Origin: a virus | Reading direction: 5' to 3' (one strand) | IMG/VR virus record: IMGVR_UViG_3300046674_000395 | Span: 1 to 64,000 of that record | Length of the DNA: 64,000 nucleotides | Shown: positions 1-64,000 of the stretch, in pieces | How positions within the stretch are numbered: the stretch's first letter is position 1 | Layout of the letters: each line of letters starts with the position of its first letter | Position numbers and translations under genes: made by a program | The notes under the pieces: model-generated | What the model was told of the DNA's origin: nothing | Database searches by the model: none | The model's input: the letters and a program-made list of their open reading frames with translations, nothing else

Positions 1-147
1 CCCTGTCGAGGTCGAGGTCCCAGGGACGCCGCGTATGCGCTGGGTTGGCTGACAGCCAGCGGTCCGCGTAACAGCCCTGCAACCGCCCATCCCCGTCCGT
101 CCCGTCTGTCCTACGGTGTCCCGACTAGCTCAACCCTGGGGGGACAT

Positions 148-774
148 ATGCGCGTTCGCGCGACGGCGGCGACGGCCGCTCTGCTTCTGGCTGCACTTAC
201 CGCTTGCGGAGGCGGAGACGACAGCAGCAACGACAAGGCCAACGCTCAGGAGTCCGCGGCTGGCGAGACCGTGCCGAGTGAACAGCCGAGCGGCCAGGTC
301 GAAAAGGGGCTGAAGTTCGGGACGCCAGCCCAGACGACGGGCGACGGCGGAACAGGCGTCCTGGAGATCACCCCGGACACGGTGGTGTTCACGAAGGAAG
401 CCTCCGGTGAGGCCGCGGCGAATGGGGTGTTCGCCGTCGTCACGATGAAGGACAAGGCAATGACTGCGGTTGCCGCCGACGAGCCCGCACCGATCAGCGG
501 CGGTGGATGGAAGTGGATGGCGGCGGACGGGGAGATGGTCGCCTTCGACGCCGGCAACTCGTCGAACGTGACCATGGACAAGTACAACAACGCCGACCCC
601 GTCCAACCCGGCTCGTACCAGTGGCGGTCCCAGGCCTTCGACCTCACGCCAGCACAGGCGAAGGGCGGGACCCTGATCTACATCGACGGTGAAGAGAAGG
701 CGTTCCGGTGGGACATGCCGTCCACGGACAGCGGGCCGAGCGTCGCTGAGGTGAAGAAGCAGCTCGCGTCCTGA
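148..774 (+). CDS. Secreted lipoprotein, function unknown (host or lysogenic-conversion gene)
   Basis: N-terminus MRVRATAATAALLLAALTAC-GGG is a signal peptide with a lipobox. Good GC3 frame. Followed by a strong hairpin. Confidence 0.7.
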   Translation: MRVRATAATAALLLAALTACGGGDDSSNDKANAQESAAGETVPSEQPSGQVEKGLKFGTPAQTTGDGGTGVLEITPDTVVFTKEASGEAAANGVFAVVTMKDKAMTAVAADEPAPISGGGWKWMAADGEMVAFDAGNSSNVTMDKYNNADPVQPGSYQWRSQAFDLTPAQAKGGTLIYIDGEEKAFRWDMPSTDSGPSVAEVKKQLAS

Positions 775-782
775 AACGGCAG

Positions 783-822
783 AGTGCCCCCGCGGCCTGC
801 CGAAGCAGACTGCGGGGGCACT
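783..822. terminator. Bidirectional stem-loop between convergent genes
   Basis: Perfect 11-bp stem AGTGCCCCCGC / GCGGGGGCACT with an 18-nt loop, 9 nt after the stop at 774. Confidence 0.5.
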
Positions 823-823
823 G

Positions 824-988
824 TCATGCAGGTTCGTCGACCAGGTCAGGCTCCTGGAACGGGTCGATACTTGGTGGTGGAACCTCGGTCGGCACGGGCT
901 GTTCCTCGAGCCTGCCAGCGGAGAACAGCGAGGTGGCGTCCGCCGCCGCGTCGTCGCGGCGCGGTGACCGCGGGATTGGCTCAGGCAT
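824..988 (-). CDS. Small hypothetical protein (54 aa, Pro/Asp/Glu-rich)
   Basis: In-frame ATG at 988 and stop at 824-826. Found by hand (below the ORF-track size cut-off). GC3 is acceptable but there is no motif. Confidence 0.25.
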   Translation of the reverse strand: MPEPIPRSPRRDDAAADATSLFSAGRLEEQPVPTEVPPPSIDPFQEPDLVDEPA

Positions 989-990
989 CG

Positions 991-1317
991 TCAGACTCCA
1001 GTTCGATCACGGTGTTCACGCTGAGCTTTCAACAGGATGCGGATCCGCTGGAGGATCAACGCGCTGATGGCGAGGGCCAGCATCGTTCGGACTCCCCGCA
1101 TGACCACGGCGAAGCATCCGTCCGGCCAGAGACTGACAAGCACCGTGTACAGGAAAAGTGCGCCGATCGCGGCCGGCAGCCCCATGAGGTTGCGGCCAGT
1201 TCCGGAATGCCACCAGGACGCCTTCAGATGATAGGTCAGGCAGAAGGCGGCGCAGACCAGGGCCGCGATCGCCGAGCCGGCGACGTTCACCCACTGGTCG
1301 ACGCTCAACTCACTCAT
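991..1317 (-). CDS. Integral membrane protein (about 3 TM segments) at the distal end of the lysis cassette
   Basis: Hydrophobic segments AGSAIAALVCAAFCL, LMGLPAAIGALFLYTVLVSLW and MLALAISALIL. ATGA overlap with the upstream ORF. Confidence 0.6.
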   Translation of the reverse strand: MSELSVDQWVNVAGSAIAALVCAAFCLTYHLKASWWHSGTGRNLMGLPAAIGALFLYTVLVSLWPDGCFAVVMRGVRTMLALAISALILQRIRILLKAQREHRDRTGV

Positions 1318-1526
1318 GGTGCTGCTCCCCGGAACAATTCTTCGATCTTCTCCCGGAAGTGGTTTTCCTCCCGGGCCCTTCTCAGCGTCGCGGCGATCGC
1401 GTCTACGGCCGGCCTGCGGGCTTCTGCTTGCTGGCGGGCGTTCTGGGCGTGGGCGAGCGCTACTTCGGAGTCGGACGGTTGAGCGTCGTCACGTCCGTGC
1501 ACGAGGCGTCGGATCCAACCGATCAC
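1314..1526 (-). CDS. Small hypothetical protein (70 aa; alternative GTG start at 1502)
   Basis: ATGA coupling to the downstream membrane protein. Charged helical sequence with no motif. Confidence 0.4.
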   Translation of the reverse strand: MIGWIRRLVHGRDDAQPSDSEVALAHAQNARQQAEARRPAVDAIAATLRRAREENHFREKIEELFRGAAP

Positions 1527-1809
1527 CGCCGTTCACCTCCCCCTCGTCCGCGTGCCCCGGGTGGGGCAGGGCGGTGAGGATGTGGCCGCCGAGCTTGGCC
1601 ATCTCCAGGAGCTCCCCGGTCTGGTCGTGCTCGGCCTGACGGGCCTTCTCGGACTCCAGATATGCCGACCTCCAGTTGTCGCGGTCGGTGATGACGTCCT
1701 CGTGCGTGCGTCTGGGAATGAGCCGGCCGGTCAGGATGAGGAGGACGACAAGCGTGAGGAGGGCGCCGAGCCCGGCGTCACTCGCGTTGATGCCGAAGAT
1801 CTCGCTCAC
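1489..1809 (-). CDS. N-terminally membrane-anchored lysis-cassette protein (holin-accessory or spanin-like candidate)
   Basis: GTG start preceded by GGGGGAGGG. One TM segment (LGALLTLVVLLILTG) followed by a charged coiled region. Located after the holin-like gene. Confidence 0.5.
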   Translation of the reverse strand: MSEIFGINASDAGLGALLTLVVLLILTGRLIPRRTHEDVITDRDNWRSAYLESEKARQAEHDQTGELLEMAKLGGHILTALPHPGHADEGEVNGGDRLDPTPRART

Positions 1810-1845
1810 GGGGCGCCCTCCCCCAGTCGTAAGCTGCCCACCCGG

Positions 1846-2229
1846 TCAGACGCCTGCCGCCGGGCCAGCCTTCACGGGACTGGACTGCTCGAGAGCGACC
1901 GCGGGCACGGGGGCCGTCACCTCGCGGTGCTCGAACAGGGCCAGGATCGCGGCGACGAGGGACATCCATCCGGCCTGCTGCTCGGCAGACAGGTCGAGAC
2001 CGAAGCCGACGAACAGAGCCAGGCCGGCCGAGGCGAGCTGAAGGATGGCCGCGCCGAGGGCGCCGTTGCGCAGGACGACGGCGGAGGCGACTGCGACGAG
2101 GCACGACAGCACGGTGTTGATCAGCGTCTGCTGGTCGCCGCTGACGTCGAGCCCGTAGGCGGCGGCCAACTTCAGGGCGATGGCCACAGCTGCCAGCAGG
2201 TAGACGGGCTCTCTGCCGAATATCTTCAC
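1846..2229 (-). CDS. Holin-like multi-TM membrane protein
   Basis: Three to four hydrophobic helices directly downstream of the endolysin. The only in-frame start after the endolysin stop is GTG at 2229. The track's 156-aa version is a shadow of the endolysin C-terminus. Confidence 0.55.
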   Translation of the reverse strand: MKIFGREPVYLLAAVAIALKLAAAYGLDVSGDQQTLINTVLSCLVAVASAVVLRNGALGAAILQLASAGLALFVGFGLDLSAEQQAGWMSLVAAILALFEHREVTAPVPAVALEQSSPVKAGPAAGV

Positions 2230-2260
2230 GATGGTCTCGATTCTGCTCGTAGGTCGGGGG

Positions 2261-3337
2261 CTACTTGGCGAGCCGGTCGGCGAGGTTCGCGGCGACCTTC
2301 TCGGCGATGAGGTCAACGAGGTTGGTGCTCGCGGCGACCTGGTTGGCGAGGGACGCGATCTGGACGTCGGTGATACCGACAGCGCCGAGCCCGGCCTCCA
2401 CGTTCTTCACGCGGGCGAGGGTCTCGCGGACCCCTTCGACACTTGCCTGCACGGCGTACTTCGCTGTCCAGGTCGGATTCGCGACGGTCTTGCCGTCGGC
2501 AGCGAAGTAGTCGACGTTGTTGTACGGCGGCCGGGCAGCGGGGATCACGTCCCGACCCCACACACGGTCGAGGTCGCCGTCCTCCAGCACGCCACCACCA
2601 GCGATGAGCTTGGTCGCGACCGCTGCGGCGATCTTGTTGATGTCGTCCGTGGTCAGGGCCACGTCGTCCTCCTGAGTGGGTCCTGCTGCGAGGGTGGCCG
2701 TGACGTCGGCACGAACGCCGGACATGGCCATGATCCTTCCGGGGGCGTAGCCGGGGTCCCACTTGTCGGAGGACCATTCGCCGTGCGCGATGACGGACAG
2801 CGCGTCCTCGCCCCAGTCGCCGTTCTCGGGCCGGGAGTGGAAGTCGAGGATTGCGGCCGACAGCTTCAGGGCCGTCTGGTACTGGATGTCGGCCATCTGC
2901 TGGCTGCCGGAGTACTGGATTTCGACGCCGTAGAAGTGGGCGTTGCCGTCGACTCCGTTGCTGTTGCCGCGGGTCGGGTGCAGCTGGCCGCTGTAGTCCT
3001 CGTCGATCACGTGCTGCAGGACTGTCGGGTCCCCGCCGCCGGCGTGGTTGGCGCGGCCCCAGCCGACGAGGTACACGACACCGTCGGCGCCGATGGAGAA
3101 GTGGCAGAGCGGGCCGGGCAGGTCGGCTAGGCCGTTGTAGAGAGTGCTGGAAGCGTAGGCCTTGGCGTTCGCGGCGCCGACGGACGCGCCGGTGTGGTGC
3201 CAGATGAAGCCGTTCACCGGCCCCCAGACGCCCTTGCTGTTGCGGTTGTGCGTGGCCCAGCCGGGGATCTCGACGTACTTGAGGCCCCACTTCTTCAGCT
3301 GGGCAACGACCTGTGCGGCTGTCATTGGCGCGGCCAA
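2261..3337 (-). CDS. Endolysin: N-acetylmuramoyl-L-alanine amidase (Amidase_2/PGRP-type) with a C-terminal extension
   Basis: N-terminal pattern GWATHNRNSKG...IWHHTGAS...HFSIGADG...GWGRANHAGGG...HFYGVEI is typical of zinc amidase_2 lysins. Sits between the tail genes and the holin. Confidence 0.85.
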   Translation of the reverse strand: MAAPMTAAQVVAQLKKWGLKYVEIPGWATHNRNSKGVWGPVNGFIWHHTGASVGAANAKAYASSTLYNGLADLPGPLCHFSIGADGVVYLVGWGRANHAGGGDPTVLQHVIDEDYSGQLHPTRGNSNGVDGNAHFYGVEIQYSGSQQMADIQYQTALKLSAAILDFHSRPENGDWGEDALSVIAHGEWSSDKWDPGYAPGRIMAMSGVRADVTATLAAGPTQEDDVALTTDDINKIAAAVATKLIAGGGVLEDGDLDRVWGRDVIPAARPPYNNVDYFAADGKTVANPTWTAKYAVQASVEGVRETLARVKNVEAGLGAVGITDVQIASLANQVAASTNLVDLIAEKVAANLADRLAK

Positions 3338-3358
3338 GGCAGACCCCTTTCAGGCGTG

Positions 3359-3380
3359 AAAAAAGCGCCCTCTGGGGCGC
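3359..3380 (-). terminator. Intrinsic terminator between the tail operon and the lysis cassette
   Basis: On the minus strand: GCGCCC-CAGA-GGGCGC followed by TTTTTT. Confidence 0.6.
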
Positions 3381-3400
3381 GGGCTGTGGCGGTGCGGGGG

Positions 3401-4021
3401 TTAGAGGCTGGCAGAGCAGCCGTTGAAGCCGATCCATGGGGGTTTCGCCGTGGCGGTGGTGCCGTACAGGTCGAGCTGTCCGCCGGTAGTGATGTCGAGC
3501 TTCAGCGTGATCCGGTCCGATGCCACATCGGAGCAGGGGACGACGATGGTGCGGAGTGTCGATGGACGCGCCGAGGCGGGCAGGAGCGTCGAGTTGAGGG
3601 TGAAGTGGTCCGGCATGCTGCTCGGATAGGAGCTGCGGGAGATACCGCCCCGGAACATGATCGTGTCGTCGCCTGCGAAGTTGACGATGCGGTACTGGAA
3701 TGACCCCTGGCTGTTGCCGTTCTGCGCCCAGCCCGACGCAAGGTTGATCGTCGTCCAGGTCCGGCTGGCGACCGACACCGTCACCCAGGCGGTGCCGTCA
3801 TACAGGTCGAGCCGGTCGACGTCCTGTAGCCACGTCAGCATCCCCTCGACCGGGGCTTGCGTGCCGACGAGCGTGGCACCGCGCGCGGACGCCGACGCGA
3901 ACCGCAGAATGCCGCGGGGGATGACGCCGGCCGCGAGGTCGGCAATCGCCTTGGGCAGGTCCGGTGCATCTGTCAGCGACGCGAGCGAGATGCTCTGGCC
4001 GTAGGCGTCCGTGGTGCTCAA
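3401..4021 (-). CDS. Minor tail / fibre-tip protein
   Basis: Last gene of the tail block. Its C-terminus (KPPWIGFNGCSASL) is paralogous to that of 4031-4696 (RPPWVSLNGLQYTID). Confidence 0.6.
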   Translation of the reverse strand: MSTTDAYGQSISLASLTDAPDLPKAIADLAAGVIPRGILRFASASARGATLVGTQAPVEGMLTWLQDVDRLDLYDGTAWVTVSVASRTWTTINLASGWAQNGNSQGSFQYRIVNFAGDDTIMFRGGISRSSYPSSMPDHFTLNSTLLPASARPSTLRTIVVPCSDVASDRITLKLDITTGGQLDLYGTTATAKPPWIGFNGCSASL

Positions 4022-4030
4022 CGCGGCCTC

Positions 4031-4696
4031 CTAGTCGATCGTGTATTGCAGGCCATTGAGGGACACCCACGGCGGCCGGATGATCGGCGTCGTGTAGGTG
4101 TCAGACGTGCTGGTCGTCGTACCGATGACGCGCATCTGCCCGTCCGGCCTCGCATCGACCTTCAAAGAGAGGGACGACGAGGTGGAGGCAGAGCAGGCCG
4201 CGGAAAGCGACCGCGTGGACGGCGGCCTCAAAGCAGCTGCCACCGCAGCGCTGAGGAAGTCGCCGGAGTTTTGGATCGCATTCGACGCGTAGGTGATGCC
4301 GAGGCCGCCACGCCACTGCATGAAGCGAGTGCCGGCGACGATGGCCAGCCGGTACATGACGTCGCCGTTCGTGTTCCCGTCGTGCGTGAACCCGGTCGCC
4401 AACGTCGGCTTCACCCAGACGGTCTCCGTGCCCGCCGACAGACGTCCGTGCGTGATCCAATTGCCGCTGCTGGACTGGCCGATGACGACGACGTCGCCGA
4501 CGAGCGGGTTCTGGTAGGTCTCCATGCGGCGGACCTTGAGGCCGTCCGCCGTGACAGTCCCGTCAGAGGCGACTGCGGAGACGGTGGCGAGACGCCAGTC
4601 CGAGCCGCGCACTGTGGGCGCCTTCTCCCCAGCCCGTTTCGCCCGCTGCGCGAGCGCGTAGGCGAGGTCGCGGGTGCTGGCGTGGGAGGACTTCAC
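4031..4696 (-). CDS. Minor tail protein (paralog of 3401-4021)
   Basis: Position in the tail block, shared beta-rich organisation and shared C-terminal motif with the next gene. Confidence 0.6.
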   Translation of the reverse strand: MKSSHASTRDLAYALAQRAKRAGEKAPTVRGSDWRLATVSAVASDGTVTADGLKVRRMETYQNPLVGDVVVIGQSSSGNWITHGRLSAGTETVWVKPTLATGFTHDGNTNGDVMYRLAIVAGTRFMQWRGGLGITYASNAIQNSGDFLSAAVAAALRPPSTRSLSAACSASTSSSLSLKVDARPDGQMRVIGTTTSTSDTYTTPIIRPPWVSLNGLQYTID

Positions 4697-5784
4697 GCAT
4701 CCTCCTTGGCGCTGATCGTGCTGATCGGGAAGTCGCCGCCCTCATCCAGTGGCACGCTGAAAGAGGCGGCCTGGTGGAGTTCGCGACTGCCGTCCTCGTG
4801 CGTCACCCGAAAGACGTCGCCCGGTTCGAGCGCCGGGTTCGGCAGGCTACTGATGTCGCCGGTGGCGTTCGGGGCCTTCGCCTGCGCGAGCTTCAGATTC
4901 GCTGCCTGCTGGCAGGCTGCCATGGAGATCAGTGTCGACGAGCTGTAGAAGTCGGGCCGGCGACCGAACGGGCCGCCCCAGTAAGTGGGGCTCCCGGTGT
5001 CGCCGTCGGTGGCCAGGTAAGAAACGGGCGGGACTCCGTCGGCCGTGTTCTCGCCGTAGGCGAGGATGCCGTTGTGGACGCCGTCGCTGGACATGGCCCG
5101 GTTAGCCGAGATGTAGACGCCGCCCTCGACAGCCTCCACCGCCCACACAGGCGGCGTCGTGAGCAGGTCCGGCAGTTGCGCGATGATGAACACGCCGTCC
5201 GCGTTGGAGTACACCTCGGCACCCGCAGCGGCGGCGATCTCCTGGCAGCCTGCCCACGGATCAGCCTGCACATCGAAAGCGCGGGTTCCGATGGGTACGT
5301 CGACGATCTGACTGATCACGTCGGCGCCGGGCAGGCTGCGCTGGATGAGTGCGGTGATGGCGCCGACGACGGTGCCGGTAGCGGTGTAGACGGCCGTGAG
5401 CTTGTCGTCGGCGACCGCCGCTTCCAGGGCTTTCCCGGCCAGGGTGACCGGCCCGTCGTTGACATCGCCATCGACCGAGTCGAGCCTGAACACGCCGAGC
5501 GGCACGAGCTCCTGAGAGCCATCTCCGTACTCGACGCCGCGGGCGACACGGAGGCGGGCGCCGTAGGTGGCGAGCTGGTCGGATGCGGCTCGCGGGATCA
5601 GCGTCGGATCAGCGATCGTGACCGTGCAGGTACGACGGATCGCCTGGGAGCGGTCGACGTTGACGGAACCGCCCGTGTGCTCCAGGTCCACAACCTGTCC
5701 GCTGTTGAGGAACAACTGCACCCGTGTAGCGATGCGGTGGGACTCGGCGAGGCGTGCCAGGAACCGATCGGAGACGGGGTACAC
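4693..5784 (-). CDS. Minor tail protein (DUF5047-like, Tal/baseplate-hub position)
   Basis: The N-terminus MYPVSDRFLARLAESHRIATRVQLF is characteristic of actinophage minor tail proteins that follow the distal tail protein. Confidence 0.65.
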   Translation of the reverse strand: MYPVSDRFLARLAESHRIATRVQLFLNSGQVVDLEHTGGSVNVDRSQAIRRTCTVTIADPTLIPRAASDQLATYGARLRVARGVEYGDGSQELVPLGVFRLDSVDGDVNDGPVTLAGKALEAAVADDKLTAVYTATGTVVGAITALIQRSLPGADVISQIVDVPIGTRAFDVQADPWAGCQEIAAAAGAEVYSNADGVFIIAQLPDLLTTPPVWAVEAVEGGVYISANRAMSSDGVHNGILAYGENTADGVPPVSYLATDGDTGSPTYWGGPFGRRPDFYSSSTLISMAACQQAANLKLAQAKAPNATGDISSLPNPALEPGDVFRVTHEDGSRELHQAASFSVPLDEGGDFPISTISAKEDA

Positions 5785-5787
5785 GGT

Positions 5788-8019
5788 TCACCCCCGCCGG
5801 TCGAGGAGCACGTCCTCCCACGTCGTGTACGTGGTGCGAACGTCCTGCCACGTATCGAATTCAGTGAGTTCGTCCTGCCAGGTGCGGCCGGCTGCACCGT
5901 TCACGACCGTGGTGATGGGCATGTCGGTCTCGGTGAGCGGTAGCGTCCACGTCCGCCACTGTTCCTGGGCGAGTCCACCCACTCGACCCTCGGTGATCTG
6001 GGCGACGGCGACGTACATGTCGTCGACGCCCATCCCGGGTACGGCCTGCCACAGCAGCGTGTTCCCGGAGTCGAGCAGCAGGTGCAGGCTGCGGCGTTCC
6101 TCGTCGGAGCGGGTCCACACGGCGAGGTCTCCCTCGAGGCCGTTTCTGCGACCGGACAGGACGACCTTGTTGCGCCGGCCGCGGACCACGAACGTCGCCT
6201 GCTCGATGGGGCGCTGCCAGTCCGGGGCCGTCTGTACCAGCACCTTCAGGTTGCGCTGCGGGTTTCCTGGGTCCTTCAGCCACGCCTCGTTGACGTCCGC
6301 GAGGGTGACGCGCACGTAGGCGCTGGTGCGGTTCGTTGAGGCGAGAGAGCCTGGCGGGCTCTGCTCGATCGTGTAGCGGACCAGCGTGTTCAACGGTGCT
6401 TCATGGTCCTCGATGACGACCAGGTCGCTGGTGATGGGCTGGCGGTCCACGAGCCCGGAGCTGCTGCGCACGAGGGAACGAGAGCCATCGGTTGTAACCC
6501 GGTAGACCGACAGTTCGTAGTCGACGGTGAGCTCTCGCAGGGTGAGGCTGATGTAGCCGCCGTCGTCGACGGCCACCGCTTCCGTCTGCGGGAGAACCTG
6601 CCACAGAACTGCCTGGTCGACGTGGAGGATGCTGCTGGTTGCCGAGGCAGTGACGAGCAGGTCGATCGCGGCCTGCGTCGCCCCGGCCGGGGCGACCGCA
6701 TCGGAGTTGATGGCGTACCAGCCGCCGCCGGAGACCGCCCATGAGACGCCGATGGATGCGCCGAGGTCGACGTTGGCTGCGTCGTACCAGCGGATCCGCA
6801 CCCCAATGGACGACCATGATCCGGCGGCGATGTGGACGCAGACCTGGGCCCGGAAATTCAGGCCCGCCGTGATGCCTCCGAATTTGCCGGACCGGATCGA
6901 GGACTGTGTTGCCGTGCTCGAGGTGACGGCGAGAGCGTAGGAGCCCTCGAAGAAAGAGCTGCCCCAAGGTGTGGTGCGGGCCAGCGTTGCTACGCCGCTC
7001 CCGGTCGTCCAGCCGCCGACACCCTGCTCGAAGCCGGAGTCGGCGTAGGACAGAACAGACCCGGCCTGGAGTTTCGGTGCGGCCGTGACGACGACTGTCT
7101 CCAGTCGCAGCACCTGCCCCGCAGATGCCGTGTCCAGGCCGGCCGCGACAGAGCAGGTGGCGGCGTTGCCCGGTGCGACCATGGAGGCCCGCTGCCGGTA
7201 CATGCCTGTTCCCGGCGCAGCCAGAGTGGAGCGTTGAGCTCCTACCTGGTTGCCGACGCTGTCGTAGAACCGCAGCTCAAGCCATGCTGTCGACGCCAGT
7301 GTGGGCGGCTGGAGATAGGCGTAGGCCAGGTACTCGACGCCCGGCGTGACCGTCGGTCGGTCGACGGCGAGGATCGAGGCGTTGCCTGCGGCGACCGCGG
7401 TCATCGCGAGCGTCTCGCCGCCGGCCAGGTAGTTGTCGACGGCCCACGTGACCACCGGCGCCTGACGGGCGACGGCGGCGTTGACGACGGCCGCCCACGA
7501 CGAGGCGTCGACCTCTGCGGACTCGGTATTGAACGGCAACAGGTTGCCGTTCGTGCGGATAGGCAGGCCGAGGTAGACGTTCTCCCAGAACTGGTTGACG
7601 TTCGCCGCGGCTGGGGTGGAGGACAGCAGAACCTGCGCCTTGGATGCCATTGCAGGTGCCGCAGCAGCCATGCCGACGCGGTGCCAGGCTCCGGACGCTG
7701 TCAGTGTCGTCTGCGACCAGCTGACGCTGACCTCGGTGCCGATCGGGGTCAGCCAGCGGATCCCGATCCGCTCCGGGACACTCGATCCGGCAGCGTCCGC
7801 GAACACCTGGTAGACGACGCCGGGCGTGACCGCATACGAGGAGACGGTGCGGGCCTGGACTTCGCCCGCTGCCGACGACTTGACCTGCAGGCAGCCCGCT
7901 CCTCCAGTCCGGCCGCCCACGCCCTGCAGCAGCGTGCAGTTCAGCTTGGCCGTCCACCCGGAGGTGTTCGGGTCGACGGTCTCGGTTGTCGCGCTGAGGA
8001 GGTTTCCGGGGATCGCCAA
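5788..8019 (-). CDS. Distal tail protein-like minor tail protein with N-terminal carbohydrate-binding-module-like repeats
   Basis: Immediately after the tape measure. Three related beta-sandwich-like segments (WH/W...V..A.APAGA). The C-terminal part resembles the siphovirus tail-component (Dit) family. Confidence 0.65.
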   Translation of the reverse strand: MAIPGNLLSATTETVDPNTSGWTAKLNCTLLQGVGGRTGGAGCLQVKSSAAGEVQARTVSSYAVTPGVVYQVFADAAGSSVPERIGIRWLTPIGTEVSVSWSQTTLTASGAWHRVGMAAAAPAMASKAQVLLSSTPAAANVNQFWENVYLGLPIRTNGNLLPFNTESAEVDASSWAAVVNAAVARQAPVVTWAVDNYLAGGETLAMTAVAAGNASILAVDRPTVTPGVEYLAYAYLQPPTLASTAWLELRFYDSVGNQVGAQRSTLAAPGTGMYRQRASMVAPGNAATCSVAAGLDTASAGQVLRLETVVVTAAPKLQAGSVLSYADSGFEQGVGGWTTGSGVATLARTTPWGSSFFEGSYALAVTSSTATQSSIRSGKFGGITAGLNFRAQVCVHIAAGSWSSIGVRIRWYDAANVDLGASIGVSWAVSGGGWYAINSDAVAPAGATQAAIDLLVTASATSSILHVDQAVLWQVLPQTEAVAVDDGGYISLTLRELTVDYELSVYRVTTDGSRSLVRSSSGLVDRQPITSDLVVIEDHEAPLNTLVRYTIEQSPPGSLASTNRTSAYVRVTLADVNEAWLKDPGNPQRNLKVLVQTAPDWQRPIEQATFVVRGRRNKVVLSGRRNGLEGDLAVWTRSDEERRSLHLLLDSGNTLLWQAVPGMGVDDMYVAVAQITEGRVGGLAQEQWRTWTLPLTETDMPITTVVNGAAGRTWQDELTEFDTWQDVRTTYTTWEDVLLDRRG

Positions 8020-8029
8020 GAGAACCTCC

Positions 8030-11000
8030 TCAGCTCGCGTTGAGTACCTGGATGAGCTCGCCCTGGGCGTTATGCACTTCAGCTCGGGCGATGGAAGCGA
8101 TGCCCTCGTTGCCGACCCACACGTTCAGCGACAGATCGCCGAGCTGCTGGCTTGCAGACCGGTTCGCCATCGAGGTGAGCGCGTTGGCCTGCGCCGTCGT
8201 GAACACCGGCTCCGGCCGGCCCGTGCCGTTGTTGACGAGGTTGAGGCCGGGCGGGATGTAGCCGCCGGAGTCGTAGGTGCCGGGCTTGAAGCCATACCAG
8301 CTGCCGAACAGCCGGTCGTTGTAGCCGCGAGCCCGGGAGCCCACGACGACACCAGCACCGCCGCGGCTTTCGACGTTGGTCTTGGCGATCGTTCCCGCCG
8401 TGTGGCCGACGCCGGCGTTGGTGATGCCGATCTTGAATGGGCTATTGCCGTGGTAGACCCAGCCGGGCGGGGCCGTCTTGCCCGAGAAGGCGCCAGTCGC
8501 CCACCTGCGGTGAGGCTTCTGACCTCGGATGACGGACTCGATCGCCGACATGAAACCGGAGCAGTCCCAGCTGGGGTTCCCGTTTCCGGCCCACTGGTAG
8601 GGCTTCCCGGCCTGCGTCTTCGCCCACTTCAGGCCTGCCGCGATCCGCGGTCCCCCGATCCCTCCGGCGCCCTTGTCGTCGGCCTGCTTGCTGTAGCCGA
8701 ACAGGGCATCAATGATTTTGTTGGGGATGTGGCGGATCATCTTCCCGATCCCGGTGTCCATGCCGGGGAACCGGGCGAGAAGCGGGTCGACGACGTGCTT
8801 GACGCCTGCACGAGCCGACGCCTCCAGGGTGTCGGCGAGCCAACTGGCGCCCTTCTTGATGGCGTTCCAGGCGTCCGATCCGGCGCCCTTCAGTGCCGAT
8901 CCGGCGGACTTGATCCATCCGAAGACGCCGCCGTCCGCGAACGACTGCACGATGCCGCCACGGGCGTACTGCGACGACCGGTCCGTGCTCATCGGCGCAC
9001 TGCCTCCGAACACCGGCGCCAAGGCCGCCTTGACGCCCTGCGCGCCTCGCGAGGACGCGATCGAGTTCAGCGTGTTGATGAACCCCGAGCCGACCGCGCG
9101 GGTGAACTCGGGCCGCATGATGGCCTCGCCGCCGGACAGATCCAACTGCCCGCCCGTCGGCGAGAAGAAGCGGTGCACATCCCTGCCCGGGGTGTAGCCA
9201 GGCATGATGCCGCCGGAGGCGAACTCGAACCGCTTCAGCTTGGGAGCACCGAACGCCCCGGCGATCATGTTCCAGACGCCACGGATGCCGTTGTTGTACA
9301 CGACATCCACCACGTACTGGACAGGGGCCTTGGCAATGCCCTTGATCTTGTCCCAGGCCGTCTTGATGCCCTTGCGGGCCCCGTCAAACGCGCCAACCAT
9401 TCTGTCGCGCAGGGTGTTTCCCCACCCCGGGATGGTCTTGGTAAAGAAATCACGGATGGGGTAGAGCGTGGTCCGCTTGATTGCGGACCAGGCGCTGGAC
9501 AAGCCGCGCTTGATGTCGTCCCAGTGCTTGATGATGGCCACGACTGCGAGGCCGATCGGCCCGCCGAGCGCACCGAGGATCCAAGGCCAGTTCCGCTTCA
9601 CCCAGTCCAACGTGAACTGGAAAATCCCAGGGATGGTCTTGGTGAAGAAATTCTTGAACGGCCCAGTGAACCAGTTGACGACCGCCGTCCCGCCCGTCTT
9701 CAGGGCTGACCAGACTGCATCCACGGCCGTCCGGAACCAGCCGAACTTGGTGTACGCGTAGATGACCGCAGCAATCAGTAGGCCGATCAACATCGCAACC
9801 CTGACCAGCGGGTTCTGGTTCATGACGAAGTTGAAAATTGCCTGGGCGATCGTCCACAGCCTGACCGCGACAATGATCCCGTAGATCAGCTGGATCATCC
9901 ACGGAGCCTTGTCCGCGATGATGCCGATAGCCTGGGCAACCCCGCCAAGAAGCCTCAGCAGCGGGCCCGAAAGCGGCGACAGGGCCTCTCCAACCTGAAG
10001 GAACGCAGACCCGAGCTTCCTGAAAGCGTCCCCGAGGAGCGGGGCCTTCTCCGACGCGAACGTCAAGAACCGCTCGAACTCCGGCGAACCCTTCAGCCCT
10101 GCACCCCAGTTGGCGAACCGCTTCGTGATGCGCTGCATGCGGGACGAGATGCCGTCCATGTGCGGCAGGAAGGCATCGACAATGCCCGCCATCCCCTTAA
10201 GGACATTCCCGAACGCGACACCCAGGCCAACGATCGCTGGCTTCACATTGGACTGCAGATCCTTCTTGAAGCCCTGCCAGAACGGTGACTTCACGGACTT
10301 CGAGGCCCGGTCCTGCAGCTCCTTGATCGCCGAAGCAGCACTCTTCACGAACGGGGTCAGCGTTGGCAGCATCTTCCGCAGCGACCCGAGCCCCCGCGTG
10401 AAAATCGGCATCACATCCGGCTGCAGAGACTTCGACCAGGCACCGAACGCGGTCCGCAGATCGAGGTACGCATTCATCGTGTCCCGGGCCGCCGGCGTCA
10501 ACTTCTCCAGCTCAGCCCGGTACTTGGCCTGCGCGATCGCCGCCTGATCCACCCCGCCAGCAGCCCCCATCGAGGCCGACTGGATCGCTCGCTGCGCCGA
10601 TGCGACCGAGTCCGCACCAGACTCCTGCGCCTGCACGACGCGCTCCTGAGCCCGCGCAATGTTCTCGGCGCCTTGGCGCTGCGCCTCCGCGACGTTCTTC
10701 TGTGCCTCGGCCAGCTTGTTCTGCGCCTCGGCGATGGCGCGCGTGTTCTCGAGCTGCGTCTTCGTGACGTCCTGCTGAGCGGTCTTCAGCGCCGCCGTCT
10801 TGTCGACGACATCCTGCTGCGCCGAAGCCAACTGCTCCTGAGCCGACTTCACGGCCTGTGAGCCCTCGACGCCAGCCTTGTTCGCCTTCGCCGTGTCCGT
10901 CGTGAGGCGCTTGGTTTCCAGGCGCTGTTCGTTGAGCCGCTGTACTGCCTGGTCGTAGGCGAGCAGCGCCTTCTGCTTGTCGAGGTCGCTCGCGTTGGCG

Positions 11001-12670
11001 TTGTCCAAGACCGCGTTGCGCCGTGCGGTCGCCTCGGTCAGGGCGATCTCGGCGTCCCGCTCGCTGAGCTTGGAGTCGGTGAGCTGGTTGTTCATGTCCT
11101 GCAGCTGCCGGGATGCCTCCGCGCGGGCGGCCGTCAGGTCCAACTGCGCCTGCCGAGAGCTCTTCTGTGCCTGCGCGAGATCCCGCTCGGCACCGTCGAC
11201 CGCCTGGTTCGCCTGCTGCATGCGGTCCGCAGCAGCCGCATACGCATCCGCCAGGCCGGTCCGAGCCTGCTTCACCTGTGCTGCGGCCTGGGCGTTCGCC
11301 TGCGCTGCCTGCCGCACCGCATCGCCGACAGCACGCTGGGCATCGGCGATCTGGCGGGACGCATTGCGCTGCGCGGAGGCGAGAGACTGCTGCGCGCCAG
11401 CCATCTGCAAGGCCTTCGACGCCGCCTGCGAGGACGCCTGACCGCCCTTGTTGGTCGCCGCGGTAGCGGCATCCTGGGCAGCCTTCTGCGCCTGCAGCAC
11501 GCCACCGATCTGCTTGAACGCGGGCACCGCGACCAGCGCGATCGCCCCGATCCCGGCCGCCGCCGCAACAGCAGCCGAAGTGATCGCACCCAAGCCGGCG
11601 GCAATCACCGGCAGAACCGGGATGAGTGCCGGGCCGAGCGCGAGGGCCGTCGTCACCAGCAGCTGCATGCCGCTGACATTCACGTTCACGGTCGCCGTCT
11701 GGCCGTCCAGCCTGTTGACGAGAGTCTGCATCGCTGCCAGCTGTGCTGCTGCGGCAGCCGCGTCCACACGGACGGCGACATCCGCGTCAGAAGCGGACAG
11801 TCGTTGCAGCCGAGCCTGGATTGCTTCGATGCGGGCCCTGGCCGTGGCGGTGTCCATGTCGACGCCGATGCGCACGTCCCGCAATGCGGTGAGCTGTGCG
11901 CGCAGCCGTGCGATCTCCACGTCGACGTCCGAGGAGTCGGCTCGGAGGTTGATGTTCGGGAGGGAAGCCTCCGCAGCCTGCACCTGTGCGCGCAGCCGCT
12001 GCCCGAACGTGCCGTCCGTCTCCACTCGTACCCGGGCAGGGTCGGCAGTCACCTCATCGATCTGCGCCTGAAGGGCCTGCAGAGAAGCGATAGCGCGGGC
12101 TGTGTCCGCCCGCACCGCGACATTCGGGTGAGCTGCTCCGAGGCGGCGCAGCCGCTCCTCGATGTCCGCCGCCTGCGCCCTGGCCGTCTCGGCGTCGATG
12201 TCGATGCCGATGGTCTTGTTCGACAGGGTCTCCATGCGGGCCCGCAGGCGCGCCAGATCAGCGTCGACACCCGTGTCCGACAGGCGGACATCGAGCTTCG
12301 GCATGCTGCGGAAGGCTTCCTGCAACTTCGCCCGCAGTGAGCGGGCGAAGGCGCCGCCCGTCTCTTCACCCTGCCGAGCTGCTGCAGGACGCGCCGCCTG
12401 GCCAGCCTGCGTGATGCCGTTGCGCACCGAAGTACGCAGCGCCGCAGTGATCCGGCTGGCAATCTGCTGGCCGATCTGCTGCCCGATCTGAAGGCCGACG
12501 TTTCCAACCTGACGCTGCAGCGCAGGCCCAAAAGCCCGACCAGCGGCGTTCCCTGCGTCCTGGCCCGCGCGCGTCGCGGCAGGAACCAGAGCACCCCTTA
12601 GCCGGTTGTAGATCCCCTGAGTGTTGGGGATGACATCGACCTCGACCGATCCGACAGAGATTGCAGGCAC
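8030..12670 (-). CDS. Tape measure protein with a C-terminal NlpC/P60-type peptidoglycan endopeptidase domain
   Basis: 1546 aa. Long Ala/Gln/Arg-rich coiled region, central TM/Gly-rich block, and the motif GKPYQWAGNGNPSWDCSGFMS...H near 8340-8640. GTG start with GGGAGGAGG. Confidence 0.9.
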   Translation of the reverse strand: MPAISVGSVEVDVIPNTQGIYNRLRGALVPAATRAGQDAGNAAGRAFGPALQRQVGNVGLQIGQQIGQQIASRITAALRTSVRNGITQAGQAARPAAARQGEETGGAFARSLRAKLQEAFRSMPKLDVRLSDTGVDADLARLRARMETLSNKTIGIDIDAETARAQAADIEERLRRLGAAHPNVAVRADTARAIASLQALQAQIDEVTADPARVRVETDGTFGQRLRAQVQAAEASLPNINLRADSSDVDVEIARLRAQLTALRDVRIGVDMDTATARARIEAIQARLQRLSASDADVAVRVDAAAAAAQLAAMQTLVNRLDGQTATVNVNVSGMQLLVTTALALGPALIPVLPVIAAGLGAITSAAVAAAAGIGAIALVAVPAFKQIGGVLQAQKAAQDAATAATNKGGQASSQAASKALQMAGAQQSLASAQRNASRQIADAQRAVGDAVRQAAQANAQAAAQVKQARTGLADAYAAAADRMQQANQAVDGAERDLAQAQKSSRQAQLDLTAARAEASRQLQDMNNQLTDSKLSERDAEIALTEATARRNAVLDNANASDLDKQKALLAYDQAVQRLNEQRLETKRLTTDTAKANKAGVEGSQAVKSAQEQLASAQQDVVDKTAALKTAQQDVTKTQLENTRAIAEAQNKLAEAQKNVAEAQRQGAENIARAQERVVQAQESGADSVASAQRAIQSASMGAAGGVDQAAIAQAKYRAELEKLTPAARDTMNAYLDLRTAFGAWSKSLQPDVMPIFTRGLGSLRKMLPTLTPFVKSAASAIKELQDRASKSVKSPFWQGFKKDLQSNVKPAIVGLGVAFGNVLKGMAGIVDAFLPHMDGISSRMQRITKRFANWGAGLKGSPEFERFLTFASEKAPLLGDAFRKLGSAFLQVGEALSPLSGPLLRLLGGVAQAIGIIADKAPWMIQLIYGIIVAVRLWTIAQAIFNFVMNQNPLVRVAMLIGLLIAAVIYAYTKFGWFRTAVDAVWSALKTGGTAVVNWFTGPFKNFFTKTIPGIFQFTLDWVKRNWPWILGALGGPIGLAVVAIIKHWDDIKRGLSSAWSAIKRTTLYPIRDFFTKTIPGWGNTLRDRMVGAFDGARKGIKTAWDKIKGIAKAPVQYVVDVVYNNGIRGVWNMIAGAFGAPKLKRFEFASGGIMPGYTPGRDVHRFFSPTGGQLDLSGGEAIMRPEFTRAVGSGFINTLNSIASSRGAQGVKAALAPVFGGSAPMSTDRSSQYARGGIVQSFADGGVFGWIKSAGSALKGAGSDAWNAIKKGASWLADTLEASARAGVKHVVDPLLARFPGMDTGIGKMIRHIPNKIIDALFGYSKQADDKGAGGIGGPRIAAGLKWAKTQAGKPYQWAGNGNPSWDCSGFMSAIESVIRGQKPHRRWATGAFSGKTAPPGWVYHGNSPFKIGITNAGVGHTAGTIAKTNVESRGGAGVVVGSRARGYNDRLFGSWYGFKPGTYDSGGYIPPGLNLVNNGTGRPEPVFTTAQANALTSMANRSASQQLGDLSLNVWVGNEGIASIARAEVHNAQGELIQVLNAS

Positions 12671-12691
12671 CGGGAGCCTCCTCCCAGTGCC

Positions 12692-13539
12692 CTACAGCGG
12701 GCGTTCCTTGAGCATCTCGAACAGGAGAGTCGCCTGCTCGTCGCTGATCTGCTGTTTCGGTTTCACCTGCTTGCCGCCCGGCCTACGAATAGGCTCAGGC
12801 GGTTTCGGCTTGGCCTTGCCCTTCTCAGTGTTCGCACTGGCGTAGGCGTAGGTCAGACCCGCTACTCGGTCGGCGACCACGGCAACCAGCTGCTCCAACT
12901 TCGACCAGCGATCCTTCTCCGGGTCACCCTTGTTGCCCTGCTCCGCAAGCTCCTCGTCCGACATCGCGTTACGGAGAACGGTCCACGTGGCGGACTCCGG
13001 CGGCAACCGCTGGATCAGCACCCGCAGGCGCCGGGACGTCATCTCGCCGCGGTGATAGGCGTCGAGCTGGTCGGCGTCACGCTGGTAGTAGAAGGCGAGA
13101 TCCGCTTCTACCGCCTCCGCGTGCGCCTCGACGACGGAGCGGGTCCACGCGATTTCCCCAGGCTCTCACCCGAGTGGTTCGCGGCATCCGTCACGAAGTC
13201 GTTGAACTCGCCGTTCGTCGGATCGATCTCGAAATACCGGTCCAGGTCGTCCGGGTGCAGCACCAGCTCGGCGAACTCGTCGAACTGGCCGGCGTTCAGC
13301 AGCCGGTGCCACGACTGCCGCCATGCAGCCGGGGGGATGATCCGCAGATCCTCGTCGGCCAGCGCCGCGGTCACGTAGTGGCCTTCGGCTTCGATCTCCT
13401 GGGCGTCTGCTTCGGAGACGTCCTGCTCGTCGAAGTCCTCGTCGGGTTCGACGGTGCGGCTGGCCGGCGGCCGGGAAGCGGACCTCGCGGCGGTGCGGGG
13501 CTTCCTGCTGCTAGCAGTGGTCTTGCGGGGTGTGGGCAT
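12692..13539 (-). CDS. Tail assembly chaperone G-T fusion produced by a -1 programmed frameshift
   Basis: The downstream frame is open from 13165 to 12692 and overlaps the end of the G frame. The shift site GGGGAAA lies in the overlap. Canonical position upstream of the tape measure. Confidence 0.65.
13108..13539 (-). CDS. Tail assembly chaperone (G-like)
   Basis: Acidic 143-aa protein between the major tail and tape measure genes. Confidence 0.75.
   Translation of the reverse strand: MPTPRKTTASSRKPRTAARSASRPPASRTVEPDEDFDEQDVSEADAQEIEAEGHYVTAALADEDLRIIPPAAWRQSWHRLLNAGQFDEFAELVLHPDDLDRYFEIDPTNGEFNDFVTDAANHSGESLGKSRGPAPSSRRTRRR
13153..13159 (-). promoter_or_regulatory. Candidate -1 ribosomal slippery site GGGGAAA
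   Basis: The zero frame reads CTG GGG AAA TCG; the -1 frame reads GGG GAA ATC and stays open for 157 more codons. Confidence 0.55.
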
Positions 13540-13588
13540 GGCGCGGGCTCCTTCTGTGGGGCGCGGGCGGGGTTGGGGGGTCGATAGA

Positions 13589-13636
13589 GGTGGGCGGGCC
13601 GGGCCCGCGCCGGCTGGCTATTCCAGCCCGCCCACC
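13589..13636 (-). terminator. Stem-loop after the major tail gene (partial terminator or attenuator)
   Basis: 11-bp stem GGTGGGCGGGC / GCCCGCCCACC enclosing a GC-rich loop, just downstream of the stop at 13640. Confidence 0.45.
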
Positions 13637-13639
13637 CGT

Positions 13640-14227
13640 TCAGGAGCCCGAGTAGACGGGCGTGGCGGGGATCTTGTCGACGTGGTAGACGGTGTTCCCG
13701 GACTCGTCCGGGTAGGTGGTGATCGTCCACTCGTAGCCGGACATCTCGTCCTGCTTGAAGGACACGTCAGAGCGGTCGTTGATCTCGCCCTGCGGCACGT
13801 AGAAGCCCTTGTAGGCGTCGCCGTCGATCACCAGGAACCAGAACGCCCTGCGGTCCGGAACGGGCGACGCGGTCTCGGCGAACTTGGTGATCCCGTCCTC
13901 GTCGGGCGCAAGGTCGGCGGCGTCCAGGCGGTACTGCAGCGACTGCACCGCGACTCGGCTCGTCTCCCAGACCGTGAGCCCGAACGTGCGCACCGACTTG
14001 GTGATCTGAGTACGGAACGGGCTGCTCAGACCCCACGGCGTGAACTCCTGCGAGTCCTCGTCGAACCCATAGGTGAGGCCGTCGTCGCTGATCGCGCCGA
14101 GCGGCTCCCACGGCGAGGCGGGCTGGACCAGCGGGGAGGCGGGAGCCGTCGAACCGACCGGCGCTACCCATCCTCCGCCGTTCGCGCCGACGAGCGCGAG
14201 GTCCGCGGCGCGGGTGATGTTGACCAT
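13640..14227 (-). CDS. Major tail (tube) protein
   Basis: Position between the tail terminator and the chaperones. Start ATG at 14227 (MVNITRAADLALVGANGGG) with a GGAGA RBS. Beta-rich 195-aa protein. Confidence 0.8.
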   Translation of the reverse strand: MVNITRAADLALVGANGGGWVAPVGSTAPASPLVQPASPWEPLGAISDDGLTYGFDEDSQEFTPWGLSSPFRTQITKSVRTFGLTVWETSRVAVQSLQYRLDAADLAPDEDGITKFAETASPVPDRRAFWFLVIDGDAYKGFYVPQGEINDRSDVSFKQDEMSGYEWTITTYPDESGNTVYHVDKIPATPVYSGS

Positions 14228-14299
14228 GAGATGTCTCCAGACATGGAAGAGCCCGCGCACGGGCGGGTACAGGGTCCGGCGCGGGCCCAAAACCGGCCG

Positions 14300-14692
14300 T
14301 CAGGAGACCGGGTGGCAGAAGATTTCGTAGGTCGCCCCGACACGGCGGAGCGAGGTGTTCTCGTAGGGGCGGATCGCAGGCAGCGCGAAACTCCCGGTGC
14401 GGCCGAACGCCGCCGTCGCGCTCGTCGAGCCCCGGAGCTCACCGGTCACCCAGCTATGCACCTGGTTTGCCAGGGCGATCGCATCGGCTCTGGTCTCGGC
14501 GTACACGTTGATGTCGACGATGGCCCGACTCAGTTTCAGCCCGTCATCGTTGCCACCGGGGATCTGCTCGATCTGGATCGTCGGCAACTCGCCGGCCAGG
14601 TTGTTGTCCAGCTCATCCCGCACCACCGCATCCGGAAAGCGGGCGGTCGCACGGGTGATGAGCTCCAGTTCAATGTCGACGAGAGCAGTCAC
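14300..14692 (-). CDS. Tail terminator / tail completion protein
   Basis: GTG at 14692 overlaps the stop of the upstream gene by one nucleotide. 130 aa in the canonical position. The track's N-terminal extension is a shadow. Confidence 0.65.
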   Translation of the reverse strand: MTALVDIELELITRATARFPDAVVRDELDNNLAGELPTIQIEQIPGGNDDGLKLSRAIVDINVYAETRADAIALANQVHSWVTGELRGSTSATAAFGRTGSFALPAIRPYENTSLRRVGATYEIFCHPVS

Positions 14693-15024
14693 TAGTTCCG
14701 CCCACCCTGCAATGCTGCACGTAGCAGAACGTGATGGGCCGGACCGCCACCTGGACCGTTGCCGTACTCCACCCAGCGGGCGTAGTAGGCACCGTTCCGG
14801 ACCCGGCCGACAGCCCTGTCCCGGCGGCGACCACCGCGGGAAGTGCTGTCCGCCTTCCATGCCGCCTTGTAGTGCCCGGGATGCGGCCCCCCAACGTCCA
14901 CGGGAGAGATCGCCACCGCGACGCCCTTGATGCGCTCGGCTCGGCGCAGCATCTCCGCCTGGATCATCGGCGACTTCAAGAGCTGACCTACACCTTTGCG
15001 CTTCATCTTGAACCGTGCTGCCAT
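14692..15024 (-). CDS. HK97 gp10-family head-tail joining protein
   Basis: MAARFKMKRKGVGQLLKSP...YYARWVEYGNG pattern typical of the gp10 family. Confidence 0.7.
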   Translation of the reverse strand: MAARFKMKRKGVGQLLKSPMIQAEMLRRAERIKGVAVAISPVDVGGPHPGHYKAAWKADSTSRGGRRRDRAVGRVRNGAYYARWVEYGNGPGGGPAHHVLLRAALQGGRN

Positions 15025-15059
15025 AGCCCCTCCAAGAACTCACGCAACTGGGGGCGGAC

Positions 15060-15380
15060 ATGGACGTCAAGGGCGTGCTCGGCACGATCAGCTTCGACGG
15101 GGAATGGGTGACCATCACCAAGACGCCCGTCGGACCCAAGCCGGCACCAGTACGGATCCGGGCGGCCGACATCACCGGAACCCGCTTCAAGGCGGGCAGC
15201 CGTCTGTTCCACGGCTATGTGCAGTTCGTACTGCCTGGCAGTACGGCTGCGGGCGAGAAGAGCGGGCTGTCCCACGGCGGTCGCCCACCCTACGAAGACC
15301 CGCACAGCCTGTCCATCCCGCGAAAGAGCAACGACGCCGCCGAGAAGCTCGTCGCCGCAGTTGAGCAGGCACGGCCCTAG
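15060..15380 (+). CDS. Antisense moron: DUF4429/bacterial PH-domain-like protein
   Basis: The only protein-like frame in a 352-nt gap in the connector cluster. The sequence GTISFDGEWVTITK...HGYVQFVLPG resembles DUF4429. Minus-strand frames here are Arg/Pro junk. Confidence 0.6.
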   Translation: MDVKGVLGTISFDGEWVTITKTPVGPKPAPVRIRAADITGTRFKAGSRLFHGYVQFVLPGSTAAGEKSGLSHGGRPPYEDPHSLSIPRKSNDAAEKLVAAVEQARP

Positions 15381-15739
15381 CCCGTCACCCGGTCCGCAGC
15401 GAACTGGATCGGCCCGCGAGTGCCGGTGAATGGACTGTGTCCCCAGTCGCCGGGCTCGCCGGTGATGTCGCACTTCACGCCCCGAATCATGGCCTGGTCT
15501 GTGGTGCGAATCGGCCTCCCGGCCGGGGCGTAGACCGTCCATCCGACGATGACCGTGTCTCTCGCCTGTTGCTTGTCTCCGCCCACCTGAGGCGTCTCCG
15601 CCCGTGGCGTGACCACGCAGCCGTCCAAGTCGAACGACTCGTCCGGCCCCGGCTCGGGCTGACCGCGCGGACCGCGGCCCGGCGATTCACCGGTGCGCAG
15701 GATCCGCACCGTCTCGCCGAAGGGATACGGGGCGGGCAT
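15377..15739 (-). CDS. Head closure / head-to-tail adaptor protein
   Basis: ATG at 15739 overlaps the upstream stop (TGATG). 120 aa in the canonical position. Confidence 0.6.
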   Translation of the reverse strand: MPAPYPFGETVRILRTGESPGRGPRGQPEPGPDESFDLDGCVVTPRAETPQVGGDKQQARDTVIVGWTVYAPAGRPIRTTDQAMIRGVKCDITGEPGDWGHSPFTGTRGPIQFAADRVTG

Positions 15740-16155
15740 CAGGGATACCCCCAGCCCGGCTCGTAGTCCTCCGCCCAGACGGTGCCATCGTCGAGCGGCC
15801 AAGTCGGCGACGGATCCGCAGTAGCCGGAGTCGGATCGACAGTGAACGCGCCCCCGCGACCTGCAAGGGACTTGAGCGCCGACTTGTCGGCCTTCGTCAG
15901 ATACAGGCCACCCGAACCGGACGGGCGCTGCACCGACATCGGGCCGATCGTCTCGTAGGACACCTGCTGCGGATTCACGTAAGCGCGGCCGGCTACCGAC
16001 AGAACGACCGCGTCCGCACCTTCTGGCAGCGGCTTCACGATCGTCTGGCACAGGCTGATCGCCTTGGCGATCAGCAGATCGCCACGGTTGCCGTCGATCT
16101 CACCCAGGCCTAGATACATGCCCAGCTCTTCGACGGTCGGCGGGGTGAATGCCAC
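15739..16155 (-). CDS. Head-tail connector (gp6-like) protein
   Basis: GTG at 16155 preceded by AGGAGG. The N-terminal TVEELGMYLGL...DLLIAKAISLCQ is typical of the Phage_connect_1 type. Confidence 0.65.
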   Translation of the reverse strand: MAFTPPTVEELGMYLGLGEIDGNRGDLLIAKAISLCQTIVKPLPEGADAVVLSVAGRAYVNPQQVSYETIGPMSVQRPSGSGGLYLTKADKSALKSLAGRGGAFTVDPTPATADPSPTWPLDDGTVWAEDYEPGWGYP

Positions 16156-16163
16156 GACGCCTC

Positions 16164-17198
16164 CTATCGGGCCAGGCCCTCCACGACGCTGCACCAGGCA
16201 GCTAGGTCGACGGAGGGATCCAGTTCGGTAGAGCGGGCCTTGGCGCGCTTGAACGCAAGCCGGTACTCGGCAGCCGTGCCCAGCTTCCGCAGCACAGCTT
16301 CGTAGCCGGCGACGTCCTCCCGGTCGACGAAAATCCCAGCCTCGCCCAGCGACTCGCACAGACCAGGCGTCGGGTGAGCAACGACGGGGATACCAGACGC
16401 CAACGCCTCGCAGCCCGCGCGGCCCCACGACTCGTAGGACGACGGCATCAGCAGCACGCGGGTGCGGGCGTAGACCTTCTCCCGCATCTCGTCACCGGGA
16501 ACATGCTCGACGATCTCAACGTTGGGCAGGTCCGGGAGGATCTGCTCGCCATAGGCGCCGCGCACAGCGATGAACTGCTGATCCGGCATCCGTCGGGCCA
16601 AGGCCTCAAGGACCTTCCCACCCTTCTCCGGGTTGCAGTTGATCAGCGTGATGGCCTTACCAGGCTTCGTCGCGTACTCCTCGGCGAACACCGGCGGGCG
16701 CACGATCAGAGACGACTCAGGCCGAACCGACTTCGGGTACTCGGCGAAGAACAGATCCGCCTCGACCTGCATCCACTGCGAGTTGTAGACAGCCAGAGCT
16801 GTGCCGCCCGCAGCAGCATCCCGGAACGACTGTCGGTGCGTGTTGTGGCACACGACCACCAGCGGCTTTCCGTACCCGCGGGCCATCGACGCCGTCGACG
16901 GCACCGTCTCCAAATGCCCGATCAGCAGGTCAGAACGCTTAACGGCCGCCTGAAGGTCAAGCCGCGACTCCAGCGGGATGACCTTGATGCCGCGGTACTC
17001 GTACTCCTTGTGGGCCTTGCCGTAGCGGGAAAGCCACACCTGCACGTCGTGGCCGCGCTCCACCAGAGGCCGCAGCATCGAGACGAGCATGTGCTCGGCC
17101 CCCGCATTGTGCTCCGGCGGCATCGCATGAACGCGGGCCACGATTCGCAGGGGCTTGGCTGCCCCGCCCGGCGCGGACACCGGGACAGCCCTACCCAT
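16164..17198 (-). CDS. GT-B fold glycosyltransferase (GT4/GT1-like), translationally coupled to the capsid gene
   Basis: E-x7-E motif ESWGRAGCEALASGIPVVA. Rossmann-like N-domain (RIVARVHAMPPEHNAGAEH). Its ATG overlaps the capsid stop (TGATG). Confidence 0.8.
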   Translation of the reverse strand: MGRAVPVSAPGGAAKPLRIVARVHAMPPEHNAGAEHMLVSMLRPLVERGHDVQVWLSRYGKAHKEYEYRGIKVIPLESRLDLQAAVKRSDLLIGHLETVPSTASMARGYGKPLVVVCHNTHRQSFRDAAAGGTALAVYNSQWMQVEADLFFAEYPKSVRPESSLIVRPPVFAEEYATKPGKAITLINCNPEKGGKVLEALARRMPDQQFIAVRGAYGEQILPDLPNVEIVEHVPGDEMREKVYARTRVLLMPSSYESWGRAGCEALASGIPVVAHPTPGLCESLGEAGIFVDREDVAGYEAVLRKLGTAAEYRLAFKRAKARSTELDPSVDLAAWCSVVEGLAR

Positions 17199-18157
17199 CA
17201 GGCGCTACCGGACGGCGTGCCCGTGAACTTCACGAACGCGTCCGTGTCACCGATCACCAGACCGTAGTAGGCCTCGGCGAGCAGCAGGACCAGGTTCTCC
17301 TGGAACGCCGAGTGGACGCCGCCGTCCTCGTCGACGTAGGTGGCCTCCTTGGAGATCCGCACGGTGATGTCCATGCCGACACCGAACGCGGCCTGCGACC
17401 AGTCGCCGCCGATGCCACGCAGACCGGAGTCGCTGGACGCCGACTGCCGGCGCTGCTTGCCCGACACCGAACGGGAGTACGCGAGAGGCTCCCCGATCAG
17501 GGTGCCGGCCGACGCCATGTTCGTTCCCGGCGTGGTCGTGTCGACCAGGATCGGCCGGCCCGTCGTGTCCGTCGCGAGCAGCAGCTTCGGCTTCAGGCGG
17601 TGGTCCGCGACCGTACCGGTGTAGTCCCAGTCCGAGTCGATGACCATCTCCATGCCCTTGACCAGGTCGGCCCAGATGCCGCCGCTCGCCTGTGCCGTCG
17701 TGCCCAGAGCCACCGCGTTGGTGGTCTCCGCCAGGTAGTCGTCGAACGGACCGGTCGCGCCCTTCATGGTCTTGCCGTGGATCGCGGCGTGGTCGAAGGC
17801 GCGCGCGAACGCGGTCGGCAGGTCCGTCTGCAGCTGCGTCCACAGGCCGCCCGCGTTGGTCATGACGACCTCTTCGGCGACCGGGATGAGAACGGCGAGC
17901 TTCTTCGCCGTCATCTGCTTCACACCGACGGACGAGGTGGACAGGGGCTTCTTCGCCGCCTGCCCGACCCAGTCCGCGGTGGGCACGTCCATCGGGATCG
18001 GCACCGACGTGGTCGCGTCGATCGCCAGCGGAGCGCGCCGCGCCAGGGCCATGACCGCGGACTGCTCGACGCTCTTCTCGAAGATCGGAGCGGTCAGAGT
18101 CCTCGGGAGCAGTGAAGCGTTGACATCGGAGAGCTTGAGCGGGGCCGTAGCCACCAT
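17198..18157 (-). CDS. Major capsid protein (HK97 fold)
   Basis: 319 aa after the scaffold gene. Typical actinophage capsid sequence (ALARRAPLAID...WVGQAAKKP...). Ser/Thr/Gly-rich C-terminal tail TGTPSGSA. Confidence 0.85.
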   Translation of the reverse strand: MVATAPLKLSDVNASLLPRTLTAPIFEKSVEQSAVMALARRAPLAIDATTSVPIPMDVPTADWVGQAAKKPLSTSSVGVKQMTAKKLAVLIPVAEEVVMTNAGGLWTQLQTDLPTAFARAFDHAAIHGKTMKGATGPFDDYLAETTNAVALGTTAQASGGIWADLVKGMEMVIDSDWDYTGTVADHRLKPKLLLATDTTGRPILVDTTTPGTNMASAGTLIGEPLAYSRSVSGKQRRQSASSDSGLRGIGGDWSQAAFGVGMDITVRISKEATYVDEDGGVHSAFQENLVLLLAEAYYGLVIGDTDAFVKFTGTPSGSA

Positions 18158-18177
18158 GATCTACTCGCTTTCAGCGA

Positions 18178-18831
18178 CTACGTAAGCCGCGACTTGGTCC
18201 ACGCGGCGAACTCGTCCGCCGGGGTGAGGGTCCGTTGGTTGTTGGCACCAGACGCCTGAGTGCGGTCCGGTGCGGGACGCCGCGGGCCCTCCTGGGGCTG
18301 GGCCTTCGCCCAGTGCGGCTTGCGCTCCAAAAGCGCCTGGAGATCCGCCTCGATGGCGGACTCGTCGATGTCGCCGTCAGAGTCGATGTACGAGGAGAGA
18401 TCGAGCGCGCCAACCGCGTCCTCGGGATCCGTGAACGCGGCGCGATCCTCCGAGGGGGCGCCAGCCAGGGCCTGAACGCGCGCCTTCGCCAAGCTCTGGC
18501 GCGTCCTCGCGATCTGGTCGTTGGCCCGCTGCAGCTGATCGTTGAGACGCTCAGACTCCGTCTTCTCGGCGTCCTTGATGGCCTGCAGCTCAGCGGCCTT
18601 TGGCTCCAGCTCCTTCAGGCGCTGCCGGAGGTTCTTGGCCTCCTGGTTCGCCTTCCGGATCTTTGCCTCGGCCTGCTTCCGGTCGAACGGCCTCTCCTCG
18701 CCGCCGGACTCCGCCTCCTGGGCTTCCTCCGCCGCCTCAGTGCCGTCCTGCCCTTCGGTCGCCGTCTCCTCGACAGTTCCCTCGGTCCCGGACTCCTGCT
18801 GCTCGCTGTTCTGCTCGTTCTCTTCAGACAT
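18178..18831 (-). CDS. Scaffolding protein
   Basis: Highly acidic, coiled-coil 217-aa protein directly upstream of the capsid gene. Confidence 0.75.
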   Translation of the reverse strand: MSEENEQNSEQQESGTEGTVEETATEGQDGTEAAEEAQEAESGGEERPFDRKQAEAKIRKANQEAKNLRQRLKELEPKAAELQAIKDAEKTESERLNDQLQRANDQIARTRQSLAKARVQALAGAPSEDRAAFTDPEDAVGALDLSSYIDSDGDIDESAIEADLQALLERKPHWAKAQPQEGPRRPAPDRTQASGANNQRTLTPADEFAAWTKSRLT

Positions 18832-18894
18832 GGCGAATCGGCCCTCCAGGGGCTGTGGAAATGAGAAAGGCCGCCACCAGGGCGACCTCGTTGA

Positions 18895-19710
18895 TCAGAA
18901 AGATCCGGGGAGCGGGTTCGAGTCGTGCTCCGCCAGTGCCCGCCTGAACAGGCGGAGTTGGTCTCCCGGATGGCCTTGGGCGTACTCGCGGTAGATGCGA
19001 TCCCACTCCGCCGCATGCGGCGACAACTCGAACTGCTGCCCCCGGAAGACGGGGATGATCGCGCAGTGGCAGTTGTTGTGGAACTTCACCACCGACGCGT
19101 CACCGGTGAAGCGGTCATTCGCGTCTCGACCGGCGGTCTGGGCGTTCTTGTAGACGGCCCCGCGGGACGCCATGAGCTTGCAGAACGAGCAGGCGCCGAG
19201 CGCTGCGGCGCGCGCGTAGGAAACCGCCTCCCGATCCGCTTTCACGGCCTGCCGCAGGGTCTCCCGGCCGCGGTCGGCGACCAGCTTCTGGGCCGCCCCG
19301 TCCGCCTTCACGATCGCAGCCTCGAGTCGAACGTCGAACGGCTCCTGCTGCGCGACCGTGGCGTCGGCCTCATCGTGTGGCCACAGATCCTTCGTGGCCC
19401 AGCGCAGCGACGAGTCAACCTGCTCATCCGGCGGCGGATCGGCCAGCGGCACCGTGAACGAGCCGGGCACGCCGGCCGCCTCGCGCTCACCGTCGTAGAA
19501 ATCGGCAGCCAGTGTCGCCGACGTCTCCGAATAGCGGGCCACGACTTCGGTCACCGCGTCGATCCACGGCGGCACAGTCGCCTGGAGGCGGTTCTGGTTG
19601 ATAAGCCGCCGCAACGCCAGCAGATCCCGCAAGAGCAGGCGCGTCAGCCCACGCTGAGCCGCCCGCCACTTTCCGGACGATTCCGAGCCGTCAGAGGTTG
19701 TCGATGCCAA
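18895..19710 (-). CDS. MuF-like minor capsid / head morphogenesis protein
   Basis: Follows the portal gene. C-terminal Cys/His cluster (CSFC...HNNCHC). TTG start at 19710 with a GGAGG RBS. Confidence 0.7.
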   Translation of the reverse strand: MASTTSDGSESSGKWRAAQRGLTRLLLRDLLALRRLINQNRLQATVPPWIDAVTEVVARYSETSATLAADFYDGEREAAGVPGSFTVPLADPPPDEQVDSSLRWATKDLWPHDEADATVAQQEPFDVRLEAAIVKADGAAQKLVADRGRETLRQAVKADREAVSYARAAALGACSFCKLMASRGAVYKNAQTAGRDANDRFTGDASVVKFHNNCHCAIIPVFRGQQFELSPHAAEWDRIYREYAQGHPGDQLRLFRRALAEHDSNPLPGSF

Positions 19711-21157
19711 GGTCGGCCTCCGGTGACTGCGGCGCTGCCGGGGCAGCCGCCCCGGAGCCGAGTTCGGCGAGCCGGTCCATCAGGGCGCTGCTGCCTGCAC
19801 GTCCGGCGGCGCGCTGCCGGTCTGCGCGGACCCGCTTGCGCTGGCTTTCCGTCAGCCCGGCCATCTCCAGCGTTACGTCGCTGTCGGCCGGCAGGATCCC
19901 TTGCTGAACGAGCTTCACGGTCGCATCCGCCTGGGCCGCGATCGTCGGCGTCGCCGGGTTCCGCCACACCGTCTCGATGCGCCGTGTCTTGTCCGGCGGC
20001 ACCCCGTCACGCACCCACAGGGCGAGGCGCATCGCGTCCTGCCAGCCGCGCCCGAGTCGTCGGATGCGCCGTTCAGACTTCTTCACCAGCTTCGCTTCGG
20101 TCGACCGGATGGCGTCCGCGGAGGCCGGGTTGTCCGTCGTGTATCCCAACATGTGCGGCGGGAGACCGAACTGTGAGCTCATGATCCGCGCATACAGGTC
20201 GACGATCTTCGTCTGCCCGGACGGGTCGTGCGCAGGAAACTGGCCGACGTCGGGGACGTTGCCGTCCTCGTCCCGCTCCAAAGCGAGAACCCGGCCGATG
20301 TACGTCTCCCACGCCGACTTCGCGTTGCCCTCGGCGTCCTGGAACGCCGACTCGGACGCGCCGAGGATGTAGCGCTGCGGAGCGCCGAAGAACTCCGCCG
20401 CGACCTCGATACCCATCAGGCGCCGACACGCAGCGTCCGTGATCGACATGACGTCGTTGGTGATCTCCGACTTGCCGACTCGGTCCGCGGTGCGCTGCCG
20501 GTTCGCCAGCCGCACTACCGGGACGACGCCGAGGCCGTGCATGTCGCGCTCGACAACCTCCCAGCCGCCCGAGGTGTTCGGCATGGCCGTGATCGTCTGG
20601 TCCGGCAGGTAGAGCACGATCATGCGCTCTTCCGGACCCGACTCGATGTAGCTGTCGGCCGCGCACTCACGCAGCGCTGCCGTGCCCATCCGGAGACGGG
20701 CATCCCACAGCAGCGTCATATCGAGCGGCGACTCCACCGTGATCAGCGGCGGGCAGTCCCCTCCACAGTCGCCGGAGCCGACCGCCAGATACTCGCGGCC
20801 GTAGACCAGTGCATCCAGGTGAGCCAGCGACGACTCGTCGAACAAGTCGTTCGCGTCGGCGATCTCCTCCAGTTCCGTCGAGTCCGCGCCGTCAGCCCAC
20901 CTGAACGCCTCCAGGTCGAGGCGCTCCTCCAGGGACTCGACACCAACGCGCGGCCAACCGATCACCGTGTGCAGGCCCTTGAGCTGCGGCGGGATCGAAA
21001 TACCGAGGTCGCGGACCAACTGCTCGCCGTTGAAGTAGGCGTCCCGCAGCTTCAGCTCGTACCGGTCGCGCATCATGTCCGCACGCAGGACGTTGATCAG
21101 AGCGAGTTCGTCGTCCGACAGGAACGTCAGCGGGAGCTCGGGGGCGTAAGCGGTCAT
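19691..21157 (-). CDS. Portal protein (SPP1 gp6-like)
   Basis: 488 aa. ATGA overlap with terL. Typical N-terminus LSDDELALINVLRADM...YFNGEQ. Confidence 0.85.
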   Translation of the reverse strand: MTAYAPELPLTFLSDDELALINVLRADMMRDRYELKLRDAYFNGEQLVRDLGISIPPQLKGLHTVIGWPRVGVESLEERLDLEAFRWADGADSTELEEIADANDLFDESSLAHLDALVYGREYLAVGSGDCGGDCPPLITVESPLDMTLLWDARLRMGTAALRECAADSYIESGPEERMIVLYLPDQTITAMPNTSGGWEVVERDMHGLGVVPVVRLANRQRTADRVGKSEITNDVMSITDAACRRLMGIEVAAEFFGAPQRYILGASESAFQDAEGNAKSAWETYIGRVLALERDEDGNVPDVGQFPAHDPSGQTKIVDLYARIMSSQFGLPPHMLGYTTDNPASADAIRSTEAKLVKKSERRIRRLGRGWQDAMRLALWVRDGVPPDKTRRIETVWRNPATPTIAAQADATVKLVQQGILPADSDVTLEMAGLTESQRKRVRADRQRAAGRAGSSALMDRLAELGSGAAAPAAPQSPEADLGIDNL

Positions 21158-22908
21158 CGCAGCACCACCACCCGTCCTTTGCCGCCGGTCTTCTTCTTGG
21201 GCCGCTTCGGCGAGTTGAGGATCATGCGGCGCAGCATTCGCGCCCCGATCGCGCACACCGCGAGGTCGATCTTCCGTGCAGACTCACGGTGCTCCTTGCC
21301 GATCGTGATCCCCCAACGGTTCGTCCTGCGCCTCGCGTTGATCACGTGAGTACGCAGCACCTTGTGCCCGTCATGGATGAGCGTCCGCTCCAGCACGTCC
21401 GCGTGAGTCCGCTTCACAGCCTCCGTGAACGTCTCCTGATTGCGGGTATCACGCATGTCCCAACGCACAGCATGAGCCTTCGGGCCCGACATCACCGACC
21501 GCAGCGCAAGCTTGGAACCCCACGCCTGACCCCACGTGTCGATGTAGGCGTCCCAGTACATCTCGCCGTCGTCATCGTCCTGACCAGAGCCTGGGTCGGC
21601 GAAGAACGCCAGCACCTTGAACCGACCGAACGCGTTCTCGACGACGCCATGGACCTCGTCGCGAGGCACCCGGTAGGGCACGAAGCCTGGAGTGTTCGGC
21701 GCCGGCCAGTTCGCTGGCTTCTGCCACACGCCGAGCGCGGACACCAGCCCGTCCGACATCCGGCAGGCCGCCAGGCCCGTCGCGTCGTCCGACTTGGAGC
21801 CGTCGAAGAACAGGACGACCTCGTCGCCGTCGGCGAGCGCCAGGTCCTCGCGCTTGCAGGCGTCCCACTCGTAGCGGGCCATCCACGCGTCCTCGGCCGC
21901 GGCGATCTGGTTGTACCAGAAGCGGCGTGACCGGGACGGCGGGTTACGGACGTCGAGGATCGACGCCTTCAGCCGGCCGATGTCCAGCCACGTCGAATCC
22001 CCGCGGACCGCGCGAAGCGTCGGCTCGATCCACGCCTCTGTCAGTTTCGCCTCGGGCGGAGCCTCCAGCGTGTCGTAGAACAGCCCGACATTCACGGCCC
22101 GGCCGGCCTCCGCGGCCTCGTAGGCGTCCCTGGTCCGCTCCGCTACGGAGTCCTCGCCGGGTTCGAAGGCATTCGTGTCCGCCAGCGTCCTCGACTGCCC
22201 GTCGGCGCTCTTGGTTGCGTTGCGCTCGATCACGGCCGCCATCTCGTGGCCCGAGTTCGACTCCAGCCAGTGATGCGTCTCCCCCATCGAGGTGAAGGTT
22301 GGCCGCCCACCTTCCAAGGCGCGCGGCGACGACGTCACAGCCTCGACTCGAGCCCGGCCCTTGTCGGCATAGATGATTTCCTTGCCGAGGTCGATCCGGA
22401 ACTCTTCGATCGCCCGCTTCGAGAGGATCAGCGGGAACAGCGTCATCGTGTTCCGCGTCTGATCCTGCGACACGGCCGCGATCTGCACCCACGCCGCCGG
22501 ATGCTGAATCCCCAACGGCTGCCCCGGCTGGACACCCCACTCGTTGCCCTCGTCCGCGACCCCGTCAAAACGGCACGGCCCCACGAACTCGAACGCCGCC
22601 CACGTCGCCTTCAGTGGATCCTTGCCATGACCCTTCAGGCGCTGGATCACGCCGTCGCGCCATAGGAACCGGTTCGTCACCGGATCCATCGCGTACCACC
22701 ACAAGGTCAAACGGGCCTGCTCGGGCGTGTACTGCCACGGCTTGCCGACGTAGTGCTGCAGGTACGTCTTCGTCCAGGCGAGGCACTGCCACCCCAGCGT
22801 GTACTCGGGCAGCAGGAACTTCCCGTTCGGGCCGCGCTTCCACGTCGGCCCGAGAGTGAAGGGTTCGACGACGTCCGGGACCTGCTCGTCAACCGCCTGC
22901 GATGTCAC
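21154..22908 (-). CDS. terL: Terminase large subunit
   Basis: 584 aa with ATPase and nuclease halves in the canonical position. GTG start overlaps the terS end. Confidence 0.85.
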   Translation of the reverse strand: MTSQAVDEQVPDVVEPFTLGPTWKRGPNGKFLLPEYTLGWQCLAWTKTYLQHYVGKPWQYTPEQARLTLWWYAMDPVTNRFLWRDGVIQRLKGHGKDPLKATWAAFEFVGPCRFDGVADEGNEWGVQPGQPLGIQHPAAWVQIAAVSQDQTRNTMTLFPLILSKRAIEEFRIDLGKEIIYADKGRARVEAVTSSPRALEGGRPTFTSMGETHHWLESNSGHEMAAVIERNATKSADGQSRTLADTNAFEPGEDSVAERTRDAYEAAEAGRAVNVGLFYDTLEAPPEAKLTEAWIEPTLRAVRGDSTWLDIGRLKASILDVRNPPSRSRRFWYNQIAAAEDAWMARYEWDACKREDLALADGDEVVLFFDGSKSDDATGLAACRMSDGLVSALGVWQKPANWPAPNTPGFVPYRVPRDEVHGVVENAFGRFKVLAFFADPGSGQDDDDGEMYWDAYIDTWGQAWGSKLALRSVMSGPKAHAVRWDMRDTRNQETFTEAVKRTHADVLERTLIHDGHKVLRTHVINARRRTNRWGITIGKEHRESARKIDLAVCAIGARMLRRMILNSPKRPKKKTGGKGRVVVLR

Positions 22909-23326
22909 GGTAGGAATCCAGCGGGCTCACCGAAGCCAACCTCGGCCCGGCAGGCTTCTTCCGCTCCAGCTCCATCCGGGCACGGCGACGGTCACCCTCG
23001 GTCGTCAGCAGTGACGCCATCGCGCTGTTGAGCGCCGCGACGTACTGCCCGTTCGGCGGCCGATCCTCCGACAGTCCGCGGGACATGAGCTCAGCGACGT
23101 AGCGGGCGACCGCCCAGTCCGACGGCTCGTAGAACGCGGCCTGCCCAGACTCGCGCAGGCTCAGGTACCAGTCTGTGGCGATCGGATGCCACAGCTCGTT
23201 CGGCTCGGGCAAGTCCGGTAGATCCTCGGGAGCCCCGGACGGGGCCTGGACCAACTCGGGGCCGTCGTCCTTGTTGCGGCGACGGCGTTCCTCGGAACGC
23301 TTCGGGATAGGTCCGTGTGCGCCCAT
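22889..23326 (-). CDS. terS: Terminase small subunit
   Basis: ATG at 23326 with a GGAGG RBS. The basic N-terminus GPIPKRSEERRRRNKD is typical of actinophage small terminases. Confidence 0.7.
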   Translation of the reverse strand: MGAHGPIPKRSEERRRRNKDDGPELVQAPSGAPEDLPDLPEPNELWHPIATDWYLSLRESGQAAFYEPSDWAVARYVAELMSRGLSEDRPPNGQYVAALNSAMASLLTTEGDRRRARMELERKKPAGPRLASVSPLDSYRDIAGG

Positions 23327-23411
23327 GACGACCTCCAGGGTCAGAGCACGCCACCAGGGCATGCAGAGGGCTGGAAACAACGACGCCCCACCCAAGGACA
23401 CCGCCGGGGCG

Positions 23412-24038
23412 TCAGAGCGAGGCGATCAAACCGGCTGCATCAGGCAGCTCGGCAAGGCTGAGCGGCGTACCCGGAACCCGGTCGCCGACGATCATGTAGC
23501 GGCGATCCGAGTACACCTCGACCGCCAACTCCCCCTTGCGGATACGTCGGCCAGCCGGGACCGCGCCACGGAACCACAGATGCAGGCCGGTACCCGACCG
23601 GCCACGCTCCATGTACGTCGGCGGCAGCTGGTCCACGATCCCCTGCGCCCAGGGCAACACCTGGCCGTCCTCGACCGCATGGTCCAGGTCGACAACGACG
23701 ATGCCGTCGCCGGCCGTCAGCACGAAGCCGACACCATCACCGGTGCAGGAGGCCGCAGCCGTCGAGTAGTCCGACCAGGACGAGGGATCCTTCACCGAGG
23801 CGAAGCGGCCGTCGATGCGCATCGGAACCTTGCCCTTGTGTCGCACCCAGCGGGGACGCGAGGTCAACTCGGCCGGGATGCGGGCCTGCTGCTCGGCCAT
23901 CAGCTCCGCGTCGCGCTGGCGCTTACGGGCCCGAGCTGCGAGGACGCGGTGCGAGTCCGAGCAGTAGCGGCGGTCAGACCGGTGCACGACCGGCAGCTCT
24001 CCCCCGCAGTGCTCGCACTTCTGAAGCGTCCCTGGCAT
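23412..24038 (-). CDS. PrimPol-like (archaeo-eukaryotic primase superfamily) protein with an N-terminal zinc ribbon
   Basis: CEHCGG...YCSDSHR ribbon. Catalytic-type motifs VVVDLDH and GTGLHLWF. Confidence 0.65.
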   Translation of the reverse strand: MPGTLQKCEHCGGELPVVHRSDRRYCSDSHRVLAARARKRQRDAELMAEQQARIPAELTSRPRWVRHKGKVPMRIDGRFASVKDPSSWSDYSTAAASCTGDGVGFVLTAGDGIVVVDLDHAVEDGQVLPWAQGIVDQLPPTYMERGRSGTGLHLWFRGAVPAGRRIRKGELAVEVYSDRRYMIVGDRVPGTPLSLAELPDAAGLIASL

Positions 24039-24216
24039 GAGTCCAGGATAGCGGGCCGAGTTAACGGCTATAGGCGATTGACCTGCACAGTTACTGATCC
24101 GAGACGAAGTCCGCCGGAGGGGGGCGCCGCGCCGGCTCGACGTCTCCGCAGGTCAGGGCCCTGGGAACCCGTACACGGGGTCAGGTGCTATACGGGCCCG
24201 ACCCCAAAATAAAGTT

Positions 24217-24317
24217 GATCTTGGGATATCCCCCCAGGTGATCTTGGTCTGCATGATCTTGAAAAGTTTGAATTGGATCAAGGAATTTCAATCCCAATGG
24301 ATCTTGAGATGATCTCG
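24217..24317. repeat. AT-rich block with four direct GATCTTG copies (24217, 24240, 24255, 24300) plus GATCTCG and GATCAAG variants. Candidate cos / small-terminase binding or regulatory region.
   Basis: By hand count, about 37-47% G+C across the segments of 24201-24360, against about 70% in the flanks. Lies in a 567-bp non-coding gap between the HNH-side genes and the packaging genes. Confidence 0.5.
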
Positions 24318-24449
24318 AACACCTGAACCTTGATCACATCGAACAGTCAATCGACCTTCGCTGACTGATCACTCAGCTCGACGAGTCGACACTGACCATG
24401 ACCACATCGCCTGCCTCACCCTCGCCTGCCCTCGGCCGGCACGCACCCT

Positions 24450-24467
24450 GGGTGGGTGGGGTGGGGG
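24450..24467 (+). other. Canonical G-quadruplex motif GGGTGGGTGGGGTGGGGG
   Basis: Four G-runs with 1-nt loops in the non-coding region, followed by the C-run tract CCCTACCCCTACC. Confidence 0.4.
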
Positions 24468-24605
24468 CAGCGCCTGCCCTACCCCTACCGCTCCCGGCCG
24501 CCGAGGGAGGCGTGCACCAGCAGCCACCCCGTCGCCCGTCCTCCTGGGTGACGGGCCTGACCTCAGGCCGGCTGACACGGTCGGCTTCGGAGCGACTCGG
24601 TTGGC

Positions 24606-24863
24606 CTATCGCCCACGTCCCTTGATCCCTCGGTTGGCCTTCGACCCGGGCCAGATCCCGGTGGCCTCGTGGAAGCGAAGCGCGCAGTAGCCTTTCGCGC
24701 GCGGCCCCATGAAGCGCTGCACCCTGGACACACAGCGCGTGAACGATCCAGAGCGAGGCGCGAAGCCGATGCCAGCCGCCTTACCTCGACTGGTGGGGCG
24801 GTCGCTCCAGTAGCGGCGCCCTTCGCGGACGATGCGGCGGTTGGACTTGGCGCGGCTGGCCAC
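24606..24863 (-). CDS. Basic hypothetical protein (85 aa)
   Basis: High GC3 in frame. No motif recognised. Confidence 0.4.
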   Translation of the reverse strand: MASRAKSNRRIVREGRRYWSDRPTSRGKAAGIGFAPRSGSFTRCVSRVQRFMGPRAKGYCALRFHEATGIWPGSKANRGIKGRGR

Positions 24864-24869
24864 AGTCGG

Positions 24870-25292
24870 TCACTCCTTCTGCGGCGCGGACTCCTGGCTG
24901 ACGGGCTCCTGGTCTTCGTCTACCCGTTGGATCTGGGCGCCTAGTCCTGCGGGAATGGCGAGGCAGATCCCGGCGGCGTCGGTGAAGACTGCCCATCCGT
25001 CGGTGACATTGAGGCCGAGGTGGGGGTCTTCGATGAGGACGTCGTCACGCTTCTGGTCGCGCGGGTGGACGATCAGGTAGGCGGTCACGTGGCGGCGTGC
25101 CGAGGGAGCGCCACACCAGGAGCAGCGCGGGTCGAGTCCACGTTGCGCGGCGTGCCGTCCGTGGCGGTGGAGGTATCGCATCCGAGCGGCATAGAAGCGC
25201 GAGTAGGTATCGGAGTACAAGCGGTACAGGCCGCCGTGTTCGCGCTTGAAGCTGGGGACGCGCTCGTAGCAGAACTGCTGGAGTGCGTTCAC
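24870..25292 (-). CDS. Hypothetical protein (about 141 aa, GTG start at 25292)
   Basis: The protein-like sequence begins at VNALQQFCYERV. The upstream part of the track ORF is a shadow of the HNH gene. Confidence 0.5.
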   Translation of the reverse strand: MNALQQFCYERVPSFKREHGGLYRLYSDTYSRFYAARMRYLHRHGRHAAQRGLDPRCSWCGAPSARRHVTAYLIVHPRDQKRDDVLIEDPHLGLNVTDGWAVFTDAAGICLAIPAGLGAQIQRVDEDQEPVSQESAPQKE

Positions 25293-25308
25293 AGTGCGGG
25301 CCTCTCGC

Positions 25309-25602
25309 TCACAGGAGTCCGGGGTGTTGCTCGGGCGGTCGCTTCCGTCCGGCTTGGGGGTTGGCGCGCTGTGCGTCGTTGCCCTCGGCCGAAGACTTCT
25401 GCAGGTGGCAGGGTTCGCAGACTCCTTGTAGGCGATCCTCTGCGTGGTCGTCCGTCTTGGCTTTGACGTGGTCACAGTGGCTGGATGGCCGCACGCCGCA
25501 GATCTTGCACACCGGGTCGCGGGCGAGCACCTTGGCGCGGATGGTCCGCCAGTTCGACGGGAGCCGGCCCTTGCGGTCCGAACCCTGCCAGCTGCCGCTC
25601 AC
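25309..25602 (-). CDS. HNH endonuclease
   Basis: CKICG...HCDHV...CEPCH motif. Location near the packaging genes is typical of cos-type HK97-like phages. Confidence 0.8.
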   Translation of the reverse strand: MSGSWQGSDRKGRLPSNWRTIRAKVLARDPVCKICGVRPSSHCDHVKAKTDDHAEDRLQGVCEPCHLQKSSAEGNDAQRANPQAGRKRPPEQHPGLL

Positions 25603-25874
25603 GGCTGCGACTTGGCGTTGGGGTCATCCTTCTCGCCGGGTCGCCAGTCCGTGAGGAGTTCCAGGGTGAGCGTGTAGTCGTCGGGGTCGTAGCCGGTGAT
25701 CCGGTAGACGACCTGGTCCGCGAGGACGATGTCGCCTGCTTCTACGCGGAGGTAGAGGCCGGGGTGGGTGAGGAGTCCGACGTCCATCTTGGCCCGCTGG
25801 GGAGCGGCGTCGACGGTGACGCCTTTGCCGAGGTGGCGAGTCACTTGCACGTGCCCGTACTCGGTGCCGCTCAT
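25599..25874 (-). CDS. Hypothetical protein
   Basis: Coupled overlap with the HNH gene and a good coding frame. Confidence 0.55.
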   Translation of the reverse strand: MSGTEYGHVQVTRHLGKGVTVDAAPQRAKMDVGLLTHPGLYLRVEAGDIVLADQVVYRITGYDPDDYTLTLELLTDWRPGEKDDPNAKSQP

Positions 25875-25876
25875 CG

Positions 25877-26104
25877 CTACTCCTCGGGGCTGCGTTCGGT
25901 GTCGCTGCCGAGCGCCCAGTTCGCGAAGCCGGTGCGTTGCCCGAACGGACTGCTGGCGACGACGACGCCGTACAGCCGGATGGCGGCCGCTTCGGCCGCA
26001 TCGAGGGCGCCGTCGCCTTGGGCTTCGATGGTGATCTCGCGGACGCCGTCGCTGAGCTTGACGGTGACGTCAGGCACGGGGCTGCCCTGCGTCGTCGTGC
26101 TCAC
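25877..26104 (-). CDS. Hypothetical protein (alternative GTG start at 26077)
   Basis: Coding frame only. Confidence 0.5.
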   Translation of the reverse strand: MSTTTQGSPVPDVTVKLSDGVREITIEAQGDGALDAAEAAAIRLYGVVVASSPFGQRTGFANWALGSDTERSPEE

Positions 26105-26387
26105 TCCGGTACTTGGCGAGGGCTTCGCGAACGCCGTCTTCGCTACTGTCGCTTGAGTCCCACCATTCGACGGCTTGCCACAGGTCTGCGAGGCGCCGCA
26201 TGCGAACTTCGGTGCGGATCGCCCACTGGTTGAGGAGGACCACCAGCTCTTCGGTCTCTTTGGCGGCGTCGTCTGCGTAGCCGAGTTCGGCGAGCCGGTC
26301 GGCCATGGCCTTCAGGGAGTTGCGCCGGGTGAGGAGGTCTTCGAGGTCCACGGCAGCGCACAGGTAGTTGTAGCTGCCGCCGCTCAT
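26070..26387 (-). CDS. Hypothetical protein (MSGGSYNYL family, common in actinophages)
   Basis: Coding frame and a helical acidic protein. Confidence 0.55.
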   Translation of the reverse strand: MSGGSYNYLCAAVDLEDLLTRRNSLKAMADRLAELGYADDAAKETEELVVLLNQWAIRTEVRMRRLADLWQAVEWWDSSDSSEDGVREALAKYRSEHDDAGQPRA

Positions 26388-26743
26388 CGCTGGGTTTCCC
26401 TGTTCAGGGCGTCGGCAAGTTCTGCTTGCGCCTTGCGGATCTCGTCCTGAACTTGCTCGCGGAACTGCTCGAAGTCGGGCTCGACTCGAATCTTCAGCGG
26501 ATAGCCGTCAGGGTCGACCGGGACTTCATTGGCAGGGATCTCGATGGTCTCGTTGAAGACGAGGACTTGTCGTGCGCCGATTTTCTCGGCTACGCCTTCC
26601 CATTCGGAGGCGGGGGCTTCCTGATCGGCGCCGAGGATGTAGCGCTGGTACTCGTGCTGGTCGACGACGAGCACGAACGGAGTTTCCTCGGTGCCGTCGG
26701 GACGCTCGACGGTAGGGAGTTCGAGGATCTGCAGGCGGGCCAT
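26384..26743 (-). CDS. Hypothetical protein
   Basis: ATGA-type coupling on both sides. Confidence 0.55.
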   Translation of the reverse strand: MARLQILELPTVERPDGTEETPFVLVVDQHEYQRYILGADQEAPASEWEGVAEKIGARQVLVFNETIEIPANEVPVDPDGYPLKIRVEPDFEQFREQVQDEIRKAQAELADALNRETQR

Positions 26744-27060
26744 CAGCCGACCGCCTTCCCAAGCGTCGGGAAAGGGCGCCGGGAGTAGTTGGCGCCCGCC
26801 CAGGAGATGACCTCTCCGTCGGCGGAGGCGAACACCTCGGGGCCGAGCACCGTGACGTCCCCGTCCTGGTACGGGTACGCGGCGGCTCCCTTGGTGTCGC
26901 CCTCGCGGTGGACGCTGCGCACGTTGGCGACAGGTGCGAGGGCTACGACCTTGCCGTCCTTCACGAACGTGTAGTCGCAGGCGCTGGAGTCGTATTCGAC
27001 CCCTTCGGCGTCGACGGTCTCGGTGTTGCCGTCGAGGTAGTTGATCGTGTAGCGGGCCAT
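26743..27060 (-). CDS. Hypothetical protein
   Basis: Coding frame, coupled to the downstream gene. Confidence 0.55.
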   Translation of the reverse strand: MARYTINYLDGNTETVDAEGVEYDSSACDYTFVKDGKVVALAPVANVRSVHREGDTKGAAAYPYQDGDVTVLGPEVFASADGEVISWAGANYSRRPFPTLGKAVG

Positions 27061-27084
27061 GGCGCGGGCTCCTGCGGGGTGGGG

Positions 27085-27966
27085 TTAGGTGTTGAGTGCT
27101 CGCCTCACGCCTTCTTCCAGCGTGACGGTGGGCACGTAGTGGTCGAGCATCCGGGACGGGTCGCAGACTCGGTGGTGTACGCCGCGGGGTGCGTCGGCCC
27201 GGTGCTTGAGCTGTGGCCGGTAGCCGGCGGCTGTGGTGACGATGCGGGCCAGGTCGTCGAACGAGGTGGCGCGTCCCCAGCCGAGGTTGACGGGGCCGGT
27301 GACGTCCGCGTCGAGGAGGGCGAGGGTGGCGCCGACGAGGTCGTGGATGTGGATCCAGTCGCGTGTGCTGTCGCCGGATCCCCAGATCTCGAACGGGTCG
27401 TCGCGCCGCTTGGCCCGCTGGATGAACGCGGGGAACGGGTAGCAGGGCTCTTGGTCGTCGCCGTAGCCGCTGAACGGGCGGGGGATGAGGATCCGGCAGC
27501 CTTCGGCTTCGGCGTAGGAGGCGAGCTTCTCCCCCGTGAGCTTCGCCCAGCCGTAGCTAGCGTCGGGCTCTTCCATGTACGCGAGGCTGATGTCCTCTTC
27601 GTATAGGCGCCGCACGTCGCCGGGCTGCTGGAGTGCGACCGGGTAGGCCGCTGAGCTGCTGAAGTAGACGGCACGTGGGGTGCCAGTCCTGATCAACCAC
27701 CGCATATACCAGGCGTCGAGGGCCAGGTTCGTGCCGACACCGAGGGGACTGCCGTCGATGCTGGCCCGGCCGCCGACGATGGCCGCGCAATGGATGGCGA
27801 GGTCGTACCGTTCCTCGTCGCGGCGGAAGAAGTCGAGGGCGTCACCTTCGAGGACCTGGGGGCCGGGCTTGAGGTCGATGCCGACCACGAAGTCACCGCG
27901 GTCGAGTAGCGCGCGGTGCAGGTGTCGACCGACGAACCCGGACGCGCCGGTGAGGAGGACGCGCAT
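27085..27966 (-). CDS. NAD-dependent sugar epimerase/dehydratase (extended SDR)
   Basis: VLLTGASGFVGRHL (GxxGxxG) and a YGWAK (YxxxK) catalytic motif. ATGA overlap with the upstream methyltransferase. Confidence 0.8.
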   Translation of the reverse strand: MRVLLTGASGFVGRHLHRALLDRGDFVVGIDLKPGPQVLEGDALDFFRRDEERYDLAIHCAAIVGGRASIDGSPLGVGTNLALDAWYMRWLIRTGTPRAVYFSSSAAYPVALQQPGDVRRLYEEDISLAYMEEPDASYGWAKLTGEKLASYAEAEGCRILIPRPFSGYGDDQEPCYPFPAFIQRAKRRDDPFEIWGSGDSTRDWIHIHDLVGATLALLDADVTGPVNLGWGRATSFDDLARIVTTAAGYRPQLKHRADAPRGVHHRVCDPSRMLDHYVPTVTLEEGVRRALNT

Positions 27967-28565
27967 CAACTGCTCGCCTTCACGGCGCGGTAGACGCCCC
28001 ACGGGAGTCCGCTGTCGACGGGCTCCAGGCCGAGGGTGGCGCAGGCGTCGGCCTGCTGTTCCTTCGACCAGGTGGTGACGCCGATCCAGCTGTCGGCCTC
28101 GCTGGGCTGGTCGGAGACGGGCCAGTCGAGGACGAGGATCCCGCCGAGCTTGGTCGCGGCCCGCAGCTTGGCGATGATGTCGAGGCAGTCCGTGTAGCTG
28201 TGGTGGATCAGGACAGCAAGGCTGTAGACGGCGTCCATGCGGCGGCGCCCGAGGTGTCGGGCGATGCCGTCGGCGTCGGCCAGCACGGTGTCGGCGTCAG
28301 GGAGTCGCTCGGCGAGCCGTTCGAGCATCCTCTGCGAGGAGTCGACAGCGGTGACCTCGTAGCCGTGGACAGCCATGGGGATGGCGACGCGGCCGTCACC
28401 GCAACCGAAGTCCATGACCTTCGTCCCGTCGGGGATGACGGTGGCAAGCATCTCCGCCTGAACCTGGCCAGACTCCCAGTAGGCGTCCTCGGAGACTCGT
28501 CGCAGCGGATGGATCGCAGCCGGGTCGGCCTGATCCCAGGCCTGAATGACAGCTTCGGCGGTCAT
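27966..28565 (-). CDS. Class I SAM-dependent methyltransferase
   Basis: Motif I VMDFGCGDGRVA, then acidic post-I and motif II elements. Confidence 0.75.
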   Translation of the reverse strand: MTAEAVIQAWDQADPAAIHPLRRVSEDAYWESGQVQAEMLATVIPDGTKVMDFGCGDGRVAIPMAVHGYEVTAVDSSQRMLERLAERLPDADTVLADADGIARHLGRRRMDAVYSLAVLIHHSYTDCLDIIAKLRAATKLGGILVLDWPVSDQPSEADSWIGVTTWSKEQQADACATLGLEPVDSGLPWGVYRAVKASS

Positions 28566-29272
28566 GCTGCCTCCTCGACGAGCTTCCGCAGCTTGACCAG
28601 GTCGGCTTCGAGGCCGCCGTTGTCGCGGTAGTCGTAGTAAGCCGCCGAGTCACTGCTCACCTGCTCGGGGCTGTTGCACTCCTCGTAGCCCGCATCGACG
28701 GCCGCCTTCTGCGCGGCCGGGTGCAGGTGTTCGATGACCATGTCGGGCAGGTACGTGATCCGGCCCATGCCGCGGCCCCAGTCCAGCCAGCAGAGATCCA
28801 GACAGAGGTGGACGAGCGCGGGTGGCGCCATGTAGCCGAGCGTCTCGACGATGTCCGCGGTCATCGCAACTGCGGTCGGCATCTGCTCGCCCATGAGCAG
28901 GTCGTTGCCGTAGACGATGCCGGGCCCGCCCGACAGGCACTCGCGGATGCGGGCGTCCCACGGCATCGCCGCGGGACGCGGCCGGTGGTCGTCGCCGAGG
29001 AACGCGAGGTACCGGTATGTCTTGGCAGCCTTCACGGCCTGCTGGTTGAGGGTGCCGCACAGGCGGCGCCGCTTGCCGAACGTGAACCGGATCCGCCCGT
29101 CGCCCTTCAGCTCGGCGGCGTGCTTCTTGTACGCGGCGAGTTCCGGGTCGTCGGTGTCGACCGCGAACAGCAGGTCGGCGGTGGCCTCGGTGTCGTCCCA
29201 CGCCTGCACGATCTCCGGCACGGCTTGGGGCCGGCCGCGGGTTGGGATGATGACGAGCAGGTCGTCGGCCAT
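28562..29272 (-). CDS. GT-A-like glycosyltransferase
   Basis: LLVIIPTRGRP N-terminal strand and a FLGDDH (DxD-like) motif. ATG at 29272. Confidence 0.6.
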   Translation of the reverse strand: MADDLLVIIPTRGRPQAVPEIVQAWDDTEATADLLFAVDTDDPELAAYKKHAAELKGDGRIRFTFGKRRRLCGTLNQQAVKAAKTYRYLAFLGDDHRPRPAAMPWDARIRECLSGGPGIVYGNDLLMGEQMPTAVAMTADIVETLGYMAPPALVHLCLDLCWLDWGRGMGRITYLPDMVIEHLHPAAQKAAVDAGYEECNSPEQVSSDSAAYYDYRDNGGLEADLVKLRKLVEEAA

Positions 29273-29285
29273 GGCGCGGGCCCTT

Positions 29286-31130
29286 CTAGGTGAGTGCAAC
29301 CCAGCGCGAACCGGCGTTCGTGGACTGGGACGCGAGGGTGATCGACGAGGGCAGCGAGGTGTTGCCGGCCGCGGTGTTGATGAAGCGTGCAGTGCCGACG
29401 GTGAGACCCGCGTTCAGGGCTGAAGCGGAAGCTCCGTTGCCCTGGAGAAGCTGCGGCACTGTCCCCGTACTGACCATCAGGATTGCGACGTAGTACGAGC
29501 CCACTGCAAGCGTCTGCGGCGACGTCAGTGCCACCGTCTTCAGGCCCGCTGACGTCCAGTTCGCTGACTGATCAGCGGATACTGCGAGCCGGTTTCCCGA
29601 ACTGTCGTACAGGCCTACGAAGTTCTGGCCGGAGGTCATCGAGGTGGGCGTGTTGAGGATCGACAGGAGGACGTTGGAGACGACGGTGGCCCGGTCCACG
29701 ATCTTGACCTTGCAGAGGTAGATCGTGCCCGAGGTGATGTTGTCGCCTGTCGACCGGCAGGTGGCCGGGTCGTGCGTCCAGGTGATCAGGCCTTGGTCCG
29801 CGGGCATGGCGGTCGGGTTGTTCGCGGTGCTCAGCGGATATTGGAGCAGTCCCGCCGGCATGGCGTTGCCGGTGTTGAACGTCGTGATGTCGCGGAGGAC
29901 GGTGCTGGTCTGCTTCGAGAACGTGACGGTGCCGGATGTGTTGTTCTCGATGCGGATGCGTTCGAAGATGTTCGGGGTGTTGCTGGTGGTGTTGTTGTCC
30001 TCGATGACCTTGCAGGAGCCGCTGGATTCGATGTTGATCCACTTGGCGCTGAAGGTGTTGTTGTAGCTGTTCGTACCGCAGACGAACATCTTGTTCCCGG
30101 ACTGACCGGAGTCGCAGGTCACGTAGTTGCAGTAGAACTCGTTGCTCTCGCCGTTGGCGACCTCGATGCCGGTCTTGAACTGCTCTAGGTTCAGGCCGTA
30201 GAACCGCTGACTGGCTGTACCGGCCGTGCCGCCGAGGTAGATGCCGGTGCAGGCGGCCCCGTTCGCTCCCGCCTCGAACATGATCCAGTCGTTCTGGTTC
30301 ATGTTGCCGTCGATGGAGTCGACGTAGAGGCCGTACCCGTCGGTGCCGACAATCTCGACGAAGATCCGGTTGAACGTGCAGTCGCCTGCGTTCTGGACGG
30401 CGGAGTTGTTGATGAGCTGGATGCCGTTGCGGGTGCCCTCGATCTCGATGTTCTCGAAGACCGAGCGCCACGGCATGTCCAGCCACATGCCGTAGGTGTT
30501 GCTGGTGCCGACGAACCCGCCGTTGATCCGCAGGTTCTTGAACGAGCTGTGCCAGAAAGACAGCGTGTCCCCGGAGGTGACACCCGCCGAGACGATGCCG
30601 CGGCCCGACCCGGAGATGAAAATGCACAGGTCGGAGATGTGTACCTGCGCCCAGTTCGAGATCGTGATCCCGTAGACGCCGGACGCTGCGGTGATCTCCG
30701 TGACCTGCTGACCGCACCCCCGCAGCGTGACCGTCTTCGGGTCGTTCTCGTCGACGGTGCCGTTGATCGTGATCGTGGCAGAGATGTTGAAGGACCCCTG
30801 CGACAGCTGGACGATGCCGCCGCCCTCGGCCTGTGCGTCGTCGATGGCCTGCTGGATCTGCACCTGGTCGGCGACGCCGTCACACACGTAGTCGGCGGCG
30901 TCCCGGATCCTGCTGGGCGCGCCCGCCGCAGCGACGGTGCGATAGGTGAGCGCCCTGCCGCCCCCTCCGGCCGGTTCGGCCCCAACGTCCTCGTAGGTGA
31001 TCTCGACGCTGCCGGTCTTGCCGTTGACGGAGAAGACGCTGCCGCCACCGACATCCAGAATGCGGGACGGCTGCCCGCCAGTGACGCTGATGCTGTTCGG
31101 CTGGGGTCCGCCGGTGACCTGGATTTTCAC
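29286..31130 (-). CDS. Tailspike / depolymerase-like protein with a right-handed parallel beta-helix (pectate-lyase-3-like)
   Basis: DYVCDGVADQVQIQQAIDDAQAEGGGIVQLSQGSF entry motif followed by many short Asn/Gly/Ile-rich coils. GTGA overlap start at 31130. Confidence 0.7.
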   Translation of the reverse strand: MKIQVTGGPQPNSISVTGGQPSRILDVGGGSVFSVNGKTGSVEITYEDVGAEPAGGGGRALTYRTVAAAGAPSRIRDAADYVCDGVADQVQIQQAIDDAQAEGGGIVQLSQGSFNISATITINGTVDENDPKTVTLRGCGQQVTEITAASGVYGITISNWAQVHISDLCIFISGSGRGIVSAGVTSGDTLSFWHSSFKNLRINGGFVGTSNTYGMWLDMPWRSVFENIEIEGTRNGIQLINNSAVQNAGDCTFNRIFVEIVGTDGYGLYVDSIDGNMNQNDWIMFEAGANGAACTGIYLGGTAGTASQRFYGLNLEQFKTGIEVANGESNEFYCNYVTCDSGQSGNKMFVCGTNSYNNTFSAKWINIESSGSCKVIEDNNTTSNTPNIFERIRIENNTSGTVTFSKQTSTVLRDITTFNTGNAMPAGLLQYPLSTANNPTAMPADQGLITWTHDPATCRSTGDNITSGTIYLCKVKIVDRATVVSNVLLSILNTPTSMTSGQNFVGLYDSSGNRLAVSADQSANWTSAGLKTVALTSPQTLAVGSYYVAILMVSTGTVPQLLQGNGASASALNAGLTVGTARFINTAAGNTSLPSSITLASQSTNAGSRWVALT

Positions 31131-32242
31131 CGGGTCACCTCCCGGGAGAGGATCATCCGCCCGGCCAGGATGCGCACGACCGTGGAGCCGAGGACCATCT
31201 CGAGGTCCCACACACCGTTGCGAGTGAGGGCCTGCGTCTGCGTGGCGGGGATCGCGAGCCTGACCTCGGCCCCGGCCACCATTAGGTACGGGGTGAGGTC
31301 GAGAAGGAGGTCGCCGTGGTCGGCGGGCGCGGACCGAATCTGTGCTCTGGCCGCCCACCCGTCCCAGCTGAATCCGGCATCGGTGACGGTGTACGTCTGT
31401 AGGAACGTGGACCCTTGCTCGATCCGCAGGTCCCAGTCTCCGGCGGCCATGTCTGCCACCTCCGGGATGGATCCGCTGTCTGCGTCGGCGGTCAGATCGG
31501 TCTCGGCGCCGAGGGTGGCCGTCGCGTGCATGGACTGCCATGCGGTGGCGGTCAGGGTGCTGTCGGCGGTCAGGTCGGCGGTGACGCGAGCACCGAGGCG
31601 GGCTGCCGCAGTGAGGGTGCTGTCCGAGGTGAGGGTGGCGGAGGCCGTGAAAACGGCTCCGTCGGCGAGGGTATTGAACAGGTCGAAGGCGGCTTCGTCG
31701 CTGGTGCCGGCGTCACGGTGCGCGGACAGGTCGAGGGCGCAGGTGTCGACGGAGGCGGTCACCCAGGCGGGGGTGGCGAGGGTGCGCCGGTTCGTCCACG
31801 TCGACCCGTCCGACGACGTGTCCCAGTAGACGTTGGTGCCGTCCTCGCGCAGCCGCAGGAACTTGTGGGTTGTCGAGTTGTAGGTGACGGTGGTGGCGCC
31901 CGCGTCGAAGTAGGCGACTTCTGACGAGAACTTCAGGAGCCCGGTGACCTTGTTGATCACGAACCCGATGCGGGTGCCGCTGGTCGCGATGTCGGGTGCG
32001 TTGACGAACACGCTCGCGTAGGCCTCGGTCGCGGTCGACGCGGCAGGCGTGGTCGTGACGGCGACGTAGAAGCTGGCGCCCGCGAGGGTCCAGCTGTAGG
32101 CGGTCTGATAGCCGGCGAACCCGGTGGTGCACGGGACATGGGCTTTGCCGCTCGACTCAGTGACGCTGCCGTAGCTGTTGCCCCAGTTCGCCCCGATGAT
32201 CGAGTCGTTGAAGTTGTCGACGAGGGTCGAGAGGCTCGGCAC
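31127..32242 (-). CDS. Fibre protein: ConA/LamG-like N-domain, Thr/Ala repeat stalk, C-terminal beta domain
   Basis: N-terminus LVDNFNDSIIGANWGNSYG. TLTADSTLTA-type repeats. C-terminal DWDLRIEQGSTF...VWDLEMV domain. Confidence 0.65.
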   Translation of the reverse strand: MPSLSTLVDNFNDSIIGANWGNSYGSVTESSGKAHVPCTTGFAGYQTAYSWTLAGASFYVAVTTTPAASTATEAYASVFVNAPDIATSGTRIGFVINKVTGLLKFSSEVAYFDAGATTVTYNSTTHKFLRLREDGTNVYWDTSSDGSTWTNRRTLATPAWVTASVDTCALDLSAHRDAGTSDEAAFDLFNTLADGAVFTASATLTSDSTLTAAARLGARVTADLTADSTLTATAWQSMHATATLGAETDLTADADSGSIPEVADMAAGDWDLRIEQGSTFLQTYTVTDAGFSWDGWAARAQIRSAPADHGDLLLDLTPYLMVAGAEVRLAIPATQTQALTRNGVWDLEMVLGSTVVRILAGRMILSREVTR

Positions 32243-32252
32243 GACGCCTCCC

Positions 32253-32639
32253 CTATGCGATCGACAGAGCCAGGGATCCAGCCGTCAAGCGGAGCTCATC
32301 CCCCGCGGCGGTAGTGCGGGATGAGGTGAGCGCCCCGTACCAGAGCCGCACCGGGGTGCCTGCGTTGTCCCATACTTCGACGCCGACGACGGTCGCGGCG
32401 GGCATGCCGGTGAACACGACGTCCGCGCTGTTGCTGGTGGCTCCAGAGACCGACGCGGCGACGGTAAGACTCTGGCGGGCGTAGGAACCGCCCGTGACCT
32501 CGGTGCCTGCTGCGGAGTCGCTGCCGTTCGCAGTCACGAGCGCGACCTTGAGCGGGGTGGTCGGCCTGGTCGGCGACCCGACACCGTTGATCCAGTCGAG
32601 CGTGAGGTTCTCGGCTGTATTCGAAAGGTTGTCGGAGAT
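32253..32639 (-). CDS. Small fibre-associated protein (paralog of 34482-34880); start codon unresolved, possibly ATC
   Basis: An AGGAGG RBS sits 8 nt upstream of ATC at 32639. No ATG, GTG or TTG follows the upstream stop until deep in the conserved region. Confidence 0.5.
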   Translation of the reverse strand: MSDNLSNTAENLTLDWINGVGSPTRPTTPLKVALVTANGSDSAAGTEVTGGSYARQSLTVAASVSGATSNSADVVFTGMPAATVVGVEVWDNAGTPVRLWYGALTSSRTTAAGDELRLTAGSLALSIA

Positions 32640-32653
32640 CGGACTCGCCTCCT

Positions 32654-32941
32654 TCAGGTGACGGAGAGGACTCCGGCTTTGCGGACGATGGACTCGGCGC
32701 CGGACGGGTCGATGTTGATCCACACCCGGTAGTCGCCTGGCTCGAGGACGGTGTCGCTGCCGGGGCCGACGAGGAGCCGGGCCACTCCGGCCACCCAGGA
32801 CGCGTCCTGCCACTCACTGTCGGCGGGGTCGGTGCGGTGGGAGACGATCGCGATCCTGACCGGCATGCCAGTCAGGTCTGTCCCGGCTGGGGCGGTGACT
32901 GGGACGTGGAGGAATTCCGTACTGGCGGAGGGGATCACCAC
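32654..32941 (-). CDS. Small Ig-like/beta-sandwich protein
   Basis: 95-aa beta-rich sequence (RIAIVSH...WQDASW...GDYRVWINI) between the fibre genes. Confidence 0.55.
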   Translation of the reverse strand: MVIPSASTEFLHVPVTAPAGTDLTGMPVRIAIVSHRTDPADSEWQDASWVAGVARLLVGPGSDTVLEPGDYRVWINIDPSGAESIVRKAGVLSVT

Positions 32942-34437
32942 GGTTCGGCCACCCCCCAGTCAGCGGTCCGGGCTGCCTGCACGGTCCAGGCCGAGGTGTA
33001 CGGCCGGCCGGTTGTCCACGGGTTGTAGGGGGTGCCGACGGTGAGGTCGACGTCGTCGCGGGTGGTGAGCGTTGTCCCGGCGGCGGCGAGTGTCGCTGTC
33101 GCGGTGAGCGTCGCTCCGCGAGCGGATGCTGTGGACCCTGCTGCTGTGAGCGCTGCTTCAGCGCCGAGGGCTACGCCTGCGGCCGTGGCGCGGTGGCCAG
33201 ACGCCGTAAGGGTGCCTGTGGCTGCGAATGCGGCAGTTCCGACAACGGGCGGTGTGCCTGTCACGCCGTCAGCCGTCAGCGTCGCCAGTGCTGTCAGGGC
33301 AGCAGCGCCGCTTCGGAGGACCTGCCCCTGTGCGGTCAGGGCGACTTCGGCGGCGAGTTGAGTGTCGGCCTGCGCCGCTCGTGTTCCGCTGGCAGCGAGG
33401 GCGGCGGTTGCGTCGAGCGCGGCCTGCCCTGCGGTGTTCACCAGTCCGGTGGCGGCCAGGTCCGTGGTTGCGGCCAGGCTTGCGGCGGCGGCCGTGCTGC
33501 GTTGTCCTGCCGCTGACAGGGCCGCGGTGACCGCGGCGGCGGCAGTGGCGACGACCGTGGTCTGTCCGGACGTGTTCAGGGCCGCGATAGCGGTCAGCGC
33601 CGAGTCGCCGGATGTGCTCACCGTTCCGTTGGCGGCCAGCGTTGCAGAGGTGGCAACACCTGCAGTCCCTGCGGTACTCCGGACGCCGTCAGCTGCCAGG
33701 GTGGCCGTGGATGCCAGCCCTGAGTCTCCGGCTGTGGCTCGTACTCCGCCTGCGGTCAAGGTGGCCGTCGGCGAGAGTGCTGAACCGTCTGCGGTGGAGC
33801 GGAGTCCGGAAGTGGTCAGGGTGGCGGTGGTGGCGAGCGCGGCAGAGCCGGCGGTGGTCCGCAGCCCCGACGCGGACAAGGTGGCGCTACCCGAGAGGGC
33901 CGCGTCGCCCGTAACGCCGGAGGCGACATCCGCCGCGGTGAAGTCGTCGAACCTCAGCGAGTTGGTCGACTCGGCGCGGAGGCCGACGGACGTACCGGTG
34001 GTGACGGCAGTGTCGGTGACGCTGATGCGGAGTGTGCCGTTGACGTAGCCCTTGATCGTCGAGCCGACGACCTCGAGCTTCGCTACATCCCCCGCGACGG
34101 CCGCCGCGGCGTAGCTGCCGATCGAGGTGAACGAGCCGCCGACGACTGAGAAGACGTTCCAGGACGACCCGTCGTTCCTGAACAAGTAGCCGGAGGTGAT
34201 GTTCGAGTTGCCCCTGGCCCAGATGCCGTGGCTGACGGCTGCGGTGGCGGCGATCGTGACCTGGACGCTGTGATCGCTCGACGCCATCGCGCCAGCGGCC
34301 CGGAGGATGATCGTGCCGCCCGCGTTGCCGGAGCTGAGACGGCTGGAGATGATCGACCAGTCGCCGGACACCTCGACCCATCCGGCGCCGAGACTCGTGC
34401 TGTCTGACCTGTTGAAGTCGTCGGTGAAGGTGGTCAT
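32935..34437 (-). CDS. Fibre protein: ConA/LamG-like N-domain plus a long Ala/Thr/Gly/Ser repeat stalk
   Basis: N-terminus FTDDFNRSDSTSLGAGWVEVSGDW, then about 20 degenerate 13-14-aa repeats (ATLTxxGxRxTAGxxxL). Confidence 0.7.
   Translation of the reverse strand: MTTFTDDFNRSDSTSLGAGWVEVSGDWSIISSRLSSGNAGGTIILRAAGAMASSDHSVQVTIAATAAVSHGIWARGNSNITSGYLFRNDGSSWNVFSVVGGSFTSIGSYAAAAVAGDVAKLEVVGSTIKGYVNGTLRISVTDTAVTTGTSVGLRAESTNSLRFDDFTAADVASGVTGDAALSGSATLSASGLRTTAGSAALATTATLTTSGLRSTADGSALSPTATLTAGGVRATAGDSGLASTATLAADGVRSTAGTAGVATSATLAANGTVSTSGDSALTAIAALNTSGQTTVVATAAAAVTAALSAAGQRSTAAAASLAATTDLAATGLVNTAGQAALDATAALAASGTRAAQADTQLAAEVALTAQGQVLRSGAAALTALATLTADGVTGTPPVVGTAAFAATGTLTASGHRATAAGVALGAEAALTAAGSTASARGATLTATATLAAAGTTLTTRDDVDLTVGTPYNPWTTGRPYTSAWTVQAARTADWGVAEPW
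33042..33915 (-). repeat. Coding tandem-repeat array (about 39-42-bp degenerate units) inside the fibre gene
   Basis: Periodic ATLT..G.R.TAG units seen in the translation. Confidence 0.6.
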
Positions 34438-34481
34438 GGGCCCTCCCCGTCAGGGCGTCACGCCGCCTGCGGGTTGGCGAG

Positions 34482-34880
34482 TCATGCGGATTGCGGAGAC
34501 AGACTGGCTCCCAACGACGCCAAAGTGAACTGATCGCCCGACGCCCAGGCCTTGCTCGCCGTCAGCGCCACCGAGAACAAGAACGTGCCGCCGCTGGCCG
34601 CGGTCCAGACTGAGATGTGGGTCAGCGTCTCCGACGTGCCTAGGTTGGTATATGCAGACGGCGCGGAGCTCAACGCCAGCGACGATCCCGACGACGAAGC
34701 CGCGAACGTGAAGCTGTTGCGGGTCGTGGAGCCGACGGACACGTTGGAGGTGCCTGCTGCGCCGGGGTCGCCGGTGTGCAGCTGCACGTAGGTGGCGGCC
34801 ACCGCGCTGTACGCGGAGCCGGCGCTGCGGAGCGTGTTGAGCCAGCCGGAGACGAGGCTAGGGGCGAGTCCTGCGGTCAC
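34482..34880 (-). CDS. Small fibre-associated protein (paralog of 32253-32639)
   Basis: Shared pattern: L..W(L/I)N......V.L.T..(P)G..G...(E)V..G...R..(F/L)T.A.....N...V.F......V....VW.A...G. Confidence 0.55.
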   Translation of the reverse strand: MTAGLAPSLVSGWLNTLRSAGSAYSAVAATYVQLHTGDPGAAGTSNVSVGSTTRNSFTFAASSSGSSLALSSAPSAYTNLGTSETLTHISVWTAASGGTFLFSVALTASKAWASGDQFTLASLGASLSPQSA

Positions 34881-34978
34881 TGCTCGACCTCCTCGGTCTC
34901 AGGCTCGGCGTCGGTGTCGGGTTGGGCGGGAGTGACCTCGCCGGAGGCCTCCAGCCGCAGCACGTACTCGTCGGGCAT
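34877..34978 (-). CDS. Possible 33-aa acidic peptide
   Basis: ATG at 34978 with its stop overlapping the next start. Only the distal third of the track ORF looks protein-like. Confidence 0.25.
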   Translation of the reverse strand: MPDEYVLRLEASGEVTPAQPDTDAEPETEEVEQ

Positions 34979-35083
34979 GGCAGCCTCCAGGGGTGATGTG
35001 GATCCCGCCGCCCGAGGCATGGGGAAACGGGCGGCGGGACTTCGGGGCTTGGATGAGCGGCCAGCCCCGGACTTGGGGTTTGC

Positions 35084-35115
35084 GTCCGCCCGGTCCCCCT
35101 CAGGGCCGGGCGGAC
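35084..35115 (-). terminator. Stem-loop downstream of the HTH gene and upstream of the fibre/late genes
   Basis: Perfect 10-bp stem GTCCGCCCGG / CCGGGCGGAC with a 12-nt loop. No U-tract. Confidence 0.45.
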
Positions 35116-35176
35116 GGTGGGGCCGAGCGCGGGGCGCTACGAGGCCCGGCCTGCGCGACCACCCGCGCAGGGGCAT

Positions 35177-35419
35177 TCAGGCGGCCAGTAGGGCCGTCTC
35201 GATGATGGGCGGGGTGGCGCCGGGCTCGATGAGCGCCAGCGTGTCCTTGTCCCGCTTCGCTTCGGGGATCTCGTCCATGTCGTAGAGGACGCCGTTCTTG
35301 CGCCGCCACCGGTCTTGATGCCGTGTGAGGCGTCCCTCGGCGGCCCAGCGGCGGATCGTTGCTTCGGGGCGTCCGGCAACGTGGGCGGCGAGGTCTACGG
35401 GAATGAGCGGTCCGGGCAT
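35177..35419 (-). CDS. Excisionase/MerR-type helix-turn-helix DNA-binding protein (alternative start at 35437)
   Basis: VDLAAHVAGRPEATIRRWAAEGRL is a clear HTH. Preceded by a 100-nt lower-GC gap. Confidence 0.6.
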   Translation of the reverse strand: MPGPLIPVDLAAHVAGRPEATIRRWAAEGRLTRHQDRWRRKNGVLYDMDEIPEAKRDKDTLALIEPGATPPIIETALLAA

Positions 35420-35484
35420 TCGTTCACCCCCGGACATGCGAATGGGGCCGCCTTGTCGGCAGCCCCTCAAGTCACAACGATCGC

Positions 35485-35524
35485 ATCTTGAGACCAAGAT
35501 ATGCTCGCCCAGCTCAGAGGGCAA
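35485..35524 (-). promoter_or_regulatory. Candidate promoter TTGCCC-N17-TATCTT overlapped by the inverted repeat ATCTTG-N4-CAAGAT
   Basis: Read on the minus strand: -35 at 35524-35519, -10 at 35501-35496, inverted repeat at 35485-35500. Confidence 0.3.
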
Positions 35525-35536
35525 GTAGTTCTTCAT

Positions 35537-35863
35537 TTACCAACGTTCGTGCCGGTCTCGCCGCAGATCCTTGACGGCGTATAGGACGAGGTATGCGAGG
35601 AGAGCTGCGATGGCCAAGGGCCAGAGGGGCGCAAAGGCTGCCGTGAGCAGGGCGTGGGACAGCGCGTGTCCGCGGGGCGAGCGTCCGCCGGTGAGCGCCA
35701 TGTTGGCACCCCAGAGGGCCACCCCGATGCCGAGGTAGATGGTGACTCCGAGGCCTGGCAGATCGGAGTTTTGAAGCGCGATCACGATAAAGACTACGGA
35801 GCCGATCAGCCACAGGGTGGCGTAGAGCCGGAACAGGGCCTGGTTCGGCACGGCTTCGCTCAT
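35537..35863 (-). CDS. Integral membrane protein (3-4 TM segments)
   Basis: Hydrophobic segments LFRLYATLWLIGSVVFIVIAL, GVTIYLGIGVALWGANMAL and LLTAAFAPLWPLAIAALLAYLVLY. Confidence 0.6.
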   Translation of the reverse strand: MSEAVPNQALFRLYATLWLIGSVVFIVIALQNSDLPGLGVTIYLGIGVALWGANMALTGGRSPRGHALSHALLTAAFAPLWPLAIAALLAYLVLYAVKDLRRDRHERW

Positions 35864-36579
35864 GCAGCCGCTCCTTCGGTTGCGCCCATCGTCTCAGCCA
35901 TCAAGGCTTCCTGCGCGGACCGGAGTTCCCGCCACTCCCCCAGCGTCTCCCATCGGGCGCCGCATGCCCCGCAGTTGACGCGGTGACTGTCGGCGCGGGC
36001 GGTGAGCGGAGTCCAGCAGAGCTGCTCGTCGACTTTGACGGGACAGTTGCCGATCTTCACCCGGCCGGGGCGCCGTTCATCGTTGACGATGGCCGTGCAT
36101 TCGCCGTGCAGCCGCCACAGTTCGTCGATGTCCTGCCCAATTTCCTCGTAACTGGAGCACGCCCACAGCAGGTTGTTGGCGAGGAACTGGGTGAGCTGCG
36201 GGACGGCCTGCGCCGGGCTGCCGCGCCACGGGGCAACGGTCCAGCCGAGCGCGGACCGCCACGAGTCTTCGATAGCCGACAACCGGGCTGCGACACCGCC
36301 CGGCCCGACGAGCGAGAGGACTTCCAGCCGGGGCGGGATCGGCGGGGTCCTGCTGCCGGACGAGCCGCCGCCCGTCCGTTGAGCGCCGCGCATCAGGGCT
36401 GCAGTCGTGTCCAGACGCCGGAACAGAGCGGGGAGCTCAGCGATCCGGGCGGCGGTGGCGTCCTCACACGGGCGGCAGACCCAACGCCCGGCTTCGTTGG
36501 CCCAAAGCTGACGGTTGCAGCGGGGGGTCACGCAGACCGGCCAAGAGTATTCGTCGAGGGTGGCGGGGTGGTCGTGCAC
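35860..36579 (-). CDS. Hypothetical protein with two zinc-ribbon-like CxxC pairs
   Basis: GTG at 36579 with a GAGGAG RBS. Motifs CVTPRCN...CRPC and CGAC. Confidence 0.55.
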   Translation of the reverse strand: MHDHPATLDEYSWPVCVTPRCNRQLWANEAGRWVCRPCEDATAARIAELPALFRRLDTTAALMRGAQRTGGGSSGSRTPPIPPRLEVLSLVGPGGVAARLSAIEDSWRSALGWTVAPWRGSPAQAVPQLTQFLANNLLWACSSYEEIGQDIDELWRLHGECTAIVNDERRPGRVKIGNCPVKVDEQLCWTPLTARADSHRVNCGACGARWETLGEWRELRSAQEALMAETMGATEGAAA

Positions 36580-36705
36580 GGCAGGCTCCTCGGGTGGTGC
36601 GGGGAAGCGGTGACGCAACAAGCCAATTGTGCACCCGAGGGCTTGACACGGCGGGCCAATGGCATAGCAGAAGCCCACCCGGTGATATCGGGCGGGCTTC
36701 TACGG

Positions 36706-36948
36706 TCACGCTGCTTCTTGCCGCCCGTCGACTGCAACGGCCCGCACACATCGGGGGCATTCGCGGATGGCGCCGCCGGGGTAGCCGCGGGCGAGCCAGC
36801 CGGTTTTCCCGCAGGCGGCTTCGAGCGGGTCTTCGTACCAGCGGTTGTCGACGGGTCGGCGGGTGCGGTGGCTGGTGCGACCGTTGACGAATCGGATGTC
36901 GCGGACCGGGAACTGCTCGGCCATCGTCGGGGCGAGCGGGGCAGTCAT
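36706..36948 (-). CDS. Hypothetical protein
   Basis: The start overlaps the upstream stop. Good coding frame. Confidence 0.45.
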   Translation of the reverse strand: MTAPLAPTMAEQFPVRDIRFVNGRTSHRTRRPVDNRWYEDPLEAACGKTGWLARGYPGGAIRECPRCVRAVAVDGRQEAA

Positions 36949-37313
36949 CAGCAGAACTCGTGGAGCGAGAACTCGTAGCCCTCGGCATCCACGAGGCAGC
37001 GGTTCGCCCACTCCGAATGCGCATCCAGCGCGCATCGGAAGCCGTAGCGCCGCAGCAAGGCTCCATCAGCACCTCGGCGGGCCGCCATCGTCTCGACCAT
37101 CTCTGCCAGCGGGACTTCACGCCCGTACTCGTTCCGGACCGCCACATCGGACTGCTCCAGGAAGGCCGCCCACGCCGAACGGCTCGTCAGTCCCAGGTCG
37201 CCGTGAGCGCGACCGAGGAAGACCCAGCCTGCTGCGGTCTTACCGATGTGCAGGCCTTCGCCGTCGCGCTCGCCGCCAGGGAATGGGCCGAACGCGTAGT
37301 AGTTGGTGGACAC
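36948..37313 (-). CDS. Hypothetical protein
   Basis: Protein-like sequence MSTNYYAFGPFPGGERDGEGLHIGK. Confidence 0.55.
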   Translation of the reverse strand: MSTNYYAFGPFPGGERDGEGLHIGKTAAGWVFLGRAHGDLGLTSRSAWAAFLEQSDVAVRNEYGREVPLAEMVETMAARRGADGALLRRYGFRCALDAHSEWANRCLVDAEGYEFSLHEFC

Positions 37314-37322
37314 GAGGTTCTC

Positions 37323-37598
37323 CTATCGGCTGAGGCCGGGCAGGTCGCCCCATCCGGCGATCAGTCCTGGGTTGTGGGCGGCAAGCACCTTGTTGGCGGC
37401 GCAGAGCTGGGCTTGAAGCCGCAGCGTGGGTTCGGTGCGGACCTGGGCGGGGAGGGCGGCGAGCGTGCGCCCGGTCAGGAGTCGGCCGCACAGTCCGGCC
37501 TCGGCGACCGCCTCCCGGACGACGGCGGGGAGTTGGCGGCCGGCGAGGGCGGCGACCGCGTCCGGGACGGGGACCATGGACGCCGGGCGGACAATCAC
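37323..37598 (-). CDS. Hypothetical protein
   Basis: Coding frame, coupled to the upstream gene. Confidence 0.45.
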   Translation of the reverse strand: MIVRPASMVPVPDAVAALAGRQLPAVVREAVAEAGLCGRLLTGRTLAALPAQVRTEPTLRLQAQLCAANKVLAAHNPGLIAGWGDLPGLSR

Positions 37599-37813
37599 GG
37601 CTGTCCTGCCGGGTTGCGGGCGAGGAGCCAGTTCTCGTCGCCACGGCTGCGGTATCGCTCGGCCAGGTCGGAGCGTCCGGCACGGTCGGCTTTCTCGGCT
37701 TCGGCGTCCCAGTGCTTCACGGCGTCCAGGTGTGCGGTGGCGAGCAGTTGGGCGGTGGTGGCGGGCTCAGGCTTCAGCGACGTGGAGTTGCTGTTGCGGG
37801 TCGAGCTGGTCAA
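37595..37813 (-). CDS. Hypothetical protein; first gene of a minus-strand operon at a divergent junction
   Basis: Coding frame, with an upstream non-coding palindromic region. Confidence 0.5.
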   Translation of the reverse strand: MTSSTRNSNSTSLKPEPATTAQLLATAHLDAVKHWDAEAEKADRAGRSDLAERYRSRGDENWLLARNPAGQP

Positions 37814-37854
37814 CGGGTCCCCCTTAGCGCAGTAATTCAGTCCGCCATAGCAAT

Positions 37855-37920
37855 CAACTAGCGATCACTAGTTGCGGTTCCTATGCCTCAGACCGTACTC
37901 CTGAGGCATAGGCACCGCAA
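37855..37920. promoter_or_regulatory. Divergent control region with two palindromes
   Basis: CAACTAG-N6-CTAGTTG (37855-37874). A 49-nt near-perfect palindrome TTGCGGTtCCTATGCCTCAG-N9-CTGAGGCATAGGcACCGCAA (37872-37920). Confidence 0.55.
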
Positions 37921-37943
37921 CCCTGTTGCGATACATTGACTCC

Positions 37944-38234
37944 ATGAATCCGACCGCGCCCACAGGGCCGCCATCCCTGGAGGACATCGCCGCAGCTGGC
38001 ACCCGCCGGCAGCGCGACGCCGACCGCCTCAAGAAGTCCGGCGACGAGCTGAAGGAACTCGTCCTCGCCGCGCTCCGCGAAGGGGTCCACCGCCCCACCG
38101 AAGTCGCCAAGGCCTCAGGCTGGACCGGCGCTCACGTGCGGAAGATGGCGCGGGATGCAGGCATCGAGCCTGACGAGCGCTACCGAGAGAGGGCCGAGCG
38201 ACTCAAGAAAGCGCAGGCCGGGGAGTCCGAGTGA
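37944..38234 (+). CDS. Small HTH-like regulator candidate (paralog of 61243-61452)
   Basis: ATG at 37944 is preferred over the track's TTG at 37926. PTEVAKASGWTGAHVRKMARDAG is HTH-like. Confidence 0.55.
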   Translation: MNPTAPTGPPSLEDIAAAGTRRQRDADRLKKSGDELKELVLAALREGVHRPTEVAKASGWTGAHVRKMARDAGIEPDERYRERAERLKKAQAGESE

Positions 38235-38545
38235 CCCCGAACCAGGCCGCCATGGTCGACTTCCTGCGCGACCGATACGCCGAGAAGCTCGACCTCGCCC
38301 AGTCGATGGCCAGAGCCTTCGCTTTGGGCTTGGGCCAGGACCAGGGGCTAAAGCCGGCGGACGCCGCAGACCAGGCCCGCATCGGCATCCACGCCGCCGA
38401 GTCCCGCACCCGCTTCCTCGACGAGACGGTCATCCCCTACCTGGGTACGGCCGGCCCGACGGGCAGGATCGCCGACATGCAGCTGCGGCTCCTCGCCGAC
38501 GAGCACCAGGGCGCGCGCGGGTACGACGAGGCGTGGCGCCCGTAG
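38231..38545 (+). CDS. DUF6221-like protein
   Basis: N-terminus MVDFLRDRYAEKLDLAQ and C-terminus LRLLADEHQGARGYDEAWRP match the DUF6221 pattern as I remember it. Confidence 0.5.
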   Translation: MTPNQAAMVDFLRDRYAEKLDLAQSMARAFALGLGQDQGLKPADAADQARIGIHAAESRTRFLDETVIPYLGTAGPTGRIADMQLRLLADEHQGARGYDEAWRP

Positions 38546-38598
38546 CCGCTTCCCGGATTCCGACCCGTCTCCCCCTCCGCCGCGGGCAGACTGCGGGT

Positions 38599-38793
38599 AT
38601 GGCGATCCGGGTGGGTGTGCAGGCGGACAGTCAGGACGAGTGCGCGGAAGGGTTGGCGCAGCTGGTGGACGCCGGGTATCTGCCGGTGATGCTGCCGACG
38701 CTCCTCACCGACAACCGGTGGCTGGCCCGCGCCGTCCCCGCACCAACGACGAAGGCCCCGTCCGAACCCGGACGGGGCCTCGCTGCGCAGTGA
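38599..38793 (+). CDS. Possible 64-aa ORF
   Basis: GC3 is acceptable, but a strong hairpin (38753-38780) lies inside its 3' end. Confidence 0.25.
   Translation: MAIRVGVQADSQDECAEGLAQLVDAGYLPVMLPTLLTDNRWLARAVPAPTTKAPSEPGRGLAAQ
38753..38780. terminator. Bidirectional stem-loop at a convergent junction
   Basis: 11-bp stem AGGCCCCGTCC / GGACGGGGCCT with a 6-nt loop. Confidence 0.5.
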
Positions 38794-38799
38794 ACCGTC

Positions 38800-39153
38800 T
38801 CAGTCGAGGCTGCCGTTGATCGACCCGTCGTCGTAGTAGTCGAGCGTGTCCTGGTCCGTCTTCGACATCCCGTACTTCAGGACCGCGCCCACGACCAGCG
38901 CGTCGTAGTCGTCCTGCTTCACCTCGTCACAGGCATCCGGCCTACCGGACCCGCCAGCTTTCGTCTGCACGGCGAGCGCCTTCTCGCAGTCGGCGACGGT
39001 GTCGTCGTAGGACCGGCCGTTCGTCCACAGCACGGTGGTGATGATGGCGAGGGCGGCGACGAGGGCGCCGACGATGATCCAGGCGGTGCGTCTCTTCGCT
39101 GCGGGCTGTGGCGCGTAGCCGGGCATGGGCGGTGTGACGGGCTGGTGATCCAT
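38800..39153 (-). CDS. Membrane-anchored extracytoplasmic protein
   Basis: ATG at 39153. Pro-rich N-terminus, one TM segment (WIIVGALVAALAIITTVLW), then a Cys-containing ectodomain. Confidence 0.6.
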   Translation of the reverse strand: MDHQPVTPPMPGYAPQPAAKRRTAWIIVGALVAALAIITTVLWTNGRSYDDTVADCEKALAVQTKAGGSGRPDACDEVKQDDYDALVVGAVLKYGMSKTDQDTLDYYDDGSINGSLD

Positions 39154-39200
39154 GGTCCCCCCAAGGACGGTGCGGAGTCGGGATGCTCGTTTGGCACTGG

Positions 39201-39674
39201 TCAGCACTTCTCCATGAAGAAGTACTTCGCCATGGCTTTGGTATCGATCGACGGATCGTCCATCATCGCGTCCAGCATGATGCCGATCGCCTCCGACCCT
39301 TCGTCTCTCAGCAGACCGCACGTGTCCGCCTGAGCGTCCGCGTCGAGGCCGTCCCACGCATCGTCATAGATCGCCTCGTCGGCTGCGTCGGCGAGGATCT
39401 CGTCCTTGTGCTCGGCGAGGACTTCACCGACGAGTTGCACGTACTCGTCGTGGGTCAAGTCGACGCATCGCGGTTCGCCGGAGATGTCGCTGGCCGCGTC
39501 GGCTTCGAGGTTCAGCTCCAGCAGGTCCTTGCAGTCCTCGGCCGTGTAACCAGTGTCGGTCGGCGTTGGCGCTGTGCTGGCTTTCGCATCGGTCGTTCCG
39601 CCGGCCGAGCAGCCGACAGTGCCTCCTCCGGCAAGCAAGACAGCTGCGAGTAGGACGGTGACGGCGCGGTTCAT
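39201..39674 (-). CDS. Secreted acidic lipoprotein
   Basis: MNRAVTVLLAAVLLAGGGTVGC lipobox. Four further Cys residues and very acidic composition. Confidence 0.7.
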   Translation of the reverse strand: MNRAVTVLLAAVLLAGGGTVGCSAGGTTDAKASTAPTPTDTGYTAEDCKDLLELNLEADAASDISGEPRCVDLTHDEYVQLVGEVLAEHKDEILADAADEAIYDDAWDGLDADAQADTCGLLRDEGSEAIGIMLDAMMDDPSIDTKAMAKYFFMEKC

Positions 39675-39778
39675 GATTCCCCCTGGTTGTGCAGTGTCGG
39701 GATGCTAGCGGCGGGCGGGCAGGTTACGGACGGGTCTGGGTGAGGTTCACCGGTTCGAGACCGGCGCTCCGCCTGGCC

Positions 39779-40294
39779 CTACAGGCCGCGGTTGTGGGCG
39801 AGTTCGGCGGCCCTGCCGAACTGGAGCAGGACGGGGGCAGCGCTGGTCTGGCCGGCGTTCCAGGAGGGGATCGTTCCTGCGGTCGGGAAGTCCTGCTGGA
39901 TGGCTTCGAGCAGGAGGATGCACGCGTCATCGGCGAGGCGACGATCCCCGTGGGCTTCGAGGCGGATCGCTCGGATCGGGCAGACCGCTCCGGCCTCGTC
40001 GAAGATGGCGTCGCGGCACCATCCGTCGACCGCGATCCGCTGCTGGGCCCGCCGGAGCAGGCCGGCGATCGGGCTGCTGTACGGGCTGGGCGCCAGGGTC
40101 GGGGTGAGCTGGAACGGCGCGGCGATCTCGGCCGGCGCGTCGACGGCGATGTGGGCGCTGTTGATGTCGACGGCGAGTACGGCGGTTCGGCAACGCCCGT
40201 CCATCTCGGCGAGGCGGAGCGCCATGCGGGCGTCGAGGTCGAGCACGGGGGTCGCGGTGGGTGGACTTGCCAGGGTGGGGGTGTGCGTGGTCAT
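39779..40294 (-). CDS. DUF6197-like protein (a family frequent on Streptomyces plasmids/AICEs)
   Basis: ATG at 40294. The motif IAGLLRRAQQRIAVDGWCRDAIFDEAGAVCPIRAI resembles DUF6197. Confidence 0.45.
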   Translation of the reverse strand: MTTHTPTLASPPTATPVLDLDARMALRLAEMDGRCRTAVLAVDINSAHIAVDAPAEIAAPFQLTPTLAPSPYSSPIAGLLRRAQQRIAVDGWCRDAIFDEAGAVCPIRAIRLEAHGDRRLADDACILLLEAIQQDFPTAGTIPSWNAGQTSAAPVLLQFGRAAELAHNRGL

Positions 40295-40383
40295 CTCCTG
40301 TTGCCTGTCTGCGCGTTCGCGCGTGGTGGGTGGATGGGGCGCCCCTGGTGGCTTCCAGGCGTTCGAGGGGCGCCCCGGCTGAG

Positions 40384-40578
40384 CTACTTGCCGCCGAGCG
40401 GCGTGGAGGCGTTGGCCCACGAAAGCTCGGACAGTTCGCCCTTGGGGCCGGTGCCGCGCTTGTTCCGCTCGCTGATCTCGTGAGCGATCCGTTCTGCCTC
40501 GGCAGCGTCGCCGCGCTGCATGGCGGCGACGAACTCGCGGACGGACTGGTGCTTGTACTCGACGCCCATGGCCGTCAC
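40384..40578 (-). CDS. Small protein, tandem paralog B
   Basis: Shares HQSV(R/H)(E/D)(F/Y)(V/I)AA...GD....(E/D)RI..E with the upstream gene. Confidence 0.55.
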   Translation of the reverse strand: MTAMGVEYKHQSVREFVAAMQRGDAAEAERIAHEISERNKRGTGPKGELSELSWANASTPLGGK

Positions 40579-40766
40579 GCTCCTTCGCCGAAGGTGACGT
40601 GCATCGATGCGTGGCCGAGCTGAGCCATCTCGCTGCCGTCGGTGGTGCGGGTGTTGAAGCGGGTGGTGGCCTCGCGGAGGATCCGGTCGGTGGTGGCGCG
40701 GTCGCCGCGCTTCTTCGCGGCGATGTAGTCGTGCACGGACTGGTGGGTGATCTTCAGGTCGGACAT
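40575..40766 (-). CDS. Small protein, tandem paralog A
   Basis: ATGA overlap with paralog B and the shared N-terminal motif. Confidence 0.55.
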   Translation of the reverse strand: MSDLKITHQSVHDYIAAKKRGDRATTDRILREATTRFNTRTTDGSEMAQLGHASMHVTFGEGA

Positions 40767-40808
40767 GCGATCTCCTGGTTCGAGGGGCTGCTGGTCGGTT
40801 GCGCTGAG

Positions 40809-41168
40809 CTATCGGCGACTGCCGGCCTTAGCGCGGTCGCCGCGGCGGAGCCGGTCGAGTGCCTGCTGCGAGGTGGGGGCGGCGTACTGGCGGCCGGGGG
40901 TGGCGATGTCGCGCATCCCGGCGGGCGGCTGCTCGTAGACGGTGCCGCTCTGGCCGAGGAGTCCGGAGGCGGACAGGTGGCCGGTCATCCACTCGCCGGT
41001 GAGCCGGGACTGCCGGTCGAAGGTGTGGGCGCTGTAGGTCTGGTCGTCTTCGTAGGGGGCGAGGTTGGTCGCCATGTTGTTGATCGTGTAGACGGTCTTG
41101 CCTTTGCTGAGCCAGCGGTTGAGGTCTTTGGCGCCCCTGCGGGTGGGCTGCCAGCTGCGTCCGGCCAT
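40809..41168 (-). CDS. Hypothetical protein
   Basis: Coding frame. First gene after the clt-like region. Confidence 0.5.
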   Translation of the reverse strand: MAGRSWQPTRRGAKDLNRWLSKGKTVYTINNMATNLAPYEDDQTYSAHTFDRQSRLTGEWMTGHLSASGLLGQSGTVYEQPPAGMRDIATPGRQYAAPTSQQALDRLRRGDRAKAGSRR

Positions 41169-41234
41169 GAGTGATCTCCTGCTTCCGTCGTCTTGGGTTT
41201 GCCCTGGTTTGGGCGGTTGGATGGATGGTCGACG

Positions 41235-41381
41235 CCCGGTCGGCGCCTAGTTTGCGGTGGTATGAGACCCGGTCGAGGATGCGGCACCCCGGTCGCCGGG
41301 CCGCCGCGATCCGTAGTGCGACCGGGTTACATACCGGCCCATAGCGGGCCGGTACCACCCTCCGACCAGGCGGCGACCGGG
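41235..41381. repeat. clt-like cluster of the 8-mer CCCGGTCG/CGACCGGG plus a 9-bp palindrome
   Basis: Direct copies at 41235, 41268 and 41288. Inverted copies at 41319 and 41374, plus a near copy at 41363. TACCGGCCC-N5-GGGCCGGTA at about 41332-41354. All lie in the 222-bp non-coding gap just 3' of the translocase gene. Confidence 0.55.
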
Positions 41382-41390
41382 TTGTCTGTC

Positions 41391-43454
41391 CTACTTGGCG
41401 GCAGCTTCGGCGAGCTGCTCGCGGGTGTAGCCGTTCGGGTTGGCCAGCCCGTCGAGCGGGCCGAGCTTGCGGGTGCCGCCGGCACCGGCGTCGCGAAGGC
41501 GGGCCTGCAACTCGGGCTCGGTCACGCCCTGGTAGCGGTCGGGCCGGTAGGCGATCAGCAGTTCCAGGAGCCGCTTGGTGCGGGCCCGGTCGACTCCGTT
41601 GGCGTCGAGAACCGTGAGGGCGTCGGCCAGCAGCTCCTTGTGCACCGACGCCGGTTCCGTCTTGCCGTACTCGGCGGCGAACCCCGTCAGAGTCCCGGCT
41701 TCGATGCGCAGTTGGCGGCCACGCAGGCAGATGTCTCGGAACTCGGGGATCGTCATGAAGTCGGTCTTCAGGGTGACGTGCCCCTCCTCGCCGCCCTGGT
41801 CGAGTACGACGACGCCCTTCTGCGAGTCGAGGAGCATGTGGGGTGCGGCTCCGGCGGCGACGGCGTCGTCGCCGAGGACCATCCGGGAGCTGGCTGCGCC
41901 CTTGACTCGGAAGCAGGCGGTCTTGCGGCACACGTTGCGCAGCATGGTCGGCACGCTGCTCGCGTCCGGGCGCTGGGTGATGAAGAGGCCCATGCCGCCT
42001 GCGTAACGGCTGACGCGGACGAACCGGGCCATGGTCTCGACGAGGACTTCCTTGCCGTTGCGGCCCTTGTCCCTGCTCTCGGAATCGTCATCCGTCTTGA
42101 TCTTCATCATGGCGGCGGCGTCCAGGAGTTCCTGCAGCTCGTCGACGATCAGCAGGGTCAGGCCGCGCTTCCACAGCTTCGCCAGTTCGGGGGTGAGCTT
42201 GCCCTCCGGGCACTGCTCCGGGTGCTCCTCGGACAGCTGCTCCAGCTTCTCGCCGATCTCCTGCATGTCGGCGATCAGCTCGTTCAGCAGGTCCAGGAAG
42301 GCGAGGATCTTCGCAGGAGTGTTGCCAGCCACGTAGGACTGGGCGAACTGCTTGGTCGCCGCCCAGTCCGGGCCGGCCTTCCCGGTGGCCACGTGGACGG
42401 TCATGTACGGGTCGAGGGCGGCGGTCGCGGCGACGAGGCGGGCCAGGAACGACTTGCCGTAGTCGGGCAGGCCGCCCAGCAGCAGGGAGCACCACACCAG
42501 TTCCAGGACGTGCCGGGTTCCACGGGGGTCAGTACCCAGAGGGACGCCGCCCTGCCAGAAGTCCCACTGCTCCAGGGTGAGCAGCGGCGAGGGCACCTTC
42601 TTGGAGCCGTAGGGGTTGGCCTCGTTGGCCACCCACAGCACGAACCGTCCCTCGTGCCCTTCCTCGGAGGAGTCGGCGTGCATCTCGACCTGGGACTTCT
42701 TCACCTTCAGCGCCGAGGCCAGCTCTTCGGCCTTGGAGATGGCGGACGACGCCTTCATCCCACCGGGCAGTTCCGCGGTGGCGGTCCAGCCGGGGCCAGC
42801 GGGCCGGATGATGCCGACCAGGTGGGTCTCGTCGCGCTGTGCCTCGCTGATGATCCCAGCCTTGACGAGCGCGGTGATCAGGTCGGCCTCGCCGCGGATC
42901 TGGGCTGCGTCCCGCGGGGCCGTGCCGAACAAGTCGCTGCCCCCGCCGGCTCCTGCGATACCGGCCCGGTGGCGGCCGTGGAAGGCGCCGAGACCCCAGG
43001 TGCCGAGAACGGCGAGAGCGTCCACCCACAGGCTGCCGGTAACGACTCCGAAGCCGACTCCCCCGGTGACCGCTCCAGCCACCCCGGCGGTCTTGCCCGT
43101 GTAGGCGAGGCGGTGCCGCTTGTACTCGTCGCGAAGGTCGGCGCGCCGCTTCTTGGCCGCGCCCTCCGCATGCATGTCGCCTGCCGCATCACGGACGGCC
43201 TCGCCCGCTGTTGCGATCAGCTGCGGGTAGTCGTCGCGGTAGCGGTCGACCCAGCGGCGGCCGAGCTGCCGGTAGCCGCGGGCGGTGTGCGGCAGCAGGG
43301 CGAGCTGGGCGATGCGGTTGGTGCGCTCAGCAATCGTCCGCACCGACGGGGCCGGCTTGCGGTCGGCCGCCTCGTCCTTGAAGACGGGCGCCTCGGGAAC
43401 GTCTTGGACGAGGGTCAGCAGGACACGCTCGTCGGTCAGCGGGGTGGCCATCAT
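41391..43454 (-). CDS. traB: FtsK/SpoIIIE-family dsDNA translocase, TraB/TraSA-like
   Basis: Two N-terminal TM segments. Walker A LLGGLPDYGKS, Walker B LTLLIVDELQ, and a C-terminal winged-helix-like tail. The start ATGATG at 43454 overlaps the upstream stop. Confidence 0.8.
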   Translation of the reverse strand: MMATPLTDERVLLTLVQDVPEAPVFKDEAADRKPAPSVRTIAERTNRIAQLALLPHTARGYRQLGRRWVDRYRDDYPQLIATAGEAVRDAAGDMHAEGAAKKRRADLRDEYKRHRLAYTGKTAGVAGAVTGGVGFGVVTGSLWVDALAVLGTWGLGAFHGRHRAGIAGAGGGSDLFGTAPRDAAQIRGEADLITALVKAGIISEAQRDETHLVGIIRPAGPGWTATAELPGGMKASSAISKAEELASALKVKKSQVEMHADSSEEGHEGRFVLWVANEANPYGSKKVPSPLLTLEQWDFWQGGVPLGTDPRGTRHVLELVWCSLLLGGLPDYGKSFLARLVAATAALDPYMTVHVATGKAGPDWAATKQFAQSYVAGNTPAKILAFLDLLNELIADMQEIGEKLEQLSEEHPEQCPEGKLTPELAKLWKRGLTLLIVDELQELLDAAAMMKIKTDDDSESRDKGRNGKEVLVETMARFVRVSRYAGGMGLFITQRPDASSVPTMLRNVCRKTACFRVKGAASSRMVLGDDAVAAGAAPHMLLDSQKGVVVLDQGGEEGHVTLKTDFMTIPEFRDICLRGRQLRIEAGTLTGFAAEYGKTEPASVHKELLADALTVLDANGVDRARTKRLLELLIAYRPDRYQGVTEPELQARLRDAGAGGTRKLGPLDGLANPNGYTREQLAEAAAK

Positions 43455-44722
43455 CGGTCCTTCTTCTCGGCGGTCTGCTTGGCGGCGATGGACGCCTGGC
43501 GGCGCGCGGCCGACGTGTATTTGACGTCGCCCTTGCTGCGGATTCCGCGGCGTGCGGGCGGGCTGTAGACGCGCTGCTTCTTCGCGGAGGGCACTTGCGA
43601 TGCACGCTGCGCGTTCGTGGTCTTGCTGAGGGTGTTGACGGGGGTGCCAGTGAGGGCGGATTCGACGCGCTTTTCGGCGGTGCGGCGCGAGCTGATGGAC
43701 TCGATGGAGTCCCCCGGGTCGCAGCCCTTGATGTTGCGGTAGGCACGGGGCCACACGGCCGGGTCGTCGGGCTCCTTGCCGAGCGCGGCACCGATCTGCA
43801 CGGCCTCGTCCCACACGTCCTTGAACACGGTCTGCCGGATCTCCCGCAGCTCCTGCCGGGCCTTCTCGGCAGCCTCGTCGGCAGCCTTCTTCTCGGCCCG
43901 CTTCCTCTCCTCCTCGGCAGCCTTCCGCGCGGCCTCGGCGCGCTCGTTCTTCCGCTGCACCTTCCGCTCCCGGCGGGTGAGGACGCCGTCGCGCTTGCGG
44001 ATGCGGCCGTGCTCGTGGAGGTCCCACACGCCAGGGCCGGCGATCGAGGCGAACGCGGTCGCGATGGCGGTGGCAGGGTCGAACGCGTTGAGCCCGTGCC
44101 ACAGGTTGATCGCAGCGGCGATGAAGGCGAGGAGCCAGGCGATCAGCCGGTAGTGCCATTGGGGTCGGTGCGCAGCGACGGCTGCGGCTGCTCCCTTGAG
44201 GACGACCCAGGCACCGCCTTCGAGCATGAGCGGCGCGGCCATCAGCCACAGCGCCTTCGGGTCGTAGAACGCGGCGACCTGGACGGGCAGGGCGACAATC
44301 GCGCAGACGATGTAGAAGCCGCGGGCGTAGCCGCGCCACCGGTCCTCCGCTTCGGCGACCTCGGCCTCTTGAGCCTGCGCGACAGCCTTCTGCTTCTCGG
44401 CCTCCCGGGCGCCCTCCTCGCGGGCACGGTCGGCTTCCTCGCGCTTGCGGTTCGACTCGGCGATGCGGGCATCGCGTGCGGCCTGCTCCTCGATGGCGCG
44501 GGCCTCGGCCTTGTCGTTGAGGAGCTTCTGCTTGCGGGCATCCTCGACGGCCTTGATCTTCTCGGCCTCAGCCTTGCCCTCGGCTTCGATCCGGGCGGCT
44601 TCGGCGTCAGCGGCGGCTCGGGTACGGATCGCCTCCGCCTCGGCCAGCGCGCGCGGGTCGAACCGCGGCTCGGGCGAGGTCTTCGGCGTGCCGTTGACCT
44701 TCTCGACGGACATGGCGGTCAC
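43451..44722 (-). CDS. DUF2637-like membrane protein with Ala/Glu/Lys/Arg-rich coiled regions (Spd-like)
   Basis: Central block of about 4 TM segments (FYIVCAIVALPVQVAAF, LWLMAAPLMLEGGAWVVL, LIAWLLAFIAAAINLW, AIATAFASIAGPGVW) flanked by charged helices. Immediately upstream of the translocase. Confidence 0.65.
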   Translation of the reverse strand: MTAMSVEKVNGTPKTSPEPRFDPRALAEAEAIRTRAAADAEAARIEAEGKAEAEKIKAVEDARKQKLLNDKAEARAIEEQAARDARIAESNRKREEADRAREEGAREAEKQKAVAQAQEAEVAEAEDRWRGYARGFYIVCAIVALPVQVAAFYDPKALWLMAAPLMLEGGAWVVLKGAAAAVAAHRPQWHYRLIAWLLAFIAAAINLWHGLNAFDPATAIATAFASIAGPGVWDLHEHGRIRKRDGVLTRRERKVQRKNERAEAARKAAEEERKRAEKKAADEAAEKARQELREIRQTVFKDVWDEAVQIGAALGKEPDDPAVWPRAYRNIKGCDPGDSIESISSRRTAEKRVESALTGTPVNTLSKTTNAQRASQVPSAKKQRVYSPPARRGIRSKGDVKYTSAARRQASIAAKQTAEKKDR

Positions 44723-44761
44723 GGTGATCGGTGTCCTTTCGGATCGTTGACGGCGGGACGA

Positions 44762-44944
44762 TCAGTGCTGGTGGCGCGAGAACGTGCTGTGCGGCGGGGT
44801 GTGCCGGATCGCGTCGCCTTCAGCGGCGTTCCGGTCGACGGACGGGCGGGACGCCCGCTTCCCGCAGGAGCAGGACCAGTCGAAGTGGGCGGCCAGAGCC
44901 GGGCGGTTGGACTTCCACGGGGCGATGTGAATGACGTGATCCAT
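44762..44944 (-). CDS. Small hypothetical protein
   Basis: High GC3 frame. Confidence 0.45.
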   Translation of the reverse strand: MDHVIHIAPWKSNRPALAAHFDWSCSCGKRASRPSVDRNAAEGDAIRHTPPHSTFSRHQH

Positions 44945-44957
44945 TGGGTCCTCGCAG

Positions 44958-45170
44958 TCAGGCGTCGACAGGGGTGGCGGCCGGGACGGGGGCGGGCCGG
45001 TTCCTGGCCCAGGCGATACCGGCGGTCAGCAACCAGACCGGCGTAGGGATCAGACCGAAGACCACGACCAGTCCCGCGACCAGCAGGGACACCGGCGCAG
45101 CCGCTGCCGGCCACAGGCCCACGACGATCAGATACAGACCCAACAGGACGATCAAGATGATGCGGAGCAT
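44958..45170 (-). CDS. Small two-TM membrane protein (Spd-like candidate)
   Basis: MLRIILIVLLGLYLIVVGLW...LLVAGLVVVFGLIPTPVWLLTAGIAW. Confidence 0.6.
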   Translation of the reverse strand: MLRIILIVLLGLYLIVVGLWPAAAAPVSLLVAGLVVVFGLIPTPVWLLTAGIAWARNRPAPVPAATPVDA

Positions 45171-45227
45171 GACGACCTCACAGGTCAGATGGGGTATCGA
45201 CGGGTGGTGCTGCGCTGGTTCTCCTCA

Positions 45228-45248
45228 CCGCCCGTGCGAGACGGGCGG
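45228..45248 (-). terminator. Short stem-loop after the 45262 stop
   Basis: CCGCCCGT-GCGAG-ACGGGCGG. Confidence 0.3.
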
Positions 45249-45261
45249 ATCGGGCAGCCGG

Positions 45262-45459
45262 TCAGCGCTTGGTGCCGCCGTGCCAGCGGGACACCTTGGC
45301 GGCGGCCTCGTTCGCGGCGGCGTTCAGCCGCACGTACTCGGGCGTCTCGTCGCGGATGCCAGCCTTCTTCTCCTTGCGCTGGTTCTCGTGCAGCGCGGCG
45401 TCGACCTTGCGCAGTTCCGCGATCGCGGCCTTCTCTTCGGCGGTCTTCTTCCAGCCCAT
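45262..45459 (-). CDS. Small Lys/Glu-rich hypothetical protein
   Basis: Coding frame with a GAAGAGGAG RBS. Confidence 0.5.
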   Translation of the reverse strand: MGWKKTAEEKAAIAELRKVDAALHENQRKEKKAGIRDETPEYVRLNAAANEAAAKVSRWHGGTKR

Positions 45460-45514
45460 GGCGGGCTCCTCTTCTGTGGTGGCGGATGGTGGGGAGTGGA
45501 GGGGTGGCGCCCGG

Positions 45515-45697
45515 TCAGCGGCGGAATGCGGCGCTGATCAGGGCGCTCATGTCGTCGGTGCGGTCGGCGACCTTGCCGGACTCCAGCTGGGCGGCACGGC
45601 TGTCGTAGCGGTCGGCGGCGGCGTCCTTGCCACGGCCGCGGGCCGTCTGGGCGGCGGCACGGTTGGCGGCGGCAGCCTTCTTGATGCGGTCGGTCAT
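45515..45697 (-). CDS. Small hypothetical protein (60 aa)
   Basis: ATG at 45697. The upstream part of the track ORF is Pro/Arg junk. Confidence 0.45.
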   Translation of the reverse strand: MTDRIKKAAAANRAAAQTARGRGKDAAADRYDSRAAQLESGKVADRTDDMSALISAAFRR

Positions 45698-45788
45698 GTG
45701 GTGCCTCTCGGGTCGGGATCGGGTGTGGTGCGCGCCCCGGGCCGGATTCGCTCCGGCGCCCTCACGGCTGGATGCCGGGGCTGTGGGG

Positions 45789-46082
45789 TCAGGCGGCTTC
45801 GGTCCAGGCGATGAGCGCGTGCAGCTGGTCGACGATCCGCGCCCCGAACGGCTGCGCGGCGTCGATCTCTTCGGCCCGGTCGAAGATCGCGACCAGGGCT
45901 GCGGTGTCGCCGGCCTTGTCGGCGGCGATCGCACGGATCAGCAACTCGGCGCCCTCATCACCGCGGACCGCCTCGTAGGAGTCGTCCACCTGGGCTGCGC
46001 GGATACCGGCAGAGATCTCGCGGACAGTCGCGGAGACGGTGCGGAGGTCAGCATCGAAAACGAACATGGAGGTGCCCTTCAC
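45789..46082 (-). CDS. Hypothetical acidic protein (alternative start at 46067)
   Basis: Coding frame. Confidence 0.5.
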   Translation of the reverse strand: MKGTSMFVFDADLRTVSATVREISAGIRAAQVDDSYEAVRGDEGAELLIRAIAADKAGDTAALVAIFDRAEEIDAAQPFGARIVDQLHALIAWTEAA

Positions 46083-46114
46083 ATGGGTCAGCGGGAATGG
46101 GGTGAGGTGGAAGA

Positions 46115-46154
46115 CCGCGGCGCGGGACGGGGGGAATGTCGGACCGCGCCGCGG
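46115..46154 (-). terminator. Stem-loop between the micro-ORF chain and the next gene
   Basis: 11-bp stem CCGCGGCGCGG / CCGCGCCGCGG with an 18-nt loop. Confidence 0.35.
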
Positions 46155-46167
46155 CCGAACAGGGGGC

Positions 46168-46245
46168 CTACTTCGGCCGGGACTCGCTTGCCTTGTTCTT
46201 CTCGCGCAGCTTGCGCAGCATCTCCGCGTACTCGGCGTCGGTCAT
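46168..46245 (-). CDS. Micro-ORF (25 aa, MTDAEYAEMLRKLREKNKASESRPK)
   Basis: ATGA overlap with the upstream ORF. Found by hand. Confidence 0.3.
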   Translation of the reverse strand: MTDAEYAEMLRKLREKNKASESRPK

Positions 46246-46412
46246 GACCGCTCGTCGACGATCGCCAGAAGCGACCGCAGTGAGGCCCGGAGGCGACCGA
46301 CCATCATCTCGGCGCCACCCACCGTGCCGAGGTCGTCGACATCAGATTCGGCGAGAGCCTCCCGGGCCACGGCGACCCAGGCCTGCTCGCGCGGCGTCAG
46401 CTTGCCGGCCAT
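46242..46412 (-). CDS. Small ORF (56 aa)
   Basis: ATGA overlaps at both ends. Found by hand. Confidence 0.4.
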   Translation of the reverse strand: MAGKLTPREQAWVAVAREALAESDVDDLGTVGGAEMMVGRLRASLRSLLAIVDERS

Positions 46413-46651
46413 CACGCGGCCTCGATCAGGTGCAGCAGACCGGCGGCAGCCAGGGTGGCGCGGGAGCCGGCGATCAGCTCCTCGGCGACGACGAAGCCCT
46501 CCGCGTCCAGATCCGACAGCTGACCGGCTTCGGCGAGCTCGGCCAGGTTGGATCGGTGCAGGGCAGCCGTCTCGTACACGGTCACGGCACGGACGATGGC
46601 CGGGGCGAGCAGGACGGCCGGGTGGGTCGGGGTTGCGGTGCTCATGGTCAC
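46412..46651 (-). CDS. Hypothetical protein
   Basis: Coupled to the HTH gene upstream. Confidence 0.5.
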   Translation of the reverse strand: MTMSTATPTHPAVLLAPAIVRAVTVYETAALHRSNLAELAEAGQLSDLDAEGFVVAEELIAGSRATLAAAGLLHLIEAA

Positions 46652-46902
46652 GCCACCTCCGAGGTGGGCTGAGAGTCGGTGCGGGAGTTGCGCAGGTACT
46701 CGACGACGGCCGACTGCGGGACCTTCAGACCGGTGCGACGCTTCTGGCCACTACCGAGCTGAATGGAGGGCAGGTCACCGCTGGCGATCAAGCGGTAGAC
46801 GGTCGCGGGGTGGACATCCAGGTACTCGGCGACCTCTGCCGGCTTGAGCGCCCCCTGCAACAGGGCGAGCTCTCTTGCGAGTTCGTCGTTGGGCGTGGGC
46901 AC
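46648..46902 (-). CDS. Excisionase-family helix-turn-helix DNA-binding protein
   Basis: LKPAEVAEYLDVHPATVYRLIASGDLPSIQLG is a typical excisionase/MerR-type HTH_17 pattern. Confidence 0.7.
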   Translation of the reverse strand: MPTPNDELARELALLQGALKPAEVAEYLDVHPATVYRLIASGDLPSIQLGSGQKRRTGLKVPQSAVVEYLRNSRTDSQPTSEVA

Positions 46903-46946
46903 AGAGGCCTCCGGTCATTGGGGCAGGTCAGGGCTAGGTTGCCGCC

Positions 46947-46962
46947 ACTTGGATATCCATGT
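46947..46962. promoter_or_regulatory. Operator-like palindrome ACTTGGATATCCAtGT upstream of the HTH/transfer operon
   Basis: 15 of 16 matches to the perfect palindrome ACTTGGATATCCAAGT. Confidence 0.5.
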
Positions 46963-47028
46963 TGCGACTAGAGAAACCGTAGCCGCTACAGCATGGGTAT
47001 GCAAGTAGCGCGACAAGTCCGAGCGCAG

Positions 47029-47061
47029 CAAAAAGCCCCCAACCGCAGAGCAGTTGGGGGC
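47029..47061 (-). terminator. Intrinsic terminator of the GntR gene
   Basis: Minus strand: GCCCCCAAC-N9-GTTGGGGGC followed by TTTTTG, 20 nt after the stop. Confidence 0.7.
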
Positions 47062-47080
47062 TCACCTGGAGGGACGCCTC

Positions 47081-47872
47081 CTACACGTCAATCACGTACC
47101 GGAAGGCGTGCCGGTCACACGGGACGATCGAGTCTTGAACCTCCAGCACGTCACCGGCCGAGTCGTAGGCGGTGCGGATCACGCGCGCCACCGGAACGCC
47201 TTCCGGGATGTCGAGTTGCTCGACCTCATGGGGATACGGCATCCGGACATCGAGGTCTTCGATGAACTGGGTGATGCGCCGGCCAATGGGTCCGTCGGGG
47301 TCTTCAATGATGGCGTTGGCCCCACCCTTGATCAGGCGAGGTTCGGCAAGACGGGTTCCTGCCGCGATACTGGCGTCGTAGTAGGCGTCGCACAGCAGCA
47401 TCGGCGTGTCCGCCTCCCCGTCGGCACTCTTCATGACGAACCGAAGGCGTCGGACGATCATCGGCGCTCCAGGCGCGACGCGGAATCGCTCGGCGATCGC
47501 CTCCGGAGCCGGGGTCTCGACGACCTCGCGGATCTCTTGCTGCGCCTTCTGCCCCTGTGCGCGAGCTTCTGCGTTGTAGTTCGACTCCCCGGTCGCCCGG
47601 CGGGCGCGGTAGATGCTGCCCGTCTGGCGCAGGCTGACGTTGGGGCGCTCGCGAACGGTGGAGTGCTTGCCCTGACTGCTGGTGATCAACCCCTCCGCCC
47701 GCAGCACGGCAACACCCTTGCGCACGGTGGCCCGGCTGGCGCCGAAGCGCTGTTCGAGCTGCTCCTGCGAAGGGATCTTGTCTCCGGGGGCCAGATCGCC
47801 CCGGATGATCTCGGCGCGGAGCTCGTCGGCGATCTGCTTGAAGGGCGGCACCTTGGATGGGTTGGTTGACAT
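47081..47872 (-). CDS. GntR-family (HutC/UTRA subfamily) transcriptional regulator, KorSA-like
   Basis: N-terminal wHTH FKQIADELRAEIIRGDLAPGDKIPSQEQLEQRFGASRATVRKGVAVLRAEGLI with a C-terminal UTRA-like domain. ATG at 47872. Confidence 0.8.
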   Translation of the reverse strand: MSTNPSKVPPFKQIADELRAEIIRGDLAPGDKIPSQEQLEQRFGASRATVRKGVAVLRAEGLITSSQGKHSTVRERPNVSLRQTGSIYRARRATGESNYNAEARAQGQKAQQEIREVVETPAPEAIAERFRVAPGAPMIVRRLRFVMKSADGEADTPMLLCDAYYDASIAAGTRLAEPRLIKGGANAIIEDPDGPIGRRITQFIEDLDVRMPYPHEVEQLDIPEGVPVARVIRTAYDSAGDVLEVQDSIVPCDRHAFRYVIDV

Positions 47873-47885
47873 CGCACTCCTGACT

Positions 47886-47924
47886 ACTTGGATACCCATT
47901 GGAAGCGTAGCGGGATATCCAAGT
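47886..47924. promoter_or_regulatory. Two operator-like sites directly upstream of the GntR start
   Basis: ACTTGGATAcCCAttg (47886-47901) and agcGGGATATCCAAGT (47909-47924). Confidence 0.5.
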
Positions 47925-47931
47925 TGTGCGT

Positions 47932-48351
47932 CTAGCTTGTGCGCGCCACCCACCCTGACCAGCGAGTTACTTGGATCTCGATGACCGGCCCGGCCGGTCG
48001 CCGGTCGCGATATTGGGCGTACTTGGATAGGAGAGCCTCTACAAGTTCGCCGGCATCCTCGTTCTCCAGCACGCGCGCCCGCCCGTCAGCACGCACCCAC
48101 CAAAGCTGCTCCCAGTCCTCGTCGAAATGATCGACAAGGAGCGTGACAGCTGGGTTCTCTCGAATGTTCCGAAGCCGCTTCAGGTTGCTGTGCCGCTTCG
48201 GCTTGTGATCCACCGCGATCGCAACGCGCTCCCCCACAACCGCGAACGTGGCGGGGACCAAGTGCGGGTGACCTGCGGCATCGGCAGTCGAGAGGCGCAG
48301 AACTCTAGCTCCCTCGAAGCGTTGACGCTGCTCGCCTGCCGACATCTCCAT
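47932..48351 (-). CDS. PPOX-class (pyridoxamine 5'-phosphate oxidase-like), probably F420-dependent, oxidoreductase
   Basis: The pattern ARVLRLSTADAAGHPHLVPATFAV...VDHKPK...NPAVTLLVDHFDEDW..LWWVRADG is typical of the split-barrel PPOX family. Confidence 0.65.
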   Translation of the reverse strand: MEMSAGEQRQRFEGARVLRLSTADAAGHPHLVPATFAVVGERVAIAVDHKPKRHSNLKRLRNIRENPAVTLLVDHFDEDWEQLWWVRADGRARVLENEDAGELVEALLSKYAQYRDRRPAGPVIEIQVTRWSGWVARTS

Positions 48352-48428
48352 GGTCCGACGCTACCCACACCCGGATTCGTCGCACCACTTGCACGCTCCG
48401 CGCCATTGGCGCTACTTTCAGTGGGCCA

Positions 48429-48444
48429 TCTTGGATACCCAAGT
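48429..48444. promoter_or_regulatory. Operator-like palindrome tCTTGGATAcCCAAGT in the divergent region
   Basis: 14 of 16 matches to the consensus. Lies between the PPOX start (48351) and the plus-strand gene at 48562. Confidence 0.5.
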
Positions 48445-48561
48445 CAACCTGACTCCGGGAACGGCAACGGCCGAGGTGCGTCAACACCCCGGCCGTCGAA
48501 GCAACCAGCGGTTCCCGCCGCTGATCAGCAACTCAATCCTTGCGAGATTGGAGCTCTGTCC

Positions 48562-48837
48562 ATGAGCGTAGCGCTTTCCCTCTCCCCCGCGCACCTGCTC
48601 GACACGCCGCTGCCCGACCTTCTCGCCGAGACGGGCGTGCAGCTCTTCGAAAGCTCCATCCCCGACGCCAAGTTCTTCGGTGCTGTCGTCCAACGCAAGA
48701 GCGGAGAGGTCATCCTCTCCATGCCCACCGGGCGCAGTGAACTGGAGCACGACACCGTCGCCCGCTATCTGATCGCCCAGGCCTTCGACGTCGACCTCCC
48801 GCAGCTGCCGGAGCCGTTCGAGACGACCGAGCTCTGA
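48562..48837 (+). CDS. Hypothetical protein (91 aa)
   Basis: ATG at 48562 with a GGAG RBS. The upstream part of the track ORF is non-coding. Confidence 0.5.
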   Translation: MSVALSLSPAHLLDTPLPDLLAETGVQLFESSIPDAKFFGAVVQRKSGEVILSMPTGRSELEHDTVARYLIAQAFDVDLPQLPEPFETTEL

Positions 48838-48865
48838 AAGACTGACTCGGCCCGCTACGAGAGGA

Positions 48866-49270
48866 ATGGTCATGCGTCCAGAGCGTTTCCAGGACTTCGC
48901 TATCGACGTGCTCAAGAACACCGCAGGGGCCGTCCAGGTACGGAGCCTCAAGGACGCCGGAGACGGCAAGTACCCATTCGGTGTCGCGGTCAGCACCGGC
49001 GATGGCGAGGCACGCTGGCAGATCATGGGCCAGCTCGCTGACGGGGAGCGCCACGACCACCAGGAGCGGCCCGTCGAGGGTGCGCCGGCGGCCTGGGTGG
49101 ACGCGGAGCCGGCTGGCAATCCGGAGGGCTGGCTTGCCGCAGCAATCGGTAAGGCCGAGTCTCCAGAGATTGCACGCATCGACCGCTGGTCGGTCCGTAA
49201 CGGCGATGATCGACAGGGAATGACTGTCTTCTTCCATAACGGCGCTCGGGCGTTCGTGCGGAAGATCTGA
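48866..49270 (+). CDS. Hypothetical protein (134 aa)
   Basis: Protein-like sequence with a good frame. Confidence 0.55.
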   Translation: MVMRPERFQDFAIDVLKNTAGAVQVRSLKDAGDGKYPFGVAVSTGDGEARWQIMGQLADGERHDHQERPVEGAPAAWVDAEPAGNPEGWLAAAIGKAESPEIARIDRWSVRNGDDRQGMTVFFHNGARAFVRKI

Positions 49271-49328
49271 CTTCCCTGCGCTAGGACGCCGCTAAGTAGC
49301 GCCGTCAGTCCCTGCCCGTATCGTCCAC

Positions 49329-50867
49329 GGCACCCCCTGACGCAGCGCCAGGGGGTGCCGAATGAGGAGATTTAAGGTGAAGAGGTTCCAGCCGCAGCCC
49401 GGTTTCGTGGTGCAGGCGTACCGCTTCGCCATGGACCCCAACGCCACCCAAGAGCAGGCACTGCGCTCGCACTGTGGTGCGGCCCGCGCTGCCTACAACT
49501 GGGCTGTCGGCTGGGTGACCGCCTCCTGGTGGCAGCGGAAGGCCGAGGAGTCTTACGGCATCCCCGAGGCTGAACTGACGCCTTGGCGGCCGTGGTCGCT
49601 GCCGTCTCTAAGAAAGGCGTTCAACGAGGCCAAGCACGCCGACCCGCGATTCGCAGACTGGTGGGCGGAAAACTCCAAGGAGGCGTACAGCACCGGTCTT
49701 ACAAACGCTGCCGCCGCCTTCGACAACTACAGCAAGTCGAAGCGTGGAAAGCGGCAGGGCCGAAAGGTAGGTTCGCCGCGTTTCAAGTCGAAGCGGAAAG
49801 CACGCCTGTCCTGCCGGTTCACCACCGGCACCATCCGCGTCGATGTGGATGGCCGCCACGTCACGCTTCCCCGGCTTGGCACGGTCCGTGTGCACGAGCG
49901 CGCGGACAACCTCCGTGACCGGCTGGCGGCCGGTACTGCGCGGATCCTGTCCGCGACCGTGCGGCACGAGCGCGGACGCTGGTTCGTCTCGTTCCAGGCC
50001 GAGGTCAAGCGGGACCTCGAACGCGTGGCGCGGCCGGACGTGGCGGTCGGTATCGACCTGGGGGTGAAGACCCTCGCGGTCATGGCCGACAGCACCGGCG
50101 AGATCCGCACCATCGCGAATCCCGGGCACTACGACCGCGCACGCAAGCAGCTGCGCCGCGCCTCCCGCGTCGTCTCCCGCCGCCAGGGCCCCGACCGCAG
50201 GACCGGGCAGAAGCCGTCGAAACGGTGGGAGAAGGCCAACGCCGCCCGCAACAAGGTGCATCACCGGGTGGCGAACCTCCGCGGGGACGCCCTGCACAAG
50301 CTCACCACAAGCGTGGCAGCCGAGTACGGCACAGTCGTGGTCGAAGACCTCAACGTCGCCGGGATGCTCCGCAACCGGCGTCTCGCGCGCAGGATCGCCG
50401 ACGCCGGGTTCGGGGAGATCCGCCGCCAGCTCGACTACAAGATGCGCCAGCGCCACGCCACCCGCACCGTCGCGGCGGACCGCTGGTACCCCTCCTCGAA
50501 AACCTGTTCCGGGTGCGGCGCAGTGAAAGCCAAGCTGCTGCTGCACATCCGGACCTACCAATGCGACGCCTGCAACCTGGTCATCGACCGGGACGACAAC
50601 GCCGCACTCAACCTCGCCGCACTCGCGGCAGTCGCAGTAACTGGTACCGGAGTGGCCGGAGACCAGGACACCGCCCCGGCGGTGTCGAAGCCTCGTGGAG
50701 CCGACCAGAAGTCCCGCACCACCCGCCCCCGCCGCAAGGCTGGGACGGGGCGGGCAGGTGGCGCAACCCTGCCGCACCAGCGGCAGGCGGAAACGAGAGA
50801 CCGCACTCAAGCCGAAGCACTCACGCTTTGGTGATGTGACGGACCTTCCGGGCCGAAATGCCCGGAA
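49329..50867 (+). mobile_element. Solo-TnpB IS200/IS605-family (IS1341-like) element; ends approximate
   Basis: tnpB is flanked by an 11-bp-stem hairpin at 49329-49359 and an 8-bp-stem hairpin at 50846-50867. No tnpA is present. Confidence 0.5.
49362..50834 (+). CDS. tnpB: TnpB (RuvC-like RNA-guided endonuclease, OrfB_IS605 plus zinc ribbon); probable true start GTG at 49377
   Basis: YRFAMDPNATQEQALRSHCGAARAAYNWAV N-terminus. Motifs DLGVKTLAV, VVVEDLNV, SSKTCSGCG...YQCDACNLVIDRDDNAALNL. AGGAGA sits 7 nt before the GTG. Confidence 0.85.
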   Translation: MRRFKVKRFQPQPGFVVQAYRFAMDPNATQEQALRSHCGAARAAYNWAVGWVTASWWQRKAEESYGIPEAELTPWRPWSLPSLRKAFNEAKHADPRFADWWAENSKEAYSTGLTNAAAAFDNYSKSKRGKRQGRKVGSPRFKSKRKARLSCRFTTGTIRVDVDGRHVTLPRLGTVRVHERADNLRDRLAAGTARILSATVRHERGRWFVSFQAEVKRDLERVARPDVAVGIDLGVKTLAVMADSTGEIRTIANPGHYDRARKQLRRASRVVSRRQGPDRRTGQKPSKRWEKANAARNKVHHRVANLRGDALHKLTTSVAAEYGTVVVEDLNVAGMLRNRRLARRIADAGFGEIRRQLDYKMRQRHATRTVAADRWYPSSKTCSGCGAVKAKLLLHIRTYQCDACNLVIDRDDNAALNLAALAAVAVTGTGVAGDQDTAPAVSKPRGADQKSRTTRPRRKAGTGRAGGATLPHQRQAETRDRTQAEALTLW

Positions 50868-50902
50868 ACTGGGGCCCGAGGCCCTTAGTAACGGAGCTGC
50901 TC

Positions 50903-51052
50903 ATGCGTGATCACGTCGATCCTGCCGAATGCTCGGCTTCATGCCCGGTGTGCGGGGCTTACGGCAGTGCCGAGCCTGGCCAGCCGACCGCGCCGCATCA
51001 GCCGCAGGGCAGTCGGGAGATGTGCCCTGGTAGTGGCCAGCCTGCCCAGTAG
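50903..51052 (+). CDS. Possible 49-aa Cys-containing ORF
   Basis: A GGAG RBS is present, but GC3 is lower than in the neighbours. It may instead be non-coding IS-flank or omega-RNA-proximal sequence. Confidence 0.2.
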   Translation: MRDHVDPAECSASCPVCGAYGSAEPGQPTAPHQPQGSREMCPGSGQPAQ

Positions 51053-51114
51053 GCGGGCGGTGCTCGGCCGGCTGCCGGGGATGTACGAGCTGACCGAGGC
51101 CTGAGCGCAAGGCG

Positions 51115-51146
51115 ACGCCCCCGTCGGAGTGATCTGGCGGGGGCGT
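51115..51146. terminator. Bidirectional stem-loop
   Basis: 9-bp stem ACGCCCCCG / CGGGGGCGT with a 14-nt loop, 24 nt beyond the stop of the minus-strand gene at 51170. Confidence 0.45.
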
Positions 51147-51169
51147 TGTCGTGTCCGATCGCCAACCTG

Positions 51170-51451
51170 TCAGGTCGGCTCTTCTGTCTTCTTGGCGCGT
51201 CGTCCGGTGACGGTGCCGTTGACGAGGTGGCTGACGCGGCCGATGGAGAGTTCGACGAGTTCGGCTACTTCTTGGCCGGTGCGGGTTTTGCGTAGTTCGA
51301 TGACGTCTGCTTCTCGGGCTTCTTTGAGGCGTGGCTGGTTCTCGATTGCTTTGATGATGCGGGTGATGGTGCGGCCTCGGAGTGCGGGGTCTTTGATGGC
51401 GAGTGCTTGTTCGATGGCTTGCTCGACGAGGGTCTCTGGGTTGATGGTCAC
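51170..51451 (-). CDS. Small HTH DNA-binding protein with atypical (A-ending) codon usage; repressor or centromere-binding candidate
   Basis: GTG at 51451 with no obvious RBS (possibly leaderless). HTH segment TGQEVAELVELSIGRVSHLV. Many CAA/GAA/AAA/GCA/CGA/CTA/GTA codons. Confidence 0.55.
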   Translation of the reverse strand: MTINPETLVEQAIEQALAIKDPALRGRTITRIIKAIENQPRLKEAREADVIELRKTRTGQEVAELVELSIGRVSHLVNGTVTGRRAKKTEEPT

Positions 51452-51461
51452 TGGTGAATCG

Positions 51462-51516
51462 TAGACCTCTAAAAGAAATCCCGATAGACCTCTAGACGTG
51501 GAGCTATAGACCTCTA
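51462..51516. repeat. Three direct copies of TAGACCTCTA (51462, 51485, 51507) in a divergent AT-rich intergenic region
   Basis: Exact 10-mers spaced 23 and 22 bp apart. Each unit is a TAGA-NN-TCTA near-palindrome. Confidence 0.7.
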
Positions 51517-51601
51517 TACAGTGGTGGACATGGAGGAGGCGCCCAGCCACCTCGGAGCAGCGGAAACCCGCTACACCCACCCACTCCAACAGGAGGACCC
51601 C

Positions 51602-52066
51602 ATGGCCACCACCCGCCGCTCCGCCACCCGCACCCTCACCACCAACGGCGAGCAGGTAACCGCCATCGCCATGACCTCCGCAGAGCTGACCGAGCTCGCA
51701 GAGGACATCGACAGCCTCGGCCTTCCCGCCGACCGCACCGGCCTGATGCCGCTCGCCGGCTGGAACCTGTACGCCGATGGCGAGCACTTCGGTCGCGTCT
51801 TCTACCGGGCCGGCGTGATGACCGCCGAGTGGTACGACGACGTCGAGCAGCAGGACTGGATCCTCGCGAAGTGGGGATGCCGCCGCCTCGAGCGGGCCGC
51901 CGTCGAGATCGTGCGGCTCCGCGACGAGGTGCTGCTGCCCTACCAGGCCGCCGTCGCTGCCAGCCGGACCGCGCATCTTGCCGCGGAGAAGGCGCGGCGC
52001 GTGCAGGAGGACGCCGAGTTCGAGCGGCAGCTCGCGGCTGGCTGGCCGGGCTCTCTGGCCGCCTGA
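51602..52066 (+). CDS. Hypothetical protein (154 aa)
   Basis: ATG at 51602 preceded by AGGAGGA. Protein-like sequence. Confidence 0.55.
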   Translation: MATTRRSATRTLTTNGEQVTAIAMTSAELTELAEDIDSLGLPADRTGLMPLAGWNLYADGEHFGRVFYRAGVMTAEWYDDVEQQDWILAKWGCRRLERAAVEIVRLRDEVLLPYQAAVAASRTAHLAAEKARRVQEDAEFERQLAAGWPGSLAA

Positions 52067-52073
52067 CCCTGCC

Positions 52074-52107
52074 GAGGCCCCGCCCGGATGATCCGGTGCG
52101 GGGCCTC
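52074..52107. terminator. Bidirectional stem-loop at a convergent junction
   Basis: 10-bp stem GAGGCCCCGC / GCGGGGCCTC enclosing the palindrome CCGGATGATCCGG. Confidence 0.55.
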
Positions 52108-52140
52108 TGTTCGGCAATCACGGGGCGGGGTCCCGGGCTG

Positions 52141-52554
52141 TCAGAACAGGACGGCGTCGGTCTTCCGCCAGCCCATGAGGGTCCAGCGCAGGCCGCGGTC
52201 AGCGGCTCGGTGGCAGGCGGGGTGGAGGCACTGGTCGTCGATCAGTGGGCCTCGGCAGCCGTGCAGGTGCCTGCGCGCAGCAGCGTCGGCTGCCTTCTCT
52301 TCGGGGTTGAGCTGGGTGTCGCGTTCGATGGCGGCGGCCAGGGTGATCGCTAGGTGTGACCCCTTGCAGAGGGGGCCCTTCTCTGGGTGGTGAAGGCCCA
52401 GGCGTCCGGCGCCGAAGGGGTGGTCGTGTGCCCAGACGATGGTCCAGCGCTGGCAGTGGGGGCACATGCCTTGCGGGCCGAGGCCGGGGACGCGGGATTC
52501 GCGAACCGGGATGAGGTATGGCTGGCTCGTCTGTGCGCCATCGGCCGGCCTCAT
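52141..52554 (-). CDS. Cys/His-rich hypothetical protein
   Basis: ATG at 52554 overlaps the upstream stop. CPHC and several further Cys/His residues. Confidence 0.5.
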   Translation of the reverse strand: MRPADGAQTSQPYLIPVRESRVPGLGPQGMCPHCQRWTIVWAHDHPFGAGRLGLHHPEKGPLCKGSHLAITLAAAIERDTQLNPEEKAADAAARRHLHGCRGPLIDDQCLHPACHRAADRGLRWTLMGWRKTDAVLF

Positions 52555-53309
52555 CACTCGCTGGCCGCTTCGGCGACGGTCGGGTCGGCGTCGTGGGCGG
52601 GCAGGGTGGCGTGGTCTTCGGCGAGGTGCCGGTCGCGGGCCCGTTCGGCGGATTGCTGGCTGTGGTGGTCGAGGGACAGGTAGCCGTCGCAGGTGTCGGT
52701 GCCCCAGCAGCGGAACACCCAGGCGGGCCGGCCTTGGTCGTTGCGGTAGGGCTGGACGACGAGCCCGGTGTGCGGGGCGTTGAGCGCGGCGAGTTGCTCC
52801 GACGCGCGCCGAGCTTCGTCGGCCACTCGGCGGGCTCGCTCGGTGGCAGCACGTTCCACCTCGGGGTCGACAGGCCGGACGGTGAGCCGGTGCTGCTCCG
52901 GGATGGCGAGGTCGCGGGTTCCGGCGGTGAGCCACGCCCCAGGCTGGGTCGCGTCGGTTGCTGCAGGGGTCAGCGGATTGAGGGCGGCCTGCCACCGCTC
53001 GTAGGTGGCTGGCCGGATGAGGTTGACGGTCTGGTAGCCGATGACGCTGCCGTCGACCCGGGTGAGTGGGTACAGGCTCGCGAGGACCTCAGCCAGGGCG
53101 GCGGCGATCTGGTCACGGAGCGGGGATCGAGTGGGTTCGCCCGCCTCCTCCCCGCCGTCGAGCAGCCGGAGCAGGTGTCGTCCCACCCCGGGGTCGAGTC
53201 CGGGTCCGGTGTCGCCGGCGGCGAGCGCTGCCTCGATGTAGGCGCGGGTTTGGGCGACGGCGGCCTCGGCGTCAGTCCGGGGTCGTGCGGCGGTGGATTG
53301 GTCGGTCAT
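52554..53309 (-). CDS. Hypothetical protein (251 aa)
   Basis: Protein-like sequence, coupled on both sides. Confidence 0.55.
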   Translation of the reverse strand: MTDQSTAARPRTDAEAAVAQTRAYIEAALAAGDTGPGLDPGVGRHLLRLLDGGEEAGEPTRSPLRDQIAAALAEVLASLYPLTRVDGSVIGYQTVNLIRPATYERWQAALNPLTPAATDATQPGAWLTAGTRDLAIPEQHRLTVRPVDPEVERAATERARRVADEARRASEQLAALNAPHTGLVVQPYRNDQGRPAWVFRCWGTDTCDGYLSLDHHSQQSAERARDRHLAEDHATLPAHDADPTVAEAASE

Positions 53310-53554
53310 GCGGCGTGCTCCTGCTGCTGGTCGGGGATGTGGATCTGGTGGACGCCGAGCTCGCCGACCGCGAGGGCGATGGCGACGGCCTGCGCCCGGT
53401 CCGTGGCGCCGAGACGGCGGTAGGCGGCGGTGAGGATCTCGGCGACGGAGTGCGGGGTGACGCCACGCCAGGCGGCGATGGTGGCGTTGCTGTTGCCGTT
53501 GGCGGCGAGGAGCAGCACTTCCCGCTGCCGGACCGTCAGGGATTTCACAGCCAC
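53306..53554 (-). CDS. LuxR/GerE-type HTH protein
   Basis: LTVRQREVLLLAANGNSNATIAAWRGVTPHSVAEILTAAYRRLGATDRAQAVAIA. GTG start. Confidence 0.7.
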   Translation of the reverse strand: MAVKSLTVRQREVLLLAANGNSNATIAAWRGVTPHSVAEILTAAYRRLGATDRAQAVAIALAVGELGVHQIHIPDQQQEHAA

Positions 53555-53703
53555 TCCCCCGTCGTGTCGACGTCCTGGATCGTGTGCAGTTGGACGGCGG
53601 TGAGCCCCTGCCCGCGGAGGTCGAGGTCCCGCGGCTCCAGGGCGGCGGCGGCCAGGTGTTCGACGCCGAGGTGGCAGAGGTCGGTCCAGTCGATGTCGTT
53701 CAC
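53545..53703 (-). CDS. Possible 52-aa ORF
   Basis: GTG at 53703 with a GGGAGG RBS and a GTGA overlap with the upstream stop. Found by hand. Confidence 0.3.
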   Translation of the reverse strand: MNDIDWTDLCHLGVEHLAAAALEPRDLDLRGQGLTAVQLHTIQDVDTTGEWL

Positions 53704-53888
53704 GTCCGCCTCCCCGCTGGCCGACCCGGGAGCTTGGGTTTCCCGTCGGGCCGGAGGTGTCCGTCGGCTGCGGCGAGCAGCCGTACCGCCCGTGCGATGA
53801 CGGCTCGTTTGCGTTCGCCGGGGTAGCAGCGGGCGAGGATCTGGGCGATGTCCGGGTCCAGGTAGACCGGGGTCTGCGGGGCGGTCAC
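53700..53888 (-). CDS. Small protein, possibly ribbon-helix-helix
   Basis: GTGA overlap start at 53888. The sequence VYLDPDIAQILARCYPGERKRAVIARAVRLL suggests strand-helix-helix. Confidence 0.4.
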   Translation of the reverse strand: MTAPQTPVYLDPDIAQILARCYPGERKRAVIARAVRLLAAADGHLRPDGKPKLPGRPAGRRT

Positions 53889-54178
53889 GACTGCTCGCTT
53901 TCGTGCTGGTCGGGGTCGGTGACGCCGGGGATCGCGCGGTAGCTCTCCTCGCGGATCGCGTTGATCTCGGTTTCGTACTGGCGGATCGCGGCGTCGACCT
54001 GCGTCCACAGGGCGTGCAGCGGAGTCCCGGGCGAGGGCGCCCATTGGGCCAGTACGTCGCGGACGTTCTGGACTCGGGAGCCCTGGTAGTCGCCGATGCG
54101 GGCGGCGAGGTGGTGCTGTTTGAGCTCGGCGTTCTTGCCTTCGAGGAGCGACAGCAGGGCGGGCGGGAGGCTGGTCAT
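53885..54178 (-). CDS. Hypothetical protein (97 aa)
   Basis: ATG at 54178 with a GGAGG RBS. Confidence 0.5.
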   Translation of the reverse strand: MTSLPPALLSLLEGKNAELKQHHLAARIGDYQGSRVQNVRDVLAQWAPSPGTPLHALWTQVDAAIRQYETEINAIREESYRAIPGVTDPDQHESEQS

Positions 54179-54303
54179 CGGGTCCTCCGGTTGCGGCGCG
54201 CGAGTGCGTGCCAGGTGTGTCGGATGGTGGTGAGGGCGCAGTAGGCGAACGGGGCGACGATGAGCGCGACGGCGGCGACCCAGCCCCAGTCGACGCGGGT
54301 CAC
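54175..54303 (-). CDS. Micro-ORF encoding a single-TM peptide (42 aa)
   Basis: GTGA overlap upstream and ATGA overlap downstream. Sequence WGWVAAVALIVAPFAYCAL. Found by hand. Confidence 0.35.
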   Translation of the reverse strand: MTRVDWGWVAAVALIVAPFAYCALTTIRHTWHALARRNRRTR

Positions 54304-54782
54304 GCGGTGAACCTGCGGGTCTCGATCCCGGCCTGCTCGGCGATGCGGAGGCAGTTGCGGGTGCCGTAGTTGGGCTGGCCCGGCTCGGGGAAAGCCACCA
54401 TCCAGGCGGGGCGCGGGAGCTTGCGGACCATCGCGGCATTGCGGCGGGGGCCCGCTCCCGGGCAGTAGTTGTCGAGGAGGCCGGGGTGTGCGGTGTCGCC
54501 GGGCTTCTTCCGTCGCCGGTGGCCTGGTGTGGTCGGGCAGTTGGGGGCGCAGTTGTCCCAGTCGGCGGGCATGGGGTCTTCGAGGAGGCCGTACCGGTGG
54601 CCGATGCTGTTGATCCAGTCGGAGGCGGCTTGGTCTGCGGAGTTGGTGCCGGGGCAGGCGCCGTGGCGGACGATGATCGGTCCGTCGATCATGTTGACGG
54701 CGATGTCGAAGAGGGCGCCGGGGACGATGCCGGGTTCGGTGAGGTGGCGCGCTCCGGCGAGCAGGATGACGGTGGTCTTCAT
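54300..54782 (-). CDS. DUF2493 / SLOG-family protein with a Cys-rich insertion
   Basis: VRHGACPGTNSADQAASDWI...PADWD...GPRRNAAMV...AFP...GTRNCLRIAEQAGIE matches the DUF2493 pattern. ATG at 54782 with an AAGGAAG RBS. Confidence 0.6.
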   Translation of the reverse strand: MKTTVILLAGARHLTEPGIVPGALFDIAVNMIDGPIIVRHGACPGTNSADQAASDWINSIGHRYGLLEDPMPADWDNCAPNCPTTPGHRRRKKPGDTAHPGLLDNYCPGAGPRRNAAMVRKLPRPAWMVAFPEPGQPNYGTRNCLRIAEQAGIETRRFTA

Positions 54783-55063
54783 GCGGCTTCCTTGTCTGCG
54801 CGGGCCCATGCGGGCGCGGGGCGGGGTTGAGGCTCTGAGCGCCGTTCTGCCGGTCCGGGCGGGAACGGTGCCTCCGAGGGCTGCTGGGCCGTCAGGCGCC
54901 CGCTCAGGCCCCGCCACGCCCGTCGTATCGCCCACGCCGCGCCCGCCACCCCGACGACGCACACCACTGTCACAGCGGCCGCGAGGCCGGCGATCCAGTA
55001 GGCGAGGGCGCGGCAGGTGACGAACAGGACGGTGAGCGCCTCACCGAACAGGGGGCCGGTCAC
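54779..55063 (-). CDS. Two-TM membrane protein
   Basis: GTGA overlap start at 55063. Sequence LTVLFVTCRALAYWIAGLAAAVTVVCVVGVAGAAWAI. Confidence 0.5.
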   Translation of the reverse strand: MTGPLFGEALTVLFVTCRALAYWIAGLAAAVTVVCVVGVAGAAWAIRRAWRGLSGRLTAQQPSEAPFPPGPAERRSEPQPRPAPAWARADKEAA

Positions 55064-55374
55064 AGCCGGTACCTCGCGTAGTCCCACGGCGGCGCCTGCC
55101 CCATCGAGGCCCGGCTCGACGCCTGCTCGTGCAGCGGGTACTGGAACCACCAGCCGCAGCCTTCCTCCAGCAGATCGCCGTCCTGGTCCGGCGCCTGGCA
55201 GTCGAAGCGGACGGCGTTCCCGCAACCCATGCAGGCCATGAGCCGTCCGCCTTGCATGAAGCGCGGGCAGTCGGTGTCGATGGAGATGCGCCGGTTGCCC
55301 TGGCTGCCGCATCCGGGGCAGGTCTCGTCGGGCTGGGTCATCCAGTTGTCGGCGTTCGCGACGGGCTCGGCCAT
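55060..55374 (-). CDS. Zinc-ribbon hypothetical protein
   Basis: CPGCG...CPRF...CMGCG pattern. Confidence 0.55.
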   Translation of the reverse strand: MAEPVANADNWMTQPDETCPGCGSQGNRRISIDTDCPRFMQGGRLMACMGCGNAVRFDCQAPDQDGDLLEEGCGWWFQYPLHEQASSRASMGQAPPWDYARYRL

Positions 55375-55377
55375 GGG

Positions 55378-56223
55378 TCAGGCCTCCGTGCCGGTCGCTG
55401 CCGTGCACCAGGGGCATCCGGTGACGGGCGTGTGGTGGTGGGTGTCGTGGATGGCTTTGACGTGGATGCAGTGCTCGACCGGCGGGGCGGGCTGGGGCTC
55501 GGCGGCGGGCTGCTCGGCGTCACAGCCGGGGTCGCAGAACGCGTGCTCGCCCAGCGCGTGATACCGGATCTGGGCGTGCGCGTCGCAGAGTTCGTCCGCG
55601 GCCTCGTTGCAGGGGCGGGCGCTGCACGACGTCGACTGCTGCACCTCGTCGGCCATGCGACGCAGTCCGATCGCCACATCCCGGACGGCCTCGTGTTGGA
55701 TGCGGGCCGCCTCGTCGAGATCCCCGCGCTCGCGGTCGTAAGCCTCGTTCTGGTCGGCGAGCGTGGCGTACCGGTCGGCGGCTTTGCGGAGGGCGGCGGC
55801 TTCGATCGCAGCCGGGTCGACGGCGACGGCCTGTGTCTCGTCGGCTGCACCACCCGGGCCGGACACGGCGTCGGCCGCGGGTCGCCCGTCGAGCAGGTCG
55901 AGGATGTCGCGCAGTGCCTCGCGGTAGCCGCTGCCGAACTCGTTGCGGGCCGTGACGACGTCGCTCGTCACCCACTCGCGGATACGGCCGAGACGCTCCA
56001 CGGCGGCACGGTCGGTGGGTGCGGACGCCGGGACCGGGACGGCGGCGGGCGCAGCCTGCGCGCGGCGCAGTCCCGCGTCCCACCGCTCACGGAGCGCGTC
56101 GATCGCCCTGTGCACGGCGGGCGTCAGCGTCCCGCCCGCGTCGGTGATGGCGTGCTGGACGGCGTACAGCTCCCGCATGTCGTCGACGGGGCGGTTGGCC
56201 TGTGGGTTGGTGGTGTCGGGCAT
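55378..56223 (-). CDS. Hypothetical protein with a Cys/His-rich C-terminus (281 aa)
   Basis: ATG at 56223 with a GGAG RBS. The track's N-terminal 80 aa are a shadow. Confidence 0.55.
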   Translation of the reverse strand: MPDTTNPQANRPVDDMRELYAVQHAITDAGGTLTPAVHRAIDALRERWDAGLRRAQAAPAAVPVPASAPTDRAAVERLGRIREWVTSDVVTARNEFGSGYREALRDILDLLDGRPAADAVSGPGGAADETQAVAVDPAAIEAAALRKAADRYATLADQNEAYDRERGDLDEAARIQHEAVRDVAIGLRRMADEVQQSTSCSARPCNEAADELCDAHAQIRYHALGEHAFCDPGCDAEQPAAEPQPAPPVEHCIHVKAIHDTHHHTPVTGCPWCTAATGTEA

Positions 56224-56261
56224 GCGGACTCCAAGTCGTGGTGGCGGATGATGGGCGGGCC

Positions 56262-56292
56262 GGCCGCCGCCTGCTACCGACAGGCGGCGGCC
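56262..56292 (-). terminator. Intra-operon stem-loop
   Basis: 12-bp stem GGCCGCCGCCTG / CAGGCGGCGGCC with a 7-nt loop. Confidence 0.35.
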
Positions 56293-56302
56293 GTGCACGG
56301 GT

Positions 56303-56815
56303 TCACCGGGACACGGGCGGGCAGTCGGCCTCCCAGTGCCAGCCCATGACCGGCGACCGGCGTACCCCGTGCTCCCCGCACTCGGCGTCCGGGACGATGC
56401 CCCCGCACGGGTAGACGACCGGGCACACGCACGACCGGGACACAGCCGTGTAGGGCAGCGCATGCCGCACGTCCCGCGGGGCCGGCCGGCCTGTCGTCAG
56501 CACGCGGTGCGCCCGGTCGGCGACCTCGCCCGGCGTGGCCCCGCCCAGCAGGTGAAGGTCGGGCACGGTGACGCCGTCGACGGACAGCCCCCACTGGACG
56601 GCGCCCTCGTCCTCGCCGTCGCCGGTCCAGCCGATGACGAGGAACGGCTGGTCGTCGGCGTTGAGGATTTGGTGCGCGGTGTGGTTGAGGTTGATGACGA
56701 TGGCGGATTCGTGGGCGTCGCGGATGGTCCAGCCGTGCGCTTCGATGGCGTCGGCGACGGATCGCACCCAGGTGTCGGGCATTTCGTCGGTGATGGTGGT
56801 GGGCTGGTCGGTCAT
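56303..56815 (-). CDS. Hypothetical protein (170 aa)
   Basis: ATG at 56815. Protein-like sequence. Confidence 0.55.
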   Translation of the reverse strand: MTDQPTTITDEMPDTWVRSVADAIEAHGWTIRDAHESAIVINLNHTAHQILNADDQPFLVIGWTGDGEDEGAVQWGLSVDGVTVPDLHLLGGATPGEVADRAHRVLTTGRPAPRDVRHALPYTAVSRSCVCPVVYPCGGIVPDAECGEHGVRRSPVMGWHWEADCPPVSR

Positions 56816-56897
56816 GGTCGTCTCCGTGTTGGTCAGCGGGTCTGGGTGTGGGCGGGGTCTGTCGGGTGTCCCGTGTCCGGGTAGCCGCGGCAGACGG

Positions 56898-57230
56898 TCA
56901 GACAGCGGGCTGCGAGTCGTCGGCCGGGTCCCAGGTGGCGAGCGGGTCGCGTTCGGTGCTGGCCCACACGCGGGTCGGGCACGGGTCCCGCTCCCCGCAC
57001 TCGACGCAGAGACCGTCGGTGAGGCCGCCCTCCCCGGAGTGCTTGCTGTGGGCTTCGGCGATGCGGGCCAGCCGGGCGGCGGCCTTGCCTGCGGCCCAGC
57101 CGTCGTAACGGTCGAGCGCGGCGAGGACGAGATCGGCTCCCTGCTCGCTGATCTCGGACGGCATCCCGGCGAGGGCGCCTTGGTTGAGTTCACGGAGGAC
57201 GATCTCGCGGCGCATGTCGTGGTCGGTCAT
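56898..57230 (-). CDS. Hypothetical protein
   Basis: Coupled to the upstream gene. CVECGERDPC motif. Confidence 0.55.
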   Translation of the reverse strand: MTDHDMRREIVLRELNQGALAGMPSEISEQGADLVLAALDRYDGWAAGKAAARLARIAEAHSKHSGEGGLTDGLCVECGERDPCPTRVWASTERDPLATWDPADDSQPAV

Positions 57231-57667
57231 CGGTGGTTCCCTCCAGCGGCGAGCAGGGCGGGCTCGCCGTCGCGGACGCGCTGCCGGTCGACGCGGGCCA
57301 GGACCCGGTCAATCCACGCGGCCAGCTCTTCGGCGGGAAGGTTGGCGCGGTCGAGGAGGTAGTCGGCGTGGCAGGTCTTGTCGGGCGGGCAGGTGCAGGC
57401 GAGGTCCTTGCCGCGGAGGTCGGGCAGCCCGGCGAGGATCACCGCGCGTCGGCGGTCGGCGTCGTCGGTGGGGGCGCCGAAGCGGTCACCGTCGAGCCAG
57501 GTACGGAAGTTCGCAGCGGCTGCGGCGTGCGGGTCGGCGTAGCCCATCTCCTGCATCAGGGCGACCTTGCAGTGGTTGCCGTATCGGGAGGGGCGGCTGA
57601 CGATCACGGCGTTGTCGGGAAGTCGCCAGCCTTTGGTGCGGCGGCGTTGGATGCGGCGTTCAGTCAT
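57227..57667 (-). CDS. DUF4326-domain protein
   Basis: RRRTKGWRLPDNAVIVSRPSRYGN...LRGKDLACTCPPDKTCHADYLL matches the DUF4326 signature. Confidence 0.7.
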   Translation of the reverse strand: MTERRIQRRRTKGWRLPDNAVIVSRPSRYGNHCKVALMQEMGYADPHAAAAANFRTWLDGDRFGAPTDDADRRRAVILAGLPDLRGKDLACTCPPDKTCHADYLLDRANLPAEELAAWIDRVLARVDRQRVRDGEPALLAAGGNHR

Positions 57668-57770
57668 GGTCTGACCTGCGTCTTTCGGTGTGTCGGGGTG
57701 GGTGGGTGGCGGGGGGGGTGGCGGGACGGGGGTCAGGCAGCGGTTCCTGAGCGGGGGTCAACGGGCGAGG

Positions 57771-58064
57771 TCAAGCGGCGTTCGCGTCGCGCCGGTCCGC
57801 GGGTGCGGGCAGTGCGACGACGGCGGCCTTCTCGCACTGCGGGCAGGTGCAGCGGCCGTGGGTGGGGGTCGGGCCGCTGGCCGCGGTGCCGATGGGCCAG
57901 GCGCCCTTGTGGGCGATCTCGTAGGCGGGCGGGGTGACCGCGGCCAGTGCCGGCTTCGGCGCGGGGAGGGGCTTGGGGGCCTGGCTGGTGAGGTACTGGA
58001 AGTACTCGCGGAGGCTTCCGTCGGCCCGCATGGCGGCGAAGTCTTCGACGCTGGGTTCGGTCAC
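57771..58064 (-). CDS. Hypothetical protein
   Basis: Coding frame immediately after dnaB. Confidence 0.5.
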   Translation of the reverse strand: MTEPSVEDFAAMRADGSLREYFQYLTSQAPKPLPAPKPALAAVTPPAYEIAHKGAWPIGTAASGPTPTHGRCTCPQCEKAAVVALPAPADRRDANAA

Positions 58065-58065
58065 G

Positions 58066-59448
58066 TCAGCTCACCGCCATGTCGCAGAAGCGGCTGTAGT
58101 GCCCTTGGAATGCGGCGGTGATTGTGGCCGTGGGGCCGCCGCGATGCTTGCCGACGATGAGGTCGGCTTCGCCGGCCCGAGGGGATTCCTTGTCGTAGGC
58201 GTCCTCGCGGTGCAGGAGGACCACGATGTCGGCGTCCTGCTCGATGGCTCCGGACTCGCGGAGGTCGGACACCTGGGGCTTCTTCTCGGTGCGCTGCTCG
58301 GGCCCGCGGTTGAGCTGGCACAGGACGATGACGGTGACGCCGAAGTCCTTGGCGATCAGCTTCAGGTTGCGGGAGATCTCGGCGACGGCTTGCTGGCGGT
58401 TCTCCGCTCGGGGGGCCTGCATGAGTTGCAGGTAGTCGACGATGACGAGCCGCAGGCCTTTGGTGCGGACGAGGTTGCGGACTCGGCCGCGGAGGATCGG
58501 CAGTGACAGCAGGGCTGCGTCGTTGATCCACAGGGGGGCGGCGGCGATGTCGGGGGCGCGGCGGGCGGCGCGCTTCATGTCGTCGTCGGTGGCGATGCCC
58601 TGCTTGAGGTGGTGGTGGGCGATGCGGGCTTCGGCGGAGAGGACTCGGTCGGAGAGTTCGTCTTTGCTCATCTCCAGGGACTCGAACAGGGTGGGGATCT
58701 TGTTGCGGATGGCGGCGCCGCGGGCGAAGTCTGCGGCGAGGGTGGACTTGCCCATGGCGGGGCGGGCGCCGATGACGACGAGTTGGCCGGGGGCCCAGCC
58801 GCCGGAGAGCAGGCTGTCGAGGTCGATGAATCCGGTGGGGACGCGGTCGTTGTTGGTGGGTGGGGTGGTGGCGCGTTCGATGCTGTCGAGTAGGAGGTCG
58901 CCGATGGGGGCGAGGCTGTCGTCGTCGGTGGGGCGGACGGCGCCGTCGAGGTCGGTCTGGAGGGAGGCGACGTCGGTGTCTTCGTCGAAGGCCGGCGAGC
59001 TGCCTTTGAGGATGGCGTCGTAGCCGAGAGCGACGACGCGGGCGGCGACGGCTTTCTTGGCGACGCGGGTGGCGTACCAGTTGGCGTTGCCGTAGTGGGC
59101 TTGGTTGCACAGCTCCATGAGCTGGTCGGCGTCGGGGACGCGGGTGGGCATGCGGCCGTCGGCGTGCCAGGTCTCTAGCTGGCGGTGGACGGCGAGGTGC
59201 TTGAGTTCGCCGTCGCGGAAGTGGGTGCGGAGTTCTTCGACAGCCCACCAGGTCCAGCGGAGCCAGTCGGTGGTGATGTCGGCGGGGTCGAAGCCTTCGG
59301 CGCCGAGTTCGTCGATCGCGGCGGGCTGCATGATCGCGGTGGCGACGAGGACGCGTTCGGCTTCGACGTCGCGGGGCCGCTCGGGCGGGCGCGGGCCGGC
59401 GTCGACGACTGCATCGTCGGGGGCCCACAGCTCGGCTTCGGTGGTCAC
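58066..59448 (-). CDS. dnaB: Replicative DNA helicase DnaB
   Basis: GFIDLDSLLSGGWAPGQLVVIGARPAMGKSTLA Walker A, LVIVDYLQLM Walker B, and a RecA-like C-domain. Confidence 0.9.
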   Translation of the reverse strand: MTTEAELWAPDDAVVDAGPRPPERPRDVEAERVLVATAIMQPAAIDELGAEGFDPADITTDWLRWTWWAVEELRTHFRDGELKHLAVHRQLETWHADGRMPTRVPDADQLMELCNQAHYGNANWYATRVAKKAVAARVVALGYDAILKGSSPAFDEDTDVASLQTDLDGAVRPTDDDSLAPIGDLLLDSIERATTPPTNNDRVPTGFIDLDSLLSGGWAPGQLVVIGARPAMGKSTLAADFARGAAIRNKIPTLFESLEMSKDELSDRVLSAEARIAHHHLKQGIATDDDMKRAARRAPDIAAAPLWINDAALLSLPILRGRVRNLVRTKGLRLVIVDYLQLMQAPRAENRQQAVAEISRNLKLIAKDFGVTVIVLCQLNRGPEQRTEKKPQVSDLRESGAIEQDADIVVLLHREDAYDKESPRAGEADLIVGKHRGGPTATITAAFQGHYSRFCDMAVS

Positions 59449-60167
59449 GCGGCTTCACCTCGGCGGCGGTCCGGGCCCTTGAACACGACGCGCTGGCACA
59501 TCTCGATGAGCCGGCTGGTGACGCGGTCGCCGAGGCGGTCGCTGATCTCCTTCGGTACCAGGTTGGAGGTGATCAGCGTCGGCAGGTGGTTCTCGTAGCG
59601 CCAGTTGATGAGCCGGAAGTTGATCTCTTCGGTGAACTCAGTGGGCTTGCGTTCGGCGCCGAGGTCGTCGAGGAGAAGGACGGAGGCGTTGCGGTAGCGG
59701 CGGAACTCGGCTTCGGAGTCGATGCCGTGGCGGGGGCGGAGCGCGGCGTACATGTCGGCCGCGGTGGTGACGACCCAGGTGGCGGCGACGCCGGTAATGG
59801 CGAGTTCACGGATGGCACCGTAGGCCTGGTGGGTCTTGCCGGTGCCGGTCGGACCGAGGAGCAGCAGGGAGCGTCCGCGGGTGACGGAGGCGACGGGGGC
59901 GCCGCGCTCGGCCTGGGTTTCGCGGCCTTCGGCAGTGAGCTCCTGGAGCCAGGTCTGGATCTCGGGGCTGTCGGTAATGGCGCTGCGGTAGTGGAACGGG
60001 ATGATCTTGTCGGCGGCGACGATGGAGTAGCGGGCGACGTTGGCGACGCTGTACGGGTCGGCGTCACCGGAGTTCAGCCAGTCGAGGCTGATGCCGCGGA
60101 CGGCAAGCAGCTGCTCGAGGTGGAAGCGCTTCGGGTTGATGGGCGGGATCCACTGCATGGTGATCAC
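59445..60167 (-). CDS. DnaC/IstB-like AAA+ helicase loader
   Basis: SLLLLGPTGTGKTHQAYG Walker A and VLLLDDLGAE Walker B. GTGA overlaps on both sides. Confidence 0.8.
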   Translation of the reverse strand: MITMQWIPPINPKRFHLEQLLAVRGISLDWLNSGDADPYSVANVARYSIVAADKIIPFHYRSAITDSPEIQTWLQELTAEGRETQAERGAPVASVTRGRSLLLLGPTGTGKTHQAYGAIRELAITGVAATWVVTTAADMYAALRPRHGIDSEAEFRRYRNASVLLLDDLGAERKPTEFTEEINFRLINWRYENHLPTLITSNLVPKEISDRLGDRVTSRLIEMCQRVVFKGPDRRRGEAA

Positions 60168-61066
60168 CAGTCCTGGTGGTAGTCGGAATCGTCTTCGGGA
60201 TTGCGGTGCGGGCCGTCGGAGCCGGCCGTCGGCGCGGAGTCGAGCGGGTCGTCATAGCTGCCGTTGTTCAGCCAGGTCGCGGAGTACGGCGTGTAGCGGT
60301 CGGCCTTGCCGCCGAGGTGCTGGGCGTAGGCCTTGGCCGCTTTGACGATCAGGTCCGGGTCGGCGCCTCGACCGAGAGCAGCCCGCCAAGCGGTCTTGGT
60401 CTTCTCCGGCTGCATGGGCCGCGGGTAGAGGAGCCAGAAGTCGCCGAACGCTTTCCAGGCGTAGTCGCGCTCTTCGTCTCCGGCCGCTGCTCGAGCCGAG
60501 TCGCGGGCGCCATAAGAGTCTTTTGGTTCAGCTCTTGGTTCAGTCTTTTGGTTTGGGTGACGTGGGCGTCGCCCCTCCTGCGACGTGGGCGTCACCCCAT
60601 CAGCGACGTCGGCGTCACCGGTGACGTCCACGTCACCCCTGACGTCCACGTCACCCGTCAAATCGGACGGTGCATCTTCTGAGCTGGGCTTCTTCTTGCC
60701 ACCGCGCCGACGGGATGACGCCAGCGCCACCCGTGACGTCCGCGTCACCTCATCCGAGCCGGCGCGCCCGCCCGGAACGACCCTCTCGAAGGCCAGGTCG
60801 TAGACCTCCGGGCGCTTCCCCTCGGGGAGGTGGGCGGCCTTGGACTGGTCGCCGAGGCGGATGAAGCCGAGCTCGCGGAGCTGCTTGAGGTCACGCTGGA
60901 CGGAGCGCTCGGCCTTGCAGGCGTAGGCGGCCAGCCGGGCGACCGACGGGTACGCCCCGCGGCCCTTCTTGTCGGCGTGACGGGCCAGCCCGCTGAGGGT
61001 GGCGACGAGCTGCGCGGGCATCGGCGGAGCCTTTTCGAGTGCCCAGTCCATGGCCTCAGTGCTCAC
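60164..61066 (-). CDS. Replication initiator (N-terminal winged-HTH, repeat-containing linker, C-terminal DnaD/O-like region)
   Basis: AYPSVARLAAYACKAERSVQRDLKQLRELGFI wHTH. Position upstream of the loader and helicase. Origin-type iterons lie inside the gene. Confidence 0.7.
   Translation of the reverse strand: MSTEAMDWALEKAPPMPAQLVATLSGLARHADKKGRGAYPSVARLAAYACKAERSVQRDLKQLRELGFIRLGDQSKAAHLPEGKRPEVYDLAFERVVPGGRAGSDEVTRTSRVALASSRRRGGKKKPSSEDAPSDLTGDVDVRGDVDVTGDADVADGVTPTSQEGRRPRHPNQKTEPRAEPKDSYGARDSARAAAGDEERDYAWKAFGDFWLLYPRPMQPEKTKTAWRAALGRGADPDLIVKAAKAYAQHLGGKADRYTPYSATWLNNGSYDDPLDSAPTAGSDGPHRNPEDDSDYHQDW
60519..60749. repeat. Candidate origin of replication inside the initiator gene: AT-rich tandem repeats plus six 15-bp iterons
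   Basis: TC(TT)TTGGTTCAG x3 at 60519-60554. GACGTSSRCGTCRCC at 60559, 60582, 60605, 60623, 60641 and 60735. Confidence 0.65.
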
Positions 61067-61174
61067 TCTGGATCTCTTCTCAAGGAGGGTTGTCTCTTGG
61101 GGTGTTCAGCTGTTTTGGACAGCCCTCATGGGGGCGACGTGGCTCGTGGGCCAATCACGCAAGTACGAGAATAC

Positions 61175-61233
61175 CGTTCGCATGCAGTGTTCGCGAGTAC
61201 TCTTCGCGCACGCGTAGCGGAACGCTGTTCGCG
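61175..61233. promoter_or_regulatory. Divergent promoter region with (T)GTTCGCG-type repeats
   Basis: CGTTCGC at 61175, TGTTCGCG at 61188, CTTCGCG at 61202 and TGTTCGCG at 61226, plus GAAC-GCT-GTTC. Confidence 0.4.
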
Positions 61234-61242
61234 CATGGCAAC

Positions 61243-61452
61243 ATGTGTTGCGTGACCACTGCCGAGGAGGAAATCCGAGCCGCCGCCCGCAAGCGCGAGC
61301 GGTCCAAAGCCGCGTTCGAGCGGGACGACACAGCCCTGCGCGAGCTCTTCGTGAAGTGGCGCGCCGACGGCGAAGGCCCCTCCGACATGGCCCGCTGGTC
61401 CGGCATGACGCGCGAGTGGGTCGCGAAGATCGCACCGGCGCCGAAGTCCTAG
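61243..61452 (+). CDS. Small HTH-like protein (paralog of 37944-38234); alternative GTG start at 61252
   Basis: ALRELFVKWRADGEGPSDMARWSGMTREWVAKIAP parallels ELKELVLAALREGVHRPTEVAKASGWTGAHVRKMAR. Confidence 0.5.
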   Translation: MCCVTTAEEEIRAAARKRERSKAAFERDDTALRELFVKWRADGEGPSDMARWSGMTREWVAKIAPAPKS

Positions 61453-61476
61453 CTGAGTCACGTCCCCTCCTCCTCC

Positions 61477-61496
61477 GGCCCCGCCTCAGCGGGGCC
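61477..61496. terminator. Bidirectional stem-loop at a convergent junction
   Basis: GGCCCCGC-CTCA-GCGGGGCC. Confidence 0.5.
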
Positions 61497-61511
61497 TTGG
61501 TCATGTCCGGG

Positions 61512-61694
61512 CTAGCGGCCCTTGGCTTCGAGCGCGTGGACGATGGCGGCGATCTGCCGCTCGAACTCGGCGCGTTCTTCGGCGTCGTTCGGGAAGAGGC
61601 GTTCGGCCATCTCCCAGTCGATGACGGCGGACAGTTCGCGGGCGGCGCGGTCGTGGGCCACGCGCCTGATCTCTGCTTTTCGCTGCGGGTTCAC
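61512..61694 (-). CDS. Small hypothetical protein (60 aa)
   Basis: GTGA overlap with the methyltransferase stop. Confidence 0.45.
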   Translation of the reverse strand: MNPQRKAEIRRVAHDRAARELSAVIDWEMAERLFPNDAEERAEFERQIAAIVHALEAKGR

Positions 61695-62638
61695 GTGATC
61701 GCCGCCTTGATCAGCGCGACTCCGAGCGGCACCGGGCAGGCGTTTCCAACCTGCTGCGCCACGTCCCCGCCGCTCCACGGCCAGTCCGCGGGGAACCCCT
61801 GCAGTCGGCCGGCTTCGGCGGCGGTGAGCCGCGGGAGCTCGTTGCCCGCTCCGTCGATGATCCGATTGCGGTTGATCTTCCCGGTGACGGTGAACGCCGG
61901 CTCCGAACTCGTCCTGCGCCCGCGGTTCTTCGGATCCCCGCCGGTCCCGTAGTTGGAGACGACGGTGAACGGTTGCGGCCGGTCGAGGGCCTCCCCCATC
62001 GACACCCACGGCAGCAGGGCCGGGTCCCCCTCGGACTGCGAGACGCCCTTCTTGTACGGGCGGTGCGTGGGCGCCGGGAGCTTGGCCTCGCCGACGAGCC
62101 GGGCGATCAGCACGGCCCGCTTCCGGGTCTGCGGCAGCCCGTACTGCTCGGCGGCCAGCACCCCCGTCGCGACGGAGTAGCCCTCCTCGCGGAGCACGTC
62201 GGCGTAGGCCTCCCACACGGGCAGTACCTGCTGGACCTGCTCCAGGACGATCGCGTTGTAGCTGGTCTCGTAGTCGGCGAGCGCCCACCGCAGCGGTTCG
62301 AGGACCAGTGCGGTGCGCGGGTCGGCGAACTCTCGCGGGTCGACGTGCTGTCGGCCGCCCATCCGCTTGACCGCGTCGATGATCCGCTCCAGTTCGGCGC
62401 GGCCTTCGCCGTTGCCGGCGACCGTGAACGTCTGGCAGGGCGGCCCGCCGGTGAGGATCAGGCTGGGGATGTCGGCGGGCCCGTACTTGGTGACGTCGCC
62501 GTGGATGGTGGCGAGTCCGGCGGCGACCCGGGTGGCGACGGCGTTGGCGTCCCACTCGATGCCGACCGTGCGGACGCCTGCCCGCTCGGCTGCGAGGCCG
62601 AGACCGCCGGGGCCGGCGAAGAGTTCGGTGCCGATCAT
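61691..62638 (-). CDS. DNA (cytosine-5)-methyltransferase
   Basis: Motif I ELFAGPGG, motif IV GGPPCQTF, motif VI-like VLEQV, motif VIII QTRKR, motif X GNACPVP. Confidence 0.85.
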   Translation of the reverse strand: MIGTELFAGPGGLGLAAERAGVRTVGIEWDANAVATRVAAGLATIHGDVTKYGPADIPSLILTGGPPCQTFTVAGNGEGRAELERIIDAVKRMGGRQHVDPREFADPRTALVLEPLRWALADYETSYNAIVLEQVQQVLPVWEAYADVLREEGYSVATGVLAAEQYGLPQTRKRAVLIARLVGEAKLPAPTHRPYKKGVSQSEGDPALLPWVSMGEALDRPQPFTVVSNYGTGGDPKNRGRRTSSEPAFTVTGKINRNRIIDGAGNELPRLTAAEAGRLQGFPADWPWSGGDVAQQVGNACPVPLGVALIKAAIT

Positions 62639-63051
62639 GCGGCCCTCCCGAAGATCGCTGTGTACTCGTCGCGCATCGGCTGGTCCTCGACGTGCTGCGG
62701 GTGTACGCACCGGGCGACGCCGCAGCCGGGCAGGACGAATCCGGCGGGCTCACGCTGATAGCGGATGCGGAACGCGATCCGGTAGGCGGACTGCCGGGGT
62801 CCTTCGCTGCCGACGCGGACGAAGATGGTGCTGGACGGCCAGATCAGGTGGCCGGCGGCGGTGGGGACGGCTCGCCGCCAGAACAGGTCTTCGTGCGAGC
62901 TGGAGCGGGTCGGTCCGGGCTTGTGTACGGGGAGTTCGAGTCGGGCTCGGATTCCAGCGATGCTGTCGGTGCGAACGTGGACCTGGCGGGCGATCGCCCG
63001 GTCGCTGTAGCCAGCGCGGAGGAGCTCGACGATCTGGGCGCGGGTGCTCAT
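62635..63051 (-). CDS. HTH-domain protein (138 aa)
   Basis: N-terminal MSTRAQIVELLRAGYSDRAIARQVHV HTH. The C-terminal part has CGVARCVHPQH. Confidence 0.55.
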   Translation of the reverse strand: MSTRAQIVELLRAGYSDRAIARQVHVRTDSIAGIRARLELPVHKPGPTRSSSHEDLFWRRAVPTAAGHLIWPSSTIFVRVGSEGPRQSAYRIAFRIRYQREPAGFVLPGCGVARCVHPQHVEDQPMRDEYTAIFGRAA

Positions 63052-63440
63052 GCCGCCTCCCGGTAGGAGTCGGGGTTGCGGTTCTTCTTGAGGACCCGGT
63101 AGACGGTGCGTTCGTCGCAGCCCGCCTGTTCGGCGATCTGCTTGGCGTTCATGCCGCCGCGGTCGTGGAGCCGCAGGATCGACTCGTGGATGACCTTGCG
63201 GTCGATGTGGTTGGATGCGGCTTTGCGTTGGCGCGGGACTTGGCCGGCCCACAGGCCGTGGCGGTTTCGCGTGCTGGTGGCGCCTTCGACGGCCTGCGCG
63301 AAGGCGGCGCACTTCCGCTGGACCGGGCAACGTCGGCAGACGGGGAGCGCCTTGTTGTAGCTGCCCTGGCCTTCGACGTGGAAGAGGTCGGGGTCGACCG
63401 TGGCGCAGGCGGCGTTCTCCATCCAGTCGTAGCGGCTCAT
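63048..63440 (-). CDS. WhiB-like (Wbl) iron-sulfur protein fused to a C-terminal HTH
   Basis: C-x22-C-x2-C-x5-C pattern (AACATVDPDLF...CRRCPVQRKC) plus MNAKQIAEQAGCDERTVYRVLKK. Confidence 0.8.
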   Translation of the reverse strand: MSRYDWMENAACATVDPDLFHVEGQGSYNKALPVCRRCPVQRKCAAFAQAVEGATSTRNRHGLWAGQVPRQRKAASNHIDRKVIHESILRLHDRGGMNAKQIAEQAGCDERTVYRVLKKNRNPDSYREAA

Positions 63441-63691
63441 CGCGTGCTCTCCTCTCGGGTCTGGTCGCTGCCGTAGGTCTGGGCCCACTCGGCGATTTCG
63501 ATGGCGTTGTTCCAGTGGTCAGCGGCGGCGTTCCAGATGCGCCGGGCCAGGTGGAGGACGGCGTAGGCGGCGAGGAGAAGGAGCCCGATGACGCTGGCGA
63601 ACAGCAGCCAGAAGGCGACGTCGAGGGTCCAGTCGTGGATGAGGAGCCAGCCGCCGATCGGGGCGAGGACGGCTTCGGCGATGGGGCTCAC
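63437..63691 (-). CDS. Two-TM membrane protein
   Basis: GTG at 63691 with a GGGAGG RBS. Sequence IGGWLLIHDWTLDVAFWLLFASVIGLLLLAAYAVL. Confidence 0.5.
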   Translation of the reverse strand: MSPIAEAVLAPIGGWLLIHDWTLDVAFWLLFASVIGLLLLAAYAVLHLARRIWNAAADHWNNAIEIAEWAQTYGSDQTREESTR

Positions 63692-63807
63692 GTCCGCCTC
63701 CCGGTCAGCTGCTCGACGACGACGGTCACGGCCGCGCACAGGCCGCCGACGACGGCACCCGCGGCGATCAGGGCCAGGTACGCCTGGGTGAAGGTGAGGC
63801 GGCGCAT
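63688..63807 (-). CDS. Micro-ORF encoding a single-TM peptide (39 aa)
   Basis: ATG at 63807 with a GGAGG RBS and a GTGA overlap downstream. Found by hand. Confidence 0.35.
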   Translation of the reverse strand: MRRLTFTQAYLALIAAGAVVGGLCAAVTVVVEQLTGRRT

Positions 63808-64000
63808 CAGGCGGCCTCCGCCCGGTCTGCGGCGGTGCGGCGCCGGTAGACGGCGATCGGGTGGCCCTTGGTGGCGGGTGCCGTGGACGGCACGTAGGTG
63901 CGGGTGTGGATCAGGTAGTTGTGGCTCATCCCGCGGAGCACGCCGGGCAGGACACCGCCAGCGACGTCGGGCAACTGGGCGCGCAGGTCGTTCGCCGAGA
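63807..64000 (-). CDS. 3' end of a gene that continues beyond the window
   Basis: An open high-GC3 frame ending TGA at 63807-63809 (...YLIHTRTYVPSTAPATKGHPIAVYRRRTAADRAEAA). Confidence 0.4.
   Translation of the reverse strand, partial: SANDLRAQLPDVAGGVLPGVLRGMSHNYLIHTRTYVPSTAPATKGHPIAVYRRRTAADRAEAA

Follow-up and report, generated by a model that had tools for sequence, protein, structure and literature searches.

An adhesin cassette and an optional sugar-enzyme cassette upstream of the terminase genes of a Streptomyces prophage: possible accessory tailoring of a virion glycan

Genes for sugar-modifying enzymes directly behind a set of phage adhesin genes raise the question of what the enzymes act on: the neighbouring fibres, other virion proteins, a surface polymer of the host, or the phage DNA. 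Such a locus lies at positions 27085–34880 of the window (the whole stretch of DNA that was analysed, 64 kb), which is part of a temperate, high-GC siphovirus prophage of Streptomyces and is transcribed from 64 kb towards position 1. The nine genes of the locus are all on the minus strand and encode, in 5' to 3' order, a Gp80-family protein, a 500-aa fibre protein, a 95-aa protein, a second Gp80-family protein, a 371-aa protein, a tailspike-like protein, a GT-A-type glycosyltransferase, a methyltransferase, and an SDR enzyme. The original prediction had listed these genes and had described the last three as coupled by overlaps. Both gene positions and overlaps were confirmed (ATGA, 4 nt, at 28565–28562 between the GT-A and methyltransferase genes; TGATG, 1 nt, at 27966 between the methyltransferase and SDR genes; both read from the sequence). 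The ordinary minor tail genes were likewise found where expected, at 3.4–8.0 kb after the tape measure gene. The small and large terminase genes occupy 21154–23401 on the minus strand (Terminase_7, 3.1e-44; phrog_9, 2.3e-67), and the adhesin and enzyme genes are 3.7–11.5 kb upstream of terS (22889–23401). They had been placed "upstream of cos", which agrees with their position relative to terS, but cos itself cannot be located in a prophage.

The six genes from 34.9 to 29.3 kb look like a variable virion-adhesin cassette, seemingly at the start of the late gene block. The intergenic region directly upstream (34881–35176, minus strand) contains three strong GC-rich hairpins (MFE −119 kcal/mol, z −2.6) and is a candidate boundary between early and late transcription units. 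These hairpins are conserved ahead of the fibre cassettes of three related loci (L016, L025, and L027). The first gene (34482–34880) encodes a 132-aa small fibre protein (PF23140 Gp80, 8.7e-22; phrog_240, 1.6e-24; PDB 8jou_a, 2e-9), and the fourth (32253–32660, with a start possible as far up as 32813) encodes a protein of ~135 aa (Pfam Gp80, 9.7e-24). Both matched Gp80 (podophage GP4 fibre I) over its full length, with 78.3 and 84.6 bits against a gathering cut-off of 27, and they are paralogues (33% identity, E 7e-8), as had been proposed. The 500-aa protein (32935–34437; phrog_2804 "virion structural protein", 2.8e-11) has an N-terminal globular domain followed by the expected Thr/Ala-rich stalk, which consists of ~14 copies of a 20-aa repeat at residues 176–460 (period 20, 39% self-identity, 28% Ser+Thr).

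When the N-terminal domains of the 500-aa protein and of the 371-aa fibre/adhesin protein (31127–32242; phrog_14065 and phrog_1084) are aligned, they share invariant D, F, W, and G residues. For the 371-aa protein, the AF2 model (pLDDT 67) predicts a beta-sandwich of the ConA-like type, then a Thr/Ala linker modelled with low confidence, and finally an Ig-like domain at the C-terminus. In Foldseek searches, the modelled N-domain resembled the ConA-like sandwiches 8a9y, 5joz, 1umz, and 5ly8 (E ~1e-4, TM ~0.25–0.34), and the C-domain resembled small baseplate or collar proteins (8hqz_Q, 4e-7; 7qg9_L, 5e-6). The earlier description of the fibres as LamG-like is compatible with the modelled N-domain fold, but Pfam Laminin_G matched none of the fibre proteins; DUF1349, which we take to belong to the ConA-like clan, matched weakly (0.004 or weaker) in 4 of 19 relatives. 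For the conserved 95-aa protein (32654–32941), a proposed Ig-like fold was not confirmed by any match in Pfam, PHROG, or PDB. Its homologues in 13 related loci travel with the Gp80/fibre units and are always within fibre cassettes or just before the GT-A gene.

The Gp80 family links the two small proteins to fibre I of the multi-fibre apparatus of podophage GP4 (Zheng et al. 2023, J Mol Biol 435:168258; PDB 8JOU). GP4 also has a 93-aa Ig-like fibre adapter (PMC11445570), similar in size to the ~95-aa protein, although homology could not be shown. Unlike GP4, the phage studied here has the tape measure and major tail protein of a siphovirus, and its Gp80 proteins are accompanied by different partners, namely a tailspike and a predicted ConA-like beta-sandwich carried by a repeat stalk.

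The last gene of the adhesin cassette (29286–31130) encodes a 614-aa protein whose AF2 model (pLDDT 77.6) supports the predicted beta-helix tailspike. A long right-handed beta-helix, with ~30 consecutive short strands at residues 62–420, is followed in the model by a C-terminal beta-sandwich, and the N-terminal 61 residues have no confident model. The best PDB folds were the phage tailspike depolymerases 8iq9, 7vz3, and 2vbm (Foldseek probability 1.0), and the best 13 matches were all tailspikes or depolymerases. Homologues are named GH28-related or pectate-lyase superfamily, and those in the isolated Streptomyces phages Frankenweenie, GiJojo, BRock, and Kromp are called "minor tail protein". 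The protein is a putative depolymerase with the architecture common to the Sf6, HK620, and CBA120 tailspikes and the Klebsiella K2 depolymerases, a right-handed parallel beta-helix with a C-terminal beta-sandwich, but it differs from them in sequence (10–14% identity, TM-scores ~0.3). The adhesin cassette would supply the virion with fibre subunits of the Gp80 type, a beta-helix tailspike, and beta-sandwich proteins that bind sugars and are carried on repeat stalks.

The next three genes, identified as predicted, are best explained as a separate, optional glycan-tailoring cassette. The GT-A-type glycosyltransferase (28562–29272; 236 aa, soluble; phrog_14945 "glycosyltransferase", 5.7e-45) has over 2000 homologues, which go by the name GT family 2/A. 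It contains the motifs VIIPTRGRP...FLGDDH, with GDDH kept in 30 of 33 relatives, and its sequence suggests a DxD-type motif after an N-terminal Rossmann-like half; Pfam GT2 did not match it. The class I SAM-dependent methyltransferase (27966–28565; 199 aa) has the SAM-binding motif I DFGCGDG and matched Methyltransf_25, 11, 23, and 12 at 2e-13 (Methyltransf_25) to 2.6e-10. The extended-SDR enzyme (27085–27966; 293 aa; PF01370 Epimerase, 3.4e-33) belongs to the nucleotide-sugar epimerase/reductase family, with an NAD(P) motif TGASGFVG, a YGWAK motif, and a Ser-Tyr-Lys triad; YGxxK and SSSAAYP were each found in 34 of 35 relatives. The comparison of the trio with nucleotide-sugar enzymes that the original prediction had recommended was informative for the SDR, whose closest solved structures were GDP-mannose 3,5-epimerase and GDP-fucose synthase (~1e-19, full length), but the GT-A had no PDB sequence match.

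The SDR shares the Rossmann motif and the Ser-Tyr-Lys triad with GDP-mannose 3,5-epimerase and GDP-L-fucose synthase but differs in the acid/base residues, with Ala replacing Cys and Tyr replacing His. In the literature numbering, we take the Ala position to be GME Cys145 or GFS Cys109 and the Tyr position to be GFS His179. The SDR thus lacks the acid/base pair (Cys plus Lys or His) of these enzymes for C3/C5 epimerisation, and canonical 3,5-epimerisation is therefore unlikely.

The enzyme genes are embedded in a tightly packed, co-directional block of late-type genes. The virion-type genes on the two sides of the cassette lie 13 and 24 nt away, and neither a promoter nor a terminator was predicted for the cassette itself. 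At its upstream junction, the tailspike gene stops at 29286 and the ATG of the GT-A gene is at 29272 (read from the sequence). The cassette is bracketed by a 15-bp direct repeat, GCCCGCGCCATGGCC, whose upstream copy (29267–29281, minus strand) spans the GT-A start codon and whose downstream copy (27055–27069, minus strand) spans the start codon of the first gene past the cassette. An exact repeat search found exactly two perfect copies in 64 kb, compared to 0.11 expected by chance.

To compare gene content among relatives, we used 68 related prophage loci, of which 58 could be assessed for GT-A and SDR. Both genes were present together in 28 of the 58 loci, and the methyltransferase was missing from 10 of these 28. 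Between GT-A and SDR, relatives contained the usual methyltransferase, another methyltransferase (in place of the usual one in L056), a 225-aa uncharacterised protein, or nothing, a pattern to be expected of a glycan pathway that is diversifying. The cassettes of some relatives were interrupted by unrelated genes, for an HTH protein, an exoribonuclease-like protein, or a DUF3307 membrane protein.

The original prediction had regarded the adhesin genes as fused to the enzyme trio and had suggested, as one of two options, that a methylated sugar is attached to the Thr/Ser-rich fibres. These would be self-glycosylated receptor-binding proteins, with the sugar protecting the stalk from proteases or tuning adsorption. 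The gene arrangement fits this suggestion, with the enzymes 13 nt behind the fibre and tailspike genes and, in the loci with both modules, always straight after the fibre cassette (L004, L012, L025, and L033). The 95-aa protein is immediately before GT-A in L012, L033, L049, and L066, and the 20-aa stalk repeats are rich in Ser and Thr. However, the modules are adjacent here and part ways in relatives. Among portal-anchored relatives, 11 loci had the fibre genes without GT-A and SDR while 5 had both, and in at least one locus the enzymes were behind a GDSL-esterase-like gene with neither Gp80 nor fibre proteins. Because fibre genes occur without the enzymes and enzymes occur behind another upstream gene, a link to the fibres in particular is unsupported. 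The fibre proteins also lack conserved C-terminal Ser/Thr tails of the kind described below for the capsid and tail tube, and a literature search found no published case of phage fibre glycosylation. We therefore consider fibre glycosylation improbable. The fibre and enzyme cassettes are separate modules that are independently present. A proposed link between the depolymerase and the sugar enzymes did not hold up either: no tailspike homologue was found in L004, the only one of the five loci with both modules that reached far enough upstream of GT-A, and tailspike and enzymes are side by side because two modules happen to be neighbours; they do not form a conserved pair.

Better candidate acceptors than the fibres are encoded outside 27085–34880. 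The major capsid protein (17198–18157, minus strand; phrog_10, 2.9e-43) has the tail ...FTGTPSGSA, and the major tail (tube) protein (13640–14290, minus strand; phrog_117, 1.9e-38), a second candidate, has the tail ...PATPVYSGS. The last residue was Ser or Thr in 64 of the 67 capsid proteins of the family, and the C-terminal residue of the tail-tube protein was Ser in 60 of 65 relatives. Ser/Thr-rich ends of the two proteins were found in nearly all relatives, even where the tail sequences had diverged. Among the 17 virion proteins of the window, such C-terminal tails were present solely on these two. The conserved C-terminal Ser could also have a structural cause unrelated to glycosylation.

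Immediately downstream of the capsid gene is a gene for a GT4 glycosyltransferase of the GT-B fold (16164–17198, minus strand; Glyco_trans_1_4, 1.1e-13; Glycos_transf_1, 1.6e-11), which is translationally coupled to the capsid gene by a TGATG overlap at the capsid stop codon. This fourth enzyme had been missed in the original prediction. GT4 was present, with 54–87% identity, in every locus with a comparable capsid downstream neighbour, including loci from Streptosporangium, Nonomuraea, Actinomadura, and Sphaerisporangium; the sole exception was L071, the 33%-identity outlier. In a tblastn search of 50,697 phage records (E ≤ 1e-5), GT4 matches were limited to Streptomyces phage TurkishDelight. 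In this unrelated phage, a double-GT4 gene lies between the genes for the capsid and tail-tube proteins, both of which end in Ser. Half of the family lacked the enzyme cassette yet had the same capsid and tail-tube tails, so that GT4, whatever its role, does not need the cassette. The capsid-tail variant LAAGG(S/A)S was accompanied by GT-A and SDR in 9 of 9 loci, compared to 19 of 49 loci with other tails (Fisher p = 6.5e-4, uncorrected for phylogeny), an association that may reflect a single clade.

Our preferred reading, to which we give about an even chance, is that the cassette provides accessory glycan tailoring for virion glycosylation. A sugar on virion proteins is the part of the original proposal that is best supported, with a precedent in mycobacteriophages. 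The enzymes would be co-expressed with the late genes. The SDR would turn a nucleotide-sugar of the host into a rarer one via oxidation/reduction chemistry at C4, the soluble GT-A would transfer this sugar, and the methyltransferase, when present, would methylate the transferred sugar. The acceptors would most likely be virion proteins made simultaneously in the cytoplasm, the leading candidate being a glycan begun by the capsid-coupled GT4 on the Ser/Thr-rich C-termini of the capsid and tail-tube proteins. We tentatively suggest, as a possibility that may well prove wrong, a two-tier virion glycan in which the universal GT4 primes both tails and the swappable, repeat-bracketed cassette (GT-A, an unusual sugar made by the SDR, and an optional methyl cap) diversifies the glycan between similar phages. 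If true, soil phages would have a virion "serotype" system whose selective force cannot be escape from antibodies.

Alternatively, the target of the enzymes might be a glycopolymer or glycoprotein of the host envelope, modified either in the lysogen or in the course of infection, leading to receptor masking or superinfection exclusion or keeping progeny off debris. The original prediction had named remodelling of a host cell-wall glycopolymer as its other option. TarP, a prophage-encoded wall-teichoic-acid glycosyltransferase of Staphylococcus aureus, provides a comparison. Consistent with a host target, the cassette is accessory, patchy, and moron-like, a DUF3307 membrane protein lies within it in some relatives, and the tailspike encoded next to it implies recognition of a surface polysaccharide by the phage. 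Hydropathy indicated no membrane segments in GT-A, the methyltransferase, or the SDR (maximum Kyte-Doolittle value ≤1.32, 19-residue window), or in GT4, but soluble GT-A enzymes can nonetheless use lipid-linked or polymer precursors in the cytoplasm. On the other hand, a flippase or polyprenol-linked enzyme is absent, the enzymes do not co-occur with the tailspike, and the cassette is not beside integrase or att but between virion-type genes and the terminase genes on the same strand, and neither a promoter nor a terminator was predicted for it alone. GT-A matches in the same tblastn search (50,697 phage records, E ≤ 1e-5) were restricted to phages of Streptomyces, Arthrobacter, Actinoplanes, and Pelagibacter. 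Homologues occur in large Streptomyces phages of 125–135 kb, which we take to be lytic, and a lytic phage cannot perform lysogenic conversion. We judged remodelling of a host polymer to be unlikely, and less likely than virion glycosylation.

Like Shigella gtrABC and S. aureus TarP, the cassette is an accessory glycosyltransferase cassette with a patchy occurrence among related temperate phages. It differs from them in having no membrane components, in lying co-directionally among late genes and not at the int/att end, and in having homologues in phages taken as lytic. A Gtr-type lysogenic conversion cassette, with a flippase and a bactoprenol glycosyltransferase by int/att, was also considered and rejected: the three enzymes have no membrane segments and are flanked by virion and packaging genes.

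In the large Streptomyces phages, the neighbours of the GT-A homologue are genes of DNA metabolism and not of the virion. This location, like the interruption of the cassette by unrelated genes in some relatives, speaks against virion glycosylation. In Jay2Jay- and Blueeyedbeauty-type phages, it joins a second glycosyltransferase and a nucleotidyltransferase among ThyX, dNMP kinase, and exonuclease genes, and the GT-A studied here also matched phrog_2675, labelled "DNA methyltransferase". These observations would fit enzymes that glycosylate phage DNA, producing a hypermodified base against restriction. However, known DNA glycosylation pathways require a hydroxymethylase/hydroxylase-type enzyme (PMC13326640), and the window contains no thymidylate-synthase-like hydroxymethylase, no hydroxylase, and no homologue of the second glycosyltransferase or the nucleotidyltransferase. 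Being temperate, the phage also has a prophage copy, which is replicated without modification, and the cassette adjoins virion genes and is missing in half of the close relatives. DNA glycosylation is thus highly improbable. Among PADLOC defence models, nothing matched GT-A, SDR, or GT4, and the sole match was to the generic methyltransferase-domain model mad2 (7e-15).

Virion glycosylation has been described in Mycobacterium phages, whose capsid and tail-tube subunits carry glycans at their C-termini (Freeman 2023, as summarised in PMC12619734). The glycosyltransferases Che8 gp110 and Corndog gp38 are essential (PMC12363180), and the structural operon of Corndog includes genes for an O-methyltransferase and three glycosyltransferases (PMC4351075). 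Cluster F1 phages have glycosyltransferase genes near the right genome end (PMC11256854), which on a circular map is just before the packaging genes, as for the cassette here. The O-glycosylation systems of Che8, Corndog, and Myrna (Freeman et al. 2023, Cell Host Microbe 31:1216) likewise comprise actinobacteriophage glycosyltransferases, with a methyltransferase in Corndog, in or next to the virion block; in our phage, GT4 overlaps the capsid stop codon, and the GT-A gene, which is transcribed in the same direction, lies upstream of terS by 3.7 kb. The acceptors in those phages are the capsid and tail-tube C-termini, and both proteins here have conserved Ser/Thr-rich tails. Neither GT-A nor GT4 matched any Mycobacterium phage (tblastn, 50,697 phage records, E ≤ 1e-5), so they show no detectable sequence homology to Che8 gp110 or Corndog gp38. 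The system described here also differs from those of Che8, Corndog, and Myrna in that its cassette includes a nucleotide-sugar-modifying SDR, its GT4 is universal and capsid-coupled while the other three enzymes are optional, and its hosts are Streptomyces and other filamentous actinomycetes.

The window had a G+C content of 64–74%, and nearly all real genes were found on its minus strand. In the direction of transcription, the replication and early genes came first, including a C5 DNA methylase (an orphan cytosine methyltransferase at 61691-62710, minus strand), a replication initiator, a DnaC-like loader, a DnaB helicase, and an FtsK-like protein. They were followed by an inserted IS605-family TnpB gene, the region under study, and a run of small genes. 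The small and large terminase genes (23401-21154, minus strand) led into the portal, protease, scaffold, major capsid protein, and glycosyltransferase genes, after which came the major tail protein, chaperones, a tape measure of 1546 aa, four minor tail genes (8019-3401, minus strand), and the endolysin and holin. A DNA-level search of isolated phages revealed no close relative, only two patches of ~74% identity, one in a tailspike gene and one in a tape measure gene. Since the window proteins had hundreds to thousands of homologues in Streptomyces genomes at 60–94% identity, we assigned the element to a very common prophage family. The phage replication genes run on to 64 kb, and the ends of the prophage therefore lie beyond the window.

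Several other features of the element were recorded. The open reading frame at 49362-50834 (plus strand) was ruled out as an integrase marking the prophage end, as it encodes the TnpB (IS605/IS200 family, with OrfB_IS605 and Cas12f-like TNB domains), whose gene lies on the other strand from the phage early genes that surround it. The G+C content dipped at 47–50 kb, by the TnpB gene, which is adjoined by a GntR/UTRA regulator gene (47081-47953). Directly upstream of the small terminase gene, a 208-aa protein (23412-24038, minus strand) contained a Prim-Pol domain (5e-8), and such a protein was kept in this position in many relatives, an odd site for a primase-polymerase-like gene. Residues 697–1513 of the tape measure (8030-12670, minus strand) also matched the 'endolysin' PHROG phrog_971 (6e-84), suggesting an embedded cell-wall hydrolase region. 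The tail module was closed by a paralogous pair (3401-4021 and 4031-4696, minus strand) of 206 and 221 aa, both assigned to phrog_16452.

The original prediction described a second receptor-binding module upstream of cos, fused to a trio of sugar-modifying enzymes. This observation was essentially correct, with the coordinates and overlaps of all nine genes and their junctions borne out, but some of its labels went unverified. A cos site is not locatable in a prophage. The two small proteins of the fibre cassette (34.9–29.3 kb, minus strand) belonged to the Gp80 family of fibre subunits (Pfam, 9e-22 and 1e-23; PDB 8jou_a, 2e-9) and shared 33% identity. The 614-aa protein was modelled as a long right-handed beta-helix followed by a C-terminal beta-sandwich, and the closest structural neighbours of the model were phage tailspike depolymerases. 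Its homologues in several isolated Streptomyces phages were annotated as 'minor tail protein', and in phage Kromp the homologue is gene 21, a few genes past the tape measure (gene 17).

In the model of the 371-aa protein, a ConA-like beta-sandwich at the N-terminus is joined by a Thr/Ala-rich linker of low confidence to an Ig-like domain at the C-terminus; the latter domain resembles small baseplate or collar proteins of T5, DT57C, and 80alpha. The 500-aa protein had an N-domain related to that of the 371-aa protein and a Thr/Ala-rich repeat of 20 aa, present in ~14 copies. The label 'LamG-like' thus finds support only as a broad fold. The 'Ig-like' label of the 95-aa protein was not confirmed, and its origin as a copy of the 371-aa C-terminal domain was rejected (hhalign probability 1%). 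Single-sequence and profile searches of the PDB with the GT-A glycosyltransferase, 371-aa, and 95-aa proteins gave no usable matches. In relatives, the fibre cassette was built from repeating units (Gp80, beta-sandwich/stalk protein, and 95-aa protein), with the tailspike present or absent. The 296-bp gap at 34881-35176, which separates the first fibre gene from a MerR-like HTH gene, contained three strong GC-rich hairpins in the minus-strand transcript; these hairpins were kept upstream of the fibre cassettes in three relatives (L016, L025, and L027) and may act as terminators of the early operon or as a site for late antitermination.

The enzyme cassette follows on the same strand. The GT-A gene (28562-29272) starts 13 nt after the tailspike stop codon and overlaps the SAM methyltransferase gene (27966-28565) by ATGA, and the latter overlaps the extended SDR gene (27085-27966) by 1 nt (TGATG). 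The GT-A protein carried two motifs, the N-terminal VIIPTRGRP and the conserved GDDH, and had >2000 homologues, one of them named 'Pas34', a name for which a literature search found nothing relevant. The methyltransferase was a generic class I SAM enzyme without an informative close relative. GDP-mannose 3,5-epimerase and GDP-fucose synthase were nearest to the SDR (~1e-19). The NAD motif was retained, as was the Ser-Tyr-Lys triad, with Ala at the catalytic Cys position of both named enzymes and Tyr at the His position of GDP-fucose synthase, a state conserved in 34 of 35 relatives. Because of this combination, we read the SDR as a functional sugar enzyme, predicted to be of the C4 oxidoreductase type and not a canonical 3,5-epimerase. 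No membrane segments were found in the three proteins. A known defence system was rejected after a PADLOC scan gave just one generic methyltransferase match.

To compare gene content across the family, we used the portal protein as the anchor for collecting 68 related loci, each extending 10 kb to either side of it, and mapped 23 window proteins onto them. The sources of these loci included Streptomyces, Streptosporangium, Nonomuraea, Actinomadura, and Sphaerisporangium. The core pair of GT-A and SDR was present in 28 of the 58 loci with enough upstream sequence, and 10 of these 28 lacked the methyltransferase. Between the pair, relatives had nothing, a different methyltransferase, a 225-aa protein, or unrelated inserted genes. 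In a Streptosporangium locus (L055), a 226-aa protein at this position had no Pfam match; a Nonomuraea locus (L060) encoded a near-identical counterpart. Genes tend to insert into the enzyme cassette, which is a hotspot in this respect: some relatives carried a DUF3307 multi-pass membrane protein within it (L001, 10594-11106; L006, 1391-1789), whereas in others an HTH protein was encoded there, or else an exoribonuclease of the Rv2179c-like type. The 15-bp sequence GCCCGCGCCATGGCC had only two perfect copies in the window (29267-29281 and 27055-27069; 0.11 expected by chance), each spanning a start codon, and the pair exactly bracketed the three enzyme genes. A one-mismatch copy at 13534-13548 was also at a gene start. 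These repeats could be module-exchange boundaries, or merely a shared translation-initiation context.

The fibre cassette varied independently of the enzyme cassette. Fibre genes without enzymes were found in 11 loci and both modules in five, and in one well-resolved relative the enzymes lay behind a GDSL-esterase-like gene in place of the fibre cassette. Where both modules were present, the enzyme genes were always placed between the fibre cassette, which they followed immediately, and the small genes leading to terminase. What was described as a fusion is thus the adjacency of two exchangeable modules. This independent distribution weakens the explanation that the three enzymes glycosylate the neighbouring fibres specifically, which we consider quite unlikely; a literature search on glycosylated phage tail fibres found nothing relevant. 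As an independently exchanged module at the apparent head of the late block, the fibre/tailspike cassette is useful for annotation and host-range engineering of Streptomyces phages.

A more informative feature lies outside the region originally described. The glycosyltransferase gene GT4 is located directly after the capsid gene with a one-base overlap (16164-18157 together, minus strand), and was found in every relative where it could be assessed (54–87% identity). In the family, the capsid ends in …FTGTPSGS(A) and the tail tube in …(P)ATPxY(S/T)GS; the window tails, …TGTPSGSA and …ATPVYSGS (tail-tube gene 13640-14290, minus strand), are short and Ser/Thr-rich, and they were the only tails of this type among the virion proteins of the window. 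The last capsid residue was Ser or Thr in 64 of 67 proteins and the last tail-tube residue Ser in 60 of 65, a pattern persisting in distant genera despite differing tail sequences. GT4 and the Ser/Thr-rich tails were conserved together in ~65 related prophages of several actinomycete genera. The capsid-tail variant LAAGG(S/A)S occurred with GT-A and SDR in all nine loci carrying it, compared to 19 of 49 loci with other tails (p = 6.5e-4, Fisher test ignoring kinship); the portal genes of the nine loci were only 78–92% identical. The unrelated 94-kb Streptomyces phage TurkishDelight has a 678-aa double-GT4 gene (7975-10011) between its major capsid and major tail genes, and the products of these end in Ser (…SPGSTS and …VAS, respectively).

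With about even confidence, we propose that the three genes form an optional cassette that would tailor the glycan of a predicted virion glycosylation system, in which the central enzymatic role would fall to the capsid-coupled GT4, with the tails of the capsid and tail-tube proteins as the leading candidate acceptors.

GT-A homologues (~40% identity) in large Streptomyces phages bear on two alternatives. In the 130-kb phages Jay2Jay (5357-7069) and Blueeyedbeauty (5375-7081), the homologue is accompanied by another glycosyltransferase and by a small nucleotidyltransferase, and this trio sits among genes for ThyX, dNMP kinase, and exonuclease. This may reflect a different use of the GT-A enzyme family, conceivably DNA modification. 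Its place among DNA-metabolism genes favours DNA glycosylation for the window enzymes as well; however, the required base-hydroxylating enzyme was absent from the window, and tblastn of the window with Jay2Jay proteins detected no homologue of ThyX, the second glycosyltransferase, or the nucleotidyltransferase, making this target very improbable. Modification of the host cell envelope by the three enzymes is somewhat less remote, though still unlikely: the cassette position fits it poorly, as do the tight co-directional packing without predicted signals and the occurrence of homologues in these large phages, which we take to be lytic. Other targets have a small chance of being the true ones.

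If the proposed glycan-tailoring role is correct, virion glycosylation would also occur in a prophage family that is very widespread among Streptomyces and allied genera, with an optional cassette that makes and attaches a phage-specified sugar. The family signature, a capsid-coupled GT4 gene with Ser/Thr-rich C-terminal tails on capsid and tail tube, is simple and testable. A genetically tractable host would then allow experiments on the role of virion glycans in soil, where they might influence adsorption or shield the virion from proteases, from host lectins, or from the depolymerase of the phage itself.

To our knowledge, virion glycosylation has been demonstrated in phages for just a few mycobacteriophages, where it has been interpreted as antibody shielding. 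In Che8, Corndog, and Myrna, phage-encoded glycosyltransferases place O-linked glycans on the C-termini of capsid and tail-tube proteins (Freeman et al. 2023, cited through PMC12619734 and PMC12363180), and in cluster F1 phages, glycosyltransferase genes are located near the right genome end (PMC11256854). The Corndog structural operon includes an O-methyltransferase and three glycosyltransferases (PMC4351075). Unlike these systems, the prophage system has a GT-A and a GT4 without mycobacteriophage homologues, and is thus not a member at the sequence level; it also has an additional nucleotide-sugar-modifying enzyme. In its location, its kinds of enzyme, and its acceptor-tail signature, the prophage set nevertheless resembles the mycobacteriophage systems, and it has about an even chance of being a further instance of virion glycosylation.

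Follow-up and report, generated by a model that had tools for sequence, protein, structure and literature searches.

A conserved Streptomyces-type DNA transfer module in a family of temperate siphoviruses and its possible role in virion-free movement of phage DNA

Does a block of plasmid-like transfer genes within a siphovirus genome belong to the phage, and might it move phage DNA without virus particles? The question is raised by a minus-strand module at 47.9 to 39.8 kb of IMG/VR record IMGVR_UViG_3300046674_000395, of which positions 1 to 64,000 were analyzed (the window, 64,000 nt). The original prediction described a transfer module with the gene set of Streptomyces plasmids and AICEs, embedded co-directionally between the early and late phage genes and lacking its own integrase or RepSA. 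All elements named there were found in place or close by, and the layout was confirmed. Genes for DnaB, a DnaC-like loader, WhiB and a C5 methylase are located at 52-64 kb on the upstream side, and an ordered late set for TerS, TerL, portal, VG15, capsid, tail tube, tape measure and endolysin at 23-2 kb on the downstream side, both on the strand of the module. Neither an integrase nor a Rep gene was detected in the block or in the whole window. The putative operon comprises an HTH gene, small and membrane ORFs, an SpdB2-like gene and traB; a GntR/UTRA gene lies ahead of it, and 8-mers and a DUF6197 gene follow traB. With a probability of about 0.6, we regard the block as a complete Streptomyces-type dsDNA transfer module of a temperate siphovirus family, which would offer a capsid-independent route beside virions.

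The traB gene (41391..43454, minus strand) encodes a TraB-like FtsK-fold dsDNA translocase of 687 aa, with a hydrophobic helical N-terminal region, a motor and a C-terminal winged-helix-like domain. Its assignment to the FtsK/SpoIIIE translocases, proposed before, is based on fold and motifs; the Pfam PF01580 search gave no match above threshold, and NCBIfam plasmid_TraB reached only 31.9 bits, which does not pass the threshold. For the AlphaFold model (pLDDT 81), the structural matches are FtsK motor domains and TcpA, a coupling protein of conjugation, at E about 1e-13. Walker A (GGLPDYGKS), Walker B (LLIVDELQE) and QRPD motifs are invariant in 39 homologues. Two N-terminal membrane segments had been predicted, and the Gly-rich hydrophobic stretch at residues 121-158 suits one or two. 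The C-terminal domain is tentatively described as a winged helix, with weak structural matches (all E 0.14 or above). TraB shares 25-34% identity with Tra proteins of small Streptomyces plasmids and 53-63% with AICE TraB over residues 181-687, which span the motor and the C-terminal domain. The first 180 residues are specific to the phage group and not found in the AICE proteins, and this could mean that TraB works here with another partner or in another role. Purifying selection acts on TraB about as strongly as on TerL (dN/dS 0.25-0.32 and 0.23-0.28, respectively).

Directly 3' of traB lies a clt-like cis site of five 8-mers, CGACCGGG/CCCGGTCG (41235..41381). As noted in the original prediction, these 8-mers are clustered right after the translocase gene: five copies occur in 147 bp, starting 10 bp past the traB stop codon, and 16 in the remaining ~64 kb, a clustering far beyond chance. 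On the traB strand, the first two copies point one way and the last three the other; the 8-mers thus stand in two orientations and are not simple direct repeats, which counts against the clt reading. An 8-mer cluster is found downstream of TraB in all close relatives, and the offsets after the stop codon are alike in phages and AICEs (+11/13, +24, +68, +89, +100, +120 and +153). CCCGGTCG is kept in 24/24 loci whose TraB C-terminal domain is >=56% identical, whereas all 14 loci with a C-terminal domain of <=46% identity carry a different repeated 8-mer (14/14), the motor domains being about equally similar. In this sequence comparison the 8-mer co-varies with the C-terminal domain. The same behavior has been reported for TraB and clt before (PMC4447253).

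Upstream of traB, a membrane protein of 423 aa is encoded (43451..44722, minus strand) which starts with a coiled coil, has three to four TM helices and ends in a charged domain, in agreement with the SpdB2 architecture outlined in PMC4447253. Its gene shares 4 bases (ATGA) with traB, indicating translational coupling. The proposed multi-TM, overlapping protein was thus recovered, but its DUF2637 likeness stayed below the Pfam cut-off (15.2 versus 22.8 bits). Relatives are labelled "SpdB2 protein" or "DUF2637" in the sources. It is 31% identical (E 7e-10) to a protein upstream of TraB in plasmid L015 and 47% identical to a plasmid protein adjoining a TraB homologue. Seven small minus-strand ORFs precede it (46412-46651, 46242-46415, 45789-46082, 45515-45697, 45262-45459, 44958-45170 and 44762-44944), found with codon and GC3 models and also among the JGI gene calls for identical contigs. 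Family searches with these seven ORFs gave no matches; the one at 44958-45170 encodes 70 aa with two TM segments. The small-ORF types g58, g59, g61 and g63 recur in related loci, and plasmid L015 also has a g59-like gene. Conserved genes downstream of traB, likewise on the minus strand, encode g55 (40809-41168; 119 aa), two paralogues of 63-64 aa (40575-40766 and 40384-40578) and a DUF6197 protein (39779-40294; Pfam E 1.4e-14). Genes like g55 and the DUF6197 gene follow TraB in related prophages and in AICE L033.

Two regulators were predicted and both were confirmed. The GntR/UTRA (HutC-type) regulator (47081..47872, minus strand; Pfam GntR E 6e-16, UTRA E 8e-17) is 26-37% identical to the GntR proteins at the same place in plasmids, AICEs and related prophages and is a candidate Kor/TraR-like repressor of the module. 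The palindromic operators suggested around it were found as the motif TATCCAAG, which is part of palindromes CTTGGrTAyCCAAG. All five copies in the window (46948, 47887, 47916, 48022 and 48430) fall inside one 1.5-kb stretch (46948-48437; 0.23 expected). One copy precedes the start of g64 by 46 bp, and two flank that of the GntR gene. An HTH_17/excisionase-family protein of 84 aa (46648..46902, minus strand; HTH_17 E 8e-13; TIGR01764 36.1 bits, cut-off 28.8 bits) is encoded by the first gene of the putative operon. Its homologues come after GntR in loci L010, L030, L045, L048, L049 and L117. A hairpin with a T-run, read from the sequence directly after the GntR stop codon (47029..47060), resembles an intrinsic terminator and is the only such minus-strand site in 39.5-48.7 kb. 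The GntR gene has the same direction as the operon and an F420/PPOX gene ahead of it, in contrast to divergent kor-tra arrangements; its product could have another target than the module.

The closest known systems are the transfer modules of plasmids and AICEs of the pSVH1, pSAM2 and Prim-Pol (L033) types, and the block is homologous to their transfer half gene by gene and in the same order. In pSVH1, the order is traR-spdB3-spd79-spdB2-traB-clt; GntR, an SpdB2-like gene coupled to an FtsK-like TraB and an 8-mer array are common to both. The S. decoyicus plasmid NZ_CP107886.1 carries GntR, SpdB2-like, g59-like and TraB genes in the order of the phage block, and plasmid CP108397.1 has an SpdB2-like gene beside a TraB homologue. 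The plasmid and AICE SpdB2-like proteins share the coiled coil and have four TM helices. The AICE-type locus L033 encodes GntR/UTRA, SpdB2-like, TraB (PF01580), g55-like, DUF6197, Prim-Pol, an HTH_17 Xis and a tyrosine integrase. Locus L031 adjoins tRNA-Ser. Some AICEs even have an 8-mer identical to that of the phage block, in the same register. The block differs from these plasmids and AICEs by the lack of its own integrase, Xis-Int pair and Rep, the phage genes on both sides, the co-directional GntR gene, the terminator between GntR and operon and the two orientations of the 8-mers.

An AICE transfer half without int and rep is also what an independent AICE or its remnant, inserted by accident and meaningless for the phage, would leave behind. 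An IS607-type TnpB and a lower-GC stretch adjoin the block and would suit such an insertion. Nevertheless, it is very improbable: no direct repeats bound the block, no integrase is present in the window, the clt array remains intact with a conserved register, and selection on TraB is comparable to that on TerL. Accidental insertion is also already contradicted by synteny. The slot between the replication genes and the terminase is fixed across relatives and is filled in three complete chromosomes (CP058977.1, NZ_CP109559.1, NZ_CP193932.1) as well as 46 IMG/VR contigs. Slot and order are kept across prophages whose TraB is 30-84% and TerL 28-83% identical, and the slot is filled even at 30-31% TraB identity (L095, L126). 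Since the same slot is filled across such deep divergence, the module appears to be an integral, vertically conserved part of the phage and not an inserted AICE.

The relatives are not strictly lytic phages, a possibility raised earlier, but integrated temperate prophages of Streptomyces and Kitasatospora, whose tyrosine integrase gene lies at the far end, ~10 kb ahead of DnaB. Genome matches come from mycelial genera only, which speaks for the transfer reading. The architecture had been called rare; the comparisons show instead that it is common, as a conserved slot in a large uncultured prophage family. Among 50,697 deposited phage genomes, no match to TraB better than E 0.2 was found. The SpdB2-like gene of the block is likewise absent from deposited phage genomes, cultured phages lack this traB, and the nearest cultured TerL is only about 47% identical. 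Together with an AICE-like Prim-Pol gene adjoining TerS, this would fit an element which is primarily conjugative and integrative and has taken up late genes from a phage, or else a defective prophage maintained for its transfer function. We consider this improbable: the late set from TerS to endolysin is complete and ordered, TerL is under purifying selection, and exactly the same proteins were found again in several metagenome samples and viral-contig collections.

A precedent is the plasmid-prophage pZL12 (phage ZL12, GQ919031.1), a tailed phage put forward earlier for comparison. Its terminase and late genes are immediately preceded by genes for GntR, a membrane protein and an FtsK/SpoIIIE Tra, as in the block. 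The layout is thus the same, but the Tra is unrelated: pZL12 Tra and membrane protein gave no blastp match to the block and an hhalign probability of 0.6%. Its conjugal transfer needs tra and adjacent genes, according to the account in PMC3583192 (citing Zhong 2010). It is an extrachromosomal ParAB singleton, whereas the family described here is chromosomal and widespread. For the SpdB2 homologues of phiC31 and VWB, a role in spreading phage DNA has been proposed; as cited in PMC4447253, the Spd protein is reported alone, without TraB or clt. A tblastn search of these two genomes with the SpdB2-like protein gave no match even at E up to 1. TraB also matches PHROG 1358 "FtsK/SpoIIIE-like" (E 9e-20), and genes for FtsK-like ATPases are noted in the Streptomyces phages Jaresh and AndoPrime. 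They are catalogued there as morons or as genes related to development, and nothing ties them to conjugation.

The module might instead have been co-opted for a phage-specific task other than horizontal transfer, such as exclusion of incoming related DNA (immunity), segregation of the prophage or of the replicating genome into spore compartments, or an accessory step in which DNA is fed to the packaging machinery. Many relatives keep the module in a fixed slot immediately ahead of TerS/TerL, and such conservation would fit a purely intracellular role in the phage just as well; the distinct N-terminal region of the phage-type TraB would agree with co-option. In relatives, Nudix and HTH-Nudix genes lie beside the module, and a Nudix protein of pSAM2 has a part in conjugal immunity. 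Co-option is nevertheless rather unlikely: the full plasmid transfer set (SpdB2-like, TraB, cognate clt array, GntR) stays together and co-varies, TerS and TerL are already present for packaging, and a membrane-anchored TraB would be unexpected for a packaging factor.

The most likely function of the module would be to let TraB move phage dsDNA, independently of the capsid, from hypha to hypha or between hyphal compartments. In the lysogen, GntR would bind the TATCCAAG palindromes and silence the operon that runs from the HTH gene through traB, in the manner of a kil-kor pair. Upon derepression, expected when the phage genome is excised or replicated, TraB hexamers and the SpdB2-like pore protein would assemble in the membrane. 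The putative winged-helix C-terminal domain of TraB would read the CGACCGGG array, and TraB would pump the double-stranded phage genome over hyphal walls and cross-walls. The DNA could thereby enter a neighboring mycelium (conjugation) and be passed from compartment to compartment within a recipient or infected mycelium (spreading).

Because the predicted repressor, pore protein, pump and recognition site, as used by Streptomyces plasmids for conjugation, are a conserved part of the genome, this family may also move its DNA from cell to cell without virus particles. If so, it would be a phage family with a second, virion-free route of transmission.

The window (65-73% GC) contains about 94 genes predicted with a codon and GC3 model, nearly all of which are located on the minus strand. 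Read along this strand, it begins with early and replication genes (64-52 kb) for WhiB, an HTH protein, a C5 cytosine methylase, an HTH_36 protein, a DnaC/IstB-like loader, DnaB, DUF4326 and a LuxR-type protein. These are followed by a few plus-strand genes (51-48.5 kb) including an IS607-family TnpB, by the transfer block on the minus strand (48.4-39.8 kb) and by fibre-like and sugar-modifying genes (38-24 kb; Gp80 fibre domain, epimerase, methyltransferase). After a Prim-Pol gene, the late genes encode TerS, TerL, portal, VG15, major head protein, a GT4 glycosyltransferase, tail tube, a 1546-aa protein and endolysin. TerS, TerL, portal, VG15, major head, tail tube and endolysin each match their family, and the 1546-aa protein occupies the tape-measure position. 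Ordered packaging, head, non-contractile tail and lysis genes, together with a replication module with DnaB and a DnaC-like loader, place the window among the siphovirus-type Caudoviricetes. The position of the transfer module between early/replication and late genes on the same strand, as described in the original prediction, agrees with this gene map.

Some genes outside of the block are of interest in their own right. The RNA-guided TnpB (49377-50834, plus strand; NF038280, 514 bits) has no obvious TnpA and lies in a stretch of lower GC content (64-65%) which adjoins the module. An 85%-identical segment of its DNA is found on a 2.35-Mb "plasmid" record of PLSDB from Streptomyces sp. NBC_01450. 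The roughly 14 kb between the module and TerS (24000-38000, minus strand) encode an NAD-epimerase, a SAM methyltransferase, a protein with a Gp80 podophage-fibre domain and proteins of 371-614 aa without family match, some with Ala/Thr-rich repeats; this segment is absent or variable in close relatives. The GT4 glycosyltransferase gene (16164-17180, minus strand) lies within the head region, with the major head protein on one side and the head-tail genes on the other, which suggests virion glycosylation.

The central gene of the block encodes TraB, a 687-aa translocase (41391-43454, minus strand). Its motifs GGLPDYGKS (Walker A), LLIVDELQE (Walker B) and FITQRPDA are all invariant in 39 homologues, as are the residues G333, K334, E439 and Q494-R495-P496. 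PF01580 (FtsK_SpoIIIE) gave no match to TraB even at E up to 5; its cut-off is just reached (24.2 bits) by an AICE relative which is 58% identical to TraB. The NCBIfam model NF041214 (plasmid_TraB) matched residues 473-555 only, below threshold (31.9 bits, cut-off 800), and PHROG 1358, named "FtsK/SpoIIIE-like protein", matched at E 9e-20. Since sequence searches of solved structures with the single protein and with the 39-sequence profile returned nothing significant, structure prediction was applied. The AlphaFold model has a pLDDT of 81, with residues 190-687 mostly above 88. Its top Foldseek matches are the FtsK motor domains 6t8o, 2iut and 2ius as well as TcpA (6o1w), the coupling protein of pCW3 (E 5e-14 to 1e-12, TM-score about 0.6 on the target). 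Model and motifs together assign to TraB an FtsK-type motor fold that carries the Walker A, Walker B and QRP motifs. A candidate N-terminal membrane anchor is a Gly-rich hydrophobic stretch at residues 121-158 (Kyte-Doolittle up to 1.65), where the confidence of the model is low. TraB homologues fall into 242 database clusters, almost all from Streptomyces and named "hypothetical", and the exact protein was found on contigs from four JGI metagenome samples.

The neighbouring gene (43451-44722, minus strand) overlaps traB by four bases (ATGA) and encodes a membrane protein of 423 aa. Its N-terminus (residues 1-130) consists to 65% of A/E/K/R and is followed by TM helices at 133-154, 157-178, 189-215 and possibly 216-232 and by a charged C-terminal domain. 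The published SpdB2 (PMC4447253) comprises 409 aa, with residues 1-99 as a coiled coil, then four TM helices and a C-terminal domain. By its sequence features, the 423-aa protein has the same type of architecture and is coupled to traB. With 15.2 bits it remains below the cut-off of 22.8 for DUF2637 (PF10935), which is passed by one of seven close relatives (P0191, 23.6 bits); some sources name the relatives "SpdB2 protein" or "DUF2637". In plasmids, homologues of this protein are encoded upstream of TraB. Of the HMM matches expected for the block, GntR/UTRA was recovered; PF01580 and DUF2637 were below threshold. Between phages with 76-84% identical TraB, the SpdB2-like alleles are only 27-39% identical (43451-44722 compared with L005-L022), and their dN/dS is saturated at this divergence. 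The phage-type N-terminus of TraB (residues 1-180) is not common to AICE TraB. The module alleles are mosaic, and these sequence comparisons suggest that membrane partners are swapped in a modular fashion.

The excisionase-type HTH_17 protein and the GntR/UTRA regulator show solid family matches. TATCCAAG, located within palindromes CTTGGrTAyCCAAG, occurs five times in the window (0.23 expected), and all copies lie between 46948 and 48437; the HTH gene has one of them a short distance upstream, and the GntR promoter has two. The sole minus-strand terminator-like site in the block, a hairpin followed by a T-run, lies after the GntR stop. Because no other such site is present there, a single operon could extend from 46902 down to 39779. 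The GntR gene is immediately preceded by a gene (47932-48351, minus strand) for a 139-aa PPOX-class F420-dependent oxidoreductase (TIGR03668, 165 bits), which has one copy of the operator-like motif inside and one upstream. It looks like cargo under co-regulation with GntR. Among the small genes are two adjoining paralogues of 63-64 aa (40384-40766, minus strand) with the common start HQSV.(E/D).(V/I)AA..RGD, which are kept downstream of TraB in some relatives. Every feature originally listed for the block, i.e., translocase, membrane protein, small ORFs, HTH protein, GntR/UTRA regulator, operators and 8-mers, was found again.

The 8-mer CGACCGGG/CCCGGTCG occurs in five copies within 147 bp directly after the traB stop, compared with 16 copies in the rest of the window. 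All close relatives show such a cluster downstream of TraB, with 2-7 copies within 350 bp. In the phages and several AICEs even the register is kept, with CCCGGTC at about +12, +24, +68 and +89 and GACCGGG at about +100, +120 and +153 after the stop. Among 38 distinct TraB proteins, the motif is kept in 24/24 that share at least 56% identity with the window's TraB over the C-terminal 100 residues, and it is absent, with another 8-mer repeated, in 14/14 with at most 46% identity; as the sequences are related, this split is not an independent-sample statistic. The substitutes in the 14 loci are GAGCACCC (six copies; used, e.g., by L030), CCGAGCAG (four), CCCGGACA (four) or CCCGTCCA (four). The motor domains of these divergent loci are about equally similar to that of the window (52-66%). 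The C-terminal domain of TraB (residues 586-687) is modelled at pLDDT 88 as three helices and a beta wing; its structural matches are all weak (E ≥ 0.14) and nearly all of them are winged-helix DNA binders, e.g., Rex (probability 0.97). The co-variation with the downstream 8-mer gives indirect support to a winged-helix C-terminal domain that would read its own 8-mers. With several copies of one 8-mer close to traB, the array has the make-up of a cognate clt locus. Over the whole genome, the 8-mer showed no strand skew of the KOPS type. A second small cluster of CGACCGGG at 56416-56519 (three copies in 104 bp, mixed orientation), inside the early gene 56303-56815, may be a secondary TraB site or due to chance.

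Megablast of the region 36-52 kb against phage and plasmid collections revealed nothing beyond the TnpB segment. At the protein level, 55 plasmid records matched TraB; identities are 25-34% and the best E is 7e-52. Most of them are small Streptomyces plasmids whose annotation names the product an FtsK/SpoIIIE domain-containing protein. The S. decoyicus plasmid NZ_CP107886.1 carries four genes in the order of the window, namely GntR (26% identity), SpdB2-like (31%, E 7e-10), a gene similar to g59 of the window and TraB (32.5%, E 2e-59). A second group of loci on small elements matches TraB from residue 181 onwards only, with 53-63% identity. One of them, L033, contains by Pfam GntR/UTRA, SpdB2-like, TraB (PF01580), g55-like, DUF6197, Prim-Pol, a 590-aa protein, HTH_17 Xis and a tyrosine integrase, and judged by this gene content it is a textbook AICE. 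Another compared locus, L031, adjoins tRNA-Ser. Since elements of the L033 type match gene by gene, the phage block corresponds to the regulation and transfer half of such AICEs; it is without the replication and integration half found in them. TraB is homologous to Tra proteins from genuine conjugative plasmids and AICEs, and a GntR gene is linked to it. Gene order and homology in NZ_CP107886.1 and L033 bear out the earlier structural reading of the block as a Streptomyces plasmid/AICE transfer module. The window also carries a short Prim-Pol gene (23412-23987, minus strand) directly upstream of TerS. In homologous AICEs such as L033, the replication gene after DUF6197 is a Prim-Pol as well, hinting at an ancestry in common beyond the transfer genes.

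The match to AICEs raises the question whether an AICE was accidentally inserted into the phage. In this case an integrase and flanking direct repeats could mark the block, and neither is present: no direct repeats flank it, apart from short imperfect repeats typical of GC-rich coding DNA, and searches of the entire 64-kb window for domains and tRNAs detected neither an integrase nor ParAB nor a tRNA. The idea of an AICE delimited by att repeats was therefore rejected. The HTH_17 gene of the block is located far from any integrase. Also as predicted, the block has no RepSA gene; RepAM and Prim-Pol/RepPP are likewise absent from 39.8-48.4 kb, and the sole Prim-Pol is about 16 kb away.

Relatives of the phage show the same arrangement. 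In the complete chromosome of Streptomyces sp. NEAU-sy36 (CP058977.1, prophage near 2.40 Mb), a TraB 77% identical to that of the window is encoded in the order GntR/UTRA, HTH_17, small genes, a 403-aa protein, TraB, DUF6197 and small genes, followed by TerS, TerL, an SPP1-type portal, VG15 and capsid. Another lysogen is Streptomyces sp. NBC_01384 (NZ_CP109559.1), with its prophage near 8.00 Mb. A gene-by-gene comparison with the window covered nine IMG/VR contigs and 33 Streptomyces/Kitasatospora genome loci. The loci with a full-length TraB match (44-84% identity) are in phage context. There, the early genes (g72-74, g79 and a g43-like gene) are followed by a short reverse-strand cassette (Nudix, HTH-Nudix, T5orf172-like or XRE-peptide-deformylase) and then by GntR, HTH, small ORFs, SpdB2-like, TraB, g55, DUF6197 and the late genes. 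In the loci L095 and L126, TraB is only 30-31% identical to that of the window, yet it occupies the same slot before TerL. The original view that this architecture is rare does not hold, as the slot is filled in many Streptomyces/Kitasatospora prophages and IMG/VR contigs. Scanned with DnaB, IMG/VR yielded these distant phages and the integrase position given next; a count of TraB near TerL used 10-kb flanks, which fall short of the slot in phages that, like this one, have about 15 kb extra before TerS. The relatives lie inside complete chromosomes. Their tyrosine integrase is encoded on the opposite strand and some 10 kb upstream of DnaB, a position which would fall just beyond coordinate 64000 here. 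The dN/dS of TraB (0.25-0.32) is like that of TerL (0.23-0.28). Because the slot is the same in divergent relatives, flanking repeats are lacking and TraB evolves like TerL in this measure, an accidental AICE insertion is very unlikely. By these comparisons, the module is an old and maintained component of the phage family.

A reverse-strand gene of 496-499 aa in relatives was considered as a mid-genome integrase and turned out to encode an XRE HTH fused to a peptide-deformylase-like domain (L101 18235-19734 and L071 16938-18428, minus strand; C-terminal EGCLSF and HEVDHL motifs). The fusion may act as a repressor that senses through an enzyme or protease-like part. Nudix and HTH-Nudix genes, with the Nudix box read directly, lie beside the module in L065 (17304-18337, minus strand) and L071 (15911-16324, minus strand) and are absent from the window. 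In pSAM2, the Nudix protein Pif confers conjugal immunity.

The nearest functional precedent is pZL12 (phage ZL12, GQ919031.1), which has been reported to work as both phage and conjugative element; according to PMC3583192 (citing Zhong 2010), its conjugal transfer requires tra and adjacent genes. Its map shows GntR, small genes, a 398-aa membrane protein, a 766-aa protein and a 725-aa FtsK/SpoIIIE Tra followed by terminase, portal and late genes, so the tra module lies upstream of the late genes as in the window. The proposed alignment with pZL12 holds for this layout. It does not extend to the proteins, since TraB gave no blastp match to the Tra of pZL12 (pZL12.71c; hhalign probability 0.6%) and the two membrane proteins show no detectable homology. 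Furthermore, pZL12 is a ParAB plasmid-prophage and a singleton, whereas the window has no ParA/ParB and its relatives are chromosomal. In tblastn against deposited phage genomes, TraB had no match at E 1e-5 (best, a Bacillus phage FtsK at E 0.2) and the SpdB2-like protein had none. SpdB2 homologues were described in phiC31 and VWB, with a suggested role in helping the spread of phage DNA (PMC4447253). FtsK-like genes of some Streptomyces phages are mentioned in passing, and our literature search found no paper on a TraB, clt and Kor module in integrated prophages. While pZL12 was known before, new here is a widespread, integrated, AICE-homologous form with a defined pair of motor and cis site.

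The best-supported reading of the sequence is that the phage would be equipped to transfer its own genome by a functional dsDNA transfer apparatus of the Streptomyces type. GntR would keep the operon off, following the kil-kor logic established for traB-traR and KorSA (PMC4447253 among the sources). Once expressed, membrane TraB hexamers and the SpdB2-like pore protein would load on the CGACCGGG array, and TraB would pump the phage genome, as a circle or during its replication, through hyphal walls and septa. The pay-off could lie in conjugation-like transfer to other mycelia, in spreading between compartments of a mycelium that is infected or has just been lysogenised, or in both; all genome matches to TraB come from mycelial genera, which fits either. 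From a module that is present, conserved and co-varying we infer that DNA is transferred, and capsid-independent transfer by the module is plausible. The broader possibility is a widespread, hitherto uncultured, bimodal family of integrated Streptomyces/Kitasatospora siphoviruses spreading by virions and by TraB-pumped naked dsDNA, with TraB-clt repeatedly exchanged with AICEs and with phage and conjugative element as two life-styles of one replicon. We give it a probability of roughly 0.45.

Phages and conjugative elements are usually regarded as separate vehicles of gene transfer. Here, many chromosomal prophages contain, conserved and under selection, the complete kor-spd-traB-clt set homologous to that of AICEs. 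If the module works as in plasmids, temperate phages of mycelial bacteria could lysogenise neighbours and spread through the compartmented mycelium without lysis. If true, the distribution of prophages, transduction-like gene flow and recombination between phages and AICEs would have to be seen in a new light in antibiotic producers, and the Spd-aided spread of phage DNA (Thoma et al., 2015) would gain a testable system with defined motor, cis site and repressor. Whether phages spread independently of capsids in Streptomyces is now directly testable.
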